This document shows positions 1 to 64,000 of a stretch of 64,000 nt of DNA, one piece after another. Every line of letters starts with the position of its first letter. Positions within the stretch are counted from its first letter, which is position 1. Source of the stretch: a virus. Its lineage: Duplodnaviria > Heunggongvirae > Uroviricota > Caudoviricetes. A model generated the notes under the pieces. That model was not told the DNA's origin, did no database searches, and worked only from the letters and a program-made list of their open reading frames with translations. A program made the position numbers and the translations under genes. Location: IMG/VR virus record IMGVR_UViG_3300018414_000006, positions 1 through 64,000 of that record; one strand, 5' to 3'.

Positions 1-123
1 GGTTTCAAGGAACTGATATTCAATTTCTGAATGCTGTTAAAGAAAAACATGGTTTAGATTCTAAAATCGGCAAAGAGTATTCAATGATGATTGAACTGGC
101 TGGTTTTAGAATTCTAGGTTAAT
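1..123 (+). CDS. 3' end of a hexapeptide-repeat (beta-helix) paralog family protein; the 5' part lies outside the window
   Basis: The frame-3 translation ...FQGTDIQFLNAVKEKHGLDSKIGKEYSMMIELAGFRILG* closely matches the C-termini of ORFs 17764..18489 and 18991..19695, and ends in the same 'agaattctaggttaa' context. Confidence 0.6.
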
Positions 124-159
124 CGTAATAAACGTTCTCCTAACGTAACGGAGTTTAAA

Positions 160-612
160 ATGCAGATTTTTACTCATTTTTCTAACGATGATGTTTCAAC
201 AGTGACCATGCGACTTTCAAAACATGAATATGCATCTTTGCATAATTTTATGCATATGTCAGAAGAAGAGTCGTGCATACGTTTTCCCGGTACACGTCTT
301 TGCTATCGTTCTATGGGTTGGTATCGTATTGAGGCACGAAATGCTCATAATACCGTGACAAAACTCAAAACTTCAGTTGCTATCATAAAACGCTGGTTCA
401 GCGAGTATCAAAGAGCAAATCAGAATGATTGCAAACTGAATGAAATTCGCACAAAACACAACATGCAAAGTATCGCATATGTAGATAATGGTTCGATGTG
501 CGGAAAGTATTTTGTGCAAAATCAGAATAATCAGGAAGTATTCGCACTTGATAAATTTAAACCCGCAGATCAGAAAAGTTTACAGACACTGCTGAATCAT
601 TTTAATCGTTAA
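160..612 (+). CDS. hypothetical protein (150 aa)
   Basis: Intact ORF preceded by the conserved leader ctaacgtaacggag + 8 nt + ATG, which recurs before several early genes. Confidence 0.5.
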   Translation: MQIFTHFSNDDVSTVTMRLSKHEYASLHNFMHMSEEESCIRFPGTRLCYRSMGWYRIEARNAHNTVTKLKTSVAIIKRWFSEYQRANQNDCKLNEIRTKHNMQSIAYVDNGSMCGKYFVQNQNNQEVFALDKFKPADQKSLQTLLNHFNR

Positions 613-627
613 AAAACGAGTTCAATC

Positions 628-975
628 ATGAAAAATTTCATAGCACAGCTTTTCGGCAAGGCGATTTTCAATAAACCCTGTTACAGTGTTGAATATCATC
701 AATCGCACTGGATTGTTCTAGTACGTAATCCGGGTAATAAAAACTGGTCCTGTCTTCGTGATCATGCTATGAGTGTGCGCGAATACAATGAATTTGGGGA
801 AGAAATTGGAAAACGTCCTGCAATACGCCCATTTGCTTCTTATCATGAAGCTGAAGAATGGGTCAGGAAAAATTCTTCCGATGTTGAACCTCGACTAGTG
901 CGACGTTCTCAATCAGATGTTATTGCACTTGAACATCGACTTGGTGCACGAAAGCGTATTTCCATGAATGAGTAA
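628..975 (+). CDS. hypothetical protein (115 aa)
   Basis: ORF with an AAAACGAG ribosome-binding site upstream; no recognisable motif. Confidence 0.4.
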   Translation: MKNFIAQLFGKAIFNKPCYSVEYHQSHWIVLVRNPGNKNWSCLRDHAMSVREYNEFGEEIGKRPAIRPFASYHEAEEWVRKNSSDVEPRLVRRSQSDVIALEHRLGARKRISMNE

Positions 976-1019
976 AATTCTGCAATTCGCACAATCCTTA
1001 ATTATATGAAGGTTATACT

Positions 1020-1331
1020 ATGGTAATAAATGCTCGATTGATTCCTGAAAAGGGCGCAAAAATTCTTATCAATCCAGAAAAGGATCTTTTTCTTTCTTCG
1101 GATGAAAGAACCTGGATGTGTCGTATTCTGTACGATCCCACACTTAATAAATGGCTTATTGCTTCGCATTTTAATTCAGAAACAGGTCGATGGAAATCTG
1201 TCACATCACATCAAAAGATTGGCATGATCATATTTCTTAATGATGAACCTCTTCCTACAGATACACATGTACAGATCAGTTCTATCAAAAGAGGTGGTAC
1301 CGCAGCATACGGAGATCTGATCTGTGAATAG
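1020..1331 (+). CDS. hypothetical protein (103 aa)
   Basis: ORF only. Confidence 0.35.
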   Translation: MVINARLIPEKGAKILINPEKDLFLSSDERTWMCRILYDPTLNKWLIASHFNSETGRWKSVTSHQKIGMIIFLNDEPLPTDTHVQISSIKRGGTAAYGDLICE

Positions 1332-1992
1332 AAGTCTGATTAAGGCAAATCATGTTTTTGATCTAGTGCGTGAGTATCGTGTTTCTTTGCTCAAAGAAAA
1401 AGTTTGTGTTTCTCGAAAACGTTTTCAGGTACTGTACAATGCATTGATGAAGATTTCTGCATTCTACATTGATGCATTGCCTGAATCCGATGTCATTGTG
1501 CACCTGAGGCGCGATATTCGATTGTCAACAAAAGGAACTCCCGCAACTATTGCACAAGACAGTATCACCAGTGCGGGGTATATTTCTACCGGCACAGAGC
1601 AACTGTATCATGCACAAAGTCATCTTGTGCAATCTGCGTTCAGAAAACTTGCGCCACTTGTTCATCCGGATCGCGGTGGTAGTACTGAACAGTTTCAAAT
1701 GGTACTTGATGCATACAGATTGCGAGATTTGACATTTTTGCAAGAAATGTATCTGTCACTTACAAAAGATAGATTCTGGTGGAATTCGCAGGATGCAATT
1801 GTATATCTGGAACGTGAATTAAAGCGGCCCGATGTCACTCTGGAAATTATTAAAAATTCTGAGCTTTTTCAAATTTTGAAATTTCATCAAGCCGGAAAAA
1901 CAGAAGAGGCAAAAGAATGTGCAAAAAACTATGCTTCTCGTAAAGTTATAGAACTTATGCTTGAATTAAATCATCTTACAAGGAATTTGTAA
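1324..1992 (+). CDS. J-domain (DnaJ-like co-chaperone domain) protein
   Basis: AFRKLAPLVHPDRGGSTEQFQMVLDAYRL matches J-domain helix II, the HPD loop and helix III (compare KLALKYHPDKN...FKEI.EAYEVL). The 3' end overlaps the next start (TAATGG). Confidence 0.55.
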   Translation: MNRSLIKANHVFDLVREYRVSLLKEKVCVSRKRFQVLYNALMKISAFYIDALPESDVIVHLRRDIRLSTKGTPATIAQDSITSAGYISTGTEQLYHAQSHLVQSAFRKLAPLVHPDRGGSTEQFQMVLDAYRLRDLTFLQEMYLSLTKDRFWWNSQDAIVYLERELKRPDVTLEIIKNSELFQILKFHQAGKTEEAKECAKNYASRKVIELMLELNHLTRNL

Positions 1993-2753
1993 TGGCAACT
2001 ACTACACGTGCAGTAGCAGTGAAAACAGGTCCGAAAAATAGAAATGTTCGGAATGTGGTACAAGAGATTGTTCGTGCCAACGTGAAAAAACCCACTACTG
2101 TGACGTCGCGAAAAACATCAATCAAAACGCCACTTGCAACATACGAAGCACCGCCAGATTTCAAACCACATTTTCTTGAAGTGACAGTTCGCACAGAAAA
2201 AGATGGCTTGCTTGCATCTTCTATTAAAGCAACTCGTTATCAGGGACGGTACGATCCAGATGTGGCAGATAATAAAAAAGCGGATCTTGGATCATATGAT
2301 ATTGCTACGTTGATCGGTATTCAGGCACGACTTGCCGGATTTACATACAGATCAAATGCAGAAAAAAAATTGCCAGTTCAAATTAAGGAACGAAATCGTA
2401 CTGAAAAAATTCAAGGTAAACCAAAACTTGTATATCGCACGGCACATAGATTACCACCCAATACCGTTTTCCGTATTCTTTTTCGTGTTTCCCGAAAAGC
2501 AGCAGATGGCAGTCTTTCGATAGGTATGAAACAGGTGGAACAGATTGTAAAAAGTGAAATAAATCGGCCCACACTTGGCAAAGTAAAAACTCGTGAAGAA
2601 ACTGGAAGAACGAAAATTGTTCTTCTGGAAAAAACAGATCCCGTTTTTCGTATGTTTCTGCGTGCGCGGCGCATTCTTCCGGCAGCATTTAAAAATGTCA
2701 TGCTTCCACCAAAGCGTATTCGTGGGAAGAAAGTAGAACAGTCTGAAGATTAA
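1992..2753 (+). CDS. hypothetical basic protein (253 aa)
   Basis: ORF with a lysine/arginine-rich composition. Confidence 0.45.
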   Translation: MATTTRAVAVKTGPKNRNVRNVVQEIVRANVKKPTTVTSRKTSIKTPLATYEAPPDFKPHFLEVTVRTEKDGLLASSIKATRYQGRYDPDVADNKKADLGSYDIATLIGIQARLAGFTYRSNAEKKLPVQIKERNRTEKIQGKPKLVYRTAHRLPPNTVFRILFRVSRKAADGSLSIGMKQVEQIVKSEINRPTLGKVKTREETGRTKIVLLEKTDPVFRMFLRARRILPAAFKNVMLPPKRIRGKKVEQSED

Positions 2754-2761
2754 ATTTTTGT

Positions 2762-2806
2762 AGCGCAGTAAATAGTAGTGTAGTAAATAGTAGTGTAGTA
2801 AATAGT
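2762..2806 (+). repeat. 3 x 15-bp tandem repeat (GTAGTAAATAGTAGT) in the intergenic region upstream of the AT-hook gene
   Basis: Direct reading: gcaGTAAATAGTAGT GTAGTAAATAGTAGT GTAGTAAATAGTAGa. Confidence 0.6.
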
Positions 2807-2855
2807 AGATGTAGCATAGTCGTAATTTTTCATCCTTCTATACACAGGAATTAAA

Positions 2856-3641
2856 ATGGCAATCCGTACTAATAAAAACGCACGCATTCAAGAAGAAACT
2901 CCCGTTCGTCGTGGCCGTGGCCGTCCTCCGAAAAATGCGCCCACCGCACGTCGCACACGTGAGGTAGAAGATGTTGAATACGATGAATCACCGCGTCAAC
3001 GTAAGGCACAACGTGTTCAAGAAGAAACTCCCGTTCGTCGTGGCCGTGGCCGTCCTCCGAAAAATGCGCCCACCGCACGTCGCACACGTGAGGTAGAAGT
3101 TGCTGATGATGAAATCGCAGTTGAACAACATGTGTTTTTGAAAGTGCAATCCTCAGTGCGCGCAGACACTTCGAAAAAACCCACTACCGTAGCGCTTTTC
3201 GGTGAAGGTGGTGTAGTTATTCCTCGGCAGGAAGTTACTGCAATTGTTGGGCAAACTATTTATTTTAACACTGTGCAGCCGCTTGGAAAAATTCTGTCTA
3301 TTCAGACACTAAACGATCGTCTTGTTTATAAGACTGAAGAATCCGGAAATGTAATTGTGATGGATCCCGATCAGTTTTTTATTACCAGTGGTGTTACTGC
3401 ATCGGACAAAGAATCAGAAGAGGATGTTGCACAGTCACATCGAAAATCTGCACGACGCCAAGATCCGGAAGACGACCCGGAAGATGATACCCAAGAATAT
3501 GAGGAAGAGGAAGAAGGTTCAGAAGAATATGATCCAGAATATGAAGAGGGTGATTCCGAAGATGATACTCAAGAATATGAAGACGGAGAAAATGAGGAAG
3601 GTCCAGAAGAAGACGACGATGATGGTTTTCTGGAATTCTAA
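2856..3641 (+). CDS. AT-hook (GRGRPPK) DNA-binding protein with an acidic C-terminal tail; contains an internal tandem duplication
   Basis: The peptide EETPVRRGRGRPPKNAPTARRTREVE occurs twice, with a perfect 84-nt direct repeat at 2887-2970 and 3016-3099 (129-nt period). RGRP is the AT-hook core. The C-terminus is Asp/Glu-rich (DPEDDPEDDTQEYEEEEEGSEEYD...). Confidence 0.7.
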   Translation: MAIRTNKNARIQEETPVRRGRGRPPKNAPTARRTREVEDVEYDESPRQRKAQRVQEETPVRRGRGRPPKNAPTARRTREVEVADDEIAVEQHVFLKVQSSVRADTSKKPTTVALFGEGGVVIPRQEVTAIVGQTIYFNTVQPLGKILSIQTLNDRLVYKTEESGNVIVMDPDQFFITSGVTASDKESEEDVAQSHRKSARRQDPEDDPEDDTQEYEEEEEGSEEYDPEYEEGDSEDDTQEYEDGENEEGPEEDDDDGFLEF

Positions 3642-3653
3642 TAATTAATTGAA

Positions 3654-3686
3654 ATACGGACGGGAAATTTCCCGTCCGTATTTAGG
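3654..3686 (+). terminator. stem-loop (ATACGGACGGG-aaattt-CCCGTCCGTAT) followed by a TTT run
   Basis: Perfect 11-bp inverted repeat 13 nt after the stop codon. Confidence 0.5.
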
Positions 3687-3695
3687 ACATCTCCG

Positions 3696-4013
3696 ATGGA
3701 AAAGAAAGAGCATCTTGCACTATACTCTACAAAATGTAAATCTTGTGCATATCTGTTTCCTGACGAAACCAGGTTCTACAAGACATGTCATTACAAACTA
3801 GGAAACAATGGCAAAGGAAACAGATTTTGTCCCGCTGCTGATTTACAGATTGTCATAGTGGGAAGAATCATGAATCTTGTAAAAATGCTTAAAGCCGCTC
3901 GCTTTAAGAGAGATGCAAAATCCGAAGCTCGTATTTTGGCATCAGTGGCCAAGGAGTCTGAATCTTTTATAGAACGATTCTATCATTATCTAGAAAATGG
4001 AGCTGGTCAATGA
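3696..4013 (+). CDS. hypothetical protein with Cys-x2-Cys pairs (105 aa)
   Basis: ORF containing CKSC...C.HYK; GGACATCTCCGATG ribosome-binding context. Confidence 0.4.
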   Translation: MEKKEHLALYSTKCKSCAYLFPDETRFYKTCHYKLGNNGKGNRFCPAADLQIVIVGRIMNLVKMLKAARFKRDAKSEARILASVAKESESFIERFYHYLENGAGQ

Positions 4014-4753
4014 CTTTCTATGGGGTAACGAAACCCTCATCTGTCGAATCAGAAAAAATTCTCAGACTGGTAAAGATCAAACAGTGGTACATTCCATACG
4101 ATGGGGACTCCTATAAGCTGTTACGTTCAGCGGGAGTTCCCTTGGTTCGTTTTCATGAAAATTTTCTTCCTACGTTACAGCTTTTGTGCAAGAAACACAA
4201 GTTTCGTGGACAGTTGATAAATTTTCGTGAAAAAGTCCTTGAGCCTTTTCTGGATAAAGTTGGAATCACCTTTAATCGAAAACCACATTGCCGCGCTACA
4301 ATAAATACAAAATCCCTAAGATTTGAAACACTAAAACCCGAAGTATTTCAGGCAATGAAAGAAAATACTATTCCCAAGCTGGAAGATGTGCTGTTAGCAT
4401 TTTTTCGACGCTGGGGATACAAAAGCACTTTCAAGTATTCAGAACATCGCGGAAAAATTCTTCTCGTTGTAGATTACTGGTATGATAGTGAAAAACTTCC
4501 CATCATACCGCTAGCAGAATCGCTAGAGGAATTACCTCCGGTACGCATAAAGTTTGGCATGACTCGCATCACTTTGAAGATGGGAGAAAAATATCTGGAA
4601 ACGATTATAGAAGTATCTCAGGGTGGAATATTCAAGACCCTACACACAACACGATGCCTGTATTCACAAATGTCTTCAGTTAAACCAATGATTCATGCTT
4701 TGATGGAAGTTCCCAACAGGGATCAATATAACTTTGATAATTCTGCGGATTGA
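4010..4753 (+). CDS. hypothetical protein (247 aa)
   Basis: ORF with an ATGA overlap onto the upstream gene. Confidence 0.45.
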   Translation: MTFYGVTKPSSVESEKILRLVKIKQWYIPYDGDSYKLLRSAGVPLVRFHENFLPTLQLLCKKHKFRGQLINFREKVLEPFLDKVGITFNRKPHCRATINTKSLRFETLKPEVFQAMKENTIPKLEDVLLAFFRRWGYKSTFKYSEHRGKILLVVDYWYDSEKLPIIPLAESLEELPPVRIKFGMTRITLKMGEKYLETIIEVSQGGIFKTLHTTRCLYSQMSSVKPMIHALMEVPNRDQYNFDNSAD

Positions 4754-4756
4754 ATT

Positions 4757-5029
4757 GTGAAACGAACCCTTCTTGTTGAGAAAGATCCTGATTCCTGCTA
4801 TGGCGCTACGGTATTAGGATTATCCGGATGCTACACATATGGAAACTCGATTGAAGAACTATGCATAAATGCAAAACAGGCGATTCGTTCTCATGTGGAA
4901 ATTATGAGTCAGTGCGATTCTGAAATAGATAATTTGTTTTTGGAATCGGGAATCGAACATTGGAAAAACTGTTTTGATCAGACTTCTCTCATAGAAGTAG
5001 ATGTGAACATTGACGATCTCAAAAATTAA
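4757..5029 (+). CDS. HicB-like (UPF0150) antitoxin-fold protein
   Basis: VEKDPDSCYGATVLGLSGCYTYGNSIEELCINAKQAIRSHVE resembles the HicB N-terminal domain (xEKDEDGGYVAxxPDLPGCxTQGDTLEEALxNAKEAIE). It begins with GTG. Confidence 0.4.
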   Translation: MKRTLLVEKDPDSCYGATVLGLSGCYTYGNSIEELCINAKQAIRSHVEIMSQCDSEIDNLFLESGIEHWKNCFDQTSLIEVDVNIDDLKN

Positions 5030-6680
5030 CATGGCTACTCAAAAACAGTATAATTCTGACAGCATTGAAACTTTACGCTTTCCTGATTCCATTCGAAGAA
5101 ATCCTTCTATGTATCTCGGAAGTGTTGATGCTGACGGTGTGTGGCTTTGCGTAAGAGAATTACTAGATAATGGTCTTGATGAACATCTGGCAGGACGAAA
5201 TGATTCAGTGCATTTTCATGCGGACAATGATGGATCTTTTTGGGTTCTGGATTCTGGACAGGGTGTTCCTCAAGGAGTTAAAAATTATACTACTAACATT
5301 GGTGGTAAAGAAGTAAAACATTCAATGCCCACAATGCAGGCAGTGTTCGGAGAACTTCATACCTCTGGTAAATTTCGAGATGATGCTTACGCTGTTTCAG
5401 TCGGCACACATGGCGTAGGTGCGAAGGGAACTAATGCAACGTCAGATTTTTTTGATGTTCATACATTCTACAAAAATAAATGGTATTCGATTGGTTTCAA
5501 AAAGGGCAAAATTACATCTTCTGTAAAAGAAACCAATGCACCTGTTTTGTGGAATGGTACAAAAGCATCACAGGGAACAGTTATTCACTTCAAGCCAGAT
5601 GCTACTATTTTCACTGCAAAATCCTTCGCACCTAGCAGGATTGTAGAGTGGTCGGAAATCATGGCATATCTGAATCCGGGATTTCGAATCACTGTCAGTT
5701 CTTCAAAAGGAAAGAAGCAATTCTTTTCACGCAAAGGGACTACTGAATACGTCGCACAACGTATGCTCAAGCTGAAAACAGAAGGCGAGCGAACCCTGTT
5801 TGAATATCATGATTCACTTGCGGATATTGTTGTCGCTTTTACAAATCACGATGGTTTTGAAATACGTGGATTTACTAACGGGTTGAATAATAGCCAGGGT
5901 GGCAAGCACGTCGATTCCGTGGTCGGTGCTTTGTACAAAGGGTTGAGTCCTTATATTAAAACTCGCAAGGTACGAGAATCTGGCAAAGTAAAAACTGTTC
6001 CAGTATTTAAAGAAGCGGATCTTAAGGAAGGTCTTGTTGGATTGATTAATGCAAAGTTGCACAAAGCACAATTCAGTTCTCAGGATAAAGCTCGTTTGAC
6101 AGATGATCGTGTCGGAAAAGATTTTGAAGAAACCGTGACTAAAGCCACACTTTCCTTTTTCAGGGAAAACAAAGCTATGGCACTTCGTATCTGCGAACGT
6201 GCTACCAAACTGAATGAGCTTAAAGGTAAGTTCACTCTAAGCAAAAAAGCTGCTGCTACACTTAATGCTGTCAAAAGAAATGGTCTTCCTGCAAAATACG
6301 CACCCTTTAATTCTGCAACTAAAACAGCAGACAGAGAACTTTTTCTTGTGGAAGGCGATTCGGCAGGTGGTTGCTTTTTGGGCAATACACAAATTCGTCT
6401 TAGTGATGGAAGCATTATTTCTTTTGAGGACTTAGAATCCAATAAAAACTTTCCAAAAATTGGTATATCTTGGGATATTGATAAATCACAATTTCTTGAT
6501 ACTGAGTTGAAAGACGTGCGTATTACTAAATACGCACGGCAATTGATTGAACTCACATTTGAAGATGGATCTACTGTGACTTGCACTCCGGATCATCAAT
6601 TTTTAACGGAAAACAGAGGATACGTTGAAGCACAACATTTATGTAGTGACGATATCATACAGCAATACCGGCAGAAATAA
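5010..6680 (+). CDS. Topoisomerase II large subunit (T4 gp39/GyrB-like): N-terminal part fused to a 102-aa N-terminal split-intein fragment
   Basis: GHKL ATPase motifs (ELLDNGLDE, HGVGAKG) run through the TOPRIM motif EGDSAGG. Then come intein block A (CFLGNTQIRLSDGS) and block B (TVTCTPDHQF), followed by a stop. The intein fragment spans 6372..6677. Confidence 0.85.
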   Translation: MTISKINMATQKQYNSDSIETLRFPDSIRRNPSMYLGSVDADGVWLCVRELLDNGLDEHLAGRNDSVHFHADNDGSFWVLDSGQGVPQGVKNYTTNIGGKEVKHSMPTMQAVFGELHTSGKFRDDAYAVSVGTHGVGAKGTNATSDFFDVHTFYKNKWYSIGFKKGKITSSVKETNAPVLWNGTKASQGTVIHFKPDATIFTAKSFAPSRIVEWSEIMAYLNPGFRITVSSSKGKKQFFSRKGTTEYVAQRMLKLKTEGERTLFEYHDSLADIVVAFTNHDGFEIRGFTNGLNNSQGGKHVDSVVGALYKGLSPYIKTRKVRESGKVKTVPVFKEADLKEGLVGLINAKLHKAQFSSQDKARLTDDRVGKDFEETVTKATLSFFRENKAMALRICERATKLNELKGKFTLSKKAAATLNAVKRNGLPAKYAPFNSATKTADRELFLVEGDSAGGCFLGNTQIRLSDGSIISFEDLESNKNFPKIGISWDIDKSQFLDTELKDVRITKYARQLIELTFEDGSTVTCTPDHQFLTENRGYVEAQHLCSDDIIQQYRQK

Positions 6681-6856
6681 GTTCTAATGTGGAAATATTG
6701 TTGTGCCGTAACAATGTCCTTATCGTAAGCAATACAAAATTTCTTATACCATTTCTTGTTCTTGCTCTTAACTGCTATTGCTCGCATCTTAGGATAGTCG
6801 TTCATAGTTTTATTTGGTTGAGGGTGACAAGACATACAACGAAATAAAATTAACAA
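6596..6856 (-). CDS. possible small ORF in the 176-bp gap between the split-intein halves (TTG start; the MSCHPQP... or MNDYPK... form from an internal ATG may be the real one)
   Basis: The only minus-strand ORF that does not overlap a stronger + strand gene. It is Cys/Lys-rich, with no recognisable motif. Its position matches where free-standing endonuclease genes sit in other split-intein loci. Confidence 0.15.
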   Translation of the reverse strand: MLILFRCMSCHPQPNKTMNDYPKMRAIAVKSKNKKWYKKFCIAYDKDIVTAQQYFHIRTYFCRYCCMISSLHKCCASTYPLFSVKN

Positions 6857-8146
6857 ATGAGAATCGTAAATAAACGTAGAATAGAACTACAGAACCCAGT
6901 TCCTGTATACGATCTAACGGTGGATGATTATCATAATTTTGTTTTAGCTAATGGTGCTGTTGTGCATAATAGCGCAAAAGAAGCTCGTTATCAATTTCAG
7001 GCAGTTCTTCCCCTAAAAGGAAAAGTTGCAAATGCTCTAAAAATGGAACAGTCTAAAACTCTGGAATCAGAAGAAATTATCAATATTCTGGCAGCGATTG
7101 GTTATGATATAAAAGCAGCAGATCCATATGCGCGTTTGTCAGTTGGCAAAATTATCTGTCTGGCTGATCCTGATCCTGATGGCCCATTTATCGGAAACAC
7201 GTCAATTCTTATGCGTCCGCCTGGCGCTTTTGAGGGTATTTATAACAAGACTCTTACTATCGAAGAACTGGCCAACGCCAATACTGCTTTTGAAGTACCC
7301 GTGTGGTCTGGTGGCAAACAGATATGGGCATCCGCCAGTGCAAGTTTTATCAAAAATGTAGACCAGATTGTTGCTCTGGAAATTGGTAAAACCAAATTCA
7401 AGGTGGATCTCAATCACAAGTGGATGTGCCTCAATACCAATTCTCTGAAGGGTCGTGAAGTAACGCCTTTCAATGATAATCTGGTGTATGTGAAAGCGAA
7501 AGATCTGCGTGTTGGTGATCGTGTGTTTATGCCATTTAACAATAATAGCAAAAAACCTTCGGAAGTGGATTACAATACGCGATTAGGCTATGCGCCTGTT
7601 TCCAAAATGCGAATTCAGAAACTTGATGAACCTGTACCTGTCTATTGTCTCAATGTACCTCGTTATCATCATTTCATTCTTCCTTCTGGAGTAGTTTCAA
7701 GTAATTGTCACATCAACAGTCTTTTGCTGGCACTGTTCTACAAATATCTTCCAGATCTTTTCACACGAGGAATGATATATGTTTCCGCTGCACCAGAATT
7801 CTATGCAATTCATAAAGGCAATCTGGTAACAGGCGACAGACTTTCTGTGATCAGTGACAAGCTTAAAAAAATTGGAGCATCTGAAAATACACCAATAGTT
7901 CACATTAAAGGCTGGGGAGGAATCAACGCTGACTTGATGCGTATCTTTGCGATGAATCCATCATCAAGAAGACTTATTCAGATAAGAGCTATAGAAAAAG
8001 AAGATCGTGTTGAGTTTGTTAAGCTCATGAATGAAGATGTCGAATTTCGAAGAGAACTTTTTAATCTTCCAATAAATGCAGTCAAAGGATCAGTCAGCAA
8101 AGCAGGAATTATTTCTGCAAAGAATCTTTCTGAAAAGGTGAAATGA
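6857..8146 (+). CDS. Topoisomerase II large subunit (T4 gp60/GyrB C-terminal-like): 38-aa C-terminal split-intein fragment plus C-terminal extein, with a second internal intein
   Basis: MRIVNKRRIELQNPVPVYDLTVDDYHNFVLANGAVVHN|S gives blocks F and G. SAKEARYQFQAVLPLKGKVANALK continues GyrB TOPRIM ([25 protein letters not shown]). DPDPDG is followed by an insert, then CHINSLLLALFYKYLPDL...GMIYVSAAPEF (GyrB: DADVDGSHIRTLLLTFFYR...GHVYIAQPPLY). Confidence 0.85.
   Translation: MRIVNKRRIELQNPVPVYDLTVDDYHNFVLANGAVVHNSAKEARYQFQAVLPLKGKVANALKMEQSKTLESEEIINILAAIGYDIKAADPYARLSVGKIICLADPDPDGPFIGNTSILMRPPGAFEGIYNKTLTIEELANANTAFEVPVWSGGKQIWASASASFIKNVDQIVALEIGKTKFKVDLNHKWMCLNTNSLKGREVTPFNDNLVYVKAKDLRVGDRVFMPFNNNSKKPSEVDYNTRLGYAPVSKMRIQKLDEPVPVYCLNVPRYHHFILPSGVVSSNCHINSLLLALFYKYLPDLFTRGMIYVSAAPEFYAIHKGNLVTGDRLSVISDKLKKIGASENTPIVHIKGWGGINADLMRIFAMNPSSRRLIQIRAIEKEDRVEFVKLMNEDVEFRRELFNLPINAVKGSVSKAGIISAKNLSEKVK
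7184..7705 (+). other. Second, contiguous mini-intein (174 aa) between the TOPRIM DPDPDG motif and CHIN; class-3-like signature
   Basis: The N-terminus PFIGNTSILMRPPG is paralogous to CFLGNTQIRLSDGS but starts with Pro. Block B DLNHKW supplies His plus Trp. Block F PVYCLNVPRYHHF has Cys where intein 1 has Asp (VYDLTV). The C-terminus is GVVSSN with +1 Cys. Confidence 0.55.
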
Positions 8147-8147
8147 A

Positions 8148-9653
8148 ATGGTCACTAGAAAAAAAGCAACTCTTTCAGATTTGATTCCCACAAAAGATCA
8201 GGATGTTTTATTTGAATCGCTTCGAGAGTTTGGCAAGCGTAACATGACGATATACGCGGCCGCTGTAAATCTGGACAGATCAGTTCCTGATCTTTTTGAC
8301 GGACTCAAAACGGTTCAAAGGCGCGTGCTTTACGGAACGTTCAAAGAAGCATCCTCACAGTTTGAAAAAACCGCGCGTGTTGTGGGCACCGTTCTGGGTA
8401 GATACCACCCGCACGGGGATCTGTCTGTAGTAAAAGCCATTGAGACAATGGTGCACACTGCTACGCCCGTAGTGACTGGCGAAGGAAACTGGGGCAACAT
8501 GATCGATGGCTGTGCGGCAATGCGTTATACCGATTTGAGATTATCCCAATTCGGAAAAACTTTCTTTGATCCTGATTACATTAACAGTCAGGTAACTTCC
8601 TTCATACCGAATTACGATGATAAAGATGTTGAGCCAGTGACTTTGCCCGCACAACTTCCTAACGTTTTGATGAATGGAAATTCTGGAATCGGTGTAGGTA
8701 TAACAACTACGCTACCTTCATTCACACCCGAATCAATTCAGACTGTTTTGAAAAAAATGCTACAGGGTGAAAAACTGGAAGCTGCTGATTTTGCAAAAAC
8801 TTTGAAGTACGCTCACAAGTGGGGAGGACAACTTGTTAGAACAAAAGAAAATCAGCAGGCATGGCTGAATCTGTTTCAAGGAACCGCAGCTTCTGTATTG
8901 TTTGAATCGGATATTGAAGTAGATCGAGATCATAAACAAATGGTAATTTCGGATTGGCCTCAAGGAACTGATCTTGAAAAATTTGTGAGCAAGATTCGAG
9001 CTATGCCTGAATGCCTGTCTTGTCAGAACTCCAAAGGCTCAATTACCTACACGATCAAATGCAAACCTGCTTATAACTACAATCAGTTTGACAAGTTTCT
9101 TGACAAGGTGAAACGTGCAACACGACAAAAACGTTCTTTCAAACTTAATGTTACTTTGCGGGAATCGCGCACGGTCGATGGCGTAACTACCTTTGAAACA
9201 AAATTTCTTGCAATGTCTGTTCCAGAAATTCTAGTGACATGGCTTCATCTTCGTCTTGATCTTGAACGTCGCAGCCTTGAATGTCGTATCGAAAAACAGA
9301 ATGTTGCTATTGCATATTCTGAGTTACTTCTCTATGCATGCGATAAACTTGACGCAATTTTCAAAGCATTGCGATCCACCGACCCAGAAAGCACAATGAT
9401 GCGTTTGCTCAAAATTACACGTGATCAGTCACAGCAGATCCTGGAATTGAAAGTGCGTCAGTTATCAAAACTGGATCAGTCTGAAATCAGACAGAAATTG
9501 AAAGATCAACAAATGCATTTGAGGCAATTGCAGGCGTGGTTGAAAAAACCGCGCAGCAAGGTAGCACTCGATATAGACAAGACACTTGAATGCATACAGC
9601 GAGATCGTGATGTAGTCACAAAACGCGAAACTCGAAAATTGCAAGTAGTATGA
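8148..9653 (+). CDS. Topoisomerase II DNA breakage-reunion subunit (T4 gp52/GyrA N-terminal-like)
   Basis: LKTVQRRVLYGT (GyrA LKPVHRRVLYAM), YHPHGDLSVVKAIETM (YHPHGDSAVYDTIVRM), and AMRYTDLRLSQ with the catalytic-Tyr motif (AMRYTEIRL). Confidence 0.85.
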   Translation: MVTRKKATLSDLIPTKDQDVLFESLREFGKRNMTIYAAAVNLDRSVPDLFDGLKTVQRRVLYGTFKEASSQFEKTARVVGTVLGRYHPHGDLSVVKAIETMVHTATPVVTGEGNWGNMIDGCAAMRYTDLRLSQFGKTFFDPDYINSQVTSFIPNYDDKDVEPVTLPAQLPNVLMNGNSGIGVGITTTLPSFTPESIQTVLKKMLQGEKLEAADFAKTLKYAHKWGGQLVRTKENQQAWLNLFQGTAASVLFESDIEVDRDHKQMVISDWPQGTDLEKFVSKIRAMPECLSCQNSKGSITYTIKCKPAYNYNQFDKFLDKVKRATRQKRSFKLNVTLRESRTVDGVTTFETKFLAMSVPEILVTWLHLRLDLERRSLECRIEKQNVAIAYSELLLYACDKLDAIFKALRSTDPESTMMRLLKITRDQSQQILELKVRQLSKLDQSEIRQKLKDQQMHLRQLQAWLKKPRSKVALDIDKTLECIQRDRDVVTKRETRKLQVV

Positions 9654-9657
9654 TTCT

Positions 9658-9799
9658 GTTGCACAAAAACAACAGTGTTGCAATTATGCAACACTGTTGT
9701 ATTTTTACAACACACAGCAACAGAAAACTGTGTTATACTGTAAGTGTGGCAACAGGTAACAGCCACCACGTAATCACAATCCTAACGTAAAGGATCATC
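9658..9799 (+). promoter_or_regulatory. Conserved promoter/operator module, copy 1: TTGCACAAAAACAACAGTGTTGC, the palindrome CAACAGTGTTGC-N6-GCAACACTGTTG, an extended -10 TGtTATACT, a 5'UTR hairpin GTGGC...GCCAC and the leader CCTAACGTAAAGGA
   Basis: Near-identical copies are at 10240-10355 and 17637-17763, with a variant at 25588-25672. The palindrome spans 9670-9699 and TATACT sits at 9733-9738. Confidence 0.55.
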
Positions 9800-10219
9800 A
9801 TGAAAATTCCCTCAGATCTTTTTTGTGGACTGTTTGATTCTGATGAGTTGTGTATCTTGAAAACTCTGTATGAACGATATGCACCCAGATCACAATCTGA
9901 AATCTCTGTAGGAAGAAATCGCATCTGTATAAATCTCGGAGCTTACATCATAAAGCTACCTCGAAATGGGGCAGGATTCATAGATAACGATTGGGAAGGA
10001 TCTATCAGTAACGCGCCGGGTGAAAATACTGAAACTGAAATTCAGTATCCGCACACACGCCTTTTTTACGTGAAAAAGAAAGTCCCCATTTTGTTTATGG
10101 AGACAGTGACCCCCGCACCTTTTTTGAAAAGTCCCGAGTGGGTTTATGCAATTGACTCCGGGCAAGTCGGTTATACAAAACGTGGCAGGCTTGTGGCATA
10201 TGATTATGGCATTCGGTGA
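9800..10219 (+). CDS. hypothetical protein (139 aa) flanked on both sides by the promoter module
   Basis: ORF. There is a weak resemblance to a kinase catalytic-loop/DFG pattern (YAIDSGQVGYTKRGRLVAYDYG), but the protein is too short to call. Confidence 0.45.
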   Translation: MKIPSDLFCGLFDSDELCILKTLYERYAPRSQSEISVGRNRICINLGAYIIKLPRNGAGFIDNDWEGSISNAPGENTETEIQYPHTRLFYVKKKVPILFMETVTPAPFLKSPEWVYAIDSGQVGYTKRGRLVAYDYGIR

Positions 10220-10239
10220 GAATGAATGTAGAACCAACA

Positions 10240-10355
10240 ACAGTGTTGCGTAATTGCAACACTGTTGTAAAAATACAACACACAGCAACAGAAAACTGTG
10301 TTATACTACAGGTGTGGCAACAGGTAACCACGTAATCACAATCCTAACGTAAAAG
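10240..10355 (+). promoter_or_regulatory. Conserved promoter/operator module, copy 2
   Basis: Same palindrome (CAACAGTGTTGCGTAATTGCAACACTGTTG) and the same TGTGTTATACT -10 as copies 1 and 3. Confidence 0.5.
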
Positions 10356-10456
10356 GACGATGATCTGCACAAGTCGTTGTAAATTCTAGGACGCCCTGTG
10401 ATCACGACGACTGAACAATCGTCGTGATCACATCTCTAACGTAACGGAGTCTTGAA
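10356..10456 (+). pseudogene. Apparent deletion remnant of a paralog cassette: start context (AGGACGATGATC, a 7-codon ORF) fused to the gene-end context (aaattctagg) plus the conserved CACGACGA hairpin and leader
   Basis: Compare 18470-18552, where an intact paralog ends in aaaaattctaggttaatc and is followed by the hairpin GCACGACGACTG-ttaa-CAGTCGTCGTGC and then the next ATG. Here the gene body is missing. The hairpin GTGATCACGACGA-ctgaacaa-TCGTCGTGATCAC lies at 10398-10431. Confidence 0.3.
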
Positions 10457-10732
10457 ATGGATTTAAAATATCCCGTTGTGCTAACACTCAACATAGACGG
10501 CACTTTTATTGTCACTTTTCCGGATGTGCCCGAGGCAATCACTGTCGGAAAAAATGAAGAAGACGCTTTACAGCGGGCACAAGATGCACTGATGAGCGCA
10601 TATGTTTTTTGTTACAAAGAAATGAATCGTTCATTTCCTCAACCCTCTCAACCGAAGCCGGGACAACGCACTGTTACGCTATCGCTAAATCATTTTATCT
10701 GGACTTCAAAATGGCAAAGTACGATGATCTGA
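10457..10732 (+). CDS. HicB-like (UPF0150) antitoxin-fold protein
   Basis: MDLKYPVVLTLNIDGTFIVTFPDVPEAITVGKNEEDALQRAQDALMSAY matches the canonical HicB N-terminal pattern (MKYPVVIEKDEDGGYVASFPDLPGCHTQGDTLEEALENAKEAL). Confidence 0.45.
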   Translation: MDLKYPVVLTLNIDGTFIVTFPDVPEAITVGKNEEDALQRAQDALMSAYVFCYKEMNRSFPQPSQPKPGQRTVTLSLNHFIWTSKWQSTMI

Positions 10733-11158
10733 ATATAGTTCGTAGCGAACTGTCGAATACGTATCCACTTTCTTTTCTCAGAAAAGTCACAGATATTGCA
10801 ATAACAATTGCAGCAATATTTGAAAAAACGTTAATCATCTTGTGATAGATGCATATAGTATGTCATTGAATAATAATGATGGTATACTGAAAAAAGTGTC
10901 CAGTCTTACCTGAACTATATAATATTCATATGTTAGAAATTGATCTTGGTCACTATATTTTCATAAATATCAATCAGCATAGTTTGACAAACTATGTAGA
11001 TCGTATAAAATTCAAATCAATTTTATCTGAATGTGTTGCTTCTGGTGAAGCTCCAGATACTATCATGTATCCAGAGCAAGATGAACTGGAAAAATGAACA
11101 GAATTATCAAAAACTGTTTAACCGCAGTATATTAACTTTTTACAATTTGAGGAATCTT

Positions 11159-11971
11159 ATGGAAATGACTACAATGAAAGCAGCACCGAAATTCAAAGCA
11201 AGCGAGCTTGTTGTGCTGAATAAAAAAGGTCGGAAAAAATTCAAGAATGATCCGGCTTGGGGCAAAGAAAATTTGCTGAATTCCGTTTTCATTCTTATGA
11301 ATGAAAGCATTCCGCTTTTTCAGAATCGCTCCAAAATTAAGGGCAATGAGCATTTTTATCTGATCAATTATAAATTGTATAGTTATATTGTTCATGAAAA
11401 ATACCTTAAGCGTTTTGATACACCTGACTACTGTGTAGGTGATACCGTTCGTTTTATGTATTGTTCTGACTATCAGATGTCTGAAAAACAGAAGCTATAT
11501 GTAAAAGATAATTGGTCTGATCCTTCTAGTGTAATAAAATATGAATTCAAAGTTCTGGGTTTTGAATATGATAGTGTGTTGAAATCTTCTGTAATTGTTT
11601 CATGTAATGAGATTCCCGGGACACTCAAAGGAAATGTCAAATGGTTTTTATATTCACCGCCATGTGAATATAATGCATATGAAGAAGATGAAGATGAAGA
11701 TGAAGATGATATTGTAACTGTGGAAAAAATTCCTACTCGATTTAGAGATCTCGGATATCTTGTATCCTTTGTCACAGAATTTACACGCAGTCTGCCAGAA
11801 CCAGACATGATTTTTCTGAAAATCTCGGATGATCTGGCGATAAGAATTGAAGATTCAATTGATGTGAAATCCAATACTTTGCGACTACAAAATTTTACTG
11901 ACCCTAGATTACCTCTGTGTTATGTACATGGTTTCAAGAAAGACAAAAAAGTATTTCCAGTAAATGAATAA
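11159..11971 (+). CDS. hypothetical protein with a DEDEDEDD acidic patch (start moved to the ATG after GAGGAA)
   Basis: ORF 11033..11971. An internal in-frame ATG at 11159 has the ribosome-binding site GAGGAAtctt. Confidence 0.45.
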   Translation: MEMTTMKAAPKFKASELVVLNKKGRKKFKNDPAWGKENLLNSVFILMNESIPLFQNRSKIKGNEHFYLINYKLYSYIVHEKYLKRFDTPDYCVGDTVRFMYCSDYQMSEKQKLYVKDNWSDPSSVIKYEFKVLGFEYDSVLKSSVIVSCNEIPGTLKGNVKWFLYSPPCEYNAYEEDEDEDEDDIVTVEKIPTRFRDLGYLVSFVTEFTRSLPEPDMIFLKISDDLAIRIEDSIDVKSNTLRLQNFTDPRLPLCYVHGFKKDKKVFPVNE

Positions 11972-12092
11972 ATTAATCCTGGTCTGATGCCACACAAGTG
12001 TTAATTTTATTTTGCTAGTAAATAACAAGTGTGAAGTTATTTTCACACCTGTTTAATTAAAACCCTTCCTATCACATAAAAGGAAATTTAAA

Positions 12093-12494
12093 ATGGCAAC
12101 GCAACAAAAACAGAATTCGGTTCAAGTGCTCAAACAAGCAGTTTCAGAAATGAGCAAACTGTCTCGTGAAAATTCGAAAAAGGATCGAATCATTGAAAAG
12201 CTGGAAGAACGTGTAACAGCTCTTCGTGAAAAACTTTCCGGCGAAAAGACGCAGCGCAATGTCACAGCAAATAAATCCGCTGCAAAGCGAGGTCGTCCGT
12301 CGCGTAATACGCAAGAAGAAACTCCGGTTCGTCGTGGACGTCCTCCGAAAAATGCACCTACTGCACGTCGCACACATGAAACAGAAGACGATGTTTCTGT
12401 GGCAAAGCGTGGTCGTCCTTCGACGAAAAAGGCACCGATCAAATCGGCAAAGTCTGGAAAAAATGCTGCAACCGATCCGGGATTTTTCATCTGA
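12093..12494 (+). CDS. AT-hook protein 2 (paralog of 2856..3641)
   Basis: EETPVRRGRPPKNAPTARRTHETEDD is nearly identical to the repeat unit of the first AT-hook protein. Additional KRGRPS motifs and an N-terminal coiled-coil-like region are present. Ribosome-binding site AAAGGAAATTTAAAATG. Confidence 0.65.
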   Translation: MATQQKQNSVQVLKQAVSEMSKLSRENSKKDRIIEKLEERVTALREKLSGEKTQRNVTANKSAAKRGRPSRNTQEETPVRRGRPPKNAPTARRTHETEDDVSVAKRGRPSTKKAPIKSAKSGKNAATDPGFFI

Positions 12495-12530
12495 TTGAAA
12501 CAGCAAATATGTTTAAAAGGGAACAGCCTC

Positions 12531-12560
12531 GAAAAGGGATTGTTCCCTTTTGTCGTTTTG
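12531..12560 (+). terminator. rho-independent terminator (GAAAAGGGA-ttgt-TCCCTTTT + GTCGTTTTG)
   Basis: 8-bp stem, tetraloop and a T-rich tail, 37 nt after the stop. Confidence 0.6.
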
Positions 12561-12593
12561 TTACGAAGTTTTTTACCAACTTAAAGGAAAGTC

Positions 12594-13580
12594 ATGAAAA
12601 ACCTGCAACGTGTAGCAGACAATAATTTTGACAGGTTTCAGGCTCGATCTGGACTCACTACAAAAAATCAGTCACAAATGACAAAACTGATTCCAATTCT
12701 TCAACTGGGTTCAAAAAATGGACCCACTGAAGAACAGGCAAAGGCAAATCTTGAAAAAAGAATTCATACTCTTAAAAGTCTTCGAACCGCTTTGATAAAA
12801 GCAAATCTGAAAGTTGCAGATCTGTATCTTGCTGACACTGATACGCAACTCACGCGACTTACTTCTGCACGAAAATCGATGCAGAAAATCGCAGAGGAAA
12901 AATTGCCCATTGGAGTTTCAAGTCACATAAAAGCATGTCTTAATGAACTTACGTGTCTACGTGAGGGCGTGTTTATGGGAACAGCTACAACAAAGAAAAG
13001 TCTGGCAATTATTGCAGGAGCAAATGCGGTAGCAAGAGTCGATGAACTTCTGAAAAACACACGTACTAAACTTCTTGCAAAAACGCAGGTTGCTGCATCT
13101 GAAGATCAATATCTTTCTGAAGTGGAAAAGGTTCTTGAAAAAACACAAAAAGAATCAAAGAATATTTCTGATCTGCACAAACGTTCTTTTGTCATAACTC
13201 GTGTTCCAGTTATCCCTATTGCGCGTGGCCCTATTAATATTCAACGATTGAATAGTTCAGGAATTAAAACAGACACAATTGGCGGCTATCCTGTTCTGCA
13301 TAATCAGATGGTCATAGGAGTCAATAAGTCTTTTCTGAACCTGAAAGAATCAGAAGAATATAAATCACTTGATCCAGAACGAGTAAGAGAAGCTGCACAA
13401 AAAATTCTTGATTCAATATCAAAATCTACAAAACAGAAATTACATTTTGTGGATTCACGCCCCTACGGTGCGCAAGGTGGTGCCTGGTTTTGGGTAATGC
13501 CAGATCGTCAATTGAACATGTTTGCAAAATCTTTACCCGGAAATTCACTGAGACTGACTTCTTGGGGCTTTGCTTTCTAA
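12594..13580 (+). CDS. hypothetical protein (328 aa)
   Basis: ORF with ribosome-binding site TTAAAGGAAAGTCATG. Confidence 0.5.
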   Translation: MKNLQRVADNNFDRFQARSGLTTKNQSQMTKLIPILQLGSKNGPTEEQAKANLEKRIHTLKSLRTALIKANLKVADLYLADTDTQLTRLTSARKSMQKIAEEKLPIGVSSHIKACLNELTCLREGVFMGTATTKKSLAIIAGANAVARVDELLKNTRTKLLAKTQVAASEDQYLSEVEKVLEKTQKESKNISDLHKRSFVITRVPVIPIARGPINIQRLNSSGIKTDTIGGYPVLHNQMVIGVNKSFLNLKESEEYKSLDPERVREAAQKILDSISKSTKQKLHFVDSRPYGAQGGAWFWVMPDRQLNMFAKSLPGNSLRLTSWGFAF

Positions 13581-13591
13581 AGAGAAATTAC

Positions 13592-14146
13592 ATGATAGTA
13601 AATCAGATGTTTGTGTTACCTACCGAAGACACGCTGTATTATCTTTCACAAATATTCAGCGGATGCCCTTTTGATATTGATCTGTCATTGATGCACGTTG
13701 AGGTTAATTCCTCAGTTCAGGAAATGACTCCAGATCCTCTTTTGCTTTATAAAGCAACTGCTGGAACGATGGAAGTGTTCTTTGACACTGCTACGATGGA
13801 AACATCTTTGTTGCTTCCGTTAGAGAGTCGTTCTCTTGTTGAACGTTGTGCTGAATTGAGACAGACTGCGCCTTCTGCTTTTTATTCCAATTCTACAATG
13901 GGCGAAGACTATTATTTTCCATTCATGGTTGTAAAACGTAACATGCCTCCTCGTAGTCGTCATTATAGAAGTTTCATAAATTCGCTATCAAATACACTGG
14001 CCACTACTAGCGACTACCCACTTTTGTTCGAAGGTGAATTTATCGTGACTTCAGATTTCAGCAATGTTCCTGATTACGATTATTATTCTTCTCAGGTAGG
14101 TAATCATCTTCAGGTAACTTCCAGTTCAAAACTTCATCGAGCATAG
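13592..14146 (+). CDS. hypothetical protein (start set at the first ATG after the upstream stop)
   Basis: ORF 13490..14146 overlaps the upstream gene; the in-frame ATG at 13592 follows that gene's stop. Confidence 0.4.
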   Translation: MIVNQMFVLPTEDTLYYLSQIFSGCPFDIDLSLMHVEVNSSVQEMTPDPLLLYKATAGTMEVFFDTATMETSLLLPLESRSLVERCAELRQTAPSAFYSNSTMGEDYYFPFMVVKRNMPPRSRHYRSFINSLSNTLATTSDYPLLFEGEFIVTSDFSNVPDYDYYSSQVGNHLQVTSSSKLHRA

Positions 14147-14193
14147 TAAATAACTAAGTGTAACTCTCTTACCATCGAAACTGGTATCATGTC

Positions 14194-14679
14194 ATGTCAT
14201 CTTATGATGTCAATCTTACTGTCAAACATACGTTACTTCCGCATTGCTGGGTTTGTGGAAAAAGATTTCTTGATTCAACTCCACCCGGAATTGCTGTAAA
14301 AGAAATTCATCACATTGTGCCTCAGCAGGCAGGTGGAACGGACGGACCAACCGTAACTCTTTGCAATGAACATCACGACAAAGCGCATAGGATTGCGCTG
14401 CGTCTTGGTGCTAAAAAACCAAAACCTTATTTTGATTTACTTACTGGCGAGCCTGACATGTGCAGGTCTCGCCTTTTATGGCTTGCTACTGTAATCAGTA
14501 ATGCATTTGCGGCAGTAGCTAATGATCCCAATAAAAAAATAAATGTTGTGCTTGTTCTGACACGCAAGGAACAGTTGATCATTGATCGTTTAAAAAAAGT
14601 TTATCCATCACATAAGTCTCGTGCAGATATTTTCATGCTCGCACTAGAAAATCTGTATCGTAAAACATTTGCAAATTGA
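14194..14679 (+). CDS. HNH endonuclease
   Basis: CWVCGKRF...EIHHIVPQQAGGTDGPTVTLCNEHHDKAH gives the Cys pair, HH, and the N...H...H arrangement of the HNH motif. Confidence 0.65.
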   Translation: MSSYDVNLTVKHTLLPHCWVCGKRFLDSTPPGIAVKEIHHIVPQQAGGTDGPTVTLCNEHHDKAHRIALRLGAKKPKPYFDLLTGEPDMCRSRLLWLATVISNAFAAVANDPNKKINVVLVLTRKEQLIIDRLKKVYPSHKSRADIFMLALENLYRKTFAN

Positions 14680-14703
14680 AACTTTAAATGCTATTTTTGC
14701 CAC

Positions 14704-14732
14704 TTGCATTTTTTAATAGTTTGTGATATAAT
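14704..14732 (+). promoter_or_regulatory. sigma70-type promoter: -35 TTGCAT, 17-bp spacer, extended -10 TGaTATAAT
   Basis: Read directly: cacTTGCATtttttaatagttTGtgaTATAATat. Confidence 0.55.
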
Positions 14733-14799
14733 ATACAAACTCATAAAGGAGAAAATTTATACGTAAATTCTGCAATGAGATTCTAGCAACACGGATGCT

Positions 14800-15528
14800 G
14801 TGCATACTTTTTGCTTCAGCAAAATTTCACTTTTACACAATACGAGAACCATCGTGTTAAAACGTGATACACTCGGAAAAGCAAGTGCTCGTTCATTGAA
14901 TGAAGCGTTCAAATGTGGTGAATGCCTTCACTACAAAAATCATTCCCATTCTTCAAGAGAAAAAGTCTGTGCTGAAGAAGGAGTAAAACCTTTCGGCATT
15001 GCTCCAAAATGTTTTACTCCGAATGTAACAGCCTTGGCACAAAACTCAGATCAGTTTGTGCAAATTGCAACAATGTTTGAGTCATTTACTCCAAAACAGT
15101 GCCGGTTGTTGCTTGCGGTTTTGCGTGGTTCCAAAAACATGAATCGCAAAATCAAGTTTGGCACAAAACTGTATTTCAAGATTGGCAAAGACTACATTAG
15201 CAATTACGTATGTGGCTATGCTGTAGCTTACACAAGTTCCGGCGAACTCGTTTTGATGGGAAGTCCTGATGTGAAAACGCGAGGATCTTCTTTTACTGCT
15301 TATTTCAAAGGCAATGAAGGACTGCTGACACATTCTGAATGGTTACTGAAACGCAAGGAGCTGATTCAGAAAAATTTACTGTTCGACCCTGACAATCGCA
15401 TTGTCAAAAAATCGTCTGTAAAGGATGATTATATTCCACCCACGATTGACAGCAATCTTCAGATTCAGGAAGGCGTGAAGAAAAAAGTACGTGTTCGTAA
15501 AGACACTTATGAATTCCAGGTTCGCTAG
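14800..15528 (+). CDS. hypothetical protein (GTG start; start uncertain)
   Basis: ORF. An upstream in-frame TGA at 14776 prevents extension, and the AAGGAG at 14747 is too far upstream to serve this start. Confidence 0.35.
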   Translation: MHTFCFSKISLLHNTRTIVLKRDTLGKASARSLNEAFKCGECLHYKNHSHSSREKVCAEEGVKPFGIAPKCFTPNVTALAQNSDQFVQIATMFESFTPKQCRLLLAVLRGSKNMNRKIKFGTKLYFKIGKDYISNYVCGYAVAYTSSGELVLMGSPDVKTRGSSFTAYFKGNEGLLTHSEWLLKRKELIQKNLLFDPDNRIVKKSSVKDDYIPPTIDSNLQIQEGVKKKVRVRKDTYEFQVR

Positions 15529-15543
15529 ATAACGGGGGATATC

Positions 15544-16500
15544 GTGATTCAGGAACTTCTGGGAATTACACAATCACAGATGAAAACAATAGGAGGTGCA
15601 ATATTTGCCTATCTGTTCCATAGACCGAACTTCACGCAAAGAGACTTGATTGCATATATCAATAACAAAGAAACTTCGACACGTATCATAGGTGTTATAC
15701 GTAGAGAAGGCACTCTGTTAAAAAACTGCAAATTATACGCATGGGCAGCATTCAAGCATCGATTCTATGATGATGTCAAACCTCAATATAAAAACTATGG
15801 ACTTGATAGAAGTGACGCCCTGTTTCTGTCAAAACTGAATCTTGGTCACCTTGACAAACAGTTTCCTAGTTTTTCTCTTGTCGATTTCGATAGTCTTGTT
15901 GAACAGATAGTGTATGGTCCCAAAATGAAAGCGTACATCGGGCGTTATATCAGCAAAGTCATGACGTTTCTGATTCGCAGTTACGGAGTAAAGCGAGAAG
16001 ACCTGCAAGCGGAAATGCAGATAGCCGCAGTTCGCGCGCTGTACATTCATTATCCACGTTTTGAAACACTTTTGCATTTTGAAAATGTGGCCAAAACTAC
16101 AATTCATAACACTGGTCAAACATTGATTATGTATCACACTTCCCCTTCAAGACAACGGCTTGAATGGAATTCTGTAAAAGGAGATTTTGAACAGCTTCAG
16201 GTAGCTATGCAACATGCGGTAGAAATTAGTGCAGCAGATCCTTATCTGTATCATGTGAAAGACTCGATTCAGTCTCTTGTGAAACTGTCTACCCGTATGA
16301 GTCCTGAAGTACAAAGATTTTTATTATGCTGTGCAGGCCAACATGACAAAGAGTTTTCAGAATTTCTGGGTACTGATAATAGCATATTGGTCGATGAAGT
16401 TGCATGGTCACGATACATGTCAAAAACTAGAAAGTTTTTTAATGTATCTGAAGAGCAGGTGAATCTGCTATTTGAAAAACTTCGCCAAAAACTTTCTTGA
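15544..16500 (+). CDS. hypothetical protein (318 aa)
   Basis: ORF with ribosome-binding context GGGGGATATCGTG. Confidence 0.45.
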   Translation: MIQELLGITQSQMKTIGGAIFAYLFHRPNFTQRDLIAYINNKETSTRIIGVIRREGTLLKNCKLYAWAAFKHRFYDDVKPQYKNYGLDRSDALFLSKLNLGHLDKQFPSFSLVDFDSLVEQIVYGPKMKAYIGRYISKVMTFLIRSYGVKREDLQAEMQIAAVRALYIHYPRFETLLHFENVAKTTIHNTGQTLIMYHTSPSRQRLEWNSVKGDFEQLQVAMQHAVEISAADPYLYHVKDSIQSLVKLSTRMSPEVQRFLLCCAGQHDKEFSEFLGTDNSILVDEVAWSRYMSKTRKFFNVSEEQVNLLFEKLRQKLS

Positions 16501-16560
16501 GAAAAGACATATGAATTCAAAATAGAAATGTAAAACTCACTATCGAAACATGAATCCGAA

Positions 16561-16929
16561 TTGATGAAAAACTTAAAAATGATCACTGAAAAACAAATGA
16601 ATTCTATCAAGGAGCAATCAATTATGAATGAAGAAAATTCGCCGCGTCCATTCGTTTGCGAAGTTGATGGAACTACAATCACTGGAACCGCAGTAATACT
16701 ACAACATGCATTTAAGGATTACGGAGTTGATGTTGTCATTGAAAATCAGAAATACTATTTCGTAATCACACAGACCTGCATAGAACCGTTATTGTATTCT
16801 GTGTCATGGGTAAAGACTTTTGTGGTGGAAAAACTCACAACAATTGAGAACATAAAAATGCTACCTGTTGAACAGGCTTTTGAAAAAGCAATCTTTGCCT
16901 GCCATGACTTGTATCGTAGATACAAGTGA
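16561..16929 (+). CDS. hypothetical protein (122 aa)
   Basis: ORF. Confidence 0.4.
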   Translation: MMKNLKMITEKQMNSIKEQSIMNEENSPRPFVCEVDGTTITGTAVILQHAFKDYGVDVVIENQKYYFVITQTCIEPLLYSVSWVKTFVVEKLTTIENIKMLPVEQAFEKAIFACHDLYRRYK

Positions 16930-16947
16930 AAATCCAAACTAGATTTA

Positions 16948-17235
16948 TTGAAAATCATGAACAGCAAACACATTTGCAAAAAATGTGGTTTCACAAGAGG
17001 GCAGCATCAGGTTTATAGCTATAATTGTCCTGAAGGTGAAAGTTTTTCCCTCAAAGAAAACTTTTCACCTGATTTTGATCAACTTGAACTTACGGTAGCT
17101 CAAAAGAATTCAATTCATTCTGTTCTTGAACAGATAGAAAATATTCTTGATCTACAGAATCTTAACAATCAAGAAATACCACGCAAAGAAGTATTAGATG
17201 TTTTTTATTCTATCCGACAACATTATAGTATCTGA
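16948..17235 (+). CDS. hypothetical protein with CxxC...C motifs (95 aa)
   Basis: ORF containing CKKCGF...YNCPEGE. Confidence 0.4.
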   Translation: MKIMNSKHICKKCGFTRGQHQVYSYNCPEGESFSLKENFSPDFDQLELTVAQKNSIHSVLEQIENILDLQNLNNQEIPRKEVLDVFYSIRQHYSI

Positions 17236-17315
17236 CCTACATTTCTGGTTTCCCTTACTGCTGGTAATTTGCACTGGCCTTTCAGTCATACCATTATCTA
17301 TATGGAGATATCGTC

Positions 17316-17567
17316 ATGGATGCTCTGAAAAGAGTCAAATTGTTAAAAGAAAAGATGATGCCTATCCTTAGATTGGGACAAATCTTTGTAAATCTGTACA
17401 TTCAAGATGAAGATGCATTTAAAGAAGAACCTCTTGATGAGATATCTTTGCTGATATATGAATCGGATGGAACTGAAGCAGAGCATCGTATTTTGAACTG
17501 GCTGTGTGCGCATCATTATTTTTATGGGCACGAACCCGATATTGTAGATTCTTTTTGGAAGATTTAA
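17316..17567 (+). CDS. hypothetical protein (83 aa)
   Basis: ORF with ribosome-binding context GGAGATATCGTCATG. Confidence 0.4.
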   Translation: MDALKRVKLLKEKMMPILRLGQIFVNLYIQDEDAFKEEPLDEISLLIYESDGTEAEHRILNWLCAHHYFYGHEPDIVDSFWKI

Positions 17568-17576
17568 ATCTGGAAC

Positions 17577-17602
17577 GTCTGAGTGTCTGAGTGTCTGAGT
17601 GC
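17577..17602 (+). repeat. 3 x 8-bp tandem repeat (GTCTGAGT)
   Basis: Read directly, immediately upstream of promoter module copy 3. Confidence 0.5.
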
Positions 17603-17636
17603 GAGTTTTGAACCTTCATATTTTTTGTTGCACAAA

Positions 17637-17763
17637 AACAACAGTGTTGCGTAATTGCAACACTGTTGTAAAAATACAACACACAGCAACAGAAAACTGT
17701 GTTATACTGTAAGTGTGGCAACAGGTAACAGCCACCACGTAATCTACCTAACGTAAGGGATTC
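17637..17763 (+). promoter_or_regulatory. Conserved promoter/operator module, copy 3, driving hexapeptide paralog A
   Basis: Near-identical to 9658-9799. Confidence 0.55.
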
Positions 17764-18489
17764 ATGATGGAAAAGAAATACGAACTTACCGAAGAAATCA
17801 AAATTGTTGATGGTGTAACCCTGCATCGCATTCGAGCTTTGAGAGATTTTGCAACTGTTAAAAAAGGAGATCTTGGCGGATGGATTGAAAAAGAGAAAAA
17901 TCTTTCGCATGATAGAAATTGCTGGATATATGACGATGCCTGCGTTATGAATGATGCTCGTGTTCTGCATGATGCTCAAATGTTTGACTATGCACAAATG
18001 CGGAATCATTCTATTATGTTTCAATACTCTTGTATGCATCAAAATTCTCAAATGCTTGGCAATTCTCAAATGCTTGGCAATTCTCAAATGCTTGGCAATT
18101 CTCAAATGTCTGGCAATGCACAGATACGCGACTCTGCACGTTTGAAGGATAATGCTAAAATGTCAGGTGATGCTTATCTGTCAGATCGTGCATGTGTGTC
18201 GGACGATGCACAAATGTCCGGCGATGTAGAACTGTTTTCTGAAGCGCATTTGGGAGGAAAGGGTCTGATTTCAAAATCAACGGATGTTGTGTGGTTTTCA
18301 ATAGGTTCAGAAATTAGCACCTTTACTGTCTACAAAGCACTAGGTGGTTTAGAAGTAACTCATAGGGGGTTTCAAGGAACTGATATTCAATTCTTGAATG
18401 CCATGAAAGAAAAACATGGACTAGATTCTAAACTCTGTAAAGAATATTCAATGTTGATCGATCTGGCTCGTTCAAAAATTCTAGGTTAA
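17764..18489 (+). CDS. Hexapeptide-repeat (left-handed beta-helix-like) protein, paralog A
   Basis: A 6-residue periodicity runs for about 17 turns (ARVLHD AQMFDY ... NSQMLG x3 NSQMSG NAQIRD SARLKD NAKMSG DAYLSD RACVSD DAQMSG). At the DNA level there is an 18-bp tandem repeat at about 18045-18116. The N- and C-termini are shared with 18991..19695. Confidence 0.65.
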   Translation: MMEKKYELTEEIKIVDGVTLHRIRALRDFATVKKGDLGGWIEKEKNLSHDRNCWIYDDACVMNDARVLHDAQMFDYAQMRNHSIMFQYSCMHQNSQMLGNSQMLGNSQMLGNSQMSGNAQIRDSARLKDNAKMSGDAYLSDRACVSDDAQMSGDVELFSEAHLGGKGLISKSTDVVWFSIGSEISTFTVYKALGGLEVTHRGFQGTDIQFLNAMKEKHGLDSKLCKEYSMLIDLARSKILG

Positions 18490-18499
18490 TCATTGTGAA

Positions 18500-18527
18500 G
18501 CACGACGACTGTTAACAGTCGTCGTGC
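18500..18527 (+). terminator. conserved hairpin GCACGACGACTG-ttaa-CAGTCGTCGTGC
   Basis: Perfect 12-bp stem just after the paralog A stop. There is no T-tract. The same CACGACGA core appears at 10398-10431. Confidence 0.45.
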
Positions 18528-18552
18528 TCATCCTCAACATAAAAAGATCATC

Positions 18553-18834
18553 ATGGAAAAATCAAAGATTTTCAATGAAAAATTCAGGTACAATGGTTTT
18601 GTCGTTGACACATGGAATCTAAAACCGGGACAGTGGATCGAGTACGAATTTTCTGGTGGTGTTCGAGAAGAAATGCTGATAACTGCTGTTGATAGCAACG
18701 TGCCTGCTGCTGGTTATATTTGCCCCGTCTATGTTGTTAAGTTTCCCGAAGAAACTGAAATGTTGAACTGGATTTCGACAACATTTGATACTGAATTGGT
18801 TCGAGTTATTTCAGAACTGACTGCACCGACATGA
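18553..18834 (+). CDS. hypothetical protein (93 aa)
   Basis: ORF. Confidence 0.45.
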   Translation: MEKSKIFNEKFRYNGFVVDTWNLKPGQWIEYEFSGGVREEMLITAVDSNVPAAGYICPVYVVKFPEETEMLNWISTTFDTELVRVISELTAPT

Positions 18835-18880
18835 GCATTTTCAAATTTTAATGTCTGATTTTAGAAATTGGTTCTAAGAA

Positions 18881-18905
18881 GGGAAAGCATGCTTTCCCTT
18901 TTTGG
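18881..18905 (+). terminator. rho-independent terminator (GGGAAAGCATGCTTTCCC + TTTTTGG)
   Basis: Perfect palindrome followed by a T-run. Confidence 0.65.
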
Positions 18906-18990
18906 CACGTTCAAGAATTCTAGGTTAATCATTTCTGTGATCTACACCAATTGTTAGTCGTGAATAAATTGCTAACATAACAGAGCTATC

Positions 18991-19695
18991 ATGAAAAAAT
19001 ACGAATTGACCAAAGAAACCAAAATTGTCAATGGTGTAGCACTGCATCGAATTCGAGCTTTGAAAGATTTTCAGGATGTTGAAAAAGGAGATCTGGGCGG
19101 ATGGATTGAAAAGGAAGAGAATCTTTCTCACGAAGGAAGTTGTTGGGTATATCACGAAGCTATCGTTATGAACGATGCTCGAATTCATAACGATGTACGT
19201 ATGTACCACAATTCTCATATCATGCATCATACTCAAATGTTTGATAATGCTTGTCTGTCAAGCTATGCTCTAATGTTTGATAATGCCAGTATGTTTCAGA
19301 ATTCTGAAATGTCAGGCAACGCAAAAATGTCAGGCAATGCTCAATTGTCCGGAAATGCTCAATTGTCCGGAAATGCTCAATTGTCCGAAAATGCTTTAAT
19401 GTCGGGCAATGCAAAAATGTGGGGCAATGTTCAAATTTCTGGAAATGCTCGCATAGCTGGAAATGGTCTTATTTCAATATCGTCAAATGTTGTGTGGTTT
19501 CCAGATGTGGATTCAGAAAACTCAACCCTGACAGTCTACAAAGCTAAAGATTGTATAGAAGTTACTCATAGCAAATTCACTGGAACTGATACAGAGTTTC
19601 TTAAAGCTATTTCAGAAAAACATGATCTAGATTCTAAACTCGGTAAAGAATATTTAGAGTTGATCGATGTAGCACGTTCAAGAATTCTGGGCTAA
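18991..19695 (+). CDS. Hexapeptide-repeat (beta-helix-like) protein, paralog B
   Basis: The N-terminus MKKYELTKETKIVNGVALHRIRALKDF... parallels paralog A. Repeats GNAQLS x3 and GNAKMS correspond to an 18-bp tandem DNA repeat at about 19318-19392. It ends ...ARSRILG*. Confidence 0.65.
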   Translation: MKKYELTKETKIVNGVALHRIRALKDFQDVEKGDLGGWIEKEENLSHEGSCWVYHEAIVMNDARIHNDVRMYHNSHIMHHTQMFDNACLSSYALMFDNASMFQNSEMSGNAKMSGNAQLSGNAQLSGNAQLSENALMSGNAKMWGNVQISGNARIAGNGLISISSNVVWFPDVDSENSTLTVYKAKDCIEVTHSKFTGTDTEFLKAISEKHDLDSKLGKEYLELIDVARSRILG

Positions 19696-19760
19696 TCATT
19701 TCTGTGATCTACAACAATTGTTAGTCGTGAATAAATTCCTAACGTAAGGAAAAAATAAAC

Positions 19761-19895
19761 ATGAATTTTCTAAATCAATTTCGTGATATTGCAGGTGTTT
19801 ATAGTTTGTCTGCAATTCAATTCCTTAAAACTGATCAAAAAATGGAAATGTTCTGTTTATCGTGGGGGAAAACGCATAGGAACAGCTTCGGGTGA
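19761..19895 (+). CDS. small hypothetical protein (44 aa) behind the conserved CCTAACGTAAGGA leader; the alternative is the GTG-start ORF 19783..19965 in another frame
   Basis: ATG 19 nt after cctaacgtaagga, the same spacing and leader as other early genes. Confidence 0.3.
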   Translation: MNFLNQFRDIAGVYSLSAIQFLKTDQKMEMFCLSWGKTHRNSFG

Positions 19896-20046
19896 GTGTT
19901 CATCACGAGCAGACAATAGCTATATTGATTGTACGGAATCAATTCTGCAAATTTCCATTAGTTGATCACATCAGTATATCAAAAAACAAAACAAATAGTG
20001 GATGGATACAAGGTTAAGAAAAACAATCCACACCCTGTTGTTTTGA

Positions 20047-21009
20047 ATGGAATGTGGATTTAAACTAGTTCAACTGAAAGGAATGACAATGAAAATGAGA
20101 ATGAGATCGATCATCTGGAATGAGGAAGAAAAACGTAAGGTAGCAAGAGCTTCGTGGCGTATTCTTAAAGAACCCGGAAGTCGTGGGTACAAACTTACTG
20201 CACTTCTTTGCGGAATGAAAGAAGTATTGCCTGCGAACAAATGGCGTAACATTCGTGCCATTCAAAGCGTTCCATATATACAGGATTATTGGAATGAATT
20301 TGAGAAACAGGAAAAAGACAAGTTGTCTAAATCGAATCCGGCCGATCAATGTGAAATTGCACCGATACCTGATTCAATTACTGTTCAACCTGAAGTTACT
20401 TCATCTGTATCACCTGATAGCTACTCGAACGAATCATCAAAAGTTGAAAGTTCTAGTTGGCCACCAGCAATCATTCCCGGTAAATTACCAAGGGAAGACG
20501 AAAAGCATGTTTCTACACGATCCTTACTTGATGAAATTTCTTCAGAACTTCTGGCACAAGAACTTTTAAGTAGAGTCATAACTGCGTTGAGTCCTGATTC
20601 AATTCGAAAGATTGTTCGTGAGGAAATCAATTCAGTTCTGACTCAACGTTTCGCAGGAAGCATGTTTGAGTCAATTCTAGCTCCTGAAGAAACAGTAAAA
20701 CCATTACCAAAAGATAAACATGCCGAAACATCCCGCCTTCTCAAAATATGTGTAATCGGACTTCTTCCCGGACAAATTTCTATTCTGAAAAAAGAATATG
20801 AAAGTCTGGTAGATTTCCATTTCCTTGAAGGCAAGGAAGGACATAAACGTATCAAAAATACCGCTGAATTGATGGATCATACGTTCAAAACAATCTGGTG
20901 TAAGGGTAATCTGTCAGGTTTGAAATTGCCTAACTGTACACATGCAAACAGTATGGATAGCATACGTGTAATTTTGCGTTCAAAGTTTTCACTTGATCGT
21001 ATCAATTAA
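20047..21009 (+). CDS. hypothetical protein (about 310-320 aa; the start may be the ATG at 20089)
   Basis: ORF with several in-frame Met codons after AAAGGA. Confidence 0.45.
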   Translation: MECGFKLVQLKGMTMKMRMRSIIWNEEEKRKVARASWRILKEPGSRGYKLTALLCGMKEVLPANKWRNIRAIQSVPYIQDYWNEFEKQEKDKLSKSNPADQCEIAPIPDSITVQPEVTSSVSPDSYSNESSKVESSSWPPAIIPGKLPREDEKHVSTRSLLDEISSELLAQELLSRVITALSPDSIRKIVREEINSVLTQRFAGSMFESILAPEETVKPLPKDKHAETSRLLKICVIGLLPGQISILKKEYESLVDFHFLEGKEGHKRIKNTAELMDHTFKTIWCKGNLSGLKLPNCTHANSMDSIRVILRSKFSLDRIN

Positions 21010-21047
21010 CAGGATGAAATAATGAAATACAAAGTTGGTATAGTTCA

Positions 21048-21644
21048 ATGAATCTATTCTGGCTTCATTTGAATACTCGCATCAGTGCAGAATTTGCATG
21101 TGATCAGCACATTGTAAAAATGCCCACTGAACATGCACAAATGATGCAAACAGTAATGCACCATCTTGGCTTTGAAACATTGATGAAGCCTATAGGCATG
21201 AGCAAATTGCTTTTGCAATGGGTCTATGCAGATTACGGTAATTTTCTCTACCTGCTTGACTTGACATACAGGTACGTTGCAGAATATCGAACACGTTACA
21301 GCAAAAATGAGCATGGTGCATGGCGTTCTATGCAACAAGTGATAAAACAGGCAGGAGGATTACCTGCAATACAGCAAGCCTATTTTCAAAAAGATCGAGC
21401 CATATTTGAAAAATATTCAACAATTGGAAAAAATGGAAAACCTTCTCAATTGTGGAAATTCTGCACACTGCCGCCCCTATACATGAATGACGAATACAAA
21501 AATGAGTTTGTGATAACAGGTCAACATGAAATAGATATGAAAAGTGTGGTATCATGCTATCAAAAATTCTACCGTAACGAAAAAATAGCCTTTGCACGAT
21601 ATAGATATACAAATTCACCGTTTTTTATGAAAGGTGCAAAATGA
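21048..21644 (+). CDS. hypothetical protein (198 aa)
   Basis: ORF. Confidence 0.45.
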   Translation: MNLFWLHLNTRISAEFACDQHIVKMPTEHAQMMQTVMHHLGFETLMKPIGMSKLLLQWVYADYGNFLYLLDLTYRYVAEYRTRYSKNEHGAWRSMQQVIKQAGGLPAIQQAYFQKDRAIFEKYSTIGKNGKPSQLWKFCTLPPLYMNDEYKNEFVITGQHEIDMKSVVSCYQKFYRNEKIAFARYRYTNSPFFMKGAK

Positions 21645-21838
21645 TACTTGAATGAAAACGAAATTGTTAAAGTGTTCCTCTAAATTCTGATGAGGTGTTC
21701 TGCCCGATGAATTGAGTGCAGCAAAAACAATTCAAGCTATAACCAAACCTTATGCAGGAAAAATCATGATCATTCTTTATTCAGAATATTTCTAGAATAG
21801 AATAAAGTAAATATAGTTGAAAATAACGGAGAAATCTC

Positions 21839-23776
21839 ATGACTTTGGCCGAACAGAAACGACTGTACAAAAAAGCAAAAACTGCTTATTACAATTCCAA
21901 TGAAACTTTATTGTCAGATGCAGAATTTGACAAACTTGAAAATGCTATTCGTCAACAAGATCCGGATTGGGCTGAACTGAAAAAAACTGGTGTTCGTGCT
22001 GGAAAAAATGAAGTGCCTCTGTTGCATCCTGCACCGTCTTTGAACAAAATTTACCCCGAGGGTCTTTCCAGGTTTTATGGCAAGTATTTGCAAATTCGTC
22101 GATGGATCATTATGGATAAGCTTGATGGCACTAGCCTACAGTTAGTGTACAAAAAAGGAATTCCAGTAAAACTTATCACGCGCGGTGATGGTATAACAGG
22201 GCGTGACGTTAGTCACTTTATTCCCTTTCTTGTAAAAGCAGGAAAACTGCCAAGTATATCAGCTACAGCTAGAGATTCTGCAATTATAGTTTTTCGGCTT
22301 GAAGCTTTGATACCGCAATCGATATTCAACAAAAAATACAGTAAAGAAACTTTAGGCGACAAGGGAATGGAAAATGGTCGTAACATGGTGAACGGTCTTT
22401 TCAATCAGAAAAAAGCTGATCCTGCCTTGTCAGATGTTTCTCTGGTAGTGTTAGGTGTTTATGATAAAAATATTGAAGAGGGACTGCTGTTTGCAAAACA
22501 GTCAGGTTTTGAAACAGTAAAGTATCACACGATTATTCAAAACAGCATTGTTGCAAAGCAGGAAGATTTACTTATTTCAAATCATAAGAACATGCTTCAA
22601 GATAGACGTAAGGAATCTTGCTATGAAATGGATGGTCTGGTGCTCACTCCTGCCCAGTTCATGATGGAATTCAAGAATGCAGACAAGCCCAAACAAATGA
22701 TTGCATTCAAAGTAAATGAAGACGCTAATGCAATAGCAGTCACTGTGAAGGAAGTGAAATGGCAAAAAACACGTCAGCTTCGTTGGCAGCCCAAGATCAT
22801 TATTGAACCAACGCATATGGATGGTGTGACGGTTACTAACGTAACAGCACACAATCCGGCATGGATGAAAGAAAGAGGCATTGGGCCAGGAGCGATTGTA
22901 AAAGTGTTACGTTCAGGTGGGGTTATTCCCAAGATTGTGCATGTTGTCAAGAAAGCAAAATTCCAGAATCCTCCGGGTGAATTTTCAATCGAAGGACGTT
23001 ACTTTTTAATGTTAAACGAAGACAGAACTACAAGAATTAGAAGTATTCATCATTTCATGGCAACCCTTGGTATAGAACTTTTGGCAGAAAAAACATTGTC
23101 CAGATTGTATGATGTGAATATGAAGAGTATTCATGATTACCTGAATCTTTTTGAAAAATCCCGTTGTACAACAGCAAAAAATAAGAAGGAACCTGCGTTC
23201 CTTCAAACGGCAAAAAATGCCGGGCTTGGAACAAAACAGACTTTCAATATTTGGGAAGAACTGAAACGTGTTTTGATGAACCCCATTTCTTTGAAAAAAT
23301 TCATGGTTGCTTGTGGCTGTTTTGATGGTGGTATTGGTGAACGAAAACTCACGCAACTGGAAGATGCGGGATTCACTATGAAACAGCTTTTGTCCACTTA
23401 TAACCTAGAGGAAACAAGAAACAGCATTCTCAAAGTGAAAGGGTTCAATGAAAAAACAGAAAAAAAACTGTTCAAGGGATTGGAACGATTCACAAATGCC
23501 TTTGGCAAACTGGTACAATCAAACAGTTTTGACTTTGTGAATACTGCTAAAAAGAAACAGGGTTTGTTGAATGGAATTCATGTTTCTTGGACAGGTTATC
23601 GTAATGAGGATCAGGAAGCAATTGTAGAAACTAATGGGGGCAATGTCGTACCCTTCAGTAGTAAAACAACAGTGTTGCTTTATCATAAAGACGGCAAAAA
23701 ATCAGACAAGATTGAAAAAGCTGGAAACAGGGCAAAGACCTGGAATGAATTTTTACAAATCTTCAAACTTGATTAA
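21839..23776 (+). CDS. ligA: NAD-dependent DNA ligase (LigA family)
   Basis: The N-terminal Ia-domain pattern YYNSNETLLSDAEFDKLENAIRQ matches LigA YY.lD.P.isDaEYDrL. The adenylation motif I is IMDKLDGTSLQLVY (KxDG without the following Arg, as in LigA KLDGLAVSL). A C-terminal BRCT-like segment is present (GIHVSWTGYRNEDQEAIVETNGGNVVPFSSKTTVLLYHKDGKKSDKIEKA). Confidence 0.8.
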   Translation: MTLAEQKRLYKKAKTAYYNSNETLLSDAEFDKLENAIRQQDPDWAELKKTGVRAGKNEVPLLHPAPSLNKIYPEGLSRFYGKYLQIRRWIIMDKLDGTSLQLVYKKGIPVKLITRGDGITGRDVSHFIPFLVKAGKLPSISATARDSAIIVFRLEALIPQSIFNKKYSKETLGDKGMENGRNMVNGLFNQKKADPALSDVSLVVLGVYDKNIEEGLLFAKQSGFETVKYHTIIQNSIVAKQEDLLISNHKNMLQDRRKESCYEMDGLVLTPAQFMMEFKNADKPKQMIAFKVNEDANAIAVTVKEVKWQKTRQLRWQPKIIIEPTHMDGVTVTNVTAHNPAWMKERGIGPGAIVKVLRSGGVIPKIVHVVKKAKFQNPPGEFSIEGRYFLMLNEDRTTRIRSIHHFMATLGIELLAEKTLSRLYDVNMKSIHDYLNLFEKSRCTTAKNKKEPAFLQTAKNAGLGTKQTFNIWEELKRVLMNPISLKKFMVACGCFDGGIGERKLTQLEDAGFTMKQLLSTYNLEETRNSILKVKGFNEKTEKKLFKGLERFTNAFGKLVQSNSFDFVNTAKKKQGLLNGIHVSWTGYRNEDQEAIVETNGGNVVPFSSKTTVLLYHKDGKKSDKIEKAGNRAKTWNEFLQIFKLD

Positions 23777-23817
23777 TTGCCAAAATTCTTCACAACTGAC
23801 TTGCAAAGGAAAGTGAA

Positions 23818-24171
23818 ATGCTATCCAAAAGAATTCTTGAACTGTTGATTAACAATCGTCGATTCACGGTGCAGCAAATTGCACTATCTCTTGACCATGA
23901 ATACGATAAAGTATTGGAAACTGTGAAAAATCTTTATGCAGAAAACAGATTGTATATTGCAGCCTGGAGAAGTTTTCCTGAATTTTCTTTGCCTGTTCCA
24001 GCTTATGCAAGAGGAGATAAGGAAGATGCTATTCATCCAGACAATATCGAAGATCCTCGAATGTCACATAAGCGAATTTTTCGTTCTGCACGTGAAGTAA
24101 ATATGCCTGTATTTCGTCATTGGCAAGACATTGCTCTTTTTGGAGAACCATCCTCAGGAATTTACAGATGA
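23818..24171 (+). CDS. hypothetical protein (117 aa)
   Basis: ORF with ribosome-binding site AAGGAAAGTGAAATG. Confidence 0.45.
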   Translation: MLSKRILELLINNRRFTVQQIALSLDHEYDKVLETVKNLYAENRLYIAAWRSFPEFSLPVPAYARGDKEDAIHPDNIEDPRMSHKRIFRSAREVNMPVFRHWQDIALFGEPSSGIYR

Positions 24172-24404
24172 AAATTCTCATTTATAATAGTTTGAATTTT
24201 GCAATCAAGTGGGTTCTTGGTCCGTTTGTAGGTCTGATATATAGCTTATTATTTCTGTGCCCACTGCTTTATGATCTGTTTCCCGGAAATGATCTCTATC
24301 AGGTGTCCTGTTATATGCTTTCTGTAGTGATATTGGACTTGCCTGTTATATTGTCAGTCATGTATTTTGTGAATGGAATATATGTGATTCTGAAGAAAAA
24401 ATGA
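24168..24404 (+). CDS. small hydrophobic membrane protein (78 aa)
   Basis: ATGA overlap with the upstream gene. Two predicted transmembrane stretches (WVLGPFVGLIYSLLFLCPLLY; SVVILDLPVILSVMYFVNGIYVIL). Confidence 0.4.
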   Translation: MKILIYNSLNFAIKWVLGPFVGLIYSLLFLCPLLYDLFPGNDLYQVSCYMLSVVILDLPVILSVMYFVNGIYVILKKK

Positions 24405-24643
24405 ATTCACAAAAAGTTTGTGTTTCAGTTGGAGTAGAAATCATGTTAGCGAGAGTTCTTTTTCTACTGTGTGTTCTTGCAATCTGTATTTTTGGTTTTT
24501 TGAAGTTTTATCTATCACTTCTTGCCAAAGAGAAAAAATATCTAACAAAAAGTATTGGTAGCAATATGCTACTTTTGTTAGTTGCACTGTTTTGTTCAAT
24601 AGTATTTTTAAGTATTTTAACCGCAGCCGATCTGTTTTCTTAA
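24401..24643 (+). CDS. small hydrophobic membrane protein (80 aa)
   Basis: ATGA overlap. Transmembrane stretches LARVLFLLCVLAICIFGFL and LLLLVALFCSIVFLSIL. Confidence 0.4.
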   Translation: MNSQKVCVSVGVEIMLARVLFLLCVLAICIFGFLKFYLSLLAKEKKYLTKSIGSNMLLLLVALFCSIVFLSILTAADLFS

Positions 24644-24655
24644 AAGGAACTCTTC

Positions 24656-25435
24656 ATGAAACATACTCTTATTGCTTTGTGCTGTATCAGTGTAGTTGCC
24701 TGTGGCAAAATCGAAACGGGCAATCTTGGCCTTCGTACCGAATTCAATGGACATGTCACGTCAATACCTGTACCTGAGGGGTTTTATACTTCATTCACTT
24801 CTCATGTAAATGAATTCTCAATGAAGGAAATTCCTGTCAATCTGGATAATCTTACACCAAAAGCAAAAGATAATCTTCTGCTACAGGAACTCGATGTAAC
24901 CGTGTACTATAAAGTAACACCAGAAAAATTGTACAGTCTATGGACAAAATATACTGGACAGACAGTAGAGAATCCAGACAATAGCGCCATTTTATGGCCA
25001 ATGTATGGACTGGTAAAAAGTGTTTCGCAATCAGAAATTGCAAATGCAGTATCAACTATTGAATCAATGACCATTCATACAAAACGGGAAGAACTGGAAA
25101 AACAGGTTCGCGCAGCAGTTCAGGCAAATCTGGATGCCAGTGATCCTGGCGCGTTCACTGTTACACGTGTTGTTGTGCGTGGTATTAAAACTGATCCTTC
25201 TGTTGAAAATGCAATTCGACAGGTCGTGGCAAAGAATAAGGAACTTGAAGCAGCTACGCTTGATGTAAAAATTGCACAGCAACGCGCTGAAGCCAATGCT
25301 AAAACTGCACAAACTCTAACACCTGAATTTCTTCAACATGAATACTACGGAGTTCTGCGTGACTTTGCGCAGCATGGGGGAACATTGATTCTTGATGGTT
25401 CTGCCAGTAACAAAATTCTCAACGTACAAAAGTAG
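24656..25435 (+). CDS. SPFH/band-7 (prohibitin/HflKC-like) domain lipoprotein
   Basis: Signal peptide plus lipobox MKHTLIALCCISVVAC|G. The Ala/Glu/Gln-rich helical segment ELEAATLDVKIAQQRAEANAKTAQ is typical of SPFH C-terminal regions. Confidence 0.5.
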   Translation: MKHTLIALCCISVVACGKIETGNLGLRTEFNGHVTSIPVPEGFYTSFTSHVNEFSMKEIPVNLDNLTPKAKDNLLLQELDVTVYYKVTPEKLYSLWTKYTGQTVENPDNSAILWPMYGLVKSVSQSEIANAVSTIESMTIHTKREELEKQVRAAVQANLDASDPGAFTVTRVVVRGIKTDPSVENAIRQVVAKNKELEAATLDVKIAQQRAEANAKTAQTLTPEFLQHEYYGVLRDFAQHGGTLILDGSASNKILNVQK

Positions 25436-25587
25436 ATTATGCTGACCTTTATTGAAAACAACTGGAAAGAAATTCTTCTCGCATGGTGCATCATTGCAGC
25501 ACTTGGGGGCGGTCTATTCAGTGTGCTACGTACCGACGATAAACGAAACAGCGGTGAAAAAGATCTGGATTGAGGTGTAATCCTATT

Positions 25588-25672
25588 GTTGCACAAAAAC
25601 AACGGTGTTGTACAAAAACAACGGTGTTGTACAAAAACAACGGTGTTGTTTCAAAATATGTGCTACAATAAG
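25588..25672 (+). promoter_or_regulatory. Promoter module variant: TTGCAC followed by 3 x a 19-21-bp direct repeat (ACAAAAACAACGGTGTTGT) and an extended -10 TGcTACAAT
   Basis: Read directly. It shares the TTGCACAAAAACAAC(A/G)GTGTTG core with modules 1-3. TACAAT sits at 25664-25669. Confidence 0.5.
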
Positions 25673-25698
25673 GTATGCAGCATACACCGGAGAGAAAA

Positions 25699-26025
25699 AT
25701 GGCAATTCGATATTTTAGTGATACAGAAGAGGGTGCTGTTCTGCTTGAAGCAGTACACGGAATGTGCAACAAATTGTTTGCAGAAAAATTTCCCGGAATC
25801 AAGGGACTGCGGGATGACACTTTTTCAAAGTGGGTCGGCTACTCGACAAAAGACAAACGCATTTTGCCGGCAACACGCAAAATTGAATATAAGACAAAGC
25901 CCAGTCTACACGAATGCAATGCAAAATGTTTGAATGGACGTCACAATGGCATCTGCGAATGCCGGTGCGGTGGTGAAAATCATGGCAAAGGAATGTTCAC
26001 AAAGCTGCTTGATATAAACTCTTGA
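25699..26025 (+). CDS. hypothetical protein with a Cys-rich C-terminus (CNAKCLNGRHNGICECRCGGENHGKGM)
   Basis: Start at the ATG after the conserved leader CACCGGAGAGAAAAATG. Confidence 0.45.
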   Translation: MAIRYFSDTEEGAVLLEAVHGMCNKLFAEKFPGIKGLRDDTFSKWVGYSTKDKRILPATRKIEYKTKPSLHECNAKCLNGRHNGICECRCGGENHGKGMFTKLLDINS

Positions 26026-26085
26026 CACTGTTGTTAATACACACATGGGTTGCACACAACGCAGCCCGCCAACCGGAGAGAGAAA

Positions 26086-26292
26086 ATGATCACAATCAAC
26101 ATTGAGCATAGCACAAGTGCAGCCGCACGCGAACGCATCGAACAGTATCTTGAGCGAGAGTTTGCATACGACCCGAATTTGAATGGCGCAACGTATCAAA
26201 TATGCAGTGATGATTTTTGTTGTGTTGACGGTGCTGACGAAATTATTGGTTGTCAGCTTTTGAGGGGTGTTCAAAACGCAATTTTTGGCTAA
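26086..26292 (+). CDS. hypothetical small protein (68 aa)
   Basis: Start at the ATG after the leader CAACCGGAGAGAGAAAATG. Confidence 0.4.
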   Translation: MITINIEHSTSAAARERIEQYLEREFAYDPNLNGATYQICSDDFCCVDGADEIIGCQLLRGVQNAIFG

Positions 26293-26332
26293 AAATACCG
26301 GGCCGCCGAAGCGGCCCCAACCGGAGAGAAAA

Positions 26333-26704
26333 ATGAACGTCACATTCGCAATTCAAATGTACGAGCGCGGCGGTAATGATTCAACCCCGATCATGATCGG
26401 CGACCTGAACTATGTAGTTGAACGGTTCTACAATGAGTTGATAATCGTTACATCGACGAAAAAATGGAAAAGTGGACATGATGGTTGCATCCGAGCCGGT
26501 CTGGAGATTATCCCAATGATGGATGGTCATGAAGTTTTTCATGAAACCTATGCTGGCGAAAAAATCTCTATGCGTTGCGGTATTGATGAAATTCGATGGG
26601 CCGACTTTCGCATTGAATCCAGACTTGCAGAACTGACTCAAGCCATTCGGGATGAGCACAATCACAAAAAACTTAATGAAATTGCGCGCACAGCAGCGCA
26701 ATAA
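26333..26704 (+). CDS. hypothetical protein (123 aa)
   Basis: Start at the ATG after the leader CAACCGGAGAGAAAAATG, which is preceded by the GC hairpin GGGCCGC-cgaa-GCGGCCC. Confidence 0.45.
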   Translation: MNVTFAIQMYERGGNDSTPIMIGDLNYVVERFYNELIIVTSTKKWKSGHDGCIRAGLEIIPMMDGHEVFHETYAGEKISMRCGIDEIRWADFRIESRLAELTQAIRDEHNHKKLNEIARTAAQ

Positions 26705-26706
26705 CG

Positions 26707-26739
26707 TTGATCGTGCCCGATTGGATCGGGCACGATCAA
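26707..26739 (+). terminator. very strong hairpin (15-bp perfect stem TTGATCGTGCCCGAT-tgg-ATCGGGCACGATCAA) 3 nt after the stop; no U-tract
   Basis: Read directly. The region is GC-rich in an AT-rich genome. Confidence 0.45.
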
Positions 26740-35757: not shown

Positions 35758-35949
35758 ATGACTAATGCCTTTCAAGGATTAATTTTCACTCAAATTAATG
35801 CACTGAATACAGATTTATCTGCACACGCTGCCTGTAACATTGAATTGATCAAAGATGAAATTGAAGCGTTCAACTTTTATTCAAATGCATCTTCAAATTT
35901 GATAAATCGTGCATTACGAAATCACGTGAAAATTTCTAAAGATAAGTGA
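35758..35949 (+). CDS. hypothetical small protein (63 aa)
   Basis: ATG after the stop of the upstream gene, with ribosome-binding site ACAAGGTATAATG. Confidence 0.3.
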   Translation: MTNAFQGLIFTQINALNTDLSAHAACNIELIKDEIEAFNFYSNASSNLINRALRNHVKISKDK

Positions 35950-36158
35950 ATTGTAAAAGGCATGAATTGTGCTTTTTTGAAAAAGCACACTGTAAAACAG
36001 ATATTCTTGTATATCGTGGGGTTGATGGATTACTGTTTCAAAAATTAAAAATTGGATCCAGTTATATTACAATTCTTTTAAATCGTGATGGTAAATATAC
36101 TATAATTGGTAAAGACCAGGACACTAAAACTTTAATTGTGGAGTATCAAAATGGCTGA
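35946..36158 (+). CDS. hypothetical small protein (70 aa, GTG start; an alternative ATG ORF at 35961 in another frame)
   Basis: ORF only. Confidence 0.25.
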   Translation: MNCKRHELCFFEKAHCKTDILVYRGVDGLLFQKLKIGSSYITILLNRDGKYTIIGKDQDTKTLIVEYQNG

Positions 36159-36318
36159 TAACAGAAAAATCGTTTTATTGAAGATGGAGAGGGTCTTGAA
36201 ATAATTCCTTCACAAGAAAATACTGAACAGGAAGAATCTGAAGACCAATTTGAAAATGTAAAAAACCTGTTTCAGATACTTTAGTGAAATCAGCTCTGAA
36301 ACGACTAAAAACTACAAA

Positions 36319-36834
36319 ATGAAAATACATTCAAACGCATTGCAACGACTTATCATGAGCCACAAACTGAACGAAAAATGGATTCCAGGCATTCGAGGAT
36401 ATCATAATGCTGCTGGATGTATTCTTATGGCAGCAGACACTAATCGATTCAATCTTCAATTGAGATCATCTGGATCGGATACTCCTAACACCTGGGGCAT
36501 GTGGGGTGGCTCCTGCGATAATAATGAAGAACAGGGAGACACGGTTATTCGAGAACTTCAAGAAGAAACAGGATACAATGGTCCTGTGAAACTCTTTCCT
36601 TTATATGTGTTTCGAGATATGAATAGAGGATTTGTTTATTACAATTTTCTTGGAGTTGTTCCAGAGGAGTTCACACTCAAAACCAATTCTGAGTCAGCAG
36701 GAACAAGCTGGTTTAAATTTCCCAACTGGCCAGGAGATCTTCATCCGGGATTGAAAACCTGTTTAAATGATAAATATTCGTACCGTATTCTTGAATGTGC
36801 TGCGCAAGGTGTATTTGGTGGCAATCTTCTTTGA
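36319..36834 (+). CDS. Nudix hydrolase
   Basis: The Nudix box GGSCDNNEEQGDTVIRELQEETG matches G-x5-E-x7-REUxEExGU. Confidence 0.65.
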   Translation: MKIHSNALQRLIMSHKLNEKWIPGIRGYHNAAGCILMAADTNRFNLQLRSSGSDTPNTWGMWGGSCDNNEEQGDTVIRELQEETGYNGPVKLFPLYVFRDMNRGFVYYNFLGVVPEEFTLKTNSESAGTSWFKFPNWPGDLHPGLKTCLNDKYSYRILECAAQGVFGGNLL

Positions 36835-36841
36835 GAAAATT

Positions 36842-37465
36842 ATGAAATACAAAAAATTTCTATATGTTTTGTACACCCTCATTAGTCTGTTCTTGACAGC
36901 ATTTAGTGTAATTTTTATCAATTGGTGGGCACCTTTTGTAGCTGTACCCGCTAATGATTATTTGCAAAATGTTCGAAATCATGTTGGCGGTCAAATGTTG
37001 CCATCCTGGTTAAAATGGTTCGATACATTTGACGCATCTATAGATGCAGGTTGGATGAATGGCTATTTCACTGATAAATACACAACCAGTACACCGCCAT
37101 CCTTTCTTTTAAGAAAATGGTATCAGATTCGATGGCTTTATCGTAATCCAGCACAGGGTGCCGATTATTGGCTGTTAGGAATTCCATTCAATCCAGATGA
37201 ATGGTCAGGTATTTTGTTATATAGCACTGTTAATGGTTCTTTGTTTCATGCTCAAACGCAATCTGGATTTTTCAATACTGAATTTACTGCACTTGACAAA
37301 GTATGTCTGAAGGTGGGCTGGAAAGCATGGAATTATTATGATGTCACCACTTACAAATTCAAAAATGAACCATGGGGACCTGAAATGAGAGTTCCTTTTT
37401 GCTTCACTTACATTCCCTATTCATTGATGTTTTGGAAAAAGAAAAGTGACAATTCAAATTCTTGA
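36842..37465 (+). CDS. membrane protein (N-terminal transmembrane helix LYVLYTLISLFLTAFSVIFINWW), 207 aa
   Basis: Start set at the ATG that follows the Nudix stop. Confidence 0.4.
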   Translation: MKYKKFLYVLYTLISLFLTAFSVIFINWWAPFVAVPANDYLQNVRNHVGGQMLPSWLKWFDTFDASIDAGWMNGYFTDKYTTSTPPSFLLRKWYQIRWLYRNPAQGADYWLLGIPFNPDEWSGILLYSTVNGSLFHAQTQSGFFNTEFTALDKVCLKVGWKAWNYYDVTTYKFKNEPWGPEMRVPFCFTYIPYSLMFWKKKSDNSNS

Positions 37466-37483
37466 ACTTCTTGAAAAATAATT

Positions 37484-37906
37484 ATGCCTACACCTTATCT
37501 AAAAAAACTGTCTAAAGAAGGAAAGGGTTCATTGCCTGCTTTAGAAAAGAAATGGAATAAAGCTGGAGAAATAGCAAAAAAAGAAGGTCGTGAAGATGAC
37601 TATGCCTACAGAACTGGAATATTAAAAAATATGGTAGGCGCAGCAATCAAGCGACTTTGTGCAACTAGCGAAATAGATGCGGATTCATTTGAAGGCTGGA
37701 TAAATACTCTTCAGTATGAATACACTCGTCCTGAGGGAGCTGATTATGTTATTGTAAATGCTCCTGAAGCTGAAATCAGGGATAAATTATATTCGCAAGA
37801 ATGGAATGGTGTAAAAGATAGAAGTGGCGATATGTCAAAAGGCGAACATCAAGTCAATGTGAAATCTGAAGATGAAAATTCCACACGCATTACAAGTGTT
37901 CGTTGA
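37484..37906 (+). CDS. hypothetical protein (140 aa)
   Basis: ORF. Confidence 0.45.
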   Translation: MPTPYLKKLSKEGKGSLPALEKKWNKAGEIAKKEGREDDYAYRTGILKNMVGAAIKRLCATSEIDADSFEGWINTLQYEYTRPEGADYVIVNAPEAEIRDKLYSQEWNGVKDRSGDMSKGEHQVNVKSEDENSTRITSVR

Positions 37907-37954
37907 ACTACAAATCATCGTTGCATAAATTAGCTTTTCTGACAGAGGATTCTT

Positions 37955-38275
37955 ATGAGTCTCATCAAAATTCATTATCCTAACAGTGCCGAAGACTATG
38001 CAGACATGCATATTAAAAATAGCGTAAAAGACAAAGCATGGTCTTTAATACATGAGACAGTTCCGCAGCTTACTTTGCCGCTGAATTGGCAAGTCACCTG
38101 GTACGAATCCTCTGTTGTTTTTCTATCGCCAAAAAGAACACGATCAGTCAAGATCAATATTAAAGGCGACGTTGAAGTTGATCAACGTCTTATTGGCGGT
38201 AAATTCAAATCAGAAAAATTCTCACATTCTTCAGTAGTTGAAGCTGTTGAAAAACTGAAACAGCTTTTTCAATAA
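37955..38275 (+). CDS. hypothetical protein (106 aa)
   Basis: ORF with ribosome-binding site GAGGATTCTTATG. Confidence 0.45.
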   Translation: MSLIKIHYPNSAEDYADMHIKNSVKDKAWSLIHETVPQLTLPLNWQVTWYESSVVFLSPKRTRSVKINIKGDVEVDQRLIGGKFKSEKFSHSSVVEAVEKLKQLFQ

Positions 38276-38344
38276 TTAGCTTTAACCATTCAATATGCTA
38301 CTCATCACTACAATTTAATATTATACAAATGATGAGTACGCGCC

Positions 38345-39574
38345 ATGCCATTTATCAATAAAACAAACAATCGAATTTTACCTGCTAATGCACGTGCCGC
38401 AGACGTTGCAGAAAAAGCAGTGCAAGAAATAGTACCAGTTGCTCAAAGTAGATTTTATTCAGCTTTTCGAGTTCAGGGAGTTCAGGCCATACTTTACTCC
38501 CGGCTGACCAGTGGAAGAAAATGTAATTGCCAAAGTGCAAGAAAACAGATCAATGGAATTCTTGATCGAAATGGCAAGGCTTCCAATGGAGTCATAAATC
38601 AGCTTCTAACAGGTGATCTGAATTTTGATGTAACTCCATATAATTTCAATCAGGAACGTTATTTGCCAGAAGCTTCTGGCACAAATGGACAGACCTCACC
38701 AACAGCTTCAGGTAACAAAAATCAGGGTGTTTTTGATATTGCAACAAATGAAGAAGTTTTTCCTTTTGCAAATGTACAAGAAAAAGGTTTTGGTGATAAC
38801 GGACCTGTATCCAATATAGACATAGATGATCTGGCAGGAGATTTCGATCCTGCCGTAATGGGCTTTTCTGAAGTCAGTTGTGGCATATGTTTTGGCACTG
38901 GATTTATTGGTGGCTATACTCCCTTTCATGCACATCGTCAGGTTGTGGCTGCTTCTGATGCCACTATAGATGGTGAACTCGATCTCACACAAACGCCTTG
39001 GGTAGCTGAAGCTACTTATTTTTGCCAAAAAATAATTTTGCCTAAAAGTGCCATTGGAATAGATTCATTTCAAGTGTGGAATAACATAAAACCAGTACCT
39101 GCCGAATTTTATATAGATGGCTCTCGAATTAACAATATAACTCAGATACTTGCAAAGTGTGATGGAAAATTTCATCTTGTTGAAGCTCGATTCAATAGTC
39201 GATTCACTCATGTAGAATTTCAATTCATCATTTCAGATGAGAGTGTGTATTTTGAATTTCCCAGACGACCTAATTCTGCTGATACTTCATTGCTTGAACA
39301 GATGGATCCTTTTCAGATAATGTTATCTCCAAACGTTCCTAATATCAATTCTATGGACGTAATTGTAGAAATGCAATTGGGTAAAATTCTTATAGTACAG
39401 AATGATAATCCCTGGATGACACGTCAACGCAATGTTTTAGGTCCTGAAACTCAGGTACGCGTTGCACAACCACAAGAGATATTTCGAATCCTTCCTTTTC
39501 CTGGAAGAATCATGACCAAAAATGCTACAACCAAATTTGTTCGTGACAATCAATCAGGACCACATAGAACTTGA
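38345..39574 (+). CDS. hypothetical protein (409 aa)
   Basis: ORF. Confidence 0.5.
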   Translation: MPFINKTNNRILPANARAADVAEKAVQEIVPVAQSRFYSAFRVQGVQAILYSRLTSGRKCNCQSARKQINGILDRNGKASNGVINQLLTGDLNFDVTPYNFNQERYLPEASGTNGQTSPTASGNKNQGVFDIATNEEVFPFANVQEKGFGDNGPVSNIDIDDLAGDFDPAVMGFSEVSCGICFGTGFIGGYTPFHAHRQVVAASDATIDGELDLTQTPWVAEATYFCQKIILPKSAIGIDSFQVWNNIKPVPAEFYIDGSRINNITQILAKCDGKFHLVEARFNSRFTHVEFQFIISDESVYFEFPRRPNSADTSLLEQMDPFQIMLSPNVPNINSMDVIVEMQLGKILIVQNDNPWMTRQRNVLGPETQVRVAQPQEIFRILPFPGRIMTKNATTKFVRDNQSGPHRT

Positions 39575-39590
39575 ATCAGGAAAAACTCAC

Positions 39591-40892
39591 ATGAAAAACA
39601 ATGCCGCTATTCGTCTTCAAGCAACAGCTAAGAAAACTGCTAAAAAAATGAATTCAAAATCAATTCATGCTACAGAACTTCCTAAGTTTCGATACATTGA
39701 TGATGCTCTTCGTTTTCTAGACAAACTTAATAAAGAGGTGGACGACCTTGGAAAAATGGTAACTGTTCAGCAAAAAGCATTGGCATTTCTTACTCGACCT
39801 AAGGATAACGTTCGTGCAGCATTGACAAAAGCCGCTACTTTTGAATTCAATATTGGTGAAGACTATGAAGGAAAAAATAAACGCAATCTGAAACGAAATA
39901 TTGCTACTGATATTCCAAAAATCATAGTTCCCAATATTGATAAATTAAAAAATCAATATGGGCTTTCTGAAGATCTGTATGAAAAATATCGTCTTCTCGA
40001 ATCAATGGAAACACAGCTTGCCATGCAGTTTCCTGACAGACGTGGGGAAGCTTATGAAACTGCAATATCCTCTTTGCGTGCGCTGAAGGATAAAGTTGCA
40101 GGCCATTTAAAAAAGGTCCTGGCTTTTCTCAATGAAATTGCAGCTAAACACATTCCAAGAAGTTTTGAGAAGTATATTAGTGCTATTACCATGGAAGTTG
40201 AAGAAAATGTTCAATTTGAATCTTCAAATACCTTCATTTACATGTCAGTGACCCCCGATGGAGAACTGTCTTTTACTGCGTATCTGATGCTGGTAGGTGC
40301 TATAAATGATGAAGGTAAAATAACACCTCAGCTATACATCAGTATTCAATTAATAGTTGGTGGCCCTGTATACATTCAATTAAATCACGAATACGAACTT
40401 CCCAATCAATTGTTCAGAGAGGGTGGCGTTGAAGTAGACTCTGTTGGGGGTGCAGTAAAAGCAATTTCTCATCTGCTTGATCTGGAAGATTTTGCAACCT
40501 CAATGGGCACAGTACCGCTGGTCACTCAATTAAAAATGGATCCTTCAAAAATCAGTGAAAATATGTTCACATTTAAGGACTTCATTTCAAAGCTGGAAGT
40601 CAGTCCTGAAAAATTGACTTTTCAACTTAGACCGGGTATCGAAAAGGATCAGCTACATGATTTAAGCTATGCTTTATATCCTCAAGTCAAAGAGCTATTC
40701 AAGAATACACGTGGCACTAAGCTAAAGATGGAAGTCTCTTTGACTCATATCGATTTTTACGTTAATACCGTTGCACAGAAAGGCGAAGTTACTTACGATG
40801 ATGCGGAATTTTTGAAAGATCGTTTTGGTGCTTCAGATGCAGTACTTCGTAAAGTGGTCAATATTCTGAATACCTCAGTCATGGGCAAATAA
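39591..40892 (+). CDS. hypothetical protein (433 aa)
   Basis: ATG after CAGGAAAAACTCAC. Confidence 0.5.
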   Translation: MKNNAAIRLQATAKKTAKKMNSKSIHATELPKFRYIDDALRFLDKLNKEVDDLGKMVTVQQKALAFLTRPKDNVRAALTKAATFEFNIGEDYEGKNKRNLKRNIATDIPKIIVPNIDKLKNQYGLSEDLYEKYRLLESMETQLAMQFPDRRGEAYETAISSLRALKDKVAGHLKKVLAFLNEIAAKHIPRSFEKYISAITMEVEENVQFESSNTFIYMSVTPDGELSFTAYLMLVGAINDEGKITPQLYISIQLIVGGPVYIQLNHEYELPNQLFREGGVEVDSVGGAVKAISHLLDLEDFATSMGTVPLVTQLKMDPSKISENMFTFKDFISKLEVSPEKLTFQLRPGIEKDQLHDLSYALYPQVKELFKNTRGTKLKMEVSLTHIDFYVNTVAQKGEVTYDDAEFLKDRFGASDAVLRKVVNILNTSVMGK

Positions 40893-40913
40893 AATATTCA
40901 AGAGTTGAAAAAC

Positions 40914-41555
40914 ATGACTGATCTAAAAACACATCTTGGATTAAATGAACAGGTATTATTCAATGAACAACTATTAGGCGATCCGGATTCTAATCCAAAC
41001 ATTATTGTTCAGCCTAACATTCCTGTTTCTGGAGTTTTATCTCGTCTCATAGAAAGTATGTATATAGAAATGGGACCAAATACAAGCCGACAGAATTTTT
41101 TAAATGAAATAAGAGGACTTGAAAAAATTCTCAAAAAGAAAAAACCTGTCAGCTATGGTACAAAAGATAGAATCTCATTATTCTATTTGAAACATAATAA
41201 AGATTCCTGTTCAGTATTTTTCAGAAATGAAAGTGATATAATAAGCGGTTTATTGGAAGTTTCTGGATACGAGGTTGATTCGATCTATATTGAAAACAAT
41301 TACAGAGGAAAAAATCTTGGAACAGTTTTGTATTTAACTGCTATCAGAATTCTTGGCAAACTGAAAAGCTCTTTCAATATTGGAATAATGGCTGTTCGTA
41401 CCTGGAAATCTGTGAGCAAGTACTATGAAGTTCAGCTAAAAGATGAGAATGATGAGGCAGTGAAGTATGAATGGGGATCTAATGGAATTCCTGTAGTGAA
41501 TGGAAAACCCATTACAGCTATAAAAACTGATTTTTATTTTGAGGCGCACAAGTAA
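40914..41555 (+). CDS. hypothetical protein, possibly a GNAT-type acetyltransferase fold
   Basis: VDSIYIENNYRGKNLGTVLYLTAIRIL weakly resembles GNAT motif A (V....RG.G.G..Ll). Confidence 0.25.
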   Translation: MTDLKTHLGLNEQVLFNEQLLGDPDSNPNIIVQPNIPVSGVLSRLIESMYIEMGPNTSRQNFLNEIRGLEKILKKKKPVSYGTKDRISLFYLKHNKDSCSVFFRNESDIISGLLEVSGYEVDSIYIENNYRGKNLGTVLYLTAIRILGKLKSSFNIGIMAVRTWKSVSKYYEVQLKDENDEAVKYEWGSNGIPVVNGKPITAIKTDFYFEAHK

Positions 41556-43093
41556 TGGCTAATAATCGCCCGTTTGTTTTTTTCAAAGATCCTGTTGAGG
41601 ATGTATCTTATCAAGCGGATATATCGTCACGTCTTCAACAAAATGAAACAATAACTTCTGTAACTGCGGGATCAGTCAATCCTGATTCTAATAATCCTCT
41701 ATCAGTAATCATCAGTTCTGACAATTCTTCTTTAGTACAATTTACTGCTTCTGGTGGAAATAACAATGTCACTTACGGATTTCAGCTAACAGTAATCACT
41801 AATGCACGTGTTCTGCTAATTACTATAGCCATTACTGTAGCAGACAGAAATTCGTTCATTCCATATTCTACGGAAAATCCTGAAGCTTTTCAGGATCTGA
41901 TAGATGAAGTAGAAGCAGGTAAAGCTTCTATTGGAACTGCTGTTTTTTCTTTTCCTCCACAAATTGATCCTGCCGGAGGATTTGTTACCTGGGAGCTGTT
42001 AGCTTCAGATGGAACAGTCTATGCAGGAGGCAATGCGTTTTCCTATTCAATTGCATCAAATGGTATTTCCAACACGGTAAAAGCTCAAAGTGTTATTGCA
42101 GTACCTTCTACAGTTCCGCCTTCACTGGACGAACAAAAATATCAATTACGCTATACTCTTTCATTGCCTCAAGATATTGGTCTTCCCGGAGATCCTCTAA
42201 GCGATAATCTTGGGCAAAATGTATTTTTTCAGTTTGAAAATGTGCGTATTGTAGGACTGAATACTGTCCCTCTGGGAACACAACCTTCTGTTGAATTGCA
42301 AGGAGTTCCTGCCACAGTGTCGATCATAATTGATCGATTGTATGACAATGTTACTGTAGAGTTGTGGTCAAATAATAAACAGATTGCACCACCATCAAAA
42401 ATAGCTGATTTTGAACGAACTTCGGCGGGATGGTACTTTGCTGGTGTCATAGATACTTCGCAATTGATGGTTTCACTTGTTCCCTATCAGTTGATATGGA
42501 AATATTGGTCCTCTTCTAATGCTGCCGTTATATATCAGGAAAATGCAGATTTCTGGGTTGTTAATCCATCAATCATGTCTGCTGTCAATGATGTCAAAGC
42601 AAAAATAAACAAAGCAAGAACTACCTTATATGGAACTCCTGATCTTTTATATCCGGAACCTACCATATTGACCTGGCTTCGTCGTGGAGGCGATGCTTTC
42701 AATGGGGCATATGGACAATTCACTTCTTTTACTTTTATAAATGCACTAGGTGTAATAAGAGAATTCTGGCTTCTGGAAGCTGAACTGGCAGCACTGGAAT
42801 CACAATATCTGGCTGAAGGAGAAAAGGCATTCAATTTCACTGGCGCAGCTATAACATTGGATGTAGATCGTACTTCATACCTTGATAGTGCTGCTTCGAA
42901 AATTCAAGCTCGACTGGATAGTGAATTAAAATTGATAAAGCAGAATCTCATCATAAAAGGGCAGACAGGTGGAGATGGAAGTGCCGACCCCACTAAACTG
43001 GCACACGGTGCTATTGGAACAGTTGGTATAACAATTACACCTGCTTCAATGTGGGGCAGATATGGTCCAACGTATTTAAGAGGACTTCGATGA
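41555..43093 (+). CDS. hypothetical protein (512 aa), Thr/Ser/Asn-rich and beta-rich
   Basis: ORF with a TAATGG overlapping start. Confidence 0.5.
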   Translation: MANNRPFVFFKDPVEDVSYQADISSRLQQNETITSVTAGSVNPDSNNPLSVIISSDNSSLVQFTASGGNNNVTYGFQLTVITNARVLLITIAITVADRNSFIPYSTENPEAFQDLIDEVEAGKASIGTAVFSFPPQIDPAGGFVTWELLASDGTVYAGGNAFSYSIASNGISNTVKAQSVIAVPSTVPPSLDEQKYQLRYTLSLPQDIGLPGDPLSDNLGQNVFFQFENVRIVGLNTVPLGTQPSVELQGVPATVSIIIDRLYDNVTVELWSNNKQIAPPSKIADFERTSAGWYFAGVIDTSQLMVSLVPYQLIWKYWSSSNAAVIYQENADFWVVNPSIMSAVNDVKAKINKARTTLYGTPDLLYPEPTILTWLRRGGDAFNGAYGQFTSFTFINALGVIREFWLLEAELAALESQYLAEGEKAFNFTGAAITLDVDRTSYLDSAASKIQARLDSELKLIKQNLIIKGQTGGDGSADPTKLAHGAIGTVGITITPASMWGRYGPTYLRGLR

Positions 43094-43797
43094 TTTCTAA
43101 TGCACTGCATAGAATAACTGCTACGGAAGAATCTTTAACGAGTACCGCAGCAAAATTGGATTCATTTCTTTCAACTTTATCTGCCAAACAGCATGATTAT
43201 TTTTTCACGGGATTGCCACAAGCACTAGAATACTGGTTCAGTCAATTTTTTAAACAAAAATTATACATTGAAGATAACATACTTGAAGCGAGTTATTCCA
43301 AACTAGGAGTGAATGAATTAAAAAGAATGGTCATAGCAATGTCCTATTTGAAGAAAATATATAAGGTTTCATTGCCCGGTAAAGTTATATATAGATTGAC
43401 AGGCGTTAAAGAGCTTCCAGATTCTTCGGTAGTAAAATTTGAAAGTGCAAATCAGTTTCGTAGTCTAACTTCCTGGACTACTAATAAAACTCCAGTGGTA
43501 GTAGGCAGAACTGTCGGAAAAGGTCCTGATATAATACTGGAACATAAAGTAAAAAATGAAAAAATTATTCTTTTCAGTAATCAGTCTGTCTCGTCTTTGG
43601 TAAATGATGTATTAAATAATTTTGACTACTTTAAAGAAAAATATTTTGAAGATTCACATTATGTAGATCGCTGTCATGCCTATTGGCAACTAATGTCAGA
43701 GTATCTTAAACGTTTCTATAAAGAAAAAGAAGTAGCTGTTTTCTTGCCAAAGTCTCAATCTATAGAATGCAACTGGAGGCCAGCAAGGAAACTTTAA
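43090..43797 (+). CDS. hypothetical protein (235 aa)
   Basis: ATGA overlap with the upstream stop. Confidence 0.45.
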   Translation: MISNALHRITATEESLTSTAAKLDSFLSTLSAKQHDYFFTGLPQALEYWFSQFFKQKLYIEDNILEASYSKLGVNELKRMVIAMSYLKKIYKVSLPGKVIYRLTGVKELPDSSVVKFESANQFRSLTSWTTNKTPVVVGRTVGKGPDIILEHKVKNEKIILFSNQSVSSLVNDVLNNFDYFKEKYFEDSHYVDRCHAYWQLMSEYLKRFYKEKEVAVFLPKSQSIECNWRPARKL

Positions 43798-43903
43798 AAA
43801 TTTATGTGCATCGATTGTAATTTTATTGCATTGCTGTACACTTAGACTCACTGATAAAGGAATATATAATGTATAGAATAATTAGTAACAAGGATATAAC
43901 AAA

Positions 43904-44251
43904 ATGCATCTTTGTGCTGCTGCCCGTTTGCTTGAAACTTCCGATGAACCTGTAGATATCACCGCACAGTTCGATCAAACTTGTGAAATCGAACTCAAAC
44001 AGATTCAATCTGCAATGGGACGTTGCAATGTTATTTTTTCCTATGATAAACATCATTTGTTTCATAAAACAAATCCCAATGATGTAGCACAAGAAATTGA
44101 AACAGTTATTCAAGAACTGGATAAATTGGGATACCATTTGCGTATTCTTAAGGGTGTTCTTGAACGTGAACGATTTTCTGTCAAGGGTGATAACGGTTTA
44201 TGTCTGCAACGACTCAATGATGGATTACGTATATTCTTTTATACTCCATAA
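43904..44251 (+). CDS. hypothetical protein (115 aa)
   Basis: ORF. Confidence 0.45.
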   Translation: MHLCAAARLLETSDEPVDITAQFDQTCEIELKQIQSAMGRCNVIFSYDKHHLFHKTNPNDVAQEIETVIQELDKLGYHLRILKGVLERERFSVKGDNGLCLQRLNDGLRIFFYTP

Positions 44252-44278
44252 TTTTTATAGCACAATTCGGAAAATATT

Positions 44279-44611
44279 ATGTCAACAATGATAAATTATG
44301 CTGAAGCCAAGGCCGCCATGTCTGCACAAGGTCTGCCTGTTTCAGCAGGAGAAAACTGGACTATTGAAGATATGTCCTCATGGTTTTATTTTTCTGCGGG
44401 AGCAAGCTACGGTTCAGAACCTTACGACATATACGGATCCAACTATGCTTTTGTATATGCAGTGACTCCCGAACCTGTGGCAAATGCTGTTGGTGAATCC
44501 TCGGAACAACCATCACCCCCAGAAGAAGAACTCACAGAACAACCGCCAGATGAGCCTGTTGTTGAAAATGAACAACCGGATTCAGATACCTCGGAATACA
44601 GCACAGAATAA
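44279..44611 (+). CDS. hypothetical strongly acidic protein (110 aa)
   Basis: ORF with a Glu/Asp/Pro-rich C-terminus. Confidence 0.45.
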   Translation: MSTMINYAEAKAAMSAQGLPVSAGENWTIEDMSSWFYFSAGASYGSEPYDIYGSNYAFVYAVTPEPVANAVGESSEQPSPPEEELTEQPPDEPVVENEQPDSDTSEYSTE

Positions 44612-44638
44612 TTCATCTGATAATTATTCGGAGGAAAA

Positions 44639-44947
44639 ATGTGGCAGCGTCGTGGTAGAAATACAAAACGGAACAGCTATGGCGTTGCTTCAATACGCCG
44701 GGACAGCTACAACAGTTACAATGGCTGGTCTGAAAAAGCAGGATGGTGGGAATTGGTATCGCTTGTCAGTAAAAGATCAGGAGGTCAATGCGAAGCATAC
44801 TATAGCGGAATACGTTGTGAGAATCGTGCAAAAGAGGTTCATCACATAGTTCCTTTATCAAAAGGTGGTGCTAATGCAATGTCAAATCTGATACATTTTT
44901 GTGAACGGTGCCATACTCGAAGACACAATCATTTATATAGAAAATGA
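44639..44947 (+). CDS. HNH endonuclease
   Basis: CEAYYSGIRCENRAKEVHHIVPLSKGGANAMSNLIHFCERCHTRRH gives the canonical HNH with a zinc-binding Cys pair. Confidence 0.65.
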   Translation: MWQRRGRNTKRNSYGVASIRRDSYNSYNGWSEKAGWWELVSLVSKRSGGQCEAYYSGIRCENRAKEVHHIVPLSKGGANAMSNLIHFCERCHTRRHNHLYRK

Positions 44948-45303
44948 AAATTCATGCATCCTTACGTCTTTTGGCAAGCAATGTAGAGGCAGGCAAAGCA
45001 TTGACCGCCATAAAGAAAATATTGAATAACTATAGTTTCGTGACCAATCAGGAAGGTCAGGAACAAACAGTTATCTGGAGATCTTCTTTGTTCAGGGCAT
45101 CCTTAACCCTGAATCTGGATGAAGATACTTTAATGTTTGAATTCCGTGATAAAGGAGCAACCGCCGGATTTGATGCAGAAGGAACAAATGCAGATTCATT
45201 ATTCAAAGATATTCGTTACAATGTTACTGAATTTCAGCCAGTAAAAAAGATGCTTCCAGAAATTGCTGAACTAAGAAATCAATTTGCACACATAGGAATT
45301 TAA
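44944..45303 (+). CDS. Small paralog family protein 1 (MKIHASLRLLASN...)
   Basis: Shares the N-terminal pattern MKI.A..RL....V and the leader AGGAATTTAATCATG with 45306 and 54376. Confidence 0.45.
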   Translation: MKIHASLRLLASNVEAGKALTAIKKILNNYSFVTNQEGQEQTVIWRSSLFRASLTLNLDEDTLMFEFRDKGATAGFDAEGTNADSLFKDIRYNVTEFQPVKKMLPEIAELRNQFAHIGI

Positions 45304-45305
45304 TC

Positions 45306-45677
45306 ATGAAAATTCAAGCACTCGCACGTTTACAATCTACTCAAAATGTTTTAGCAATGAATGCAGACGAAGCAGGTAAAGCTCTTGTTGCACTTCAGCA
45401 AATATTTGGTAAAAAATATAAAAAGTCACAAGTAGAAAACTATCAATCTATTTTGTGGAAAAATAACCTTTATAAAGTTGCACTGTTTCTAGATACAGAT
45501 CTGAAAGAACTTGGTGTTCAGTTTATTTGTAGAGGCACTAGAATAGAAGCATATGGAAAAACAAAAGATGCTCTATTCAGAGCGATACGAAAGCAGCTAC
45601 GAAAAAATGCAAAAAACATTCAAAATTTACCAGAAGATGTGCAATCTGTTATAGAAGAGCTGAACGACGTTCGTTAA
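45306..45677 (+). CDS. Small paralog family protein 2 (MKIQALARLQSTQNVLA...)
   Basis: The first 51 nt are identical to the gene at 54376. The C-terminal region GKTKDALF(K/R)A(L/I)RK is conserved. Confidence 0.5.
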   Translation: MKIQALARLQSTQNVLAMNADEAGKALVALQQIFGKKYKKSQVENYQSILWKNNLYKVALFLDTDLKELGVQFICRGTRIEAYGKTKDALFRAIRKQLRKNAKNIQNLPEDVQSVIEELNDVR

Positions 45678-45684
45678 CTTTCTA

Positions 45685-45715
45685 GGAACAGGGTTACCTA
45701 GTGTAACCCTGTTCC
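45685..45715 (+). terminator. hairpin GGAACAGGGTTAC-ctagt-GTAACCCTGTTCC (13-bp stem); no clear T-tract
   Basis: Read directly, 8 nt after the stop. Confidence 0.4.
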
Positions 45716-45737
45716 GAATCATTAAAGGAATTTAATC

Positions 45738-46274
45738 ATGAATGAACAGGAATTACAGCAATTGCTGGTAGTGTATCTTCGAATTAATAATAGTCCTACT
45801 GATGAACAGTTTCATAATCTTGCCGATGCAGTAGGTACTGATAAAGAAACTCTAGAAGCAATTGCCTATAAAATGCTTGCTGAAACCGATGAAGTGGAGG
45901 GCATTCCCACTGTACATGCTACTTCTACTCATTCCGAAGTTGGTTTTGAAATGTGTGAAGATGATTGTGATGATCCTTATTTGCTTATAGAAGCAGAGGT
46001 AGATGCTCCTGGAGATGCCCCTCAATCAGAACAGCAGGATGTTTTACAAGGGGACTACGATCCTTTTACTACTTCAACTGATGATCTGGCCTTGAATGAT
46101 GGCGCCCCCATGGGCACTTCTTCTATTGAAGAAAATCAGGATGCTACTCTTGATGATGGTGTAGCTTCTGATGATACCGGTATTGGTGTATCTTCTGATC
46201 AAAGTTCTGTGTACAACGATGGATTAGCTCCTGTGCAATTTGCAGCTTTAGCACGTTTGAGAGAGACTGAATAA
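45738..46274 (+). CDS. hypothetical strongly acidic protein (178 aa)
   Basis: ORF with the AGGAATTTAATCATG leader. Confidence 0.45.
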   Translation: MNEQELQQLLVVYLRINNSPTDEQFHNLADAVGTDKETLEAIAYKMLAETDEVEGIPTVHATSTHSEVGFEMCEDDCDDPYLLIEAEVDAPGDAPQSEQQDVLQGDYDPFTTSTDDLALNDGAPMGTSSIEENQDATLDDGVASDDTGIGVSSDQSSVYNDGLAPVQFAALARLRETE

Positions 46275-46981
46275 TGGAACAGATTCCTTTTCTTGCAAAT
46301 CTTGGAATTGGATCAATGGAGCAAGCGCGTTCTCCAACAGTCGATACCTTTCCACGAATGTTCAATACTAATAATCGGTCAGATTGGGAGCAAGCAGTTC
46401 AAGAATTGATACCATCCGGTAATGCTTTGCAAGACTGGGGAATCACTATTCGCAAGTATGTAAATCTTTGTGAACAGAGAAATGTATTTCCATTTCAATC
46501 GTTTCAACAAAATAGAAACGATCAGATTTATGACTATCTTCGTAGTCGAAGAAAAACATTTGTAAATTTTATAGATAAATGTAATTTTTTTGAAAATGTT
46601 GCAATACGATCTACTCATCATAAAGTAGTCGTATCTGATAGAGGTTTTGTTCTTACAGTGTATGCAAGAGCTAGAATAGCGGATCCCACTTTTCTTGACT
46701 GGTTAGTCAAAAGTCCACAACCCAGATTTAATGCCGCTCAGGATATGGGCGGTCGTTACATTCGTCCTCTACAGGATGGATTAAATATGTTTGTTCATCC
46801 AGATGGTCAGGATACATACAGATGGTGTATTGGATACGATATTGACTGTCCTTTTTATCCAGAACTTCCGAATAATTTCATACCGTCGAAAGCAGAACTG
46901 GAACGATTCATTCTTGAAGTTTTATGGAAACCTATTCTGAGGACTTCGCGCCCTTTGAACATGAGCTACCGGCTTATCTGA
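46274..46981 (+). CDS. hypothetical protein (235 aa)
   Basis: ORF with a TAATGG overlap. Confidence 0.45.
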   Translation: MEQIPFLANLGIGSMEQARSPTVDTFPRMFNTNNRSDWEQAVQELIPSGNALQDWGITIRKYVNLCEQRNVFPFQSFQQNRNDQIYDYLRSRRKTFVNFIDKCNFFENVAIRSTHHKVVVSDRGFVLTVYARARIADPTFLDWLVKSPQPRFNAAQDMGGRYIRPLQDGLNMFVHPDGQDTYRWCIGYDIDCPFYPELPNNFIPSKAELERFILEVLWKPILRTSRPLNMSYRLI

Positions 46982-47176
46982 ACAAACTAATTATTAGTAA
47001 ATAACAGTGTTGCTATGCAATTTCTATTTTGCACAATTCAGCTTGTAATAAAAATTGTGCAAAACAAAAAATTCAGAAATGTTCAAAATAGAGACTTCAA
47101 GAATTTCATTATTCTAAACCTGCAATTTTATTGCGTTACAAAATGAACAGTTTAAAATAAAAGAACAGGAGTAATT

Positions 47177-50100
47177 ATGGCATTGCGTCCAGTATCAAAT
47201 TTGCACATACCAGAGCATCTTATGCTACCAAGCAAAGATCTCAAGCAAAGATTTTTCTATGTTTACAATCATGGTTTCACGGGATCCGGTGCCGCATTCA
47301 TGACTCGTTTGTGGGCATCTATGTATTTTCCTTCAGTGACTAAAGATCCTAAATTTGGTACCAAGAAAATTCGTGCCACTGCTGAAAAACTTGCTGCAAT
47401 AATTCCAGCCGGATACCTTCGAGTTAAAAAAGAAATGGGAAAAAATCCCCATTTTGTAGTAAGTGTTCCAATTTACACTTTTTCAAGAAACATTTCCCAG
47501 TCCTTAGCATTTCTTCAAAATACATTTTTGGGAGGAGAACCATCATCTACACCAACGGCTGAACAGATTCGTCATGCCAATGATTTTGAGAACAGTTTGC
47601 CGGAATCTACAGAAGGTCAGATAAATTTCACAACAATTACTGCCACAAGAGTTATTTCAGCAATGCGTCTGGATGCTTTCGGACAGGAAGCATTGCGCAC
47701 ATGCCTTATTAATGTTACTTTTCAGGCCAAAGGAAATCTGGTAGTAGTTTTTGCCAATTTTCGAATAACAAAAGAAGAAGCTCAACAGTTGACTACAACT
47801 GAATGGCAACAGCTTCGTGATATAGATTTGTATCCACCACTTCTGCAATGGGTGCAAACTACTTTTGGCGATAGGGGAATGGTGCCTATAGCAAGTTTTC
47901 CTGTTTCCAAAATTGCATTTACTTTACCTGCTTCACACGTTGAAAACGCTCGTATTAATGAGTATGGCATCTCTATCAGTGGCAATGGAGTTCCATTATA
48001 TCTTCCCAAAGAAGTTGACAAACAGCAAACTATTGCTTATGAGGATAAATACACTCAAGCTGGCAGTCGTGAAGATGGTTCTTTTGCTTTGGTGGACATT
48101 AATGAAGGTGCTTCCGCAATGGAAAGGGGGACCGAGATAAAAACTCGTCTTCCTGCTAACATTGTCGTAAGTATAGATTGGCTCAATAACAAATTTGCCT
48201 ATACCAATACTTCTGGCATGCTGACAGTGCAGGACCTCGCACGTTTTCATAAAGCGGATATTTCACATATTCGCAATCTAATGGATGATCGTGGCGTAAC
48301 AGATGCACTTATTAATAGCGCCATTCGTATGGGGGAAGCTGCAGGAGTCAGTGAGTCCGTTTTCAGACCGCTCGCCAAAGATCTGGCAGGAATAGAGTTA
48401 TCTTCAGTGTTACGTCAGCAATTTGATCACGCAGAAAATTCACCATTTGATTGGTTCAAAACTGCGGCACGTGCCTACAAGTCAGTTGAGGATCAGGATG
48501 TAATCAAAATTTCAGATATTTCTATAAATGGATTTGGTCCTTTTGCTCCTTTGGCACGATACATTAAGAATGTCACAGATGCAATTATAGGAAACCTTGA
48601 ATCTGTATATGTTAGATATTCAATCAAGACTGTTTCTGAAAGTCTTCCGTGGTTAATAATGATTGCAAAGTACAGTGACAATATCACTGAACTTCGTGCA
48701 AAAGATGAAGCCAATAGAAAAGCTGCAATTGAACAAAAAATTGATCCAGATTGGACTATTCCTTCTTGCCCATTACTTGCAGATGAAATAGGACTTCTTC
48801 CGCATCAGAAAAAAGTACGCAATCTTCTCAAAGACAGCCCTGACTTTGCCATTATTCCCGTTCAGGCTGGCGGGGGAAAATCTGTTCTCATTCTTACAGA
48901 TATTCTTTATGAGATTAAAGCTAATCGTAGTGAGCCTTATCTCATTTTGTGCCCTGGGCATCTGGTTGCAAACTATGTACAGGAAATAGTATATTTCACC
49001 AAAGGTAAGTTGAACGTAATACCTATTGTGTCGGTGGTTATTGAACAGAATGGCTGGGCTAGATTACAGGCTATATTTGAAGCAGCACCGCGTAATACTG
49101 TAGTAGTTTGTGACTATGATGTTTTGAAATTTAGAGCACGTTCTGTTTGCTATGGAACTACTCCTGAAGTAGTTTACCCTGTTGTGGATTTTTTACGTCA
49201 ATTTAAATTTGGATACGTTGCAATGGATGAATCGCATCGTGTGAAAAATGATAATCAACGTGCTCGTACCACACAGCTTCTTATTTCAGATATCAAAAAG
49301 AAAAGACTTGCTTCAGGTACCATGGTACACGATAGTCCATCAGATCTTGCAGTGCAGATTGGTATGATGGACCCAACTCTTTTTGGAACAAAGGAACAGT
49401 TCAATGAAAAATATGGAGATATCGTATCTGGTGGACGTGTTGTAAAATGGCGGCCTAATGCGCAACAAGCTGTAATGCAAAAAATTCGTAGTCGTGTAGT
49501 TATTGCAGGGGCTATGAGAAAAGAATGGGCAGCACTTTTACCAAGAAAAAGAGAAGCTATTCTTGTCACAAGCCTGACTCCAGAACAGCAACGAATTTAT
49601 GACAGTCTTCTTGAAGGTGTTTTGAAACAGATTCAGGAAGATGCTAAAAGTAAAAAGGCACTGAAGAAATTTCTTCAAGAGGGAGAAGATGAACCTACAC
49701 CGAATCCTGATACGGCAGAAGGTGAAGAAGAACAGGAAAATGAAGTAAATGAGGACGAAGGCGAAGATCTTGCCGATTTGCTTAAACCATATCTGGCCAG
49801 ATTGGAACAGTTTCTTATAGCGCCAGGATCAGATAAATTAGTTCAACATGAACTGAGTGGGCCAGATCTGATTTCACGTAAAACATTAAGAATATTAGCA
49901 CGTGTACATGCTCATATCTTTGGTGGTGACAAATGGTACGATGATAATGGTAAATTGGTTACCGAAGATTATGGTCCATTTCCTGGAAAGGTGCTGATTT
50001 TCTGTAATCAGATTGAATCTGCCGAAGAAGTGTGGCGACTGGCATCTCCACAATTGAAAGCATGTGGCATTCTATATAAAGCAGCAGAGAAAACAGAACA

Positions 50101-51802
50101 TGGAGCACGTTTTGAAAATGATCCAAAAATAAAATGGATGGTAGGTGTTCAGGCATCTATGAATGAAGGTTTGAATTTTCAGTTCTGTTCTCGATTAATT
50201 CGTACTGAAACCGTATGGAATCCGGGCGCTCTTGAACAAGGAGACTCTCGCATCAACCGTCCTGAACTAAAGAAAACTGAAGTACGATCAACTATTTTTT
50301 ATGATACCGTAGTAGCTGATAAGACTATCGACATTACCAAAACAGCCAGACTGATATCCAAAATTATTGCTGCTGCAAAATTTGAAAATGCCGAAAATGT
50401 AGAATACGCTGCTATTCCTGATGTGCCTATCATAAAAATGAGTTTTCGAAATATTCGAAGTTTGAATACCTGGCAGCCTATTTCTGAAAGTAATCCCGGA
50501 TTGCTGACCTACGCTCAAGCACTTTCAAAATATGTGAATGTTCGAGAAGACGATTATGATCAGTATAAAGAAAATTACATTAAGAAGTATGGCACAGGCC
50601 CAGTACGGGAAAAAATACCGGTTGCGCCTAATCCAAAAGATGCAAAACTTTTGAAAAGAGTTCCTTACGTTCCTGGATTAGGTATCTATAAAGCAGAAGA
50701 TTTAGGACTTGTTCGTATTGATAACTATCTCAATATGTCTCAAGTTGATACCGAAAATGAAGATGAGGATGAAGCTAGTATTAACGAAGAAACCGCCCGC
50801 AAACTAGATGCCTTAAAGGGAATGCCAGTTCATACAGAATTTGGTGAAGGTATAATTCGTTTAGCAGGCCGTGGAAAGTTCACCAGTGTTATTCTTAACT
50901 CAGGTTATGCAGTAAAAATTAGAAAAACTCAGGTTTTCTTGATTACACGTACCGAAACTTCTACAAAAGATATTCGTAATCAACTACTGAAAATGGTGGG
51001 GGAATTACCTCTGTCTACACCTATTGAAGTTCCGGCTGAATCATGGAAAGCATCAAAAGCTGCTGAAAAACTTCAACTTGAAAAACAAAAAATTCAAGAA
51101 ATAAAGGAAACAAAGAAACGACATGAAAAACTCAAAGCCGAACTGTCAATAGAACTTTATTTGTTTATTGCTAATGGATTTTTAGGAATTGACTATGCGA
51201 TTGATGAAAACAACCAAACGGCTATGAAAACACTTCAGGCCAATGGATTCAGAATTACGGCACCTTTTTACTATTCCAAAATATCCAGTGCACTAGCTTT
51301 AAAAAATCAATTGAATCTTTGGCAAGAAAAGGGATTAAGACCTGACAAAATTATTCTTGAACAGGGTGGCAGAGAAGCATTCAATGAACTGTACAAGCTT
51401 ATAAAAGCAGGTAAAATAAAAAGTCATTCGGATACTTATAAATATGCTAAATCGAACAATGTTGTGAATTTTTTCAGATTAGAGCACAAACCCAATAATA
51501 ACAAAATGCAGTTCAAGCCTTATGCACTAATACAGGACAATATTGCATATATTGCATTGCCTGCACAAGGGCAAGCAGGCACCAGAACAGCCATGAGTGC
51601 TCAATTTAGAAAACCCACTTTCAGATGGAGCCTAGCAGACCCAACCCTGAGTTATTTTGGAACGGTTCAACAAATCGAAGAAAAACTTCAAAAATTGGAA
51701 GAATCAGGAATACAAATTTCCAATATCAAAGATCTTGAACCTGAATTACGTAAATTGCGTAGAATGTCAATTCGCAAACTTAATGAAAATGAAGGTTTTT
51801 AA
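47177..51802 (+). CDS. SNF2-family (Swi2/Snf2-like, DEAH-box) ATPase/helicase, 1541 aa, with long N- and C-terminal extensions
   Basis: Motif I LLPHQKKVRNL...PVQAGGGKSV; motif II YVAMDESHRVKN (SNF2 DEAHRLKN); motif III ASGTMVHDS; motif IV KVLIFCNQI; motifs V/VI GVQASMNEGLNFQ...TVWNPGALEQGDSRINRPELKK (Q..R.hRiGQ). Confidence 0.85.
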   Translation: MALRPVSNLHIPEHLMLPSKDLKQRFFYVYNHGFTGSGAAFMTRLWASMYFPSVTKDPKFGTKKIRATAEKLAAIIPAGYLRVKKEMGKNPHFVVSVPIYTFSRNISQSLAFLQNTFLGGEPSSTPTAEQIRHANDFENSLPESTEGQINFTTITATRVISAMRLDAFGQEALRTCLINVTFQAKGNLVVVFANFRITKEEAQQLTTTEWQQLRDIDLYPPLLQWVQTTFGDRGMVPIASFPVSKIAFTLPASHVENARINEYGISISGNGVPLYLPKEVDKQQTIAYEDKYTQAGSREDGSFALVDINEGASAMERGTEIKTRLPANIVVSIDWLNNKFAYTNTSGMLTVQDLARFHKADISHIRNLMDDRGVTDALINSAIRMGEAAGVSESVFRPLAKDLAGIELSSVLRQQFDHAENSPFDWFKTAARAYKSVEDQDVIKISDISINGFGPFAPLARYIKNVTDAIIGNLESVYVRYSIKTVSESLPWLIMIAKYSDNITELRAKDEANRKAAIEQKIDPDWTIPSCPLLADEIGLLPHQKKVRNLLKDSPDFAIIPVQAGGGKSVLILTDILYEIKANRSEPYLILCPGHLVANYVQEIVYFTKGKLNVIPIVSVVIEQNGWARLQAIFEAAPRNTVVVCDYDVLKFRARSVCYGTTPEVVYPVVDFLRQFKFGYVAMDESHRVKNDNQRARTTQLLISDIKKKRLASGTMVHDSPSDLAVQIGMMDPTLFGTKEQFNEKYGDIVSGGRVVKWRPNAQQAVMQKIRSRVVIAGAMRKEWAALLPRKREAILVTSLTPEQQRIYDSLLEGVLKQIQEDAKSKKALKKFLQEGEDEPTPNPDTAEGEEEQENEVNEDEGEDLADLLKPYLARLEQFLIAPGSDKLVQHELSGPDLISRKTLRILARVHAHIFGGDKWYDDNGKLVTEDYGPFPGKVLIFCNQIESAEEVWRLASPQLKACGILYKAAEKTEHGARFENDPKIKWMVGVQASMNEGLNFQFCSRLIRTETVWNPGALEQGDSRINRPELKKTEVRSTIFYDTVVADKTIDITKTARLISKIIAAAKFENAENVEYAAIPDVPIIKMSFRNIRSLNTWQPISESNPGLLTYAQALSKYVNVREDDYDQYKENYIKKYGTGPVREKIPVAPNPKDAKLLKRVPYVPGLGIYKAEDLGLVRIDNYLNMSQVDTENEDEDEASINEETARKLDALKGMPVHTEFGEGIIRLAGRGKFTSVILNSGYAVKIRKTQVFLITRTETSTKDIRNQLLKMVGELPLSTPIEVPAESWKASKAAEKLQLEKQKIQEIKETKKRHEKLKAELSIELYLFIANGFLGIDYAIDENNQTAMKTLQANGFRITAPFYYSKISSALALKNQLNLWQEKGLRPDKIILEQGGREAFNELYKLIKAGKIKSHSDTYKYAKSNNVVNFFRLEHKPNNNKMQFKPYALIQDNIAYIALPAQGQAGTRTAMSAQFRKPTFRWSLADPTLSYFGTVQQIEEKLQKLEESGIQISNIKDLEPELRKLRRMSIRKLNENEGF

Positions 51803-51811
51803 GGAATAATT

Positions 51812-52204
51812 ATGGTGGCCAGGGTTATAGGTAATAGAGGTACCTATTTTGGAACTGGTGTAGGTGGTGCTGGAATTCAATTTTATCCAGACGGTATAAT
51901 CAGTTCTGTTTGTATTAGTGGTGAAACAGGAGATCGGGCGTATTTGCCTGCTTCATCTATTAACTCAAGCGGTAAGCTCTATCGCGGATATTCTTTTCAA
52001 AGTGGCGCAGGTGGAATTGTAGATTTTACCCTTAGCAATGCTGCATTTCTTATGTCCAGAGATCCAGCAATTGCAGAACAGGCTCTTTGGGGTAATACTC
52101 TGACTGTTCCCGCTGGAGGTGAAATTGTATTTGCTCCATTTGCAGTTGCTGGTATTCGCATTACTCTAACAGGTAACGGTGAACTATACATTGTTGCGTC
52201 TTAA
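51812..52204 (+). CDS. hypothetical Gly-rich, beta-rich protein (130 aa), possibly structural
   Basis: ORF with ribosome-binding site AAGGAATAATTATG. Confidence 0.4.
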   Translation: MVARVIGNRGTYFGTGVGGAGIQFYPDGIISSVCISGETGDRAYLPASSINSSGKLYRGYSFQSGAGGIVDFTLSNAAFLMSRDPAIAEQALWGNTLTVPAGGEIVFAPFAVAGIRITLTGNGELYIVAS

Positions 52205-52262
52205 AGGAATTTAATCAAATGTAGGCGATATTAATTTTTAATATATTCGTTAATCTTTTCAT

Positions 52263-52297
52263 AAGGTGACTACAAATAATAGTCACCTTTCTTTTAG
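52263..52297 (+). terminator. rho-independent terminator (AAGGTGACTA-caaataa-TAGTCACCTT + TCTTTTAG), part of a repeated 117-bp element
   Basis: Read directly. A second copy is at 54766-54800. Confidence 0.6.
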
Positions 52298-52342
52298 CCA
52301 TTGATACGCAACGTATTAGCAATATTCGGCTAGTCAGTATTT

Positions 52343-52377
52343 CCACAGTGTGTAATTTTATTTTATGCACACTGTGG
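52343..52377 (+). promoter_or_regulatory. 5'UTR hairpin CCACAGTGTG-N15-CACACTGTGG ending 10 nt before the protease ATG
   Basis: Perfect 10-bp inverted repeat. The 3' arm is missing from the second copy of the element at about 54840. Confidence 0.4.
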
Positions 52378-52387
52378 AAATTTCATC

Positions 52388-54373
52388 ATGAACAGTCTAT
52401 ATCTTCCGGAAGCCTGGCGCTCTGCAAAAGCATCTTTCAAAAAGAAAATAATTGCTAAACAGACTCTAGCAGATTCGCTTTCTTCTAATCTAGTCAATAC
52501 TATCAATACGCCGAATGCACCTGCATTTGATGCAGAAAAAGATCAATCAATGCTTCAGGCACTTGATTATCCTACCTGGCTTCCATTTGCAGCGAAAACT
52601 TATCATATCAGTCCACACATTGAAGACTACATCATTATTCCGACTATTGTCTGTCCTTCAGATCTTCCCAATAGAAATGGTATAGGTTTTCCCGCAAAAG
52701 AATTGGCCACTTTTCTTCCGCCCCCTACTAACCGCATGGCGTACAAAGCATGGGCAGGATGTCCTGTTCACTGTTTTACGGGTGATACAAAAATCCGCAC
52801 GTCAAAAGGATTGCGAAATATCAAAAATATTAAAGTTGGGGATAAGGTACTAACACACAAACATAGGTTTAGAAAAGTAACACATGTTTTTGATAACGGA
52901 ATTCAAAAACTTAAAAGGATTAATTGTTACGGAATCACAATGCCTATTCTGGTTACCGACAATCATCCAATGTTTGTTGTGGACCGTCGTCAATTGTTTG
53001 GTTCTTCAAACTTAGGAACTGTTAGCAAGTTTGGAAAAGGGGCAAAAAATGAATATTCTAAAAAAATAAATTCACATTTTCGTCCTGTTTCTGATATTTA
53101 TCCACTTGACTATTTAGTAGTTCCAATTACAGTAGGTGGCAATAAAAAAGTTGACCCCAATTTTGCATTTTTAACAGGATTATATGCTGCTGAAGGAAAT
53201 CTGGAACCTAACAATAAAGCAATTGGAAAATTTACTAGCGCCAATTTTACTTTAGCTTTTTCAGAAAAAGATCTTCTTGATAAAGCAATAAATTGCGCAG
53301 AATCTTTAGGATTACAATACAAAAAATGGTATAACAAAAAGGACAAAACTTCAGGGTTTACTATTTACAACAGAAACTTTGCACATGCAATGTACGATCT
53401 AGTTGGTGCTTATTCACATAAAAAGAAAATGAAGGGTGAACTACGCAAATGGAATAAAGAGGGACTTGCTCACTTTTTAGGTGGCTATATAAGTGTAGGT
53501 GGCCCTGTAAAAGGTAAACATCGATTAAGATGCCGTACTGTATCTGAAGAATTAGCACAAGATATACAAATGACTTTTGGTCGTCTGGGTATTCCTGCCA
53601 GTGCCAACAATGATGGCGGCTGGACTTCCACGTTTACATCAAAATACCATACACGAAAAGGAATGCGTAAAAATCTTGAAGGAAAACCATTCAGGTCAAA
53701 TGGTACTTCATTTTGTATTAGCGCATCTTTGCATGAAATAGATTTGTTGGTTCCATACGTGGTTGGTCGTAAATTTAAACAATTAAAACAGAAAGTTAAA
53801 GATACAAGCCCCAAAATATTGGTATATAAAAATCATATACTTCTTCCTATATCTTCAATTGAAGATGCTGGAAAAGAACCAGTTTTTAATATTGAAGTTG
53901 AAGAAGATCATACTTATGTTGCAGGGGGTGTCATAGTTCATAATTGCGAACATGATAATGAAATACATGAAAAAGCTTATGGGGTAGTGCTCGATTCAAG
54001 TCTTCACAAAGTTACAGGATATGGTGGTGGAAAACTATGGAAAGTCATGGGGCTGCTTGCAGTAGATAAAAACAAATATCCTGATATTGCACAACAGGTA
54101 CTGACAGGTGAAATCAATACTTATTCTATGGGCGCACTTGTTGATTATTTTACCTGTAGTTATTGTGGGCAGGAATGTTCTTCAAAATACATGTGCCAAC
54201 ATGTTTCTTCTCCAGAAACTATTAATTGGAAATCTGTTAAAGATTTTGATGGTTCGGAACACATAGCATTTCTTAATGCTCACAATATACAGCCGATAGA
54301 AGTGAGCATTGTGAAAGATCCTGCGTGGGCACCTGCTTTATCGGACACACGTTTATCTCTAAAGGAAATTTAA
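52388..54373 (+). CDS. Intein-containing protein; the extein resembles the T4 gp21-type prohead core protease
   Basis: Intein boundaries are PVH|CFTGDTKIRT and GGVIVHN|CEHD. N-extein NGIGFPAKELATF...MAYKAWAGCPVH parallels T4 gp21 KRLYPKRILEKAV...KQALGELNHP. C-extein PDIAQQVLTGEINTYSMGALVD parallels GDKLAANIRAGWIPGVSSRGLGS (the Ser nucleophile region). The gene lies immediately upstream of the scaffold and capsid genes. Confidence 0.45.
   Translation: MNSLYLPEAWRSAKASFKKKIIAKQTLADSLSSNLVNTINTPNAPAFDAEKDQSMLQALDYPTWLPFAAKTYHISPHIEDYIIIPTIVCPSDLPNRNGIGFPAKELATFLPPPTNRMAYKAWAGCPVHCFTGDTKIRTSKGLRNIKNIKVGDKVLTHKHRFRKVTHVFDNGIQKLKRINCYGITMPILVTDNHPMFVVDRRQLFGSSNLGTVSKFGKGAKNEYSKKINSHFRPVSDIYPLDYLVVPITVGGNKKVDPNFAFLTGLYAAEGNLEPNNKAIGKFTSANFTLAFSEKDLLDKAINCAESLGLQYKKWYNKKDKTSGFTIYNRNFAHAMYDLVGAYSHKKKMKGELRKWNKEGLAHFLGGYISVGGPVKGKHRLRCRTVSEELAQDIQMTFGRLGIPASANNDGGWTSTFTSKYHTRKGMRKNLEGKPFRSNGTSFCISASLHEIDLLVPYVVGRKFKQLKQKVKDTSPKILVYKNHILLPISSIEDAGKEPVFNIEVEEDHTYVAGGVIVHNCEHDNEIHEKAYGVVLDSSLHKVTGYGGGKLWKVMGLLAVDKNKYPDIAQQVLTGEINTYSMGALVDYFTCSYCGQECSSKYMCQHVSSPETINWKSVKDFDGSEHIAFLNAHNIQPIEVSIVKDPAWAPALSDTRLSLKEI
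52772..53944 (+). other. Intein (391 aa) with a LAGLIDADG homing-endonuclease domain
   Basis: Block A CFTGDTKIRTSKG; LAGLIDADG-like FLTGLYAAEGN and AHFLGGYISVGG; block G VAGGVIVHN followed by +1 Cys. Confidence 0.75.
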
Positions 54374-54375
54374 TC

Positions 54376-54747
54376 ATGAAAATTCAAGCACTCGCACGTT
54401 TACAATCTACTCAAAATGTTTTAGCAACTGATTCGACTGAATTAACTGAAGCTTTTGAAGAGCTTCAGAAAATATTTGGCAACCGATATACACCAGACAA
54501 TGATAGAGGATACCAAGGATTTTCGTGGGAAACCTCATCGTATACAGCTGCTCTGTATTTATATTCTTCTGAACTTGGTTTTGATTTTTCTGGCGGAAAT
54601 CTGGAAATACAGGTAAATGGAAAAACAAAAGATGCTTTATTTAAAGCATTAAGAAAAGAAGTACAAAATGCACTACAACGAAAATTAGTAATTGAAGATG
54701 TGCCCAGTACTTTACAGAAAATAAAAAAATTATCAAATATTCATTAA
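54376..54747 (+). CDS. Small paralog family protein 3 (MKIQALARLQSTQNVLATDS...)
   Basis: The 5' 51 nt are identical to 45306..45356. The leader is AAAGGAAATTTAATCATG. Confidence 0.5.
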   Translation: MKIQALARLQSTQNVLATDSTELTEAFEELQKIFGNRYTPDNDRGYQGFSWETSSYTAALYLYSSELGFDFSGGNLEIQVNGKTKDALFKALRKEVQNALQRKLVIEDVPSTLQKIKKLSNIH

Positions 54748-54765
54748 TCTTTTCAAAAGGTGACT

Positions 54766-54800
54766 ACTATTTGTAGTCACCTTTCTTTTAGCCATTGATA
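54766..54800 (+). terminator. rho-independent terminator (second copy of the 117-bp element)
   Basis: AAAGGTGACTAC-tatttg-TAGTCACCTTT + CTTTTAG. Confidence 0.6.
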
Positions 54801-54916
54801 CGCAATGTATCAGCAATATTCGGCTAGTCAGTATTTCCACAGTGTGTAATTTTATTTTGTACAGAAATTAATATCCCGTGTGGGAGTATCTGTTCTTAAC
54901 TTATTCGAGGAATACG

Positions 54917-56542
54917 ATGGCAATTATTCACAAAAAGAAAGTAACGGCTGCTCCTGCGCCGGAAAGCACAAGTACCCATTTTTCTAATGGTACAACTTCT
55001 CCTGCTGTTGAAGATGGTGCTGCTGCAATTAATCATCAAACTCTGAATGATCTTCTGGTAGATCCAGATGATACAAGTGGATCAACTCATTTCAGTAACA
55101 ATACTACTTTCAGCGAAAAAACAAATCGTAATAATGGTAGTGGTAGTGTTAAAGCATCAAGAAAAAAATCAGCTTCAATACTTGCAGATTTCATGGAAGA
55201 CTCTTTGAGTGGTGAAGACGAATTTGATAGTGATGATACTTTGACAGACGTTAATGCAGACTCTGGCATTTCAAGACCAGATAATGTAACTCCTCCAGGA
55301 AGTACTCAAACTATTCAAAATGGCAAAGGCGATCCTGCTGATGGTTATCTGACTATTGCTGATAGCGATTTTGACGATGACGACAACTATGACAATGAAT
55401 TTGAAGGTGAAACTGACGAAGTTGACGCTTCTGAACTTGAAGAAGATGAAACTGACGAAGTTGACGCTTCTGAAATTGACCCTGCCGCTATTGATAACGG
55501 TGGTGCTAATCAGCAACACTTAATGGTTGAATCTGATGCAGACTGGGATGATACCGACTCAGTGGAAGATATTGATTCAGATGTGGACGATTCTGATGTA
55601 ACTCCTCAGTCTATAGAAGATGGTTCTTTTGAAGACGAAGAAGAACCCGATGAAGTAGTTTCGTCGCCAGATGAGCAAATGAGCCTTCTGGATATTGATG
55701 AAACTGACGACACTGGTGATGATGTTGTTTTCGCCAGCATTGGCACACGTCTTCATGTTATCAAAGCTAATCGCATCATTGCCTCGTTGGGCAAAAAATA
55801 TGCGATTCAAGCCGGGCATGAAGATGTTTATCTAGGTGATGAGTTCCAGGATGTAGTGGGAATTGAAATGGCCAAACATGGCCTTCGTGCGGGTTTGCAA
55901 AAAATGGGATTTCAACTTGCTACTGTTAACATTTCAAAAAATGAAGTGATTAACAAACGTGTAGAAGCGAAGTCCAAAGTCGTAACGGCGGCACTTAGAA
56001 GAACTACAGATACAAAACACAAAGCAATGTCGCAATGTCTGGCTATTGCTGCGGTTGGTATTAATCGTGCTTATTTTAAAGACACACGTAACGAGCTTCG
56101 TGCAGCACTACAAGAAGAACTAGAATCTGCTGGTATGAGAAATGCGAGCGCAATGCTTAAACGAATATTTGCATCTCATGGAGTTTCTTACGCCAAGTCT
56201 ATTTTGACATTGGCTTCAAAACTATCTGATCTGCCAGAAAATGCACGTAATCAGTTTGTTGCTGCGCTTGATATGACTTCTGATGGTTCAGAAGATTCTG
56301 ACTTTTATGGAGAAGAAACAAGCCCGGATTTTCAAACAGAATATGCAAATGTTGAAGACGAAAGTGCAGATGAGGAGTTCGATGATGCATTTGAAGATGA
56401 ACTTGGAGAACCCACTAGTATTATGTCTTCTTTGTCACAGCCGGCAAGACGAAGAAAAGAAATAAGCGCCAAGTCTACTGGATATTCAGTAAGTGCTTCT
56501 GCCGTATTATCAGGTGATGCTCCTTTCCCTGTTTGTTATTAA
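54917..56542 (+). CDS. Highly acidic protein with Asp/Glu-rich tandem motifs; candidate prohead scaffold/core protein
   Basis: ETDEVDASELEEDETDEVDASEID is duplicated, with a 27-nt repeat at about 55411-55470. The protein is about 30% Asp+Glu. It sits between the protease and the capsid gene. Ribosome-binding site GAGGAATACGATG. Confidence 0.4.
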   Translation: MAIIHKKKVTAAPAPESTSTHFSNGTTSPAVEDGAAAINHQTLNDLLVDPDDTSGSTHFSNNTTFSEKTNRNNGSGSVKASRKKSASILADFMEDSLSGEDEFDSDDTLTDVNADSGISRPDNVTPPGSTQTIQNGKGDPADGYLTIADSDFDDDDNYDNEFEGETDEVDASELEEDETDEVDASEIDPAAIDNGGANQQHLMVESDADWDDTDSVEDIDSDVDDSDVTPQSIEDGSFEDEEEPDEVVSSPDEQMSLLDIDETDDTGDDVVFASIGTRLHVIKANRIIASLGKKYAIQAGHEDVYLGDEFQDVVGIEMAKHGLRAGLQKMGFQLATVNISKNEVINKRVEAKSKVVTAALRRTTDTKHKAMSQCLAIAAVGINRAYFKDTRNELRAALQEELESAGMRNASAMLKRIFASHGVSYAKSILTLASKLSDLPENARNQFVAALDMTSDGSEDSDFYGEETSPDFQTEYANVEDESADEEFDDAFEDELGEPTSIMSSLSQPARRRKEISAKSTGYSVSASAVLSGDAPFPVCY

Positions 56543-56613
56543 AAACACAAATTGCATTTTTATAGTGTAAGTTAATTACACTGAATTTCATTCCTAATAT
56601 TGGAGCATAAATT

Positions 56614-57300
56614 ATGCTGTATCTTCCATTGTCTAAAAATTCTGATAGCACAGAAATGAATGTTGCTCCTGGAGCGGTTATTCTTGCAGAAGGTCAGGCG
56701 CTAGTTCGCACTAATGGCGATCAATCTGCGGGTGTGATGCCGTCAACTGGTACTGCTACTGATGTTTTTCAAGGTTTCTCTTTTGCAGGTACTTCTGCTG
56801 CACCGTTTCCTGAAATGTATTACAACAAAGTAGAAATTTTCATTGTACCTGCTACTGGTGCAGTACAACTTTCTCTTCTGCCAATTGCGGGACAGGTAGC
56901 AGTTTTTGATAATACAGCAAATGCTCCTGTGCCCAATCCGACAGTAGCAGGACAACAGGTTACAGGATTAACCGCAGGTAATCAGGTAACAGTTACCTAC
57001 AAATATGTCATGAACATCATACAGCAACGTGCTCTTATGGGCGATGTTCAGCCTGGCGGCTATAGCGGTGCATACATCGGCCAGATTGGTGTGATTACTC
57101 GTGGTCCTGTTTATACCAGCGAATTTGATGCTTCAGTTAACTGGGCAACAGTCACAGAAATTAAACTTGCAGCTAATGGTCAATTAACTGATCAGTCTGG
57201 TACGGGTATTTCTATTAGTGGCAGTGTTATTGCCGTACCGGGTCAGGAAATTCCTTTTCTAGGCATCATGTTCTCTGCAAATTTTGGGCCTGCGGACTAA
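56614..57300 (+). CDS. Abundant virion protein candidate (228 aa; Gly/Thr/Val-rich beta protein), possibly a capsid decoration/vertex protein
   Basis: It shares the strong conserved leader AATATTGGAGCATAAATTATG with the capsid gene. Confidence 0.35.
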   Translation: MLYLPLSKNSDSTEMNVAPGAVILAEGQALVRTNGDQSAGVMPSTGTATDVFQGFSFAGTSAAPFPEMYYNKVEIFIVPATGAVQLSLLPIAGQVAVFDNTANAPVPNPTVAGQQVTGLTAGNQVTVTYKYVMNIIQQRALMGDVQPGGYSGAYIGQIGVITRGPVYTSEFDASVNWATVTEIKLAANGQLTDQSGTGISISGSVIAVPGQEIPFLGIMFSANFGPAD

Positions 57301-57328
57301 AAATTAATTAAATATTGGAGTATATACA

Positions 57329-58417
57329 ATGCCTACTAATAAAGTCAAAATTCGTGCATCCAAAACACCACGTGTTGCAGCAAGCGAATATCGTTTCCCG
57401 GGAGAGAGTACAAGGGTTGTCGGGTCAAACGGTGAAATAAATGCTTCGGATAAAAAAGATCTTTTCAATCGACAGTTACAGTTTCTAGCTGCTGCTTCTA
57501 ATGGACAAATAGCATTAGATTCCACAATGAAAGACGCAGAAAGAGCTGCACAAACTTCTAAAGAACTCGTAAGAGCTGCTTTCAATGATGAATCCGCTCA
57601 TCGAATTCTTGGCGAACGTATGTCAGACTCTCTGTATATTACCTGTAATCGTCAGGGATTCATGCGGAAATATCTGACTAAAATTACAGTAGAACAGGGC
57701 GCAATTCCTCGTTTTCCGTTGCGTACTAAAAACGTTACTGCAACATATTCAACATCTCCGACTCGCATTCAATCGCAAATTACTCGTGATAAATGGTTTA
57801 CTCCACCCGAATTGCAGATTGTCACGCGCCCCTTTATTCCAACGAATGAATTGAATCAGTCTGCCGGGGATGTGCTTCAGGAAAAGTACGTTGAAGCAAC
57901 TGAAGCTATCATGGTCAGTGAAGATCGACTTTGGTACAATCAGGTTAACTCATTGGTTGGTGTTGATAATGAACTGTCGCTTATCAGTGGGCAACTAACA
58001 CCGTATACGTTTGCACAAGTTATGGTTAATGTCACGCGCTGGGGTCTTAAAGCACCGCACGTTTTGATTGCTACGGATATCTATCAGGATATCATTGGTA
58101 ATCAGGATTTCTTCCTTGCTATTGATCCAGTTGCACGACATGAGCTGCTTCTTACTGGTGAATTGGGTGTGATGTATGGTTGCACGATTACTTCAGATGC
58201 ATATCGCCATCCTGAACACAAAGTCCTGAATCAAGGTGAATTCTATGTTATTTCAGATGCACTGAATCATGGTGCGTATTCTGATCGAGGTGGTCTGCAA
58301 TCCAGTCCTATCGATATGACGATTGAAAAAGTTCCGGGTCGAGGGTGGGTAATTCATGAATCTATGGCTATTTCTATTGCCAACAGTCGATCAGTAGCCA
58401 AAGGGCTGCGTCCGTAA
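57329..58417 (+). CDS. Putative major capsid protein (362 aa)
   Basis: Leader AATATTGGAGTATATACAATG (strongest ribosome-binding site in the window). Its size and its position after protease and scaffold and before the tail genes fit a major capsid protein. No diagnostic motif was seen. Confidence 0.45.
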   Translation: MPTNKVKIRASKTPRVAASEYRFPGESTRVVGSNGEINASDKKDLFNRQLQFLAAASNGQIALDSTMKDAERAAQTSKELVRAAFNDESAHRILGERMSDSLYITCNRQGFMRKYLTKITVEQGAIPRFPLRTKNVTATYSTSPTRIQSQITRDKWFTPPELQIVTRPFIPTNELNQSAGDVLQEKYVEATEAIMVSEDRLWYNQVNSLVGVDNELSLISGQLTPYTFAQVMVNVTRWGLKAPHVLIATDIYQDIIGNQDFFLAIDPVARHELLLTGELGVMYGCTITSDAYRHPEHKVLNQGEFYVISDALNHGAYSDRGGLQSSPIDMTIEKVPGRGWVIHESMAISIANSRSVAKGLRP

Positions 58418-58450
58418 TAATCAAATATTTTCAAATTTAAGGAAATAATC

Positions 58451-58774
58451 ATGAAACAATACAATCGCGCACTTGACTTCATGTCATTGTCGGCAGTTCA
58501 ACTTCAAGCAGGTAATACTACACGTGCGGCAAAATTGCTTGCAAAAGCAGTTAAAGAACCCTCGTTCGCACGTGCCATTCAGATTATTGAAGCATCCAAT
58601 GCTCAAGCGTATCGGGCACATTCTCGTGCTCGTACTGTCAGGGCTGCGGAAGAAGAAGCATTAGATAGTCTGGTAACAGATCTGGATGACGACGAAGGCG
58701 ACGATATGGAAGAAGTGGAGGTGGAAGAAACTGCCAGCACTCAATTTGCACGTGTGCTTCGGTCAATGAGATAA
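58451..58774 (+). CDS. hypothetical protein with an acidic C-terminus (107 aa)
   Basis: ORF with ribosome-binding site AAGGAAATAATCATG. Confidence 0.45.
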   Translation: MKQYNRALDFMSLSAVQLQAGNTTRAAKLLAKAVKEPSFARAIQIIEASNAQAYRAHSRARTVRAAEEEALDSLVTDLDDDEGDDMEEVEVEETASTQFARVLRSMR

Positions 58775-58909
58775 TAAACGCCAGAGAATCCGGCATAGCC
58801 TGTGCAATTTTATTGTGTAGCACTATATATTCAAGCACACAACAGGCAACAACTAGATAGCCCGCCTGGTTAATACCGTGCGGGCTATTTTTACATTCAG
58901 GAGTTAAAA

Positions 58910-59590
58910 ATGTCTGATGGAGGTGTTCATCAAGTTAGTTTGCAACCTATAGAATATATGGTGTTTGCCGGATTTCAGAGGCGATTTCAACAAGTATTCA
59001 ATTGCCCCTGTGCTTTTATTGATCAAAATGATAAAACAAGAGTTCTTGAACGTGTTTTTGGAAGAGGAAATTCATTAACGTATCCTTATGCATGGTTTGA
59101 AATACAGAACATGAGTCATAACTTGGATTCCTATAATCCAAACTATATGGCAAGAAGGGGCCTTGTTACACGTATTGCAACAGATAGTTCGGTACAAACA
59201 GTTCGAATTCTGCCAACTAACTTTGAAGTAGAAGTCACTTATATAACCAATCAATTTCAGTCAATAGATCAGGGTTCAGTTATAGCTTTTATAAAACGAT
59301 GGTTATTTGCAAGAAGAATGGGCTATCTGAAATTCAGTATTGATTATGGTCTATTAAACTTCAATATAAATCTTACCAATTCAGAATCTGTTGCTGTTCC
59401 CAAACGTGACAATATTACTGAAGCCGAAACTAAGTACGAAGTAAAAACATCGACAATAATTCATGGTTATACAAGTGAACCTGTGTTGGGTATCAAGGGC
59501 AAAGTAAATCAGTTCAATGTGCAAGAAACCTATTCTACCTCTGATACACAGATCGTTAACAAGACTTATCATTCATTTAACAGGAATTAG
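58910..59590 (+). CDS. hypothetical structural-module protein (226 aa)
   Basis: ORF with ribosome-binding site AGGAGTTAAAAATG. Confidence 0.45.
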   Translation: MSDGGVHQVSLQPIEYMVFAGFQRRFQQVFNCPCAFIDQNDKTRVLERVFGRGNSLTYPYAWFEIQNMSHNLDSYNPNYMARRGLVTRIATDSSVQTVRILPTNFEVEVTYITNQFQSIDQGSVIAFIKRWLFARRMGYLKFSIDYGLLNFNINLTNSESVAVPKRDNITEAETKYEVKTSTIIHGYTSEPVLGIKGKVNQFNVQETYSTSDTQIVNKTYHSFNRN

Positions 59591-59592
59591 CT

Positions 59593-59901
59593 ATGTCACT
59601 TCAGATAAAAAATATGGGCAGAGATTCATTACAAGTAGGTATCATTCTTAAAAATGGCAAAAAAACAACTGTGCGAGTAATGCCTAGAACACAAAAAGGA
59701 ATTTCACTACCTGCTGGATCGCGCGTGGATCCTTATTGGCTTGCAACACATACTTCCGCCAAAATTCTTGTTCGTGATGTACCAGAAAAATCTACAGGCA
59801 TTTCAAAAAGTATTGCACCAAGTACAACTGCGTCTGGTGCACCTACAGCTTCATCGGTAGTTCAAAAGAACGCAGCTACTCCCTCCAAAAAAGGAGTATA
59901 A
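59593..59901 (+). CDS. hypothetical protein (102 aa)
   Basis: ORF. Confidence 0.4.
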   Translation: MSLQIKNMGRDSLQVGIILKNGKKTTVRVMPRTQKGISLPAGSRVDPYWLATHTSAKILVRDVPEKSTGISKSIAPSTTASGAPTASSVVQKNAATPSKKGV

Positions 59902-59903
59902 GA

Positions 59904-61829
59904 ATGGCACTTTCTCCGATACAAGGTTCTAAAGTTATTGTTCAGGAAATTAATTTGTCACAAATCATTGTGGCTACCTCTAGTTCAGTAGCTTCTCAGA
60001 TTGTGGTATCCAATCAAGGAGCCACTGTACCAATTAATATCACTAACAATGGAGACTATCTGTCTCAATATGGTAATCCTAATGCACAAATTGGATTTGA
60101 TATCTATTGTGGACTCGATTATCTTTCGGAAGGTAATAATTTGTGGAGCCTTCGTGTGGTAGGCGAAGGTGCAATGTATTCTGCAATATTAATGTGGACA
60201 AATGGAAGTGATACGTACCTATCACCAATTGCAGATGGAATACCTGATCCTGCAAATCCCGATTGGACAGGACTATTGCCACCCGGTAATAATGAGGCAA
60301 TAGCACTTTTTTATGCTAGTAAAGGTCCAGGTTCCTATGGTGATAATATTGCACTATCGGTCACTTCTGTAAATCTGACACAACCACAAGATATTCAAGT
60401 TACTTCCAGCGACACTGGTGGTAATCTTCCTGCTGCTACATATCAATATCAAGTATCTGCTATTTCTGCTACCGGTGAGACTCTTGCTTCACAACCAGTA
60501 GAAATAGTAATTGCAGGTGCGCAGGTTACTAACAGTAATACTATAACTTGGGATATTCAGACACAAGCCATAGGATATAAAGTGTATGGCAGAACACAGG
60601 ATTCGGTTGGTTATATAGCGACTATTGGGCAGGGCACTAATTCATTTATTGATACTGGTGCCATAGCACCTGACACAACACAGCTTCCAATAACTGATGA
60701 GTCAGAAGTAACTACCAGTCCAGTATTTAATGTCAATGTGTTCGATACTACTATCTCAACACAGAATGCTGTTGAAATGTTTGATAGCACACTACTGGAA
60801 AATACCAGTTCAGCAGGTATTGAAACCGAACTAGAACAGCGTATAAATCCTTATAGTAACTACATTCGCGTAACTTCTAATGTTCCTGCACTTTTTTCTA
60901 TTCCAGTAGTAAACAGCTCACCTCTTACTGTTATGGCAGGTGGTGATAGTGGTGCAGCACCTACTTCCTATGATATCGCAGGCGCATGGAGTACTTTCAG
61001 TGACAATCAACTGTATCCTATCAATATACAGATAAATGGTGGCCATTCGGATCCAACTGTACAATTGGCAATGGATTCATTGGCGCAGTCTCGTGGGGAT
61101 CTTATTGGAATGCTGGATGTGCCTTCAGCAGATCAAAAATTTCAAGATGCAATAAACTATAGAAACCTTCAATTAAATCTTAATTCTTCTTACAGTGCAT
61201 TATTCTGCCCTGACGTTCTGGAAGCAGATACGATCAATGGTAAACAACAGTACGTTCCATTTTCGGGTTGGGCTGCGGCACTATGTGCCCGAACAGATCG
61301 AGTGGCCAATCCCAGTTTTTCTATCGCAGGTCTTAATCGTGGTCTTATAAATGTTTTAAAGACTCGATATACCTACGATCAAGGAGAAATGGACAGTCTT
61401 TTTGCTGCACAAGTTAATTATACTATGGTGGGACAGGGAATTTCACTTTGGGAACAACAGACACTTTCTTCTGAATTTAGCGCACTGTCCTGGATATCAG
61501 TACGTCGCATAACTAATGTTATAAAAACATCGCTATATAAATTTCTTCTGTATTCCCTACAGGAACCGAATGATGATTTTCTTGGTAGACAGATTGTAGG
61601 TGCCTGTTCTTCCTATTTGCAAGCTATACAGAATGCAAGAGGTCTTAGCGGTTTTTCTGTGATTTCAGATAGCTCTAACAATAGTGCTCAGGATTTTAAT
61701 AGTGGAATCAGGAATGTGGCAGTAATCATTATTCCTACAATTCCTACTCATTTAATTAATCTTCAGGTGGCCATAAGCAAACAGGGAGTTTCTTTTACAG
61801 AGGCGTTGTCACAAATAAATCCGGGCTAA
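59904..61829 (+). CDS. Tail sheath protein (contractile tail)
   Basis: The C-terminal region SIAGLNRGLINVLKTRYTYDQGEMDSLFAAQVNYTMVGQGISLWEQQTLS...WISVRRITNVIKTSLYKFLLYSLQEPNDDFLGRQIVGACSSYL matches the conserved sheath C-terminal domain (AG.NRG......y.l.q.e.d.L....iN.i......G..vWG.rTL....W.YinVRRl...i..si.......vFEPN...LW). The length is 641 aa. Confidence 0.8.
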   Translation: MALSPIQGSKVIVQEINLSQIIVATSSSVASQIVVSNQGATVPINITNNGDYLSQYGNPNAQIGFDIYCGLDYLSEGNNLWSLRVVGEGAMYSAILMWTNGSDTYLSPIADGIPDPANPDWTGLLPPGNNEAIALFYASKGPGSYGDNIALSVTSVNLTQPQDIQVTSSDTGGNLPAATYQYQVSAISATGETLASQPVEIVIAGAQVTNSNTITWDIQTQAIGYKVYGRTQDSVGYIATIGQGTNSFIDTGAIAPDTTQLPITDESEVTTSPVFNVNVFDTTISTQNAVEMFDSTLLENTSSAGIETELEQRINPYSNYIRVTSNVPALFSIPVVNSSPLTVMAGGDSGAAPTSYDIAGAWSTFSDNQLYPINIQINGGHSDPTVQLAMDSLAQSRGDLIGMLDVPSADQKFQDAINYRNLQLNLNSSYSALFCPDVLEADTINGKQQYVPFSGWAAALCARTDRVANPSFSIAGLNRGLINVLKTRYTYDQGEMDSLFAAQVNYTMVGQGISLWEQQTLSSEFSALSWISVRRITNVIKTSLYKFLLYSLQEPNDDFLGRQIVGACSSYLQAIQNARGLSGFSVISDSSNNSAQDFNSGIRNVAVIIIPTIPTHLINLQVAISKQGVSFTEALSQINPG

Positions 61830-61835
61830 AACATC

Positions 61836-62210
61836 ATGAAAATTTTTGCATACGAAAGATTGGCAGCAACTGATTCTGATGTTATAGCACCTGCTACTTC
61901 ATTTAAAGAAAAAAATGAAAGTGATTTGGCTAGAAGACAGCAACAGGAAGAAAAACAGGAAACTGAAAATACAGATAATTCGAACACTGAAACTTCAAGT
62001 CTAAGAGCTGCTTTGCGTATTCTTGCTTTTTCTAGAACAAAAGCAAGTTCGACTATCGATGGTGATTTTCCTGCGGGTCAATCTTTTCCCAGTCGAATTG
62101 TAACTGAAGATCCTGCTACTAATGACTACCTTAATACAACCGCCTGTGAGGATGTTCTAGCAGATGCAGATCCACATATTTTTAATCTGGCGGAACAACC
62201 TCTTCCTTAA
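61836..62210 (+). CDS. hypothetical protein (124 aa)
   Basis: ORF between the sheath and the putative tube gene. Confidence 0.4.
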   Translation: MKIFAYERLAATDSDVIAPATSFKEKNESDLARRQQQEEKQETENTDNSNTETSSLRAALRILAFSRTKASSTIDGDFPAGQSFPSRIVTEDPATNDYLNTTACEDVLADADPHIFNLAEQPLP

Positions 62211-62221
62211 GGAAAAATAAC

Positions 62222-62725
62222 ATGGCAAGAACATCATTATACGATGTGCAATCAATTCCAGATCCTGCACAGTCATGGGAATTCGATTTATTTTTACCAT
62301 CGATTCCTGGATCTTCTAACACTAATCAGTTAACCTACAGATGCATGAGTGCAGTTGTACCAGGAACAGAAATAGATGAAGTAAGAGTTCCATTGCATGG
62401 TGTTGAACTGGTATTTATGGGAAGACGTAATTATACACATACGTTCAACACGCAAATGCTTGAAGCTATTGACTGGCAGACAAGAGCACAGTTGAAAGCA
62501 TGGATGGACGCTGGCCGCGACTGGATAACGAATACTGGTTCTCAATCGTCAACGTACAAAGTAAATCTGCAACTTGTTCTATATAATGACATGCCGCAAG
62601 TAGCACAGACAATTACCATATTTGGTGCCTGGCCTAAAGCAATTCAGGATGTCAGCTTAAATGGTGGTGCATCCGAACATATTGCACCTGAAATTACTTG
62701 GACGTATGACTATATAGATAACTAA
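62222..62725 (+). CDS. Putative tail tube protein (167 aa)
   Basis: Assigned from position (immediately after the sheath gene) and size only (T4 gp19 is 163 aa). Confidence 0.35.
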   Translation: MARTSLYDVQSIPDPAQSWEFDLFLPSIPGSSNTNQLTYRCMSAVVPGTEIDEVRVPLHGVELVFMGRRNYTHTFNTQMLEAIDWQTRAQLKAWMDAGRDWITNTGSQSSTYKVNLQLVLYNDMPQVAQTITIFGAWPKAIQDVSLNGGASEHIAPEITWTYDYIDN

Positions 62726-62767
62726 AATGCAAGGAATTATATTAAATATCTGTCTAAGGAGAATATT

Positions 62768-64000
62768 GTGCAGTCGCCATTTTCAATATCCATATTAATA
62801 TATGGATCAAGTTCAAGCCCTCCATCTATAGTAAACGCTTCATGGGTAAGTTCATTGTCCATAACAAATCCGTCAGTTCCCGGTGTAGTAGTGCTATTTG
62901 GTGGTGACGGAGATTCTATTCCGGGTCTGTATATATGGGCAAATAATAGATGGACGTTCTGTTTGCCTTATGATGTTATCAGCAAATTTATTGTCTTCGG
63001 AGGTCAGATATCTGTATATGTAAATCTGACTGAAGAAATTGAAATAGATCCTAGTGTAGCAATTTATAGAAACGGTGTTCAGTCTTCTTCGTTGAATCTG
63101 ACTCCCGATCCTGTTATCTGGGTCACTGTGTCAGTAACACCGCCTGGATCTTATGTTCTTCCACCTGCTACAGATTATACTTTAGGAGGCATAAAAGTCG
63201 GAGACAATCTGACAATTACAGGTGATGGTACATTAAGTGCAATAGATCAATCAACAGAATCTTATACACTACCGCCCGCCACAACATCAACTTTAGGTGG
63301 AGTAATTATTGGAGAAAATCTATCAGTTAGTGCGGGTGGAATTATAAGCGGCCCAACACCTACTCCTGAATATGTATTGCCACCTGCTACCGTAACAACT
63401 CTGGGTGGTGTAATTGTTGGAAATAATTTGACCGTTGAAGCAAATGGCACTCTTAATGCAATAGACCAATCAACAGAACCATATGTGTTGCCGCCTGCTA
63501 CTTCAACGATATTGGGTGGTATAAAGGTTGGGGAAAATCTCACTGTAGAAGCAGATGGTACTTTAAATGCTTCAGGAAGTACTGCTGAATATATTTTGCC
63601 GCCTGCTACCGTAACAACTCTGGGTGGTGTAATTATTGGGCAAAATCTTACAGTGGAACCCAACGGCACATTAAATGCTATTGATCAATCAACAGAACCT
63701 TATGTGTTGCCACCTGCTACAGTGACAACTCTGGGTGGCGTGATAGTTGGGGAAAATCTCACTGTAGAAGCAGATGGAACTCTTAATGCAATAGATCAAG
63801 CAACAGAACCTTATGTATTGCCACCTGCTACTACCAGTTCTTTGGGTGGAATTATAGCTGGTGCGAATTTGACGGTAGATTCTGACGGCACATTGAATGC
63901 TTTAGCTACCGGCAATGTTGATGGTACCGCTCTTGGGGCTACAACACCACTGTTAAATGTCACAATCAACCCTGCTAACTTTCTTGGATGGGGAACAAAT
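62768..64000 (+). CDS. Tail fibre protein with about 41-aa tandem 'phage fibre' repeats (3' partial; GTG start after AAGGAG)
   Basis: The unit Y(V/T)LPPAT..(T/S)LGG(V/I)..G.NLTV...GTLNAIDQSTE repeats at least 7 times (123-bp DNA period) from about 63150. The ORF stays open to the window end and is missing from the ORF track because no stop falls inside the window. Confidence 0.7.
   Translation, partial: MQSPFSISILIYGSSSSPPSIVNASWVSSLSITNPSVPGVVVLFGGDGDSIPGLYIWANNRWTFCLPYDVISKFIVFGGQISVYVNLTEEIEIDPSVAIYRNGVQSSSLNLTPDPVIWVTVSVTPPGSYVLPPATDYTLGGIKVGDNLTITGDGTLSAIDQSTESYTLPPATTSTLGGVIIGENLSVSAGGIISGPTPTPEYVLPPATVTTLGGVIVGNNLTVEANGTLNAIDQSTEPYVLPPATSTILGGIKVGENLTVEADGTLNASGSTAEYILPPATVTTLGGVIIGQNLTVEPNGTLNAIDQSTEPYVLPPATVTTLGGVIVGENLTVEADGTLNAIDQATEPYVLPPATTSSLGGIIAGANLTVDSDGTLNALATGNVDGTALGATTPLLNVTINPANFLGWGTN

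Follow-up and report, generated by a model that had tools for sequence, protein, structure and literature searches.

Genes and features at the locus

The sequence analysed was the first 64 kb of IMG/VR record IMGVR_UViG_3300018414_000006 (hereafter the window). It belongs to a jumbo phage known from a metagenome, with phiRSL1 of Ralstonia, BcepSaruman of Burkholderia and Motura of Achromobacter as distant relatives. Two genes were characterised, g1 (2856..3641) and g2 (12093..12494), together with their neighbours; all lie on the + strand, as do the features described around them, except for a set of tandem units to which no strand was assigned.

The intact ORF of g1 encodes 261 aa, with a basic disordered N-terminus, a beta-domain and an acidic tail. 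It opens with an ATG, 7 nt downstream of an AGGA ribosome-binding site, and its homologs keep the N-terminus MAI[RS]xxK. The 102-nt gap upstream of g1 holds three tandem 15-nt units (AGTAAATAGTAGTGT; 2767..2814), a possible regulatory site; elsewhere in the window only two weak matches to the unit were found at up to two mismatches. No sigma-70-like promoter was found upstream of g1. Directly downstream, a perfect 16+16-nt palindrome (3652..3683) is predicted to fold into a 14-bp hairpin (-25.4 kcal/mol, z = -4.7), likely the transcription terminator of g1, with a weak U-tract.

The product of g2 has 133 aa and a net charge of +17, with a predicted coiled coil at aa 1-50, three AT-hooks and the C-terminal tip GFFI. 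CGT accounts for 84% and 73% of the Arg codons in g1 and g2 respectively, with no AGA or AGG, compared with 39% CGT in 14 long ORFs. The ribosome-binding contexts of the two genes are strong and near-identical. Codon use, ribosome-binding contexts and the g1 hairpin all fit high expression of the pair.

Between g1 and g2 lie the topoisomerase II genes (5010..9653), with the large subunit in two ORFs and the small subunit at 8148-9653, the latter 54-58% identical to those of phiRSL1 and Saruman (tblastn). This flanking arrangement was seen in 8/8 genomes examined. A Cys-rich protein of about 105 aa (3696-4013) and a 247-aa protein (4010-4753) occupy 3696..4753, between g1 and topoisomerase II; both have orthologs in contigs L004 and L006 and in Motura, and neither returned a family match. 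A conserved 253-aa protein (1992..2753; orthologs L004 9108-9800 and L006 8295-8819) is encoded directly upstream of g1. The conserved gene before it, two genes upstream of g1 (1324..1992), encodes a J-domain-like protein with an HPD motif. Its assignment to the J-domain proteins, made in the earlier note, is plausible, with LVHPDR...LTFLQE kept in the L006 ortholog (7430-8278), but its Pfam DnaJ score of 21.4 bits is below the threshold of 27.8. Apart from this sub-threshold hit and AT_hook, no family in PHROGs, NCBIfam or Pfam was found for either protein or for any of their four syntenic neighbours. The 1541-aa protein at 47177..51802 is indeed an SNF2 ATPase (Pfam SNF2-rel_dom, 65.8 bits). 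The functional tie proposed earlier between these two genes and the hook proteins found no support: the SNF2 gene is 44 kb away with nothing to link it to g1 and g2, and the J-domain neighbourhood amounts to synteny.

AT-hook motifs

Both proteins carry the AT-hook motif, as had been claimed from inspection of the sequence. There are five sites, RRGRGRPPKN twice in g1 and KRGRPSRN, RRGRPPKN and KRGRPSTK in g2 (RGRP cores at nt 12288-12299, 12333-12344 and 12408-12419), each with a G-R-P core and Arg or Lys on both sides. A six-frame translation of the window holds five [RK]GRP tetrapeptides, all of them within the g1 and g2 ORFs. The raw count of five is only a modest excess over chance (shuffle mean 1.3, shuffle maximum 5); the significance of the hooks rests on their clustering and full hook context. 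Pfam AT_hook (PF02178) scores were 16.8-16.9 bits for g1 (best stretch aa 19-29), 17.4 for g2 and 29.8 for the L006 ortholog of g2, against a gathering threshold of 17.4 bits that discriminates poorly for so short a motif. Since the same scan gives human HMGA1a 16.2 bits, the hooks of the window are as good as the archetype. In g1 they lie in predicted disorder (aa 1-88, AlphaFold2 pLDDT 46-52 and below 50 at the hooks, no secondary structure). The hooks of g1 and g2 are canonical AT-hooks, for which DNA binding is predicted.

The two hooks of g1 sit in a perfect 84-nt duplication, reported correctly in the earlier note. Copy 1 (2887..2970) contains hook 1 (aa 18-27, nt 2907-2936) and is exactly repeated as copy 2 (3016..3099), which contains hook 2 (aa 61-70, nt 3036-3065). 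Each copy encodes QEETPVRRGRGRPPKNAPTARRTREVE. All 27 complete codons are identical, with zero synonymous differences and sharp boundaries, and no other exact run of at least 8 nt occurs at the 129-nt offset. That period had been given correctly, though it suggests a tandem unit when only 84 nt are duplicated: the repeat is not a simple 129-nt tandem, because the 45 nt that follow the first copy are unlike those that follow the second, and the 45-nt spacer is unique. The perfection of the copies means that they are recent or recently homogenised, so that the proposal of a very recent duplication stands with one alternative beside it; the repeat is either a recent duplication of 84-96 nt or the product of gene conversion between older copies. 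Its G+C content is 60% against 38% for the genome, which reflects amino-acid composition, while GC3 is native (0.29 versus 0.28). Foreign origin of the G+C-rich hook DNA was ruled out on this ground, and the native GC3 points to a module kept by selection.

The module is shared beyond g1. Over 77 nt, with a 6-nt indel, the DNA of the middle g2 hook can be aligned with the g1 repeat (score 94, codon-shuffle maximum 31), and g2 carries the repeat peptide minus one GR (RRGRPPKNAPTARRT). The pattern E-E/A-x-P-x-RRGRPPK recurs in two g1 homologs, P0005 and P0008, and in the g2 ortholog of L006. EExPxRRGRPPK is kept in three independent phage contigs and at three positions, namely the g1 N-terminus, the acidic tail of P0005/P0008, and g2. 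The hook appears to be a portable module, recently duplicated or homogenised in g1, common to g1 and g2 at the DNA level, and swapped in relatives.

Protein families and co-variation

The g1 family comprises about 10 clusters among 1.84 billion representatives, and all homologs are phage proteins, with syntenic members in phiRSL1, Saruman, Motura and metagenome contigs. Their common layout is a basic disordered module, an orphan all-beta domain of 90 aa, a poly-acidic tail and a C-terminal [DE][DE][LM]F tip. Two frameshifts in the database record divide the phiRSL1 homolog (ORF328/329). Two Calx-beta repeat proteins among the HMMER matches (P0007 and P0012) were set aside as repetitive, non-phage and different in architecture. 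A word-indexed protein search returned P0009 only for the family profile and nothing for the g1 domain. In the search for variants in hook copy number, scans of IMG/VR and JGI metagenomes with the g1 protein, P0002, a two-sequence profile and the exact hook DNA found nothing; exact-sequence look-up of the g1 protein of the window returned no contig; and megablast of positions 2000-5000 detected no close relative among 50,697 phage records.

The beta-domain of g1 (aa 90-178; 3123..3389) is its sole folded part and the sole part conserved across the family. It is predicted with pLDDT 85, and the best fold matches are SH3/Tudor-like. CarD homology was rejected: hhalign against M. tuberculosis CarD (identical to PDB 4kbm_B) gave a probability of 0.2%, and PF02559 (CarD_CdnL_TRCF) had no match in 11 g1-family members at E up to 1. 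A nucleoplasmin core was ruled out on fold. The tail (aa 186-261; 3411..3638) is about 50% D/E and disordered (pLDDT 40-54), ending in FLEF at nt 3627-3638. Its last 72 residues are 31% Glu and 19% Asp, which bears out the Asp/Glu-rich tail described earlier. An acidic tail with a [DE][DE][LM]F tip was found in 9/11 full-length g1 homologs, leaving aside P0009 and P0010 with their seemingly aberrant or truncated C-termini; the tips seen in the family include EELF, EEMF, DDLF, DELF, FLEF and DDFF.

The g2 family is built differently, with a predicted coiled coil, then a disordered basic stretch, and a [DE][FY]L[ILV] tip at the end; the tips seen are DDFLI, DDFLV, DDFLL, NEYLI, DDYLL and PGFFI. 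In g2 the coiled coil is indicated by weak matches to coiled-coil Pfam families at aa 5-67, and a heptad-like KKDxxIxKLE segment is conserved in the orthologs: phiRSL1 ORF342, L006 16030-16440, L008 16736-17209, L009 18580-19002, L010 17405-17881 and Motura 11552-12013. The proteins g1 and g2 are not paralogs, a point that the earlier note had missed; they represent two different conserved families with the hook module alone in common.

Conservation of the RGRP motif, which the earlier note had named as a test of its reading, is partial: the motif is kept in P0005, P0008 and the L006 ortholog of g2, whereas most other g1/g2 homologs carry Lys/Ala/Pro-rich or Lys/Gly-rich segments in its place. 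The type of basic module agrees between g1 and g2 in each of the six genomes in which both were seen. Both proteins are of the AT-hook type in the window and L006 and of the Lys-rich type in phiRSL1, L008, L009, L010 and Motura, with R/(K+R) of g1 at 0.69-0.73 in the former and 0.08-0.21 in the latter. An explanation by which AT-hooks track low genomic G+C was discarded, a relative with 33% G+C having lysine blocks and one with 50% G+C having hooks.

Proposed function

The reading we prefer, at a probability of roughly 55%, is that g1 and g2 are unrelated, lineage-specific, largely disordered DNA-associated proteins of the conserved early/DNA-metabolism module of phiRSL1-like jumbo phages, with g1 most likely acting as adaptor and modulator. 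Most likely they are abundant architectural DNA binders whose binding is modulated by the acidic tail. The hooks of g1 would tether it to DNA while the small beta-barrel touches a partner. The acidic tail may fold back on basic segments, either its own hooks or possibly those of g2, and so tune DNA affinity, as in phi29 p6, HMGA and HMGB1, and the hydrophobic C-terminal tip could serve as a docking peptide for a partner. The plan of g2, presumed to self-associate, can be likened to H-NS/Lsr2 or to a linker histone, and in related phages the hook of both proteins is replaced by Lys-rich H1-like segments.

The charges of the two proteins allow other readings. It is possible, if on balance doubtful, that g1 is mainly an acidic decoy or chaperone, whose tail binds and buffers either the basic g2, in a relationship like that of prothymosin-alpha with H1 or of nucleoplasmin, or host nucleoid proteins such as HU and H-NS, the latter as a DNA-mimic anti-host function, the hooks merely placing it near DNA. 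All g1 homologs are net-negative (-29 to -66, with -29 for g1 of the window) and all g2 orthologs net-positive (+16 to +31); the genes are always co-present and syntenic, and the acidic tail is the most constant feature of g1 besides the beta-domain. In the tails of P0004, P0005, P0008, P0011 and Saruman gp174, moreover, acidic blocks alternate with short basic EPAPKKxGKK or RRGRPPK blocks. A pure decoy, however, would have no need of the DNA-binding modules that are conserved in each member, and the beta-domain is SH3/Tudor-like at best, not a nucleoplasmin-type pentameric jelly roll. A more elaborate reading appears unlikely, in which g2 would be a self-associating linker-histone/HMGA-like DNA coater and g1 a poly-acidic protein dedicated to chaperoning or antagonising it, with prothymosin-alpha or nucleoplasmin and their dealings with H1 as functional parallels; this minimal phage 'chromatin' pair would act with topoisomerase II to organise or protect a replicating genome of more than 200 kb, its DNA-binding modules (AT-hook or Lys-rich) exchanged and co-evolving. 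The C-terminal tips raise the somewhat more remote prospect that g1, g2 or both are accessory factors of the replisome or of transcription, tethered to the phage clamp or polymerase. T4 clamp ligands carry 'hydrophobic and acidic C-termini' on unstructured linkers (PMC2988020), and g1 and g2 likewise have a short acidic-hydrophobic C-terminus on a disordered linker. Their tips can be set beside the gp45-binding ends of T4 gp43 (SLDFLFG) and gp55 (SLDFLYEAND), an analogy that extends to the C-terminus of gp33, which also binds gp45, and to the tails by which SSB and T7 gp2.5 hold on to their partners. The lineage, T4-related subgroup 2.2, also has a clamp, a clamp loader, a sigma factor and a gp33 ortholog and depends on host RNA polymerase (PMC7824862, PMC5468394). 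The phiRSL1 clamp, though, is annotated as beta-clamp-like, not gp45-like, and Motura g1 is without the hydrophobic tip. Nor did the replisome and sigma proteins of phiRSL1 itself support a clamp-binding tip by their C-termini: its large DNA polymerase ends in AVAEFME and its sigma factor in FTWNH, neither like the g1/g2 tips. A role for g1 as an OB-fold SSB with an acidic tail was rejected, as the domain is not an OB fold and phiRSL1 has a separate annotated SSB (ORF222).

High charge and disorder are typical of proteins housed inside the phage head, and jumbo phages package many such proteins. That g1 and g2, which share these properties, are virion-packaged proteins that neutralise or organise capsid DNA and enter the cell with it is nevertheless decidedly improbable: the genes lie in the replication/topoisomerase module, well away from those for head and tail, and no prohead-protease-type processing motif or virion annotation was found in any relative. 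Least credible is an assembly artefact behind the second hook copy, with the low-complexity segments as neutral filler. Only one metagenome contig, with a singleton protein cluster, does underlie the window, and the searches turned up no close relative in which the copy number could be confirmed. Yet the repeat keeps the reading frame, has unique sequence on both sides and is interrupted by the unique 45-nt spacer; short-read assemblers tend to collapse repeats, not create them; multi-hook arrays occur independently in P0008 and the L006 ortholog of g2; and the hook peptide is conserved across phages against genomic base composition.

The preferred reading, that of architectural DNA binders, would make g1 and g2, if they do coat or organise phage DNA, part of the handling of large genomes in jumbo phages that form no nucleus. 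Outside eukaryotes, canonical AT-hook proteins of the HMGA type are very rare, and here they occur as two unrelated proteins of one phage lineage. In 2010, CarD and its Stigmatella ortholog were described as the only prokaryotic proteins known with HMGA-like domains (PMC2919716). No description of the g1/g2 families or of AT-hook proteins in jumbo phages was found in the full-text literature, and the two belong to an undescribed pair of protein families confined to phages. Both families and the orphan beta-domain merit annotation, since all members are currently 'hypothetical protein'. The locus also catches module duplication in the act, together with the sharing of a module by g1 and g2. As phiRSL1, BcepSaruman and Motura can be cultivated, the roles of both proteins are directly testable in these relatives.

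Comparison with known systems

The earlier note saw in g1 the domain logic of HMGA/HMGB proteins. The HMGA half of this comparison is apt: like HMGA1/HMGA2 (PMC4482583), g1 has several canonical hooks (RRGRGRPPKN, compared with KRGRGRPRKQ in HMGA1), an acidic C-terminal tail and disorder. HMGA, however, has about 100 aa and no folded domain, whereas g1 has the orphan beta-domain and a much longer tail, and there is no sequence homology beyond the hook. The HMGB half fails, as g1 has no HMG box (no HMG_box Pfam match) and its only folded part is all-beta. Unlike xenogeneic silencers of the H-NS, Lsr2 and MvaT type, g2 has no folded DNA-binding domain but three hooks in disorder, or a Lys-rich tail in its orthologs, and it ends in a conserved acidic-hydrophobic tip; no homology of g2 to H-NS or Lsr2 was detected. 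In phi29, p6 is an abundant minor-groove binder that organises the viral genome, and its disordered acidic C-terminal tail provides electrostatic shielding and lowers DNA affinity (PMC10899789). The fold and sequence of p6 are unrelated to those of g1, its tail has 24 residues against 76 in g1, and it binds DNA through a folded core, not through hooks.

The true homologs, at the same genomic position, are phiRSL1 ORF328/329 and ORF342, BcepSaruman gp174, and Motura gp335 and gp329, all unannotated and with Lys/Ala/Pro- or Lys/Gly-rich segments instead of hooks. For the same three ingredients as in the g1 family, the comparison is Myxococcus xanthus CarD, with a Tudor-like beta-domain, an acidic segment and four RGRP hooks (PMC4374960, PMC2919716); P0008 even follows the CarD order of beta-domain, acidic segment and hooks. 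In CarD orthologs the hooks are replaced by a Lys/Ala/Pro-rich histone-H1-like domain, the same swap as in the g1 family, and the AT-hook domain of the Myxococcus protein and its H1-like counterpart in Anaeromyxobacter CarD can stand in for each other without loss of function (PMC2919716, PMC4374960). The g1 and g2 families offer a natural replicate of the equivalence between AT-hook and H1-like tail that was shown experimentally for CarD.

Results

The 261-aa ORF at 2856..3641 (+), g1, and the 133-aa ORF at 12093..12494 (+), g2, carry canonical AT-hooks (a GRP core flanked by basic residues), as the earlier note had claimed; two lie at the N-terminus of g1 and three in g2. Pfam AT_hook scored g1 at 16.8 bits and g2 at 17.4 bits (threshold 17.4), and human HMGA1a at 16.2 bits in the same scan; judged by Pfam score, the predicted hooks equal the best known hooks. 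Six-frame translation of the window returned five [RK]GRP sites, all within g1 and g2. As a bare count this is a modest excess over chance (shuffle mean 1.3, maximum 5), and the significance of the sites rests on their clustering and full hook context, not on their number.

The perfect 84-nt repeat in g1 was confirmed as the sole long exact run at a 129-nt offset (2887-2970 and 3016-3099), each copy coding for QEETPVRRGRGRPPKNAPTARRTREVE. The offset had been described as a period; it is correct, but only 84 nt are duplicated, and a clean 129-nt tandem unit was rejected since the 45 nt 3' of copy 1 and the 45 nt 3' of copy 2 are unrelated. Codon-by-codon comparison gave 27 successive identical codons with zero synonymous differences, and identity ends sharply at both edges, so the event is recent. 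It is either a duplication, as had been proposed, here of an 84-96-nt block, or gene conversion between two older copies; an assembly artefact is unlikely to account for the second hook copy. The G+C content of the repeat is 60% (window, 38%) because of its Arg, Gly and Pro codons, and its GC3 of 0.29, compared with 0.28 in long ORFs, indicates that the DNA is native.

g2 contains RRGRPPKNAPTARRT as well as KRGRPSRN and KRGRPSTK, and a 77-nt alignment, interrupted by one 6-nt indel, matches the DNA of its middle hook to the g1 repeat (score 94 vs a codon-shuffle maximum of 31). Paralogy of g1 and g2 was rejected, these being two separate protein families. Glu accounts for 31% and Asp for 19% of the final 72 residues of g1, in agreement with the acidic tail described before; of the HMGA/HMGB domain logic ascribed to it, the HMGA-like part holds and the HMGB-like part does not.

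Searched exhaustively with HMMER, 1.84 billion representatives yielded 12 matches, of which two were Calx-beta repeat proteins and were set aside; the other 10, query included, are true g1-family members. The exact g1 protein occurs once in a collection of 15 billion proteins, on a 119-kb JGI metagenome contig. The family starts with MAI[RS]..K and a basic low-complexity module, followed by a domain of ~90 aa with invariant glycines and an IPR motif, and a long Asp/Glu tail usually closing in [DE][DE][LM]F (tips EELF, EEMF, DDLF, DELF and DFEF; FLEF in the window, DDFF in phiRSL1, none in Motura). By tblastn, conservation in phiRSL1 and Sauron/Saruman is limited to the middle of g1, aa 92-181. 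The domain had no match in Pfam, NCBIfam, PHROGs or PDB sequences. Given the family alignment, AlphaFold2 modelled it confidently as all-beta (pLDDT 85, eight strands); in the full-length model order is confined to aa 90-178, with pLDDT about 40-55 in both flanks. phiRSL1 ORF328 and ORF329 are a single g1-type gene split in its RefSeq entry (phiRSL1 locus L001, 6721-7528; 219.7-220.6 kb) by two frameshifts, which are either genuine or the product of sequencing errors.

Over its first 48 residues g2 matches phiRSL1 ORF342, which has the same plan (coiled-coil-like N-terminus, then a Lys/Ala/Pro-rich tail) and the C-terminus GGDDFLI. Orthologs were identified by position and motif in the related metagenome contigs L006, L008, L009 and L010 and in Motura. 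Their ends are DDDYLL, DDDFLV, KDDFLL, DNEYLI and the less alike DDDDSFTLGN; window g2 ends in DPGFFI. g1 and g2 are two undescribed, phage-restricted protein families of putative function, assembled from known kinds of parts.

Megablast of positions 2000-5000 against 50,697 phage records gave no match. The topoisomerase II small subunit of the window (8148..9653) shares 54-58% identity with those of phiRSL1 (Ralstonia) and of BcepSauron, BcepSaruman and BCSR5 (Burkholderia), and the window is collinear with phiRSL1. Among its other products are an NAD-dependent ligase, a eukaryotic-type topoisomerase IB (32444-34117), a saccharopine-dehydrogenase-family, homospermidine-synthase-like enzyme (34236-35747), a 1541-aa SNF2-family helicase (47177..51802), inteins and a tail sheath. 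phiRSL1, Motura and PaBG belong to T4-related jumbo-phage subgroup 2.2 (Iyer et al., PMC7824862); phiRSL1 encodes no RNA polymerase and is sensitive to rifampicin (PMC5468394).

phiRSL1, Saruman, Motura and contigs L004, L006, L008, L009 and L010 share one gene order: a J-domain-like protein (where present), a ~230-250-aa protein, g1, a Cys-rich ~100-aa protein, a ~250-aa protein, the topoisomerase II large and small subunits, one or two genes, g2 and a ~320-aa protein. The J-domain gene (1324..1992) is a conserved neighbour of g1, and the SNF2 gene lies 44 kb away. The SNF2 assignment proved correct and the J-domain assignment is plausible, its HPD motif being conserved; the suggested link of both to g1 and g2 found no support beyond all being phage DNA-metabolism genes.

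The topoisomerase II large subunit lies in two ORFs (5010-8146). The first (5010-6680) has a C-terminal Hint-like stretch (CFLGNTQIRL...), and the second (6857-8146) starts just ahead of ...VVHNS and holds a further intein-like insert. In L004 (12123-16297) the halves are parted by an opposite-strand DUF7487 gene, with faint Intein_splicing matches. The arrangement possibly represents an intein that is split or has degenerated. A 661-aa ORF at 52388-54373 with Hint, LAGLIDADG and intein-splicing domains is an intein plus homing endonuclease within some host gene. The gene just upstream of g2 (11033-11971) has an internal EEDEDEDEDD run, and its positional counterpart in L006 (15086-15883) a faint CarD_TRCF_RID Pfam match.

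The ribosome-binding site of g1 is strong, and the 102-nt gap directly upstream of the gene holds three tandem copies of the 15-mer AGTAAATAGTAGTGT (2767-2814), absent elsewhere in the window apart from two weak matches and possibly an operator or promoter array. A search for a sigma-70-like promoter upstream of g1 found none. A 14-bp hairpin (-25 kcal/mol) lies 11 nt past the stop codon. Intergenic 19-nt tandem repeats at 9669-9713, 17626-17682 and 25587-25649 have a common palindromic core (TGTTGxA....ACAACA) and are possibly a recurring regulatory element of the phage. Repeats of 36, 72 and 181 nt (AAGAAACCCTAAG...AATGTATC...) form a complex array at 31028-31396, just upstream of ORF 31514-32353. 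Adjacent paralogs at 17764-18489 and 18991-19695 match phrog_7964 (E about 1e-58 each), whose function is unassigned; an 18-nt unit repeated eight times in tandem (19307-19450) was reported in the region separating them. In-frame 111-nt repeats at 63361-63900 (about 4-5 copies, 70-80% identity; minus-strand ORF 63262-63669 and beyond) are probably Ig-like or fibre repeats.

The basic modules differ between genomes. L006 (G+C 50%) has a g1 protein (P0008) whose N-terminus is without hooks, with four GRP hooks and further RGR motifs within the acidic tail, and a g2 with three hooks (Pfam 29.8 bits). L008 (52%) has EPAPKK[KR]GKK blocks in g1 and KRGRK and KKRGPK blocks in g2; in phiRSL1, L009, L010 and Motura (53-59%) both proteins are Lys/Ala/Pro- or Lys/Gly-rich. 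L004 (33%) has KGKKGKKK blocks in g1, g2 lying outside the fetched locus. The tail of the homolog P0005 carries the hook APKRRGRPPKK. RGRP conservation among homologs therefore holds for part of the family, including P0005, P0008 and L006 g2, whereas most others are Lys-rich. Three independent contigs carry a near-identical E-[EA]-x-P-x-RRGRPPK, which sits at three different protein locations; Lys-rich segments take the place that hooks have in other homologs (EPAP-KKRGKK-VVEE in the homolog P0004 vs EPAP-RRGRP-ARND in P0008); and module type agrees between g1 and g2 in 6/6 genomes where both were seen. Simple tracking of genomic A+T by hook use was rejected, given Lys blocks in L004 at 33% G+C and hooks in L006 at 50%. 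The comparison is instructive, suggesting a portable hook module, equivalence of the AT-hook and H1-like types, and concerted change of g1 and g2.

Discussion

The feature is real and was correctly observed; its interpretation was half right. On sequence grounds, g1 and g2 are best supported as abundant DNA-associated architectural factors, predicted to belong to the early/DNA-metabolism module. CGT makes up 84% of Arg codons in g1 (aa 1-85) and 73% in g2, with no AGA/AGG in either, compared with 39% CGT and 31% AGR in 14 long ORFs; the translation start contexts are almost identical (AGGAAxTTAAAATGGCA). Both hint at high expression. g2, with a predicted coiled coil and three hooks, would be laid out functionally like an H-NS/Lsr2-type bridger or a linker histone. 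g1 would act as an adaptor, tethered to DNA via its hooks and contacting a partner through its small beta-barrel, while the long acidic tail would tune binding by shielding basic segments. The acidic tail of phi29 p6 has been shown by experiment to play such a role (PMC10899789), and an acidic C-terminus is described for HMGA2 (PMC4482583). The phiRSL1 counterpart of the 34236-35747 enzyme, ORF110, is annotated homospermidine synthase, and the window gene adjoins topoisomerase IB; polyamines made by the phage would likewise neutralise charge on the DNA and may bear on the same biology.

The consistently opposite net charges (-29 to -66 for g1 proteins, +16 to +31 for g2 proteins) and the constant co-occurrence of the two leave room for g1 as an acidic chaperone, antagonist or decoy acting on g2 or on nucleoid proteins of the host. 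A clamp or replisome tether is not supported: the acidic-hydrophobic tips resemble the T4 clamp-binding C-termini of gp43 (SLDFLFG) and gp55 (SLDFLYEAND) (PMC2988020), but the phiRSL1 polymerase (AVAEFME) and sigma factor (FTWNH) end unlike them, its clamp is annotated beta-clamp-like and it already has a separate SSB. Virion packaging has nothing positive in its support, and gene position speaks against it. Acidic C-terminal tails with an aromatic residue were also seen in phiRSL1 ORF107 (L013, 5650-6480; …EDDGADFDY), directly upstream of topoisomerase IB, and in the SSB, ORF222 (L015, 7805-9277; …DDDDDFGDDDE).

The closest described analogue of the whole arrangement is Myxococcus CarD, by analogy, not homology; membership of g1 in the CarD family was rejected (hhalign probability 0.2%, no PF02559 match). 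CarD joins four RGRP hooks and an acidic segment to a Tudor-like domain that binds RNAP beta, and its Anaeromyxobacter ortholog has an H1-like domain able to replace the hooks with function fully kept (PMC4374960, PMC2919716). The phage g1 and g2 families present this CarD-type hook/H1-like swap twice in parallel.

Follow-up and report, generated by a model that had tools for sequence, protein, structure and literature searches.

Can an intein that begins with proline still splice out of the metal-binding motif of a phage topoisomerase and, if so, by which route? The question is raised by a 64,000-nucleotide stretch of phage DNA (the window), in which a first-pass annotation had noticed that a topoisomerase gene holds two inteins, the second of which (intein 2) lacks an N-terminal nucleophile and has a class-3-like signature. 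Class 3 is defined by a splicing mechanism that few inteins use, and the origin of these inteins is debated: they are held to be either monophyletic and phage-derived or convergent.

The interrupted protein is the large subunit of a jumbo-phage type II topoisomerase. All features described here lie on the plus strand except where noted, and ^ marks a splice junction. The N-extein (5010-6371) comprises the GHKL ATPase and the GyrB transducer and runs into the first part of TOPRIM (Pfam DNA_gyraseB and HATPase_c; PHROG 543, E 8e-86). Directly before intein 2, the N-extein sequence ends in ICLADPDPDG (7154-7183), identified by homologue alignment as the acidic DxDxDG metal-binding motif of TOPRIM, with Gly at -1. 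The C-extein, CHINSLLL and onwards to the stop codon (7706-8146), contains the remaining TOPRIM and the GyrB C-terminal region (Pfam DNA_gyraseB_C, E 7.8e-6). The ORF at 6857-8146 is unbroken and encloses intein 2; Pfam Toprim matches it at E 0.0097, under the cut-off. Rfam and tRNA scans of the 64,000-nt window were empty.

The insert had been placed in the same gene as intein 1. It does belong to the same topoisomerase, but the subunit is encoded by two ORFs, 5010-6680 and 6857-8146, because intein 1 is a split intein. Its N-terminal half (102 aa, 6372-6677) lies at the end of the upstream ORF and its C-terminal half (38 aa, 6857-6970) at the start of the ORF carrying intein 2, an opening that recurs in the relatives P0154 and P0082. 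Intein 1 is of class 1, with Cys1, Asp at F:4 and the end VHN^S. Because the polypeptide with intein 2 starts with the C-terminal half of a split class 1 intein, the mature subunit would require one trans-splicing and one cis-splicing event. In the spacer of the split intein, an 85-aa minus-strand ORF neither matched any family nor resembled the endonuclease-like gene of L006.

Intein 2 is a real intein (HINT) domain, and a chance match is ruled out. Translation of 7184-7705 yields exactly the 174-aa insert previously described between DPDPDG and CHINSLLL, a mini-intein without an endonuclease domain that runs from Pro1 to Asn174 and reads PFIGNT...DLNHKW...PVYCLNVPRYHHFILPSGVVSSN, then CHINSLLL. 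Pfam Intein_splicing (PF14890) matches the ORF at 52.2 bits (E 7.9e-14; cut-off 35.8 bits), and the AF2 model of the intein (pLDDT 80) matches solved inteins in Foldseek with probability 1.0. A PDB search with the single sequence found a weak Pho RadA match alone and profiles were therefore required; with the family profile, Pho RadA was matched at 3e-12. Alleles of this topoisomerase that lack the intein (P0152-P0157) read DPDPDG-(S/W/C/A/H)HIN. They fix the boundaries as G^P...N^C, so residue 1 is Pro and the +1 residue is Cys. A misplaced N-terminal boundary, with the true start at the upstream Cys in ICLAD, was rejected, as that Cys is not conserved and the junction is fixed by the intein-free alleles. 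A compositionally foreign, recent insertion was also rejected (GC 0.41 in intein 2 vs 0.37-0.40 in the flanks).

The active-site residues that the first-pass annotation had picked out all stand where it put them. Block A, PFIGNT (7184-7201), opens with the non-nucleophilic Pro1 (CCA, 7184-7186) instead of Cys or Ser, and contains Thr6, which is invariant in the family. Block B, DLNHKW (7406-7423), provides both His and Trp in His78-Lys-Trp80, with His78 at B:10 (7415-7417) and Trp80 at B:12 (7421-7423). In block F, VYCLNVPRYHHFIL (7640-7681), Cys155 (TGT, 7646-7648), the predicted first nucleophile, occupies F:4, the position of the conserved Asp in intein 1. Block G, SGVVSSN^C (7685-7708), has Ser172 at G:5, Ser173 at G:6 in place of the penultimate His, Asn174 at G:7 (7703-7705) and then Cys+1 (TGT, 7706-7708). 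The ends had been called paralogous to those of intein 1, and the C-terminal blocks do align in BLASTP at E 2e-8 with 53% identity over 36 aa; over the whole domains identity is 25%, and all four blocks (A, B, F and G) line up.

Inteins in general end in Asn and are followed by Cys, Ser or Thr, as intein 2 is. Class 1 inteins begin with Cys, Ser or Thr, where intein 2 has Pro, and class 2 (KlbA-type) inteins combine Ala1 with Asp at F:4, where intein 2 has Pro1 and Cys. In MP-Be DnaB, the prototype for which class 3 splicing was proven by experiment, residue 1 is likewise Pro, block B reads H-x-W and F:4 is Cys (PMC2807308). A global profile-profile alignment was made between the intein 2 family and 78 canonical class 3 inteins, that clade being defined as the lineage retrieved with MP-Be (A/P1-L-A-L-D-T ... 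WCT ... T-H-N^S/T). In it, Pro1 corresponds to A/P1, His78 to His65 (B:10), Trp80 to Trp67 (B:12), Cys155 to Cys320 (F:4), Ser172 to Thr339 (G:5) and Asn174 to Asn341 (G:7) of MP-Be, and the +1 residue also falls on the class 3 +1 position. The suggested signature of a non-nucleophilic residue 1, a block B Trp and a block F Cys is supported by this alignment, which could have refuted the class 3 reading and did not.

Intein 2 nevertheless departs from the class 3 consensus. Its triplet is W-C-S, with Ser172 keeping the hydroxyl of the Thr expected at G:5; the penultimate His is missing; and the +1 residue is Cys where Ser or Thr is typical, though optional. Each of these deviations has a class 3 precedent. 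Mutation of G:5 in MP-Be has a minor effect (PMC2807308), and WCS and FCS triplets are counted as class 3 inteins (PMC7891396 Table S1). Hoffmann et al. select class 3 inteins by the lack of an N-terminal Cys and by Cys at F:4, and by nothing else (PMC7891396); because this selection ignores G:5, Ser at that position was treated as a tolerated deviation.

Judged by these residues, intein 2 is probably an active mini-intein, free of an endonuclease, within the active-site motif DxDxDG^(S/C)H, and class 3 would be its most likely route. We infer both splicing itself and the following order of nucleophiles from the sequence. The thiol of Cys155, aided by His78 and packed on Trp80, would attack the Gly(-1)-Pro1 bond to give a branched thioester on the intein. 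The N-extein would then be moved to Cys+1 by trans-thioesterification, cyclisation of Asn174 would release the intein, and an S-to-N shift would form the DPDPDG-CHIN peptide bond, completing the metal-binding site of TOPRIM.

Intein 2 belongs to a family at the TOPRIM site with at least 37 cluster representatives, all of which have Cys at F:4. Across 25-27 representatives with a median pairwise identity of 30%, T6, H78, C155 and N174 never vary, nor does G169 in the alignment of 25 sequences. Of 27 representatives, 26 begin with P1; B:12 is mostly W and sometimes F or L, and every +1 residue is C or S. About ten members have 437-455 aa, with a large insert of ~270 aa; together with the presence/absence polymorphism, these indicate a mobile element. 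The Pro1/Cys-F:4 family is large and so far uncharacterised, and no description of it was found in the literature on TOPRIM/GyrB inteins or on class 3 inteins and topoisomerase. InBase lists a TOPRIM class 3 intein that may be related to this family. Of 117 complete inteins that were retrieved, 40 have no nucleophile at residue 1, and each of these carries Cys at F:4, vs 34 of the 77 Cys1 inteins (Fisher 4e-11, ignoring phylogeny), so Cys at F:4 is non-specific in this intein neighbourhood. A Ser or Thr stands at G:5 in all but one of those 40.

The same family bears on three other explanations. The likeliest of them, although we consider it unlikely, is a class 2-like route: Cys+1 would attack the Gly-Pro bond without an intermediate step, in the manner of the KlbA inteins with Ala1, and Cys155 would be accessory or structural. 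Intein 2 has Cys+1, as do 34 of the 40 inteins with no nucleophile at residue 1, and class 2 inteins lack one there as well; however, class 2 inteins have Asp at F:4 (PMC2807308), where Cys is invariant in all 40. Six family members, including P0005, P0011, P0040 and P0086, combine Pro1 with Ser+1, and Ser would be unable to attack an amide.

Very unlikely, in our estimate, is a splicing-dead relic: losing Cys1 would have inactivated the intein, and either TOPRIM would tolerate the HINT domain as a permanent insertion or the gene would no longer function. The two ends of a HINT domain are near each other, which could make such an insertion tolerable, and intein 2 has neither a residue-1 nucleophile nor a penultimate His. 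An inactive class-3-like intein pseudogene, Arsp-FB24, is also known (PMC3196547). Yet His at B:10, Cys at F:4 and Asn at G:7 stay invariant at a median of 30% identity, the ORF is intact, the GC content of the intein matches that of the flanking gene, and the family is widespread, with some members containing the large ~270-aa insert. Moreover, the +1 position is constrained to a nucleophile solely in intein-bearing alleles (always C or S, vs S, W, C, A or H in intein-free ones), a pattern that favours an active intein over a dead insert. The conservation of the catalytic residues and this constraint thus bear out the preference already expressed for a class 3 signature over a splicing-dead insert.

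Least likely of the three is a conditional intein, in which class 3 chemistry is gated by, for instance, a Cys155-Cys+1 disulfide or a metal, so that the topoisomerase would be switched on only under certain infection conditions: the two Cys are predicted to be adjacent, and the mycobacterial class 3 intein DnaBi1 is reported to be reversibly inhibited by oxidative stress and zinc (PMC6195587, PMC7360933), but no sequence feature points specifically to gating, and the idea is compatible with the class 3 explanation and no true alternative to it.

If intein 2 does follow the class 3 route, its lineage is a separate matter. HMM cross-scores of the TOPRIM family are 12-16 bits against canonical class 3 and 85-95 bits against class 1 neighbours, and hhalign scores are 56-62 and 254-275, respectively, with the class 1 sets picked by similarity to the query profile and hence subject to ascertainment bias. 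The T-family HMM gave a median of 15.6 bits on canonical class 3 inteins. An unbiased control was provided by the PDB profile search, which returned 30 chain sequences of class 1 inteins or BILs at E<1e-3, and the class 3 entries 6rix/6riy at E 0.4. By these comparisons the TOPRIM family is not detectably a member of the canonical class 3 clade and in sequence lies far nearer to class 1 phage inteins, a hint that it arose independently. A bootstrapped NJ tree sets canonical class 3 apart from all others (100%), with internal backbone support of 1-43%, so that monophyly and the direction of change are undecidable from the tree.

The insertion sites themselves show several states. At the TOPRIM site there are inteins with Cys1 and Asp at F:4 (P0041, of a different lineage), with Cys1 and Cys at F:4 (P0034, P0038, P0075 and P0113, of the same lineage as the Pro1 family), and with Pro1 and Cys at F:4. 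Class-1-type and class-3-type alleles are also found at a DnaB-like helicase site (P0122/P0024 vs P0073/P0109) and at an AAA-ATPase site (P0098 vs P0068). We tentatively suggest, putting it somewhat below an even chance, that the TOPRIM Pro1/Cys-F:4 inteins are a second class 3 lineage, evolved independently from class 1 phage inteins, and that the change has been recurrent. If true, this would contradict the view that class 3 is monophyletic and that there is no direct evolution from class 1 to class 3 (PMC7664689), and it would supply natural intermediates for testing. Since Cys1/Cys-F:4 alleles occur naturally at the same site, the transition from class 1 to class 3 is experimentally testable.

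The TOPRIM family is populous, sits in the metal-binding motif of type II topoisomerases and is present in three cultured jumbo phages. Its active site is unusual in that it combines a W/F-C-S triplet with an absent penultimate His and, in most members, Cys+1. Small endonuclease-free class 3 inteins with a natural Cys+1 could serve protein engineering.

Among known systems, the best sequence and structure matches to intein 2 are class 1 mini-inteins (Pho RadA, Pab/Pho CDC21-1, TFIIB, NrdJ-1) and class 1 phage inteins. These matches, intein 1 among them, start with Cys or Ser, whereas intein 2 starts with Pro; in the solved structures and in intein 1, F:4 is Asp and the C-terminus is usually V-H-N, whereas intein 2 has Cys and S-S-N. 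With MP-Be DnaB, from mycobacteriophage Bethlehem (gp11 of AY500153), intein 2 has in common Pro1, the block B H-x-W, Cys at F:4 (obligate in MP-Be), the G:5 hydroxyl, the C-terminal Asn and a phage source. Overall, the two sequences are not significantly similar (the A2 profile gives MP-Be -0.3 bits), and MP-Be has 341 aa with a LAGLIDADG endonuclease, the end T-H-N^T and a P-loop host protein, whereas intein 2 is a mini-intein of 174 aa that ends S-S-N^C and interrupts TOPRIM.

Bvi IcmO, a class 3 intein from Burkholderia vietnamiensis, is like intein 2 a mini-intein without a residue-1 nucleophile and with Cys at both F:4 and +1, so that both of its branched intermediates are thioesters (PMC5222942); it differs from intein 2 in its canonical WCT triplet and in interrupting a bacterial protein. 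AceL NrdHF (PDB 6ZGQ), whose source is a phage-like metagenome, has a proven class 3 mechanism although its triplet is atypical (MCT) and, as in intein 2, the penultimate His is absent. It ranks 38 among the structural matches to intein 2, and differs in being split, in Ala1, Ser+1 and its NrdHF host, and in lacking the block F His that intein 2 keeps.

Further counterparts come from viable cultured jumbo phages, phiRSL1 of Ralstonia (ORF333, gyrB) and BcepSauron (gp169) and BcepSaruman of Burkholderia, which carry the same intein at the same site, DPDPDG^P...N^CHINSLLL, at 43-44% identity. Their records read 'type IIA topoisomerase' with the intein unannotated, and these genes need an intein feature. 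All three inteins have Pro1, Cys at F:4 and the end S-S/A-N^C, as intein 2 does, and differ from it at B:12, where they have Phe and intein 2 has Trp.

Intein 2 lies in the large subunit of a phage-type topoisomerase II, which is encoded at 5010-8146 of the window (PHROG 543, E 8e-86) and is followed by the gene for an A-like subunit at 8148-9653 (PHROG 551). Among cultured phages the nearest relatives are phiRSL1, BcepSauron and BcepSaruman, all jumbo phages. The window has a GC content of 38%, and scans of it found no tRNA genes and no Rfam matches. A HicB-like antitoxin ORF (4757-5029; Pfam HicB_lk_antitox, E 7e-10) stands directly upstream of the large-subunit ORF and overlaps its start. 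The first-pass annotation had placed intein 2 in the same topoisomerase gene as intein 1. The two do share one large subunit, but the gene is divided into two ORFs (5010-6680 and 6857-8146), and intein 1, which is of class 1, is naturally split, its halves lying on separate ORFs. Its N half (102 aa, 6372-6677) ends the first ORF, its C half (38 aa, 6857-6970, MRIVNKRR…VVHN|S) starts the second, and a 179-nt spacer (6678-6856) separates them; joined, the halves score 53 bits on Intein_splicing. No endonuclease gene is recognisable in the spacer, where an 85-aa minus-strand ORF (6596-6856) has no family match. The same C half opens two relatives, P0154 (on a 173-kb contig) and P0082. Because the ORF of intein 2 starts with the intein 1 C half, the polypeptide that carries intein 2 must also trans-splice.

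The contig of P0082 has a 'fractured' topoisomerase gene of its own (L006:2258-6385), in which a split intein lies elsewhere (after PLKGKILN), a 427-aa opposite-strand gene (DUF7487 and a weak TnsA-like N domain) separates its halves, and a downstream intein at the TOPRIM site has Pro1 and Cys at block F position 4 (F:4). Elsewhere in the window, a third intein of 391 aa (52772-53944, within ORF 52334-54370, after AGCPVH) is class-1-like, with CFTGDT… at its start, Asn at F:4 and VHN|C at its end, and is large enough for a putative endonuclease domain.

Translation of 7184-7705 on the plus strand gives the 174 residues of intein 2 (PFIGNTSIL … KVDLNHKWMC … PVPVYCLNVPRYHHFILPSGVVSSN), with ICLADPDPDG before and CHINSLLL after, uninterrupted within ORF 6857-8146. 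That ORF scores 52.2 bits on Pfam Intein_splicing (cut-off 35.8). The AlphaFold2 model of the region has a mean pLDDT of 80 and a two-lobed beta fold, and its Foldseek matches to solved inteins and BIL domains have a probability of 1.0. Searching with the extein spliced in silico brought up alleles of this phage topoisomerase that lack the intein, at 50-62% identity (P0152, P0153, P0154, P0155 and P0157), whose junctions read DPDPDG-S/W/C/A/H-HIN…. These alleles fix the bounds at exactly G|P…N|C, with Pro as residue 1 and Cys at the start of the C-extein (+1). A shifted N-terminal boundary at the upstream Cys of ICLAD is excluded, since that Cys varies among relatives. P0154, which lacks intein 2, reads DPDPDG-CHINSLLL, as would be expected after exact loss of the intein or of a splice-product-like sequence; elsewhere among the intein-free alleles, +1 is S, W, A or H. 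The insert, its Pro1 and its block B motif DLNHKW are thus as first described, and so is the resemblance to intein 1, which BLASTP finds over blocks F-G (E 2e-8); when the two domains are aligned, blocks A, B, F and G of one line up with those of the other.

Class 3 inteins are defined by a set of co-varying features, namely a non-nucleophilic residue 1, a B:12 Trp, an F:4 Cys and a G:5 Thr, and their block F Cys forms the first branched intermediate (PMC2807308). The prototype MP-Be was taken from phage Bethlehem gp11 and used to collect canonical class 3 inteins, giving 78 full-length sequences with MP-Be included; these mostly have Ala1 and a T-H-N end, carry the WCT triplet in 78/78 and have Ser/Thr+1 in 76/78. 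A global profile-profile alignment between them and the TOPRIM family, meaning intein 2 and its relatives at the same site, pairs Pro1 of intein 2 with A/P1, Thr6 with Thr6 (block A), His78 with His65 (B:10), Trp80 with Trp67 (B:12), Cys155 with Cys320 (F:4), Ser172 with Thr339 (G:5), Ser173 with His340 (G:6), Asn174 with Asn341 (G:7) and Cys175 with Thr+1. The Cys and Trp therefore fall on the class 3 positions, contrary to the refuting outcome named beforehand, and the penultimate His is indeed replaced by Ser. The class 3 reading is supported by sequence and family evidence, and the splicing mechanism itself is inferred.

When 1.84 billion cluster representatives were searched with a profile, 561 proteins matched at E≤1e-3. 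Among the 117 complete inteins from the best 150 of these, 40 have no residue-1 nucleophile (38 Pro, 2 Asp). Of these, all have Cys at F:4, 39 have Ser/Thr at G:5, 37 have a residue other than His at G:6, and 37 occupy the D-x-D-x-D-G|(C/S)-H site. The 77 Cys1 inteins of the same sample have Cys at F:4 in 34 cases and another residue in 43, an association (Fisher's exact test, 4e-11) that, given the relatedness of the sequences, serves only as description. About 10 of the 37 at the D-x-D-x-D-G|(C/S)-H site are 437-455 aa long, enough room for an inserted domain, for which Pfam gave no identification. In 25-27 representatives with a median pairwise identity of 30% (minimum 19%), Thr6, His78, Cys155 and Asn174 are invariant, as is Gly169 in the 25-sequence alignment; 26/27 have Pro1, and +1 is Cys or Ser throughout.

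If selection favours splicing by way of Cys F:4, this conservation and the constraint on +1 are to be expected. A class 2 route, where residue +1 makes a direct attack on the N-terminal junction, is argued against by family members that pair Pro1 with Ser+1. A dead insert kept permanently in TOPRIM is hard to reconcile with these invariant residues at such low identity, with a +1 position that is unconstrained (S/W/C/A/H) only where the intein is absent, and with homologous genes that carry intein 1 only, intein 2 only, both or neither.

Despite the common signature, the TOPRIM family is not close in sequence to canonical class 3 inteins. Its HMM scores them at a median of 15.6 bits, the canonical HMM scores the family at a median of 12.0, and the family HMM scores co-retrieved class 1 inteins at medians of 85-95; hhalign gives 56-62 against canonical class 3 and 254-275 against class 1 neighbours. 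The class 1 sets were picked by similarity to the query profile, so the PDB was used as an unbiased panel. There the family profile matches 30 class 1 intein/BIL chain sequences at E<1e-3 (top match Pho RadA, 3e-12) and class 3 MchDnaB1 structures at E about 0.4 only; the AceL NrdHF chain (6zgq) is absent from these matches and ranks only 38 in the Foldseek search with the intein 2 model.

Four inteins at the TOPRIM site that combine Cys1 with Cys at F:4 score 142-191 bits on the family HMM and are of the same lineage. Separately, P0041 (residues ~900-1060) is a topoisomerase with two inteins only seven residues apart (…VHN|CDADADG|CLLGET…), which closely flank the DxDxDG motif on its two sides; the second of them is of the usual class 1 type and occupies the insertion site of the Pro1 family. 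At the DnaB-like helicase site VDYDD, class-1-type alleles (P0122, P0024: Cys1, Asp at F:4, V-H-N) stand against class-3-type alleles (P0073, P0109: Asp/Pro1, Cys F:4, Thr G:5, T-H-N), and at the AAA-ATPase site …NR class-1-type P0098 (Cys1/Asp-F:4) stands against class-3-type P0068 (Cys F:4, no residue-1 nucleophile). The class-3-type alleles at both sites score far higher on class 1 HMMs than on the canonical class 3 HMM. These pairs suggest that a class 1 signature has repeatedly given way to a class 3 one. Because backbone support in the NJ tree is 1-43%, we put an independent origin, with class 1 phage inteins giving rise to class 3 chemistry on more than one occasion, at slightly short of an even chance, and do not count it as a finding. 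If true, it would bear on the claim that a direct class 1 to class 3 transition is implausible (PMC7664689).

By tblastn against 50,697 phage records, the counterpart of intein 2 was found in three cultured phages: Ralstonia phage phiRSL1 ORF333 (gyrB, L004:3001-3540) and Burkholderia phage BcepSauron gp169 (L005:3001-3540), both Pro1 TOPRIM inteins with an F-C-S triplet, and Burkholderia phage BcepSaruman, which has the same intein. The site reads DPDPDG|PFV…PVPVYCLTVP…S-S/A-N|CHINSLLL, at 43-44% identity, and the three records are annotated 'type IIA topoisomerase' only, with no intein. In the literature searched, no type II topoisomerase was found described as carrying a class 3 intein. The TOPRIM family is a phage lineage of considerable size that has gone unannotated, and its combination of active-site residues is unusual. 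Each of intein 2's three deviations from the class 3 consensus has a precedent. A catalogue of 1,702 class 3 inteins (PMC7891396 Table S1) includes both WCS and FCS triplets, Cys at +1 occurs in the Bvi IcmO intein (PMC5222942), and AceL NrdHF, a proven class 3 intein, itself has neither the block F His nor the penultimate His.

Follow-up and report, generated by a model that had tools for sequence, protein, structure and literature searches.

The 64,000-nucleotide stretch of phage DNA analysed here (the window), from an uncultured relative of phiRSL1, has a G+C content of 38% and carries nearly all of its genes on the + strand. Protein comparisons revealed that it is collinear with the Ralstonia jumbo phage phiRSL1 over a span comprising phiRSL1 ORF317, gyrB/gyrA, NAD ligase, topoisomerase IB, the head genes, tail sheath and tube. 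No close DNA relative was retrieved by megablast against 50,697 phage genomes; relatives were located via the GyrA-like protein, and the complete phiRSL1 genome (231 kb) was also used. Just downstream of the gyrA-like gene lies an intergenic cassette that recurs in the early region of the window (Table 1).

Searching the window for repeats retrieved one family with copies at 9654-9775, 10222-10343 and 17623-17744 (copies 1, 2 and 3), and a shorter family that adds 25586-25660 (the variant). Compared with copy 1 over 122 nt without gaps, the copy at 17623 is 92% identical and the copy at 10222 is 74% identical; the lower value arises because copy 2 has another 5' edge and has lost 6 nt from its leader, and copy 2 also lacks the first dyad. 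When the four regions are aligned, no difference separates copies 1-3 between the third dyad and the −10 box, both included. All four cassettes are intergenic, beginning 1-56 nt past stop codons and finishing at start codons. The element of about 130 bp described in the first-pass annotation is real, and the four occurrences lie close to where they had been placed, with edges a few bases earlier (9654, 10222 and 17623); the variant with three direct repeats was also found, its 19-nt units reading TGTTG-N8-CAACg. All sub-element coordinates were verified against the sequence. The view of the cassette as a repeated promoter module of about 140 bases, present four times in the early region, is supported by the comparisons below, and the first-pass interpretation as a whole is supported in part. 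We infer the early timing solely from position on the early arm. Copies 1-3 are too alike to demonstrate constraint on their own, and their internal conservation could stem from recent duplication or gene conversion; the argument developed here rests on the relatives.

The gene context of the cassettes can be followed in phiRSL1. The position of copy 1 is syntenic with the phiRSL1 site at 227653, the phiRSL1 site at 6791 is a rough positional match to copy 3, and the variant has a roughly syntenic counterpart. The gene behind copy 3, a predicted target, encodes a hexapeptide-repeat paralog (17764-18489). ORF 9800, flanked by copies 1 and 2 in direct orientation, has no phiRSL1 homolog. The gene after the variant probably starts at ATG 25699, which is preceded by GGAGAG, rather than at 25675.

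Table 1. Coordinates of the cassettes and of their sub-elements in the window
Feature	Position	Strand	Details
Cassette copy 1	9654..9799	+	Repeat family, alignment; between gyrA-like stop codon (9653) and ATG of ORF 9800-10219
Three abutting dyads, copy 1	9657..9712		TGTTGCACAAAAACAACA 9657-9674; TGTTGCAATTATGCAACA 9676-9693; TGTTGTATTTTTACAACA 9695-9712
Palindrome, copy 1	9670..9699
Second inverted repeat ACACAG-N10-CTGTGT	9712..9733		Arms 9712-9717, 9728-9733; in −35/−10 spacer
Extended −10, copy 1	9731..9739	+	TGtTATACT; hexamer 9734-9739
5'UTR hairpin GTGGC-N11-GCCAC	9746..9766	+	Copies 1 and 3 only
Translation-initiation element (predicted), copy 1	9780..9794	+	TCCTAACGTAAAGGA; 5 nt before ATG 9800
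Cassette copy 2	10222..10357	+	Dyads 10244-10261, 10263-10280; −10 TATACT 10302-10307; leader CCTAACGTAAAAGGA 10343-10357
Copy 2 long leader	10360..10456	+	Upstream of HicB-like gene 10457-10732; 9-codon mini-ORF 10360-10389; 13-bp hairpin 10398-10431; initiation element TCTCTAACGTAACGGAG 10433-10449
Cassette copy 3	17623..17763	+	Dyads 17626-17643, 17645-17662, 17664-17681; −10 17703-17708; leader 17747-17760
Variant cassette	25586..25674	+	Direct 19-nt units 25587-25604, 25606-25623, 25625-25642; 21 nt; TGcTACAAT, hexamer 25664-25669

The core unit of the cassette is an 18-bp dyad, TGTTGY-N6-RCAACA, two or three of which abut at a 19-bp pitch. Since the bases at the junctions between dyads are G, then C, the whole array is symmetric, which produces a 14-bp "perfect palindrome". 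The first-pass annotation had singled out this palindrome (as 12-N6-12); it is present, but the functional unit appears to be the array of 18-bp dyads, with the palindrome as a by-product. In the variant the units, each one mismatch from the dyad (terminal A to G), are direct and joined by G, and therefore form no long palindrome. Exact TGTTG-N8-CAACA occurs eight times in the 64 kb, always within copies 1-3, compared to 0.055 occurrences expected from 200 shuffles, and CAACAGTGTTGC has seven exact matches, six of them in the three copies (0.38 expected at ≤1 mismatch). The structural region of the window (38-63 kb) is free of dyads. The arrays of copies 1 and 3 differ solely within the N8 centres, and the loop differences are inversions (AATTAT versus GTAATT, and ATTTTT versus AAAAAT); this is mechanical palindrome behaviour and no evidence for selection.

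Each array is followed by an extended −10 box, with a consensus of TGnTAYAMT over the four cassettes (TGtTATACT or TGcTACAAT), from which transcription at copy 1 would start near 9746. Exactly 21 nt separate the last dyad from the −10 hexamer in each of the four cassettes, and the centre of this dyad is 30.5 bp upstream of the hexamer; in the variant these 21 nt bear no relation to the sequence found at this place in the main copies. A 21-nt spacing was also found at the promoter that follows gyrA in Burkholderia phage BCSR5. Assuming that transcription starts 6-7 nt after the −10 box, the promoter-proximal dyad would be centred at −41.5 to −42.5, and a start 7 nt after it would place the three dyad centres at about −42.5, −61.5 and −80.5. 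None of the four copies has a usable −35 box, this position reading CACACA or CGGTGT, and a scan for sigma-70 consensus promoters did not list the cassette promoters. Nearby promoters that have no dyad do have a good −35 box (for example TTGACA-16-TAAAAT at 10984 and TTGCCA-N-TGATATAAT at 14693).

Three further elements had originally been counted as parts of the module, and all three are found in copy 1. The second inverted repeat is confined to copies 1-3 and is absent from the variant and from the relatives. The 5'UTR hairpin is one arm short in copy 2, where the 6-nt leader deletion has removed the 3' arm, and neither the variant nor the relatives have it; the whole leader fold has a z of −1.7. 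The conserved leader appears to be a separate element, as it is also found at genes with no promoter module: the motif CTAACGTAA recurs ahead of such genes at 140, 10436 and 19739 (and once inside the ligase gene, at 22836), and forms of (C)TCCTAACGTAA(C/A/G)GGA(G) stand before start codons at 137, 9780, 10343, 10433, 17747 and 19738, with the promoter present or absent. The initiation element is predicted to fold as an anti-SD/SD mini-hairpin. In phiRSL1, CTCCCATCGAAACGGAG is homologous to it in form, and a 17-mer, CTCCCATCGAAA(C/A)GGAG, occurs about 15 times, nearly always a few bases before an early-arm ATG, sharing 13 of 17 bases with CTCCTAACGTAACGGAG of the window; the metagenomic relative L122 has TTAACGAAACGGTG at the equivalent place. 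We take the leader motif to be an element of translation initiation that is conserved in this lineage and that might also act as a translational operator.

Examination of the relatives revealed that the dyad is conserved throughout the lineage. In addition to the eight exact dyads of the window, we were able to find two in the metagenomic relative L119 (68% GyrA identity; 0 expected), three in L122 (51% GyrA identity; 0.01 expected), seven in the 231 kb of phiRSL1 (0.11 expected) and eight in 41 kb of BCSR5 (0.03 expected), with expectations taken from 200 shuffles per sequence. Across these five sequences the 28 exact sites, which were selected on TGTTG and CAACA, all have Y as the next inward base on the left and R on the right, and the base flanking the dyad is mostly S. 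The sole departure within the half-sites, terminal A to G, comes from the three variant units of the window. The N8 centre has a G+C content of 12-34% in genomes of 38-58% (48 to 58% in phiRSL1, BCSR5, L119 and L122). A stem of fixed sequence around a loop that drifts, across such different base compositions, argues for sequence-specific recognition and not for mere secondary structure.

The dyads of the relatives are all intergenic and upstream of sigma-70-like promoters, for which the −10 boxes were assigned by eye; several have an extended −10 of the form TGtTAYAAT. These promoters include TTGCGC-17-TGtTATAAT and TTGCGT-N-TGtTACAAT in L119, TTGACG-17-TGtTACAAT and one TGtTATACT promoter in L122, TTGACG-18-TGtTATGAT among others in BCSR5, and TTGCAC/TTGCGC-17-CATAAT in phiRSL1. 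All seven phiRSL1 sites are on the + strand of the early arm, and seven of the eight GCATAAT strings of this phage follow a dyad, 48-56 bp away. The sites of most relatives are single dyads, centred near −60 in phiRSL1, near −51 in L119 and at about −63 to −72 in L122. In all five sequences (window, L119, L122, phiRSL1 and BCSR5) one site lies just downstream of gyrA. Helical phasing between dyad and −10 box, which we had considered, was lost once BCSR5 and phiRSL1 were added, the spacing ranging over 21-51 nt.

These comparisons suggest that the dyad is very likely the binding site of a sequence-specific, dimeric regulator that controls one gene class. The first-pass annotation had proposed a dedicated regulator; what stands of this, given a dyad conserved in four relatives, is that a dedicated, sequence-specific factor very probably acts on the symmetric element, which would make a co-regulated class of the genes behind the four copies. 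The support for this proposal is comparative and comes from the placement of dyads upstream of sigma-70-like promoters in the relatives.

An RNA polymerase gene is absent from phiRSL1, and rifampicin blocks this phage completely (PMC5468394); transcription from promoters of this lineage must therefore depend on the host enzyme. Taken together with an extended −10 box that lacks a −35 and a symmetric site at a fixed 21 nt, this leads us to read the dyads as protein sites that govern initiation. Our preferred reading, to which we give an even chance of being right, is that the cassette is a host sigma-70 promoter with activator-bound dyads. Host sigma-70 RNA polymerase would read each cassette through the extended −10 box and with no −35 contact of its own, and each dyad would be occupied by one dimer of a DNA-binding protein that recognises its sequence. 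The dimer nearest the promoter would stand in for the absent −35 contact in class II style, the upstream dimers would add cooperative binding or alpha-CTD contacts in class I style, and ORF 9800, the HicB-like gene, the hexapeptide-repeat paralog cluster and ORF 25699 would switch on together. At CRP/FNR-type promoters, class II activator sites are centred at about −41.5 and class I sites at about −61.5.

The same sites could in principle serve a repressor that coats the −35/UP region or loops the DNA, as part of an early-to-middle switch or of autoregulation, a reading that we consider unlikely and that holds a minor share of our confidence. The proximal dyad spans about −51 to −34, where a bound protein could exclude RNA polymerase, and the A/T-rich dyad centres lie where UP elements sit. 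Extended −10 promoters can function with no activator and can be constitutive, and those of the cassettes may be self-sufficient. The cassettes are moreover on the early arm, where the host polymerase must act with no phage help. In BCSR5, three promoters have a second dyad in the 5'UTR, so that pairs of dyads flank the promoter at 96, 94 and 75 bp, a layout that resembles looping repression, and the range of dyad-to-−10 spacings in the lineage holds to no single helical phase; both observations speak against an activator. On the other hand, the sole dyad at promoters of phiRSL1, L119 and L122 is wholly upstream of the −35 box (about −50 to −72), a position that is rarely repressive, the window promoters have a dyad at the very place where a −35 is missing, and no dyad of the window covers a −10 box or a predicted start. 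We prefer the activator because sites that lie wholly upstream of the −35 box fit activation more easily than repression.

The symmetry of the arrays also has consequences at the RNA level. The RNA of 9669-9700 would form a 14-bp hairpin followed by UAUUUUUA, and the arrays of copies 1-3, taken as RNA, are predicted to fold at −24 to −26 kcal/mol (z about −4 to −5). Such values would suit a cassette with no dedicated regulator at all, composed of an RNA stem-loop terminator or attenuator and a constitutive promoter and kept in repeats for recombination and gene shuffling. Cassettes of this type are known from T4-type phages, in which PeSLs (promoter-early stem-loops), repeated terminator/promoter cassettes, lie on either side of small variable genes and drive the shuffling of modules (PMC2839356, PMC4122927). 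The layout found here matches theirs: the cassettes begin shortly past stop codons, copy 1 with its hairpin and UAUUUUUA directly follows the gyrB-gyrA operon, and ORF 9800, which phiRSL1 does not share, is bracketed by direct copies. A public assembly of the source phage, moreover, breaks inside the repeat, within the central dyad, and the public contigs are short and broken at repeats.

Several observations nevertheless make this reading improbable in our view. Copies 2 and 3 have AAAAAT on the transcribed strand and not a T-run, the direct repeats of the variant cannot form a long hairpin yet keep both the units and the spacing, L122 has a separate canonical terminator before its dyad, and terminator stems do not hold one sequence across 38-58% G+C, as the dyad does. 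Only copy 1 has the full features of a terminator, namely a 14-bp stem with 6 G-C pairs followed by ATTTTT; this combination is missing from copies 2 and 3 and from the variant. Termination at copy 1 is plausible, and is compatible with activation through the dyads; the conserved role of the cassette is probably not termination, because of the A-run in copies 2 and 3, the variant that has no long hairpin and the separate terminator of L122.

Abutting symmetric repeats of 18-19 bp next to A/T-rich DNA also resemble the iterons of lambdoid origins, and some unrelated IMG/VR contigs have longer, degenerate arrays beside A/T-rich repeats. The dyad arrays might accordingly be iterons of a replication origin, or partition or packaging sites, that are intergenic by chance. 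We regard this as highly improbable, as the four to eight sites per genome are dispersed, each at a short, promoter-linked distance from a −10 box and a start codon and always in the transcribed early arm, and as most relatives have single dyads.

We searched for the protein that would bind the dyads and came across no candidate regulator in the window. Scans of about 35 window proteins against Pfam, PHROGs and NCBIfam found no classical DNA-binding domain; they did find AT-hook proteins (2856-3641 and 12093-12494) and two HicB-like proteins. The protein at 21048-21644 falls in a PHROG labelled "DNA binding protein"; a homolog search with it returned only itself, and its single-sequence structure model (pLDDT 46) was discarded. 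PDB sequence searches gave no match, and Pfam found nothing relevant in 10 small ORFs neighbouring the sites. We also considered a regulator encoded beside its sites, using all-against-all BLASTP and phmmer over 26 IMG/VR loci (see below), the window, L119 and L122, and rejected it, the only "family" that crossed the groups being spurious ORFs that read through the repeats. The gene of the factor may lie beyond the window, or the protein may arrive with the virion or belong to the host. A description of the dyad motif was not found in the searchable literature, which does not cover the 2010 genome paper, so that an earlier account of the phiRSL1 promoters is possible; a full-text search with the phiRSL1 site sequence gave no match, and Rfam 15 returned only sub-threshold chance matches in 9000-27000.

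Comparison with known systems places the cassette between two types of phage element. In function it looks like an activator-dependent or operator-controlled phage promoter, and in form like a PeSL in which a specific protein site replaces the generic stem. Like PeSLs, it is a short intergenic cassette with many copies in an early variable region, in which a stop codon, an A/T-rich stretch or stem-loop, a sigma-70-type promoter, an SD and an ATG follow one another; cassettes of either kind enclose small genes whose function is unknown (here ORF 9800) and are likely substrates of recombination. PeSL stems, however, are G/C-rich and not fixed in sequence, whereas here one specific dyad is kept across base compositions; PeSL promoters match the full −35/−10 consensus, whereas those of the window lack a −35; and the lineage of the window phage is unrelated to T4-type phages.

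The second type is the late promoter of P2-type phages, whose Ogr/Delta sites have a TGT-N12-ACA skeleton (PMC3931495). As in P2, P4 and 186, a TGT-N12-ACA dyad stands here upstream of a weak sigma-70 promoter. According to the P2 record, PO and PV begin with TGTTGT, and the P2 sites are centred near −55 to −58, which is comparable to the phiRSL1 sites (about −60) and to the middle dyad of the window (−61.5). In contrast, a close match to TGTTG-N8-CAACA is absent from P2 and P4, the targets here are accessory genes of the early arm and not late morphogenesis operons, and the dyads here form abutting arrays. Pfam gave no Ogr_Delta hit among 30 window proteins, and a regular-expression search for the CX2CX22CX4C zinc finger found none in the ORFs of the window, L119, L122 or the complete phiRSL1. 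Membership in the Ogr/Delta group was therefore rejected, with zinc finger, late targets and close P2/P4 site matches all missing.

Among bacterial regulators, class II and class I promoters of the CRP/FNR type share the architecture predicted here, with a symmetric site that replaces the −35 box about 30 bp upstream of the −10 and more sites one or two double-turns further upstream, and FNR/FixK sites have the same core, TTG-N8-CAA. FNR boxes read TTGAT where the dyad reads TTGY, while the site here is 18-20 bp long and abutting at a 19-bp pitch; no protein of the CRP/FNR family is linked to the dyad, and the starts compared are, on our side, predicted ones. The TyrR box, TGTAAA-N6-TTTACA, is an 18-bp TGT-N12-ACA dyad that is often paired, and the 18-bp PpsR/CrtJ sites have the same TGT-N12-ACA form and are likewise often paired; TyrR and PpsR/CrtJ, however, serve host regulons of particular bacteria, differ in the inner bases of the half-site and are not known to be linked to these phages. 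Overall, we rate the cassette as a member of the known class of regulated, repeated phage promoter cassettes.

The availability of IMG/VR allowed the dyad to be searched for beyond the phiRSL1-like lineage. The full 30-nt palindrome pattern had no match, peptide-seeded searches with ORF 9800 and GyrA gave none either, and a 16-nt single-unit pattern gave scattered single matches that were uninformative. Two abutting dyads (20 specified bases, exact), by comparison, were found at 26 loci with G+C contents of 28-59%, whereas two control patterns of equal composition and symmetry were found at 0 and 1 loci. At several of these loci the dyads lie just upstream of promoters of the TTGACA-17-TATACT type, and one hit (L215/L203) ends in ctgTGTTATACTgta, as the window does. 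The contigs that carry the 26 loci have no proteins in common with phiRSL1 or the window. BLAST further found isolated exact dyads, of borderline significance, in the non-coding DNA of a gokushovirus and of Pelagibacter phage HTVC010P.

It is tempting to speculate that the dyad, written as (S)TGTTGY-N6-RCAACA(S), is the site of a widespread and undescribed regulator, of phage or host origin, that times a gene class in many unrelated phages, although we find this extension doubtful. If it is true, it would explain the dyads in phiRSL1-like phages, in the 26 IMG/VR contigs, in gokushoviruses and in HTVC010P, and the dyad together with the anti-SD/SD element would amount to a two-layer control, of transcription and of translation, over accessory genes in jumbo phages that rely on the host polymerase.

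Beyond regulation, the cassettes are probably recombination points at which accessory genes are gained, and the repeats account for the assembly breaks; such recombination is likely an evolutionary side-effect. Next to nothing has been described on how phiRSL1-like jumbo phages regulate their genes, and these phages, lacking a polymerase, have to direct that of the host. The cassettes offer a testable promoter design for this, an extended −10 box with an arrayed upstream site, and the dyad may serve as bait for the regulator and as a marker of one temporal gene class in uncultured relatives. Should the site truly function in unrelated phages, this would suggest a common, overlooked regulator.

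The copies of the proposed promoter cassette differ in the loops of the dyad, the symmetric site TGTTG-N8-CAACA suggested to bind a regulator. At two positions the loop sequence is inverted between copies, reading AATTAT at 9682-9687 versus GTAATT at 17651-17656, and ATTTTT at 9701-9706 versus AAAAAT at 17670-17675; as a consequence, only the first copy carries a T-run behind its hairpin. Such inversion fits what is expected from template switching or from cruciform inversion at palindromes. Outside the cassettes, the junction sequence AAAACAACAGTGTTGC recurs as an exact 16-nt match at 23662-23678, in the 3'-terminal part of the NAD-ligase gene. This match represents half a site only, and could be either a remnant or a chance occurrence. 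Three tandem units of CTGAGTGT (17579-17602) lie immediately upstream of the third cassette copy.

Three promoters of Burkholderia phage BCSR5 are each located between two dyads, one upstream and the other in the 5'UTR, an arrangement that hints at DNA looping. Abutting dyad pairs were retrieved from 26 IMG/VR loci in unrelated viral contigs (L200-L223, L074 and L079), as compared to 0 and 1 for control patterns, and exact single dyads appear in the non-coding DNA of a microvirus and a podophage (Table). In one group of the dyad-bearing unrelated contigs, umuDC-like genes are present as well, and a CTGT-N8-ACAG SOS box lies close by.

Table. Repeats, leader elements and dyads in the window and in other viruses
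Feature	Genome	Position	Sequence or remark
Second repeated palindrome	window	10398-10431, 18496-18531	common core CACGACGA...TCGTCGTG
Mini-ORF, 9 codons	window	10360-10389	MICTSRCKF; immediately after the leader motif of cassette copy 2
Coding repeat, 96 nt	window	2882-2977, 3011-3106, 12299-12394	AT-hook-like stretch RGRGRPPKNAPTARRT
Hexapeptide-repeat paralogs (at least 3)	window	1-124, 17764-18489, 18991-19695	PHROG 7964/5070
76-nt repeat, 93% identical	window	18905-18980, 19672-19747	3' ends of hexapeptide-repeat paralogs
Tandem array, ~36-nt units	window	30988-31416	7 copies, 60-83% alike
Dispersed repeat, 90% identical	window	52233-52369 / 54727-54863	structural region
Dispersed repeat, 81% identical	window	45297-45420 / 54367-54490	structural region
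GyrB-like gene (5010-8146)	window	5010-6680, 6857-8146	two ORFs, 52-codon ORF in between
Initiation element	window	137-153, 9780-9794, 10343-10357, 10433-10449, 17747-17760, 19738-19752	CTCCTAACGTAACGGAG
Initiation element	phiRSL1 (L225/L226)	~15 sites	CTCCCATCGAAA(C/A)GGAG
Dyad pairs	BCSR5 (L232)	4061/4157, 15784/15878, 33626/33701	spacing 96, 94 and 75 bp
Exact single dyad	gokushovirus KT264809 (L230)	401-418	
Exact single dyad	Pelagibacter phage HTVC010P (L231)	607-624	

The AT-hook-like repeat is found in the early proteins encoded at 2856-3641 and 12093-12494, each of which has homologs in the Ralstonia phage phiRSL1 and in the metagenomic relatives L119 and L122. One of the hexapeptide-repeat paralogs is truncated by the window start, and public contigs from the same phage end at the repeats of these paralogs. 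The tandem array and a 31-nt repeat family with GAGAAACCCT at its end are located in a region with no clear gene on the + strand, adjoining a homolog of the transposase-like ORF034 of phiRSL1 (30043-30951). The dispersed repeats of the structural region take in small genes, present in duplicate, that are related to ORF124 of phiRSL1. The GyrB-like gene, split in the window, is a single gene in phiRSL1 and L119, and its second ORF shows weak intein/HINT matches.

The two copies of the second repeated palindrome form strong hairpins without a T-run, and each is located in the leader of a small gene, one being the HicB-like gene at 10457 and the other the ORF at 18553; shuffled sequence contained none. 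The mini-ORF is followed by the hairpin and the HicB-like gene, an order that could constitute a leader-peptide arrangement. Upstream of start codons, at a distance of 5-10 nt, we found a translation-initiation element, of anti-SD/loop/SD type, that is conserved in the window and in phiRSL1, the two forms sharing 13 of 17 bases. This element, which is also carried by genes lacking the promoter cassette, may be a translational operator.

Follow-up and report, generated by a model that had tools for sequence, protein, structure and literature searches.

A class-1 LAGLIDADG-type intein in a probable head-maturation protease gene of a phiRSL1-like jumbo phage

The window analysed here is a stretch of 64,000 nucleotides of the viral record IMGVR_UViG_3300018414_000006 (Caudoviricetes). 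On its plus strand an ORF of 661 aa (52388..54373, stop codon counted) very probably encodes the head-maturation serine protease of a jumbo myovirus of the phiRSL1/BcepSauron type, interrupted by a selfish class-1 intein. The proteins known to carry inteins are for the most part enzymes of replication, nucleotide metabolism and packaging. As far as the literature searched goes, the head-maturation protease is a new host protein for this familiar type of element, and a virion-maturation protease thus joins the short list of known host classes.

Anatomy of the interrupted gene

The precursor is divided into three parts. The N-extein (aa 1-128; 52388..52771, + strand) contains an invariant N-R-N (nt 52670-52678) and ends with G-C-P-V-H128. 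It is followed by an intein of 391 aa, of class 1 (precursor aa 129-519; 52772..53944, +), then by a C-extein of 142 aa (53945..54373, +) whose first residue is the +1 Cys (TGC, 53945-53947). The junctions read ...AWAGCPVH / CFTGDTKIRT and ...YVAGGVIVHN / CEHDNEIHEK. The limits and lengths proposed in the initial annotation, i.e. a 391-aa intein within an extein of 128 + 142 = 270 aa, came out the same when the ORF was re-read, and the spliced product is accordingly 270 aa long. The recognition of the intein draws on Pfam, on the mini-inteins of the PDB, on an AlphaFold model and on base composition: the G+C content of the insert is 0.340 and the mean of the window 0.383 +/- 0.022, the value of the insert being in the bottom 1.3% for segments of its size. 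An identical precursor is present in the protein collection (P0121), and megablast found no counterpart of the intein-bearing gene among GenBank phages. A scan of the window ORFs of at least 120 aa with a profile of this intein family revealed no second intein.

For the insert, Pfam gives LAGLIDADG_3 (1.9e-10, covering two stretches) and Hint_2 (2.8e-8, 34.7 bits) above their curated cut-offs (28.4 bits for Hint_2), and Intein_splicing (4.2e-7, 30.3 bits) short of its own (35.8 bits). Blocks A and F/G match PDB mini-inteins, and the closest solved relatives by sequence are mini-inteins only, Spl DnaX (7cfv) and gp41-1. The residues expected for splicing are all found. Cys1, the presumed nucleophile of the first step (precursor Cys129 in block A, codon TGT, 52772..52774, +), is a Cys in 40/40 relatives. 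Block B reads T-D-N-H (precursor aa 190-193; 52955..52966, +), both T and H being present in 40/40. Blocks F/G (EVEEDHTYVAGGVIVHN; 53894..53944, +), which align to Spl DnaX 7cfv, end with His518-Asn519, again conserved in 40/40 for each of the two residues, and every homologous-intein junction that was read is HN/C, the +1 Cys being always present. In the AlphaFold model of the precursor the intein consists of beta-rich termini and of two alpha-beta-beta-alpha-beta-beta-alpha halves (pLDDT mostly 85-97); pLDDT falls below 50 in the junction loops 111-126 and 522-525.

Uninterrupted homologues are available for comparison. Those of BcepSauron/BcepSaruman (71%), phiRSL1 (64%), BCSR5 and Motura cross the junction in a single tblastn piece, and the length of the extein from G124 to A139 is equal. 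Their consensus at the site is GCPVH-[LYVI]-EH-[DKAQ]-NE, the +1 Cys of the window standing where they have L, Y, V or I. The insert thus combines a block A Cys, a block B T-x-x-H, a His-Asn followed by a +1 Cys, a HINT profile match and contiguous intein-less homologues. Judged by its sequence, it is a class-1 intein of canonical type that contains a LAGLIDADG endonuclease domain.

The extein and its putative active site

The spliced extein matches the profile PHROG 18299, the head maturation protease of phiRSL1/PaBG-like phages, with an E-value of 2.1e-82 (extein 48-263 against profile positions 40-250 of 257); residues 1-47 show low conservation and low model confidence. The orthologues of phiRSL1, BcepSauron, Motura and PaBG are named head maturation protease in RefSeq. 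The predicted fold of the extein matches gp21 and the assemblins, as expected for clan SH. The neighbourhood is that of a head module, with the same order as in phiRSL1: helicase, two small ORFs, protease, small ORF, acidic protein, virion protein, major capsid protein and sheath, the phiRSL1 counterpart being ORF129-140. The acidic protein, the scaffold candidate (ORF 54878-56542), is scaffold-like (pI 4.15), with the major capsid protein (ORF 57329-58417) after it, so that the protease gene lies near the scaffold candidate and the major capsid gene, the context expected for a prohead protease of clan SH. The initial annotation had the gene directly upstream of the acidic scaffold candidate and the capsid gene; the placement in the head module stands, but a small ORF (54376-54747) intervenes.

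The prohead protease assignment made there likewise finds support in PHROG 18299, in the fold and in the gene order, but the likeness to T4 gp21 and family S77 does not extend to sequence profiles. The suggested comparison of the extein with S77 profiles gave nothing significant with Pfam or with hhalign. PF03420 was matched neither by the extein at E <= 1 nor by 47 diverse relatives at E <= 10, and Pfam, NCBIfam and PDB sequence searches with the spliced extein and with family alignments returned no protease match. Pairwise hhalign against gp21 profiles (gp21 by itself, or together with IMG/VR relatives, either 121 close ones or 32 diverse ones) gave E-values of 0.93, 0.38, 0.041 and 0.0049, with a probability of 7% at most. 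The extein therefore cannot be placed in S77 by sequence, and its link to gp21 is based on the fold.

A reading of the extein as a lysis enzyme has in its favour the label "endolysin" carried by the homologues in Burkholderia phage BCSR5 and phage NCTB. We regard it as hardly credible, given the gp21/assemblin fold, the RefSeq names and the location in the head module, and since Pfam gave no lysozyme, amidase or peptidase-M match.

The 188 members of the protease family were used to locate the probable catalytic residues. Ser189 of the spliced protease (precursor aa 580; 54125..54127, +), in T-Y-S-M-G, is the probable nucleophile; it is a Ser in 188/188 members, as is G191 a Gly, and it pairs with Ser140 of T4 in all hhalign paths. 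Glu247 (precursor aa 638; 54299..54301, +), in P-I-E-V-S, is a candidate for the third member of the triad (E in 186/188, D in 1/188) and, by resemblance of the motifs, may correspond to the Asp of "GVDAV" in T4. A putative zinc site, C-x2-C-x9-C-x-H (extein 199-214; 54155..54202, +), is suggested by its conservation (C199 in 185, C202 in 184, C212 in 184 and H214 in 186 of the 188) and by a weak zinc-finger match in Pfam.

The position of the His deserves particular attention, the insertion having been proposed in the initial annotation to fall exactly at the catalytic His, H128. This residue is not invariant: position 128 is H in 151 of the 188 members, the others having F (15 members), Y (10), C (8), R (2) or Q (2). 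The sole His invariant family-wide (188/188) is H131 of the "EH" motif (precursor aa 522; 53951..53953, +), two residues past the +1 Cys. The intein is therefore inserted three residues upstream of the probable catalytic His. The surrounding P-V-x-L-E-H-D-N resembles P-L-N-I-N-H63-D-D of HCMV assemblin, the sequence of which was verified, and L-N-H85 of T4. With H131 as the putative catalytic His, the extein has the residue order of clan SH, namely an invariant His, then Ser, plus a third residue.

The hhalign paths contradict this argument from conservation. They align G124-x-x-x-H128 without gap to G81-E-L-N-H85 of gp21, N133 to N90 and S189 to S140, in all paths (best E 0.0049), which, with the His found at 128 in most members, would make the His of "CPVH/C" the equivalent of T4 His85 and put the intein at the general base itself. 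We consider this unlikely. The alignments that equate H128 with His85 are weak, their probability not exceeding the 7% given above, and a register shift of three residues is possible in them. Moreover, 37/188 members have a residue other than His at position 128 (F, Y, Q, R or C); Y or F stands there in the phages Vibrio GR11A, Rhizobium RHph_I42, Dickeya JA29 and Pseudomonas Peetri, all four cultured and viable, which retain H131, S189 and E247. The motifs of assemblin (I-N-H63-D-D) and T4 (L-N-H85) also fit L-E-H131-D-N.

Splicing, homing and the history of the intein

By the usual class-1 chemistry, the precursor (74 kDa) would splice itself. Cys129 (Cys1) would attack the His128-Cys129 peptide bond, the N-extein would move to Cys520 (the +1 Cys), the cyclisation of Asn519 would free a 44-kDa intein, and an S-to-N shift would leave a 30-kDa protease containing ...GCPVH-C-EHDNE.... 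The 391-residue insert would interrupt the strand or loop bearing His131. This residue, Ser189 and Glu247 are on the C-extein, and N-R-N with the preceding strands is on the N-extein, so that formation of the active site should need splicing. The spliced enzyme would presumably work as gp21 of T4 does: enclosed in the prohead, it would cut the scaffold and capsid proteins. Protein splicing would then be a prerequisite for head maturation in these phages, and the intein is probably retained because an essential protease works only after its precise removal.

The same arrangement could be read as a safety catch, conditional splicing (controlled, for example, by redox via Cys125/Cys129/Cys520, or by prohead assembly) delaying a dangerous protease in the manner of the N-terminal propeptide of gp21. 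An insertion in the active-site loop should indeed make the precursor inactive, the trees of intein and extein largely agree, suggesting a long co-residence, and the splicing residues of this copy are all intact although its endonuclease has decayed (see below). An activation is also known to be required for gp21 (PMC9958956). We nevertheless find such a role improbable: the intein is dispensable, since most relatives, including the closest (P0001, BcepSauron and phiRSL1), lack it, and the endonuclease motif is intact in 39/40 copies, as in a mobile parasite. Placement in an active site is, to our knowledge, a general rule among selfish inteins.

A selfish intein in a working protease remains the reading that we prefer. 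The gene could conversely be a decayed one, the insert no longer splicing and the protease function being lost or supplied by another gene, as one endonuclease active-site residue is already mutated. This appears most improbable: the frame of 1,986 nt is open throughout, the splicing residues are complete, the extein keeps the residues invariant in the family, the gene occupies its conserved place in the head module, and no second homologue of the protease is found among the window ORFs.

The state of the endonuclease differs between its two motifs. Motif 1, FLTGLYAAEGN (53168..53200, +), keeps the catalytic Glu269, which is E in 37/40 relatives and D in 3/40. Motif 2, FLGGYISVGGP (53474..53506, +), is degenerate, with a Gly for the catalytic Asp; GDG is found in 39/40 relatives and VGG in this copy alone. 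In the model the two motifs lie in helices (257-269 and 357-370, respectively), each followed by beta-beta-alpha-beta-beta-alpha, as in the LAGLIDADG pseudo-dimer. The LAGLIDADG designation of the initial annotation is thus borne out by Pfam, by the model and by motif 1, but its second motif lacks the acidic catalytic residue. The DNA at VGG is GTA GGT GGC. It differs by plain substitutions and one additional codon downstream, which rules out a compensated frameshift. With the second catalytic Asp lost, homing of this copy is therefore probably dead. The copy is most likely immobile and late in the homing cycle; a LAGLIDADG enzyme in which one of the two active sites is dead could retain the ability to nick DNA.

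A homologous intein is present in about 40 sequenced metagenomic proteases, and none of the 50,697 GenBank phage records has this arrangement; the nearest intein of GenBank phages has 25% identity and lies in different host genes. The literature searched on inteins of prohead or maturation proteases, or of jumbo phages, describes them for other genes only. The view that a prohead protease would be an unusual host thus fits this literature and the cultured phages; it does not fit metagenomes, in which relatives with the intein are numerous. The search made with the extein alone listed nothing but proteins of 211-330 aa, and the identical precursor P0121 was absent as well. The lack of carriers there is thus due to the search itself; queries with the intein and with the full-length precursor retrieved them. 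All stages of the homing cycle are represented in the family, i.e. empty alleles, full-length inteins and mini-inteins, the latter of 133-171 aa at the neighbouring site. Family-wide, the insertion points number at least five, and the inteins belong to two lineages unrelated to each other.

The intein of the window is at H128/C-E-H (site A). The usual site in the relatives is right after H131, E-H131/C-N-E (site B), exactly three codons downstream. Both are within the loop of the catalytic His, where an unrelated intein is inserted two codons further upstream. We lean towards the view that a single intein lineage changed between sites A and B at least two times. Ordinary homing copies an intein into an identical site, so that such a change would mean a short-range "intein sliding" or a repeated ectopic homing in one motif. 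Comparison of the junction DNAs yielded no simple recombination path for the three-codon change.

With empty alleles, intact or decayed endonucleases and mini-inteins, the family forms a natural series in which the choice and change of intein sites can be studied, and it could show whether splicing gates a protease. Such genes are also readily overlooked or misnamed in annotation, as their homologues carry labels such as "hypothetical" or "endolysin".

Comparison with known systems

The nearest known proteins are the intein-less orthologues phiRSL1 ORF132, BcepSauron gp085 and those of BcepSaruman, BCSR5 and Motura, with 54-71% identity over about 83-88% of the spliced extein. They share with the window protein N-R-N, E-H, T-Y-S-M-G, CxxC..CxH and I-E-x-S, as well as the place in the head module. 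They differ from it by the absence of the intein and by L or Y at the position of the +1 Cys.

Compared with gp21 of T4 (MEROPS S77, PF03420, PDB 5JBL), the window protein has in addition an unconserved N-terminus of about 50 residues and the Cys3His cluster, inserted in the protease fold and lacking in T4 gp21; it also has Glu for Asp. The 120 gp21 homologues among the matches listed all carry PF03420, are 162-235 aa long and have no intein. The herpesvirus assemblins (MEROPS S21; HCMV, KSHV, VZV) have a Ser-His-His triad. They belong to eukaryotic viruses, and hhalign shows no sequence relation with them.

In inteins of the PI-SceI type, a single-chain LAGLIDADG domain with two motifs lies between the HINT halves, each motif contributing one acidic residue to two active sites. 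The intein of the window has the same two-motif layout between HINT halves, but the second acidic residue of this copy is Gly.

The head proteases of other jumbo phages, phiKZ gp175 and SPN3US gp245 (MEROPS S80), are distant gp21 relatives with a His-Ser-Asp triad (PMC5694885). They belong to another PHROG family, have no reported intein, and were retrieved by none of our searches.

For mycobacteriophages, inteins are described in TerL, portal, helicase, primase and ThyX by Kelley et al. (2016, PMC5050341); a head protease is absent from the host-protein abbreviations in the figure legend of that article. The mycobacteriophage inteins are likewise class-1 and LAGLIDADG-type, are located in active-site motifs of essential conserved proteins, and occur sporadically, with intein-less partners, as does the intein of the window.

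The intein and its endonuclease

The frame at 52388..54373 (+) is open over 661 codons. Its product is composed of a 128-aa N-extein, an intein of 391 aa (precursor residues 129-519; nt 52772-53944, +) and a 142-aa C-extein, with a predicted spliced product of 270 aa. The junctions read AWAGCPVH/CFTGDTKIRT on the N side and YVAGGVIVHN/CEHDNEIHEK on the C side, exactly as proposed in the initial annotation. With the insert alone, the Pfam profiles LAGLIDADG_3 (1.9e-10) and Hint_2 (2.8e-8) exceed their curated cut-offs, and Intein_splicing matches at 4.2e-7 with 30.3 bits, under its 35.8-bit cut-off. Solved mini-inteins align with the insert ends. All 40 homologous inteins share Cys1, the block B Thr and His and the terminal His-Asn, and a +1 Cys was found at each junction read. 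The G+C of the insert (0.340) is below that of 98.7% of same-size windows in this sequence. In the AlphaFold model of the precursor, residues 129-519 are folded confidently: HINT ends rich in beta structure enclose a double alpha-beta-beta-alpha-beta-beta-alpha domain; the two LAGLIDADG motifs are the first helices of its halves, and the extein loops flanking the junctions are poorly modelled. The insert is a genuine intein of canonical type, and its host is a genuine prohead protease.

LAGLIDADG enzymes use one catalytic carboxylate from each motif. The Glu of motif 1 (FLTGLYAAEGN) is retained. In motif 2 (FLGGYISVGGP), V-G-G stands in place of the G-D-G seen in 39 of 40 relatives, a change made of plain substitutions at the DNA level. 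Because motif 2 is without its carboxylate, double-strand cleavage is probably lost and mobility gone. Judged by its motifs the endonuclease is thus degenerate, and the splicing residues are all intact.

Identity of the host protein

No sequence match to the spliced extein was found in Pfam, NCBIfam or PDB, but PHROG 18299 (“head maturation protease”) matches it at 2.1e-82 across the entire conserved part. The extein also matches PHROG 2774 (function unknown, profile length 1,263). A tblastn search of 50,697 GenBank phage records gave uninterrupted homologues in BcepSauron and BcepSaruman (71%), phiRSL1 and BCSR5 (64%) and Motura (54%), and remoter ones in PaBG and in Dickeya, Erwinia, Rhizobium, Vibrio, Pseudomonas putida and Mycobacterium phages; all 316 matches (316/316) are single pieces. 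The BCSR5 (MW460245) and NCTB (LT598654) homologues are annotated “endolysin”, probably in error. Foldseek returned 97 viral models at E <= 1e-3, many labelled prohead serine protease, and no match in PDB.

Gene order follows phiRSL1 ORF129-140: a 1,541-aa helicase comes first, followed by the protease with one small ORF on either side, an acidic protein of 554 aa (pI 4.15, Asp+Glu 21%), a virion protein, then the major capsid protein, more ORFs and the tail sheath. This bears out the position first assigned to the protease gene, upstream of an acidic scaffold candidate and the capsid gene. The PHROG match, the Foldseek viral models and this order establish the host protein as a prohead protease of the gp21/assemblin fold. 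The proposed likeness to gp21 therefore holds for the fold but does not extend to S77 sequence membership: the joined exteins gave no significant S77 match, with none in Pfam and a best hhalign E of 0.0049 (7% probability) against gp21 profiles. At the sequence level the protein lies outside Pfam S77.

The scaffold candidate (54878-56542) has a PHROG match labelled “ATPase”, as is its phiRSL1 counterpart ORF134; the label seems to be a misnomer for a scaffold or internal head protein. T4 gp21 lacks the invariant C-x2-C-x9-C-x-H cluster of the C-extein (54155-54202), which may serve this serine protease as a structural zinc site. The G+C of the window (1-64000) is 38%, far below that of Burkholderia and Ralstonia, which the closest cultured relatives infect, and the protease gene has no nucleotide-level match in GenBank phages. 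The source therefore seems to belong to the phiRSL1/BcepSauron-like jumbo phages, as an uncultured member of low G+C.

The insertion point and the catalytic His

Intein-less homologues carry the motif G-C-P-V-H-[L/Y/V/I]-E-H-[D/K/A/Q]-N-E. The initial annotation took the His at the junction, H128 in spliced-extein numbering, as catalytic, and weak hhalign paths do pair T4 His85 with it. This assignment is nevertheless improbable, as 37 of 188 family members have another residue at 128 (H 151, F 15, Y 10, C 8, R 2, Q 2). The cultured phages Vibrio GR11A, Rhizobium RHph_I42, Dickeya JA29 and Pseudomonas Peetri have Y/F at 128 and His at 131. Position 131 is His in 188/188 members, position 189 Ser in 188/188 and position 247 Glu in 186/188. 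HCMV assemblin, whose His63 is catalytic, reads P-L-N-I-N-H63-D-D (verified against 1CMV), resembling P-V-x-L-E-H131-D-N in the window; the T4 gp21 counterpart is L-N-H85. The invariance of H131, its retention with Y/F at 128 and these parallels indicate that it is probably the catalytic His (precursor residue 522, nt 53951-53953). The +1 Cys is two residues before H131. Whichever His is catalytic, the insert interrupts the active-site loop, parting the N-R-N motif and the strands before it from His131, Ser189 and Glu247.

Intein sites among relatives

The intein query recovered the identical precursor P0121 and 25 more proteases of 606-677 aa with a homologous intein (35-60% identity). The whole precursor was also scanned by HMMER against 1.84 billion cluster representatives, a ranking biased toward carriers; among the best 150 entries, insertions of >100 aa occur in 32 protease representatives and are missing from 48. 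GenBank phages showed none with this intein, the best tblastn match being 25% identical and in other genes.

Most intein-carrying relatives, those with mini-inteins included, are interrupted after His131 (site B, E-H131/C-N-[E/K]). The window and seven others use site A (x128/C-E-H), as do long relatives of 860-1,800 aa reading GGHNF/.../CEHVQ. An unrelated intein of 475-482 aa occupies P126/C-x-x-E-H. Additional sites are found near D169 and on the N-terminal side of Cys212, a member of the Cys3His cluster. Long multi-intein proteins apparently have another, immediately following the S-M-G of the nucleophile motif (carriers at these further sites, P126 included: P0197, P0221, P0226, P0263, P0292, P0312, P0193). 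The site-B mini-inteins (P0192, P0195, P0201, P0222 and P0232) measure 133-171 aa, except P0232 with 274 aa; they complete the set, all homing-cycle stages being present in one gene family. The long proteins P0247, P0256, P0259, P0265, P0272, P0291, P0295, P0303 and P0317 have an N-terminal protease-like domain and one to three inteins, and several share the C-E-H junction.

Sites A and B are three codons apart (window 52769-53953; relatives P0122-P0146, P0176-P0190) and their inteins are homologous. In neighbour-joining distance trees of 40 inteins and their exteins (200 bootstrap replicates), site-A inteins are monophyletic in 0% of replicates. The site-A clade P0135/138/139/140 groups with site-B P0137 in both trees (intein 100%, extein 82%). 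These groupings provisionally suggest that one intein lineage moved between the two positions more than once. The window intein joins site-B P0122 and P0123 (98%), whereas its extein joins site-A carriers P0124/125/127 (96%); this copy may therefore have been acquired horizontally. The junction DNA examined revealed no simple recombination path for a three-codon change.

A prohead protease had been considered an unusual intein host. This stands for GenBank phages and for the literature searched, where no description of an intein in a head protease was found; the host-protein abbreviations in the figure legend of a mycobacteriophage intein survey include no head protease (PMC5050341). It does not stand for the uncultured relatives, in which the arrangement is common. 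The initial interpretation is thus correct in substance, with three corrections: the catalytic residue, probably H131, the degenerate endonuclease and this frequency. The head protease is a new host protein for an already known type of element, whose significance here lies chiefly in the family-wide pattern.
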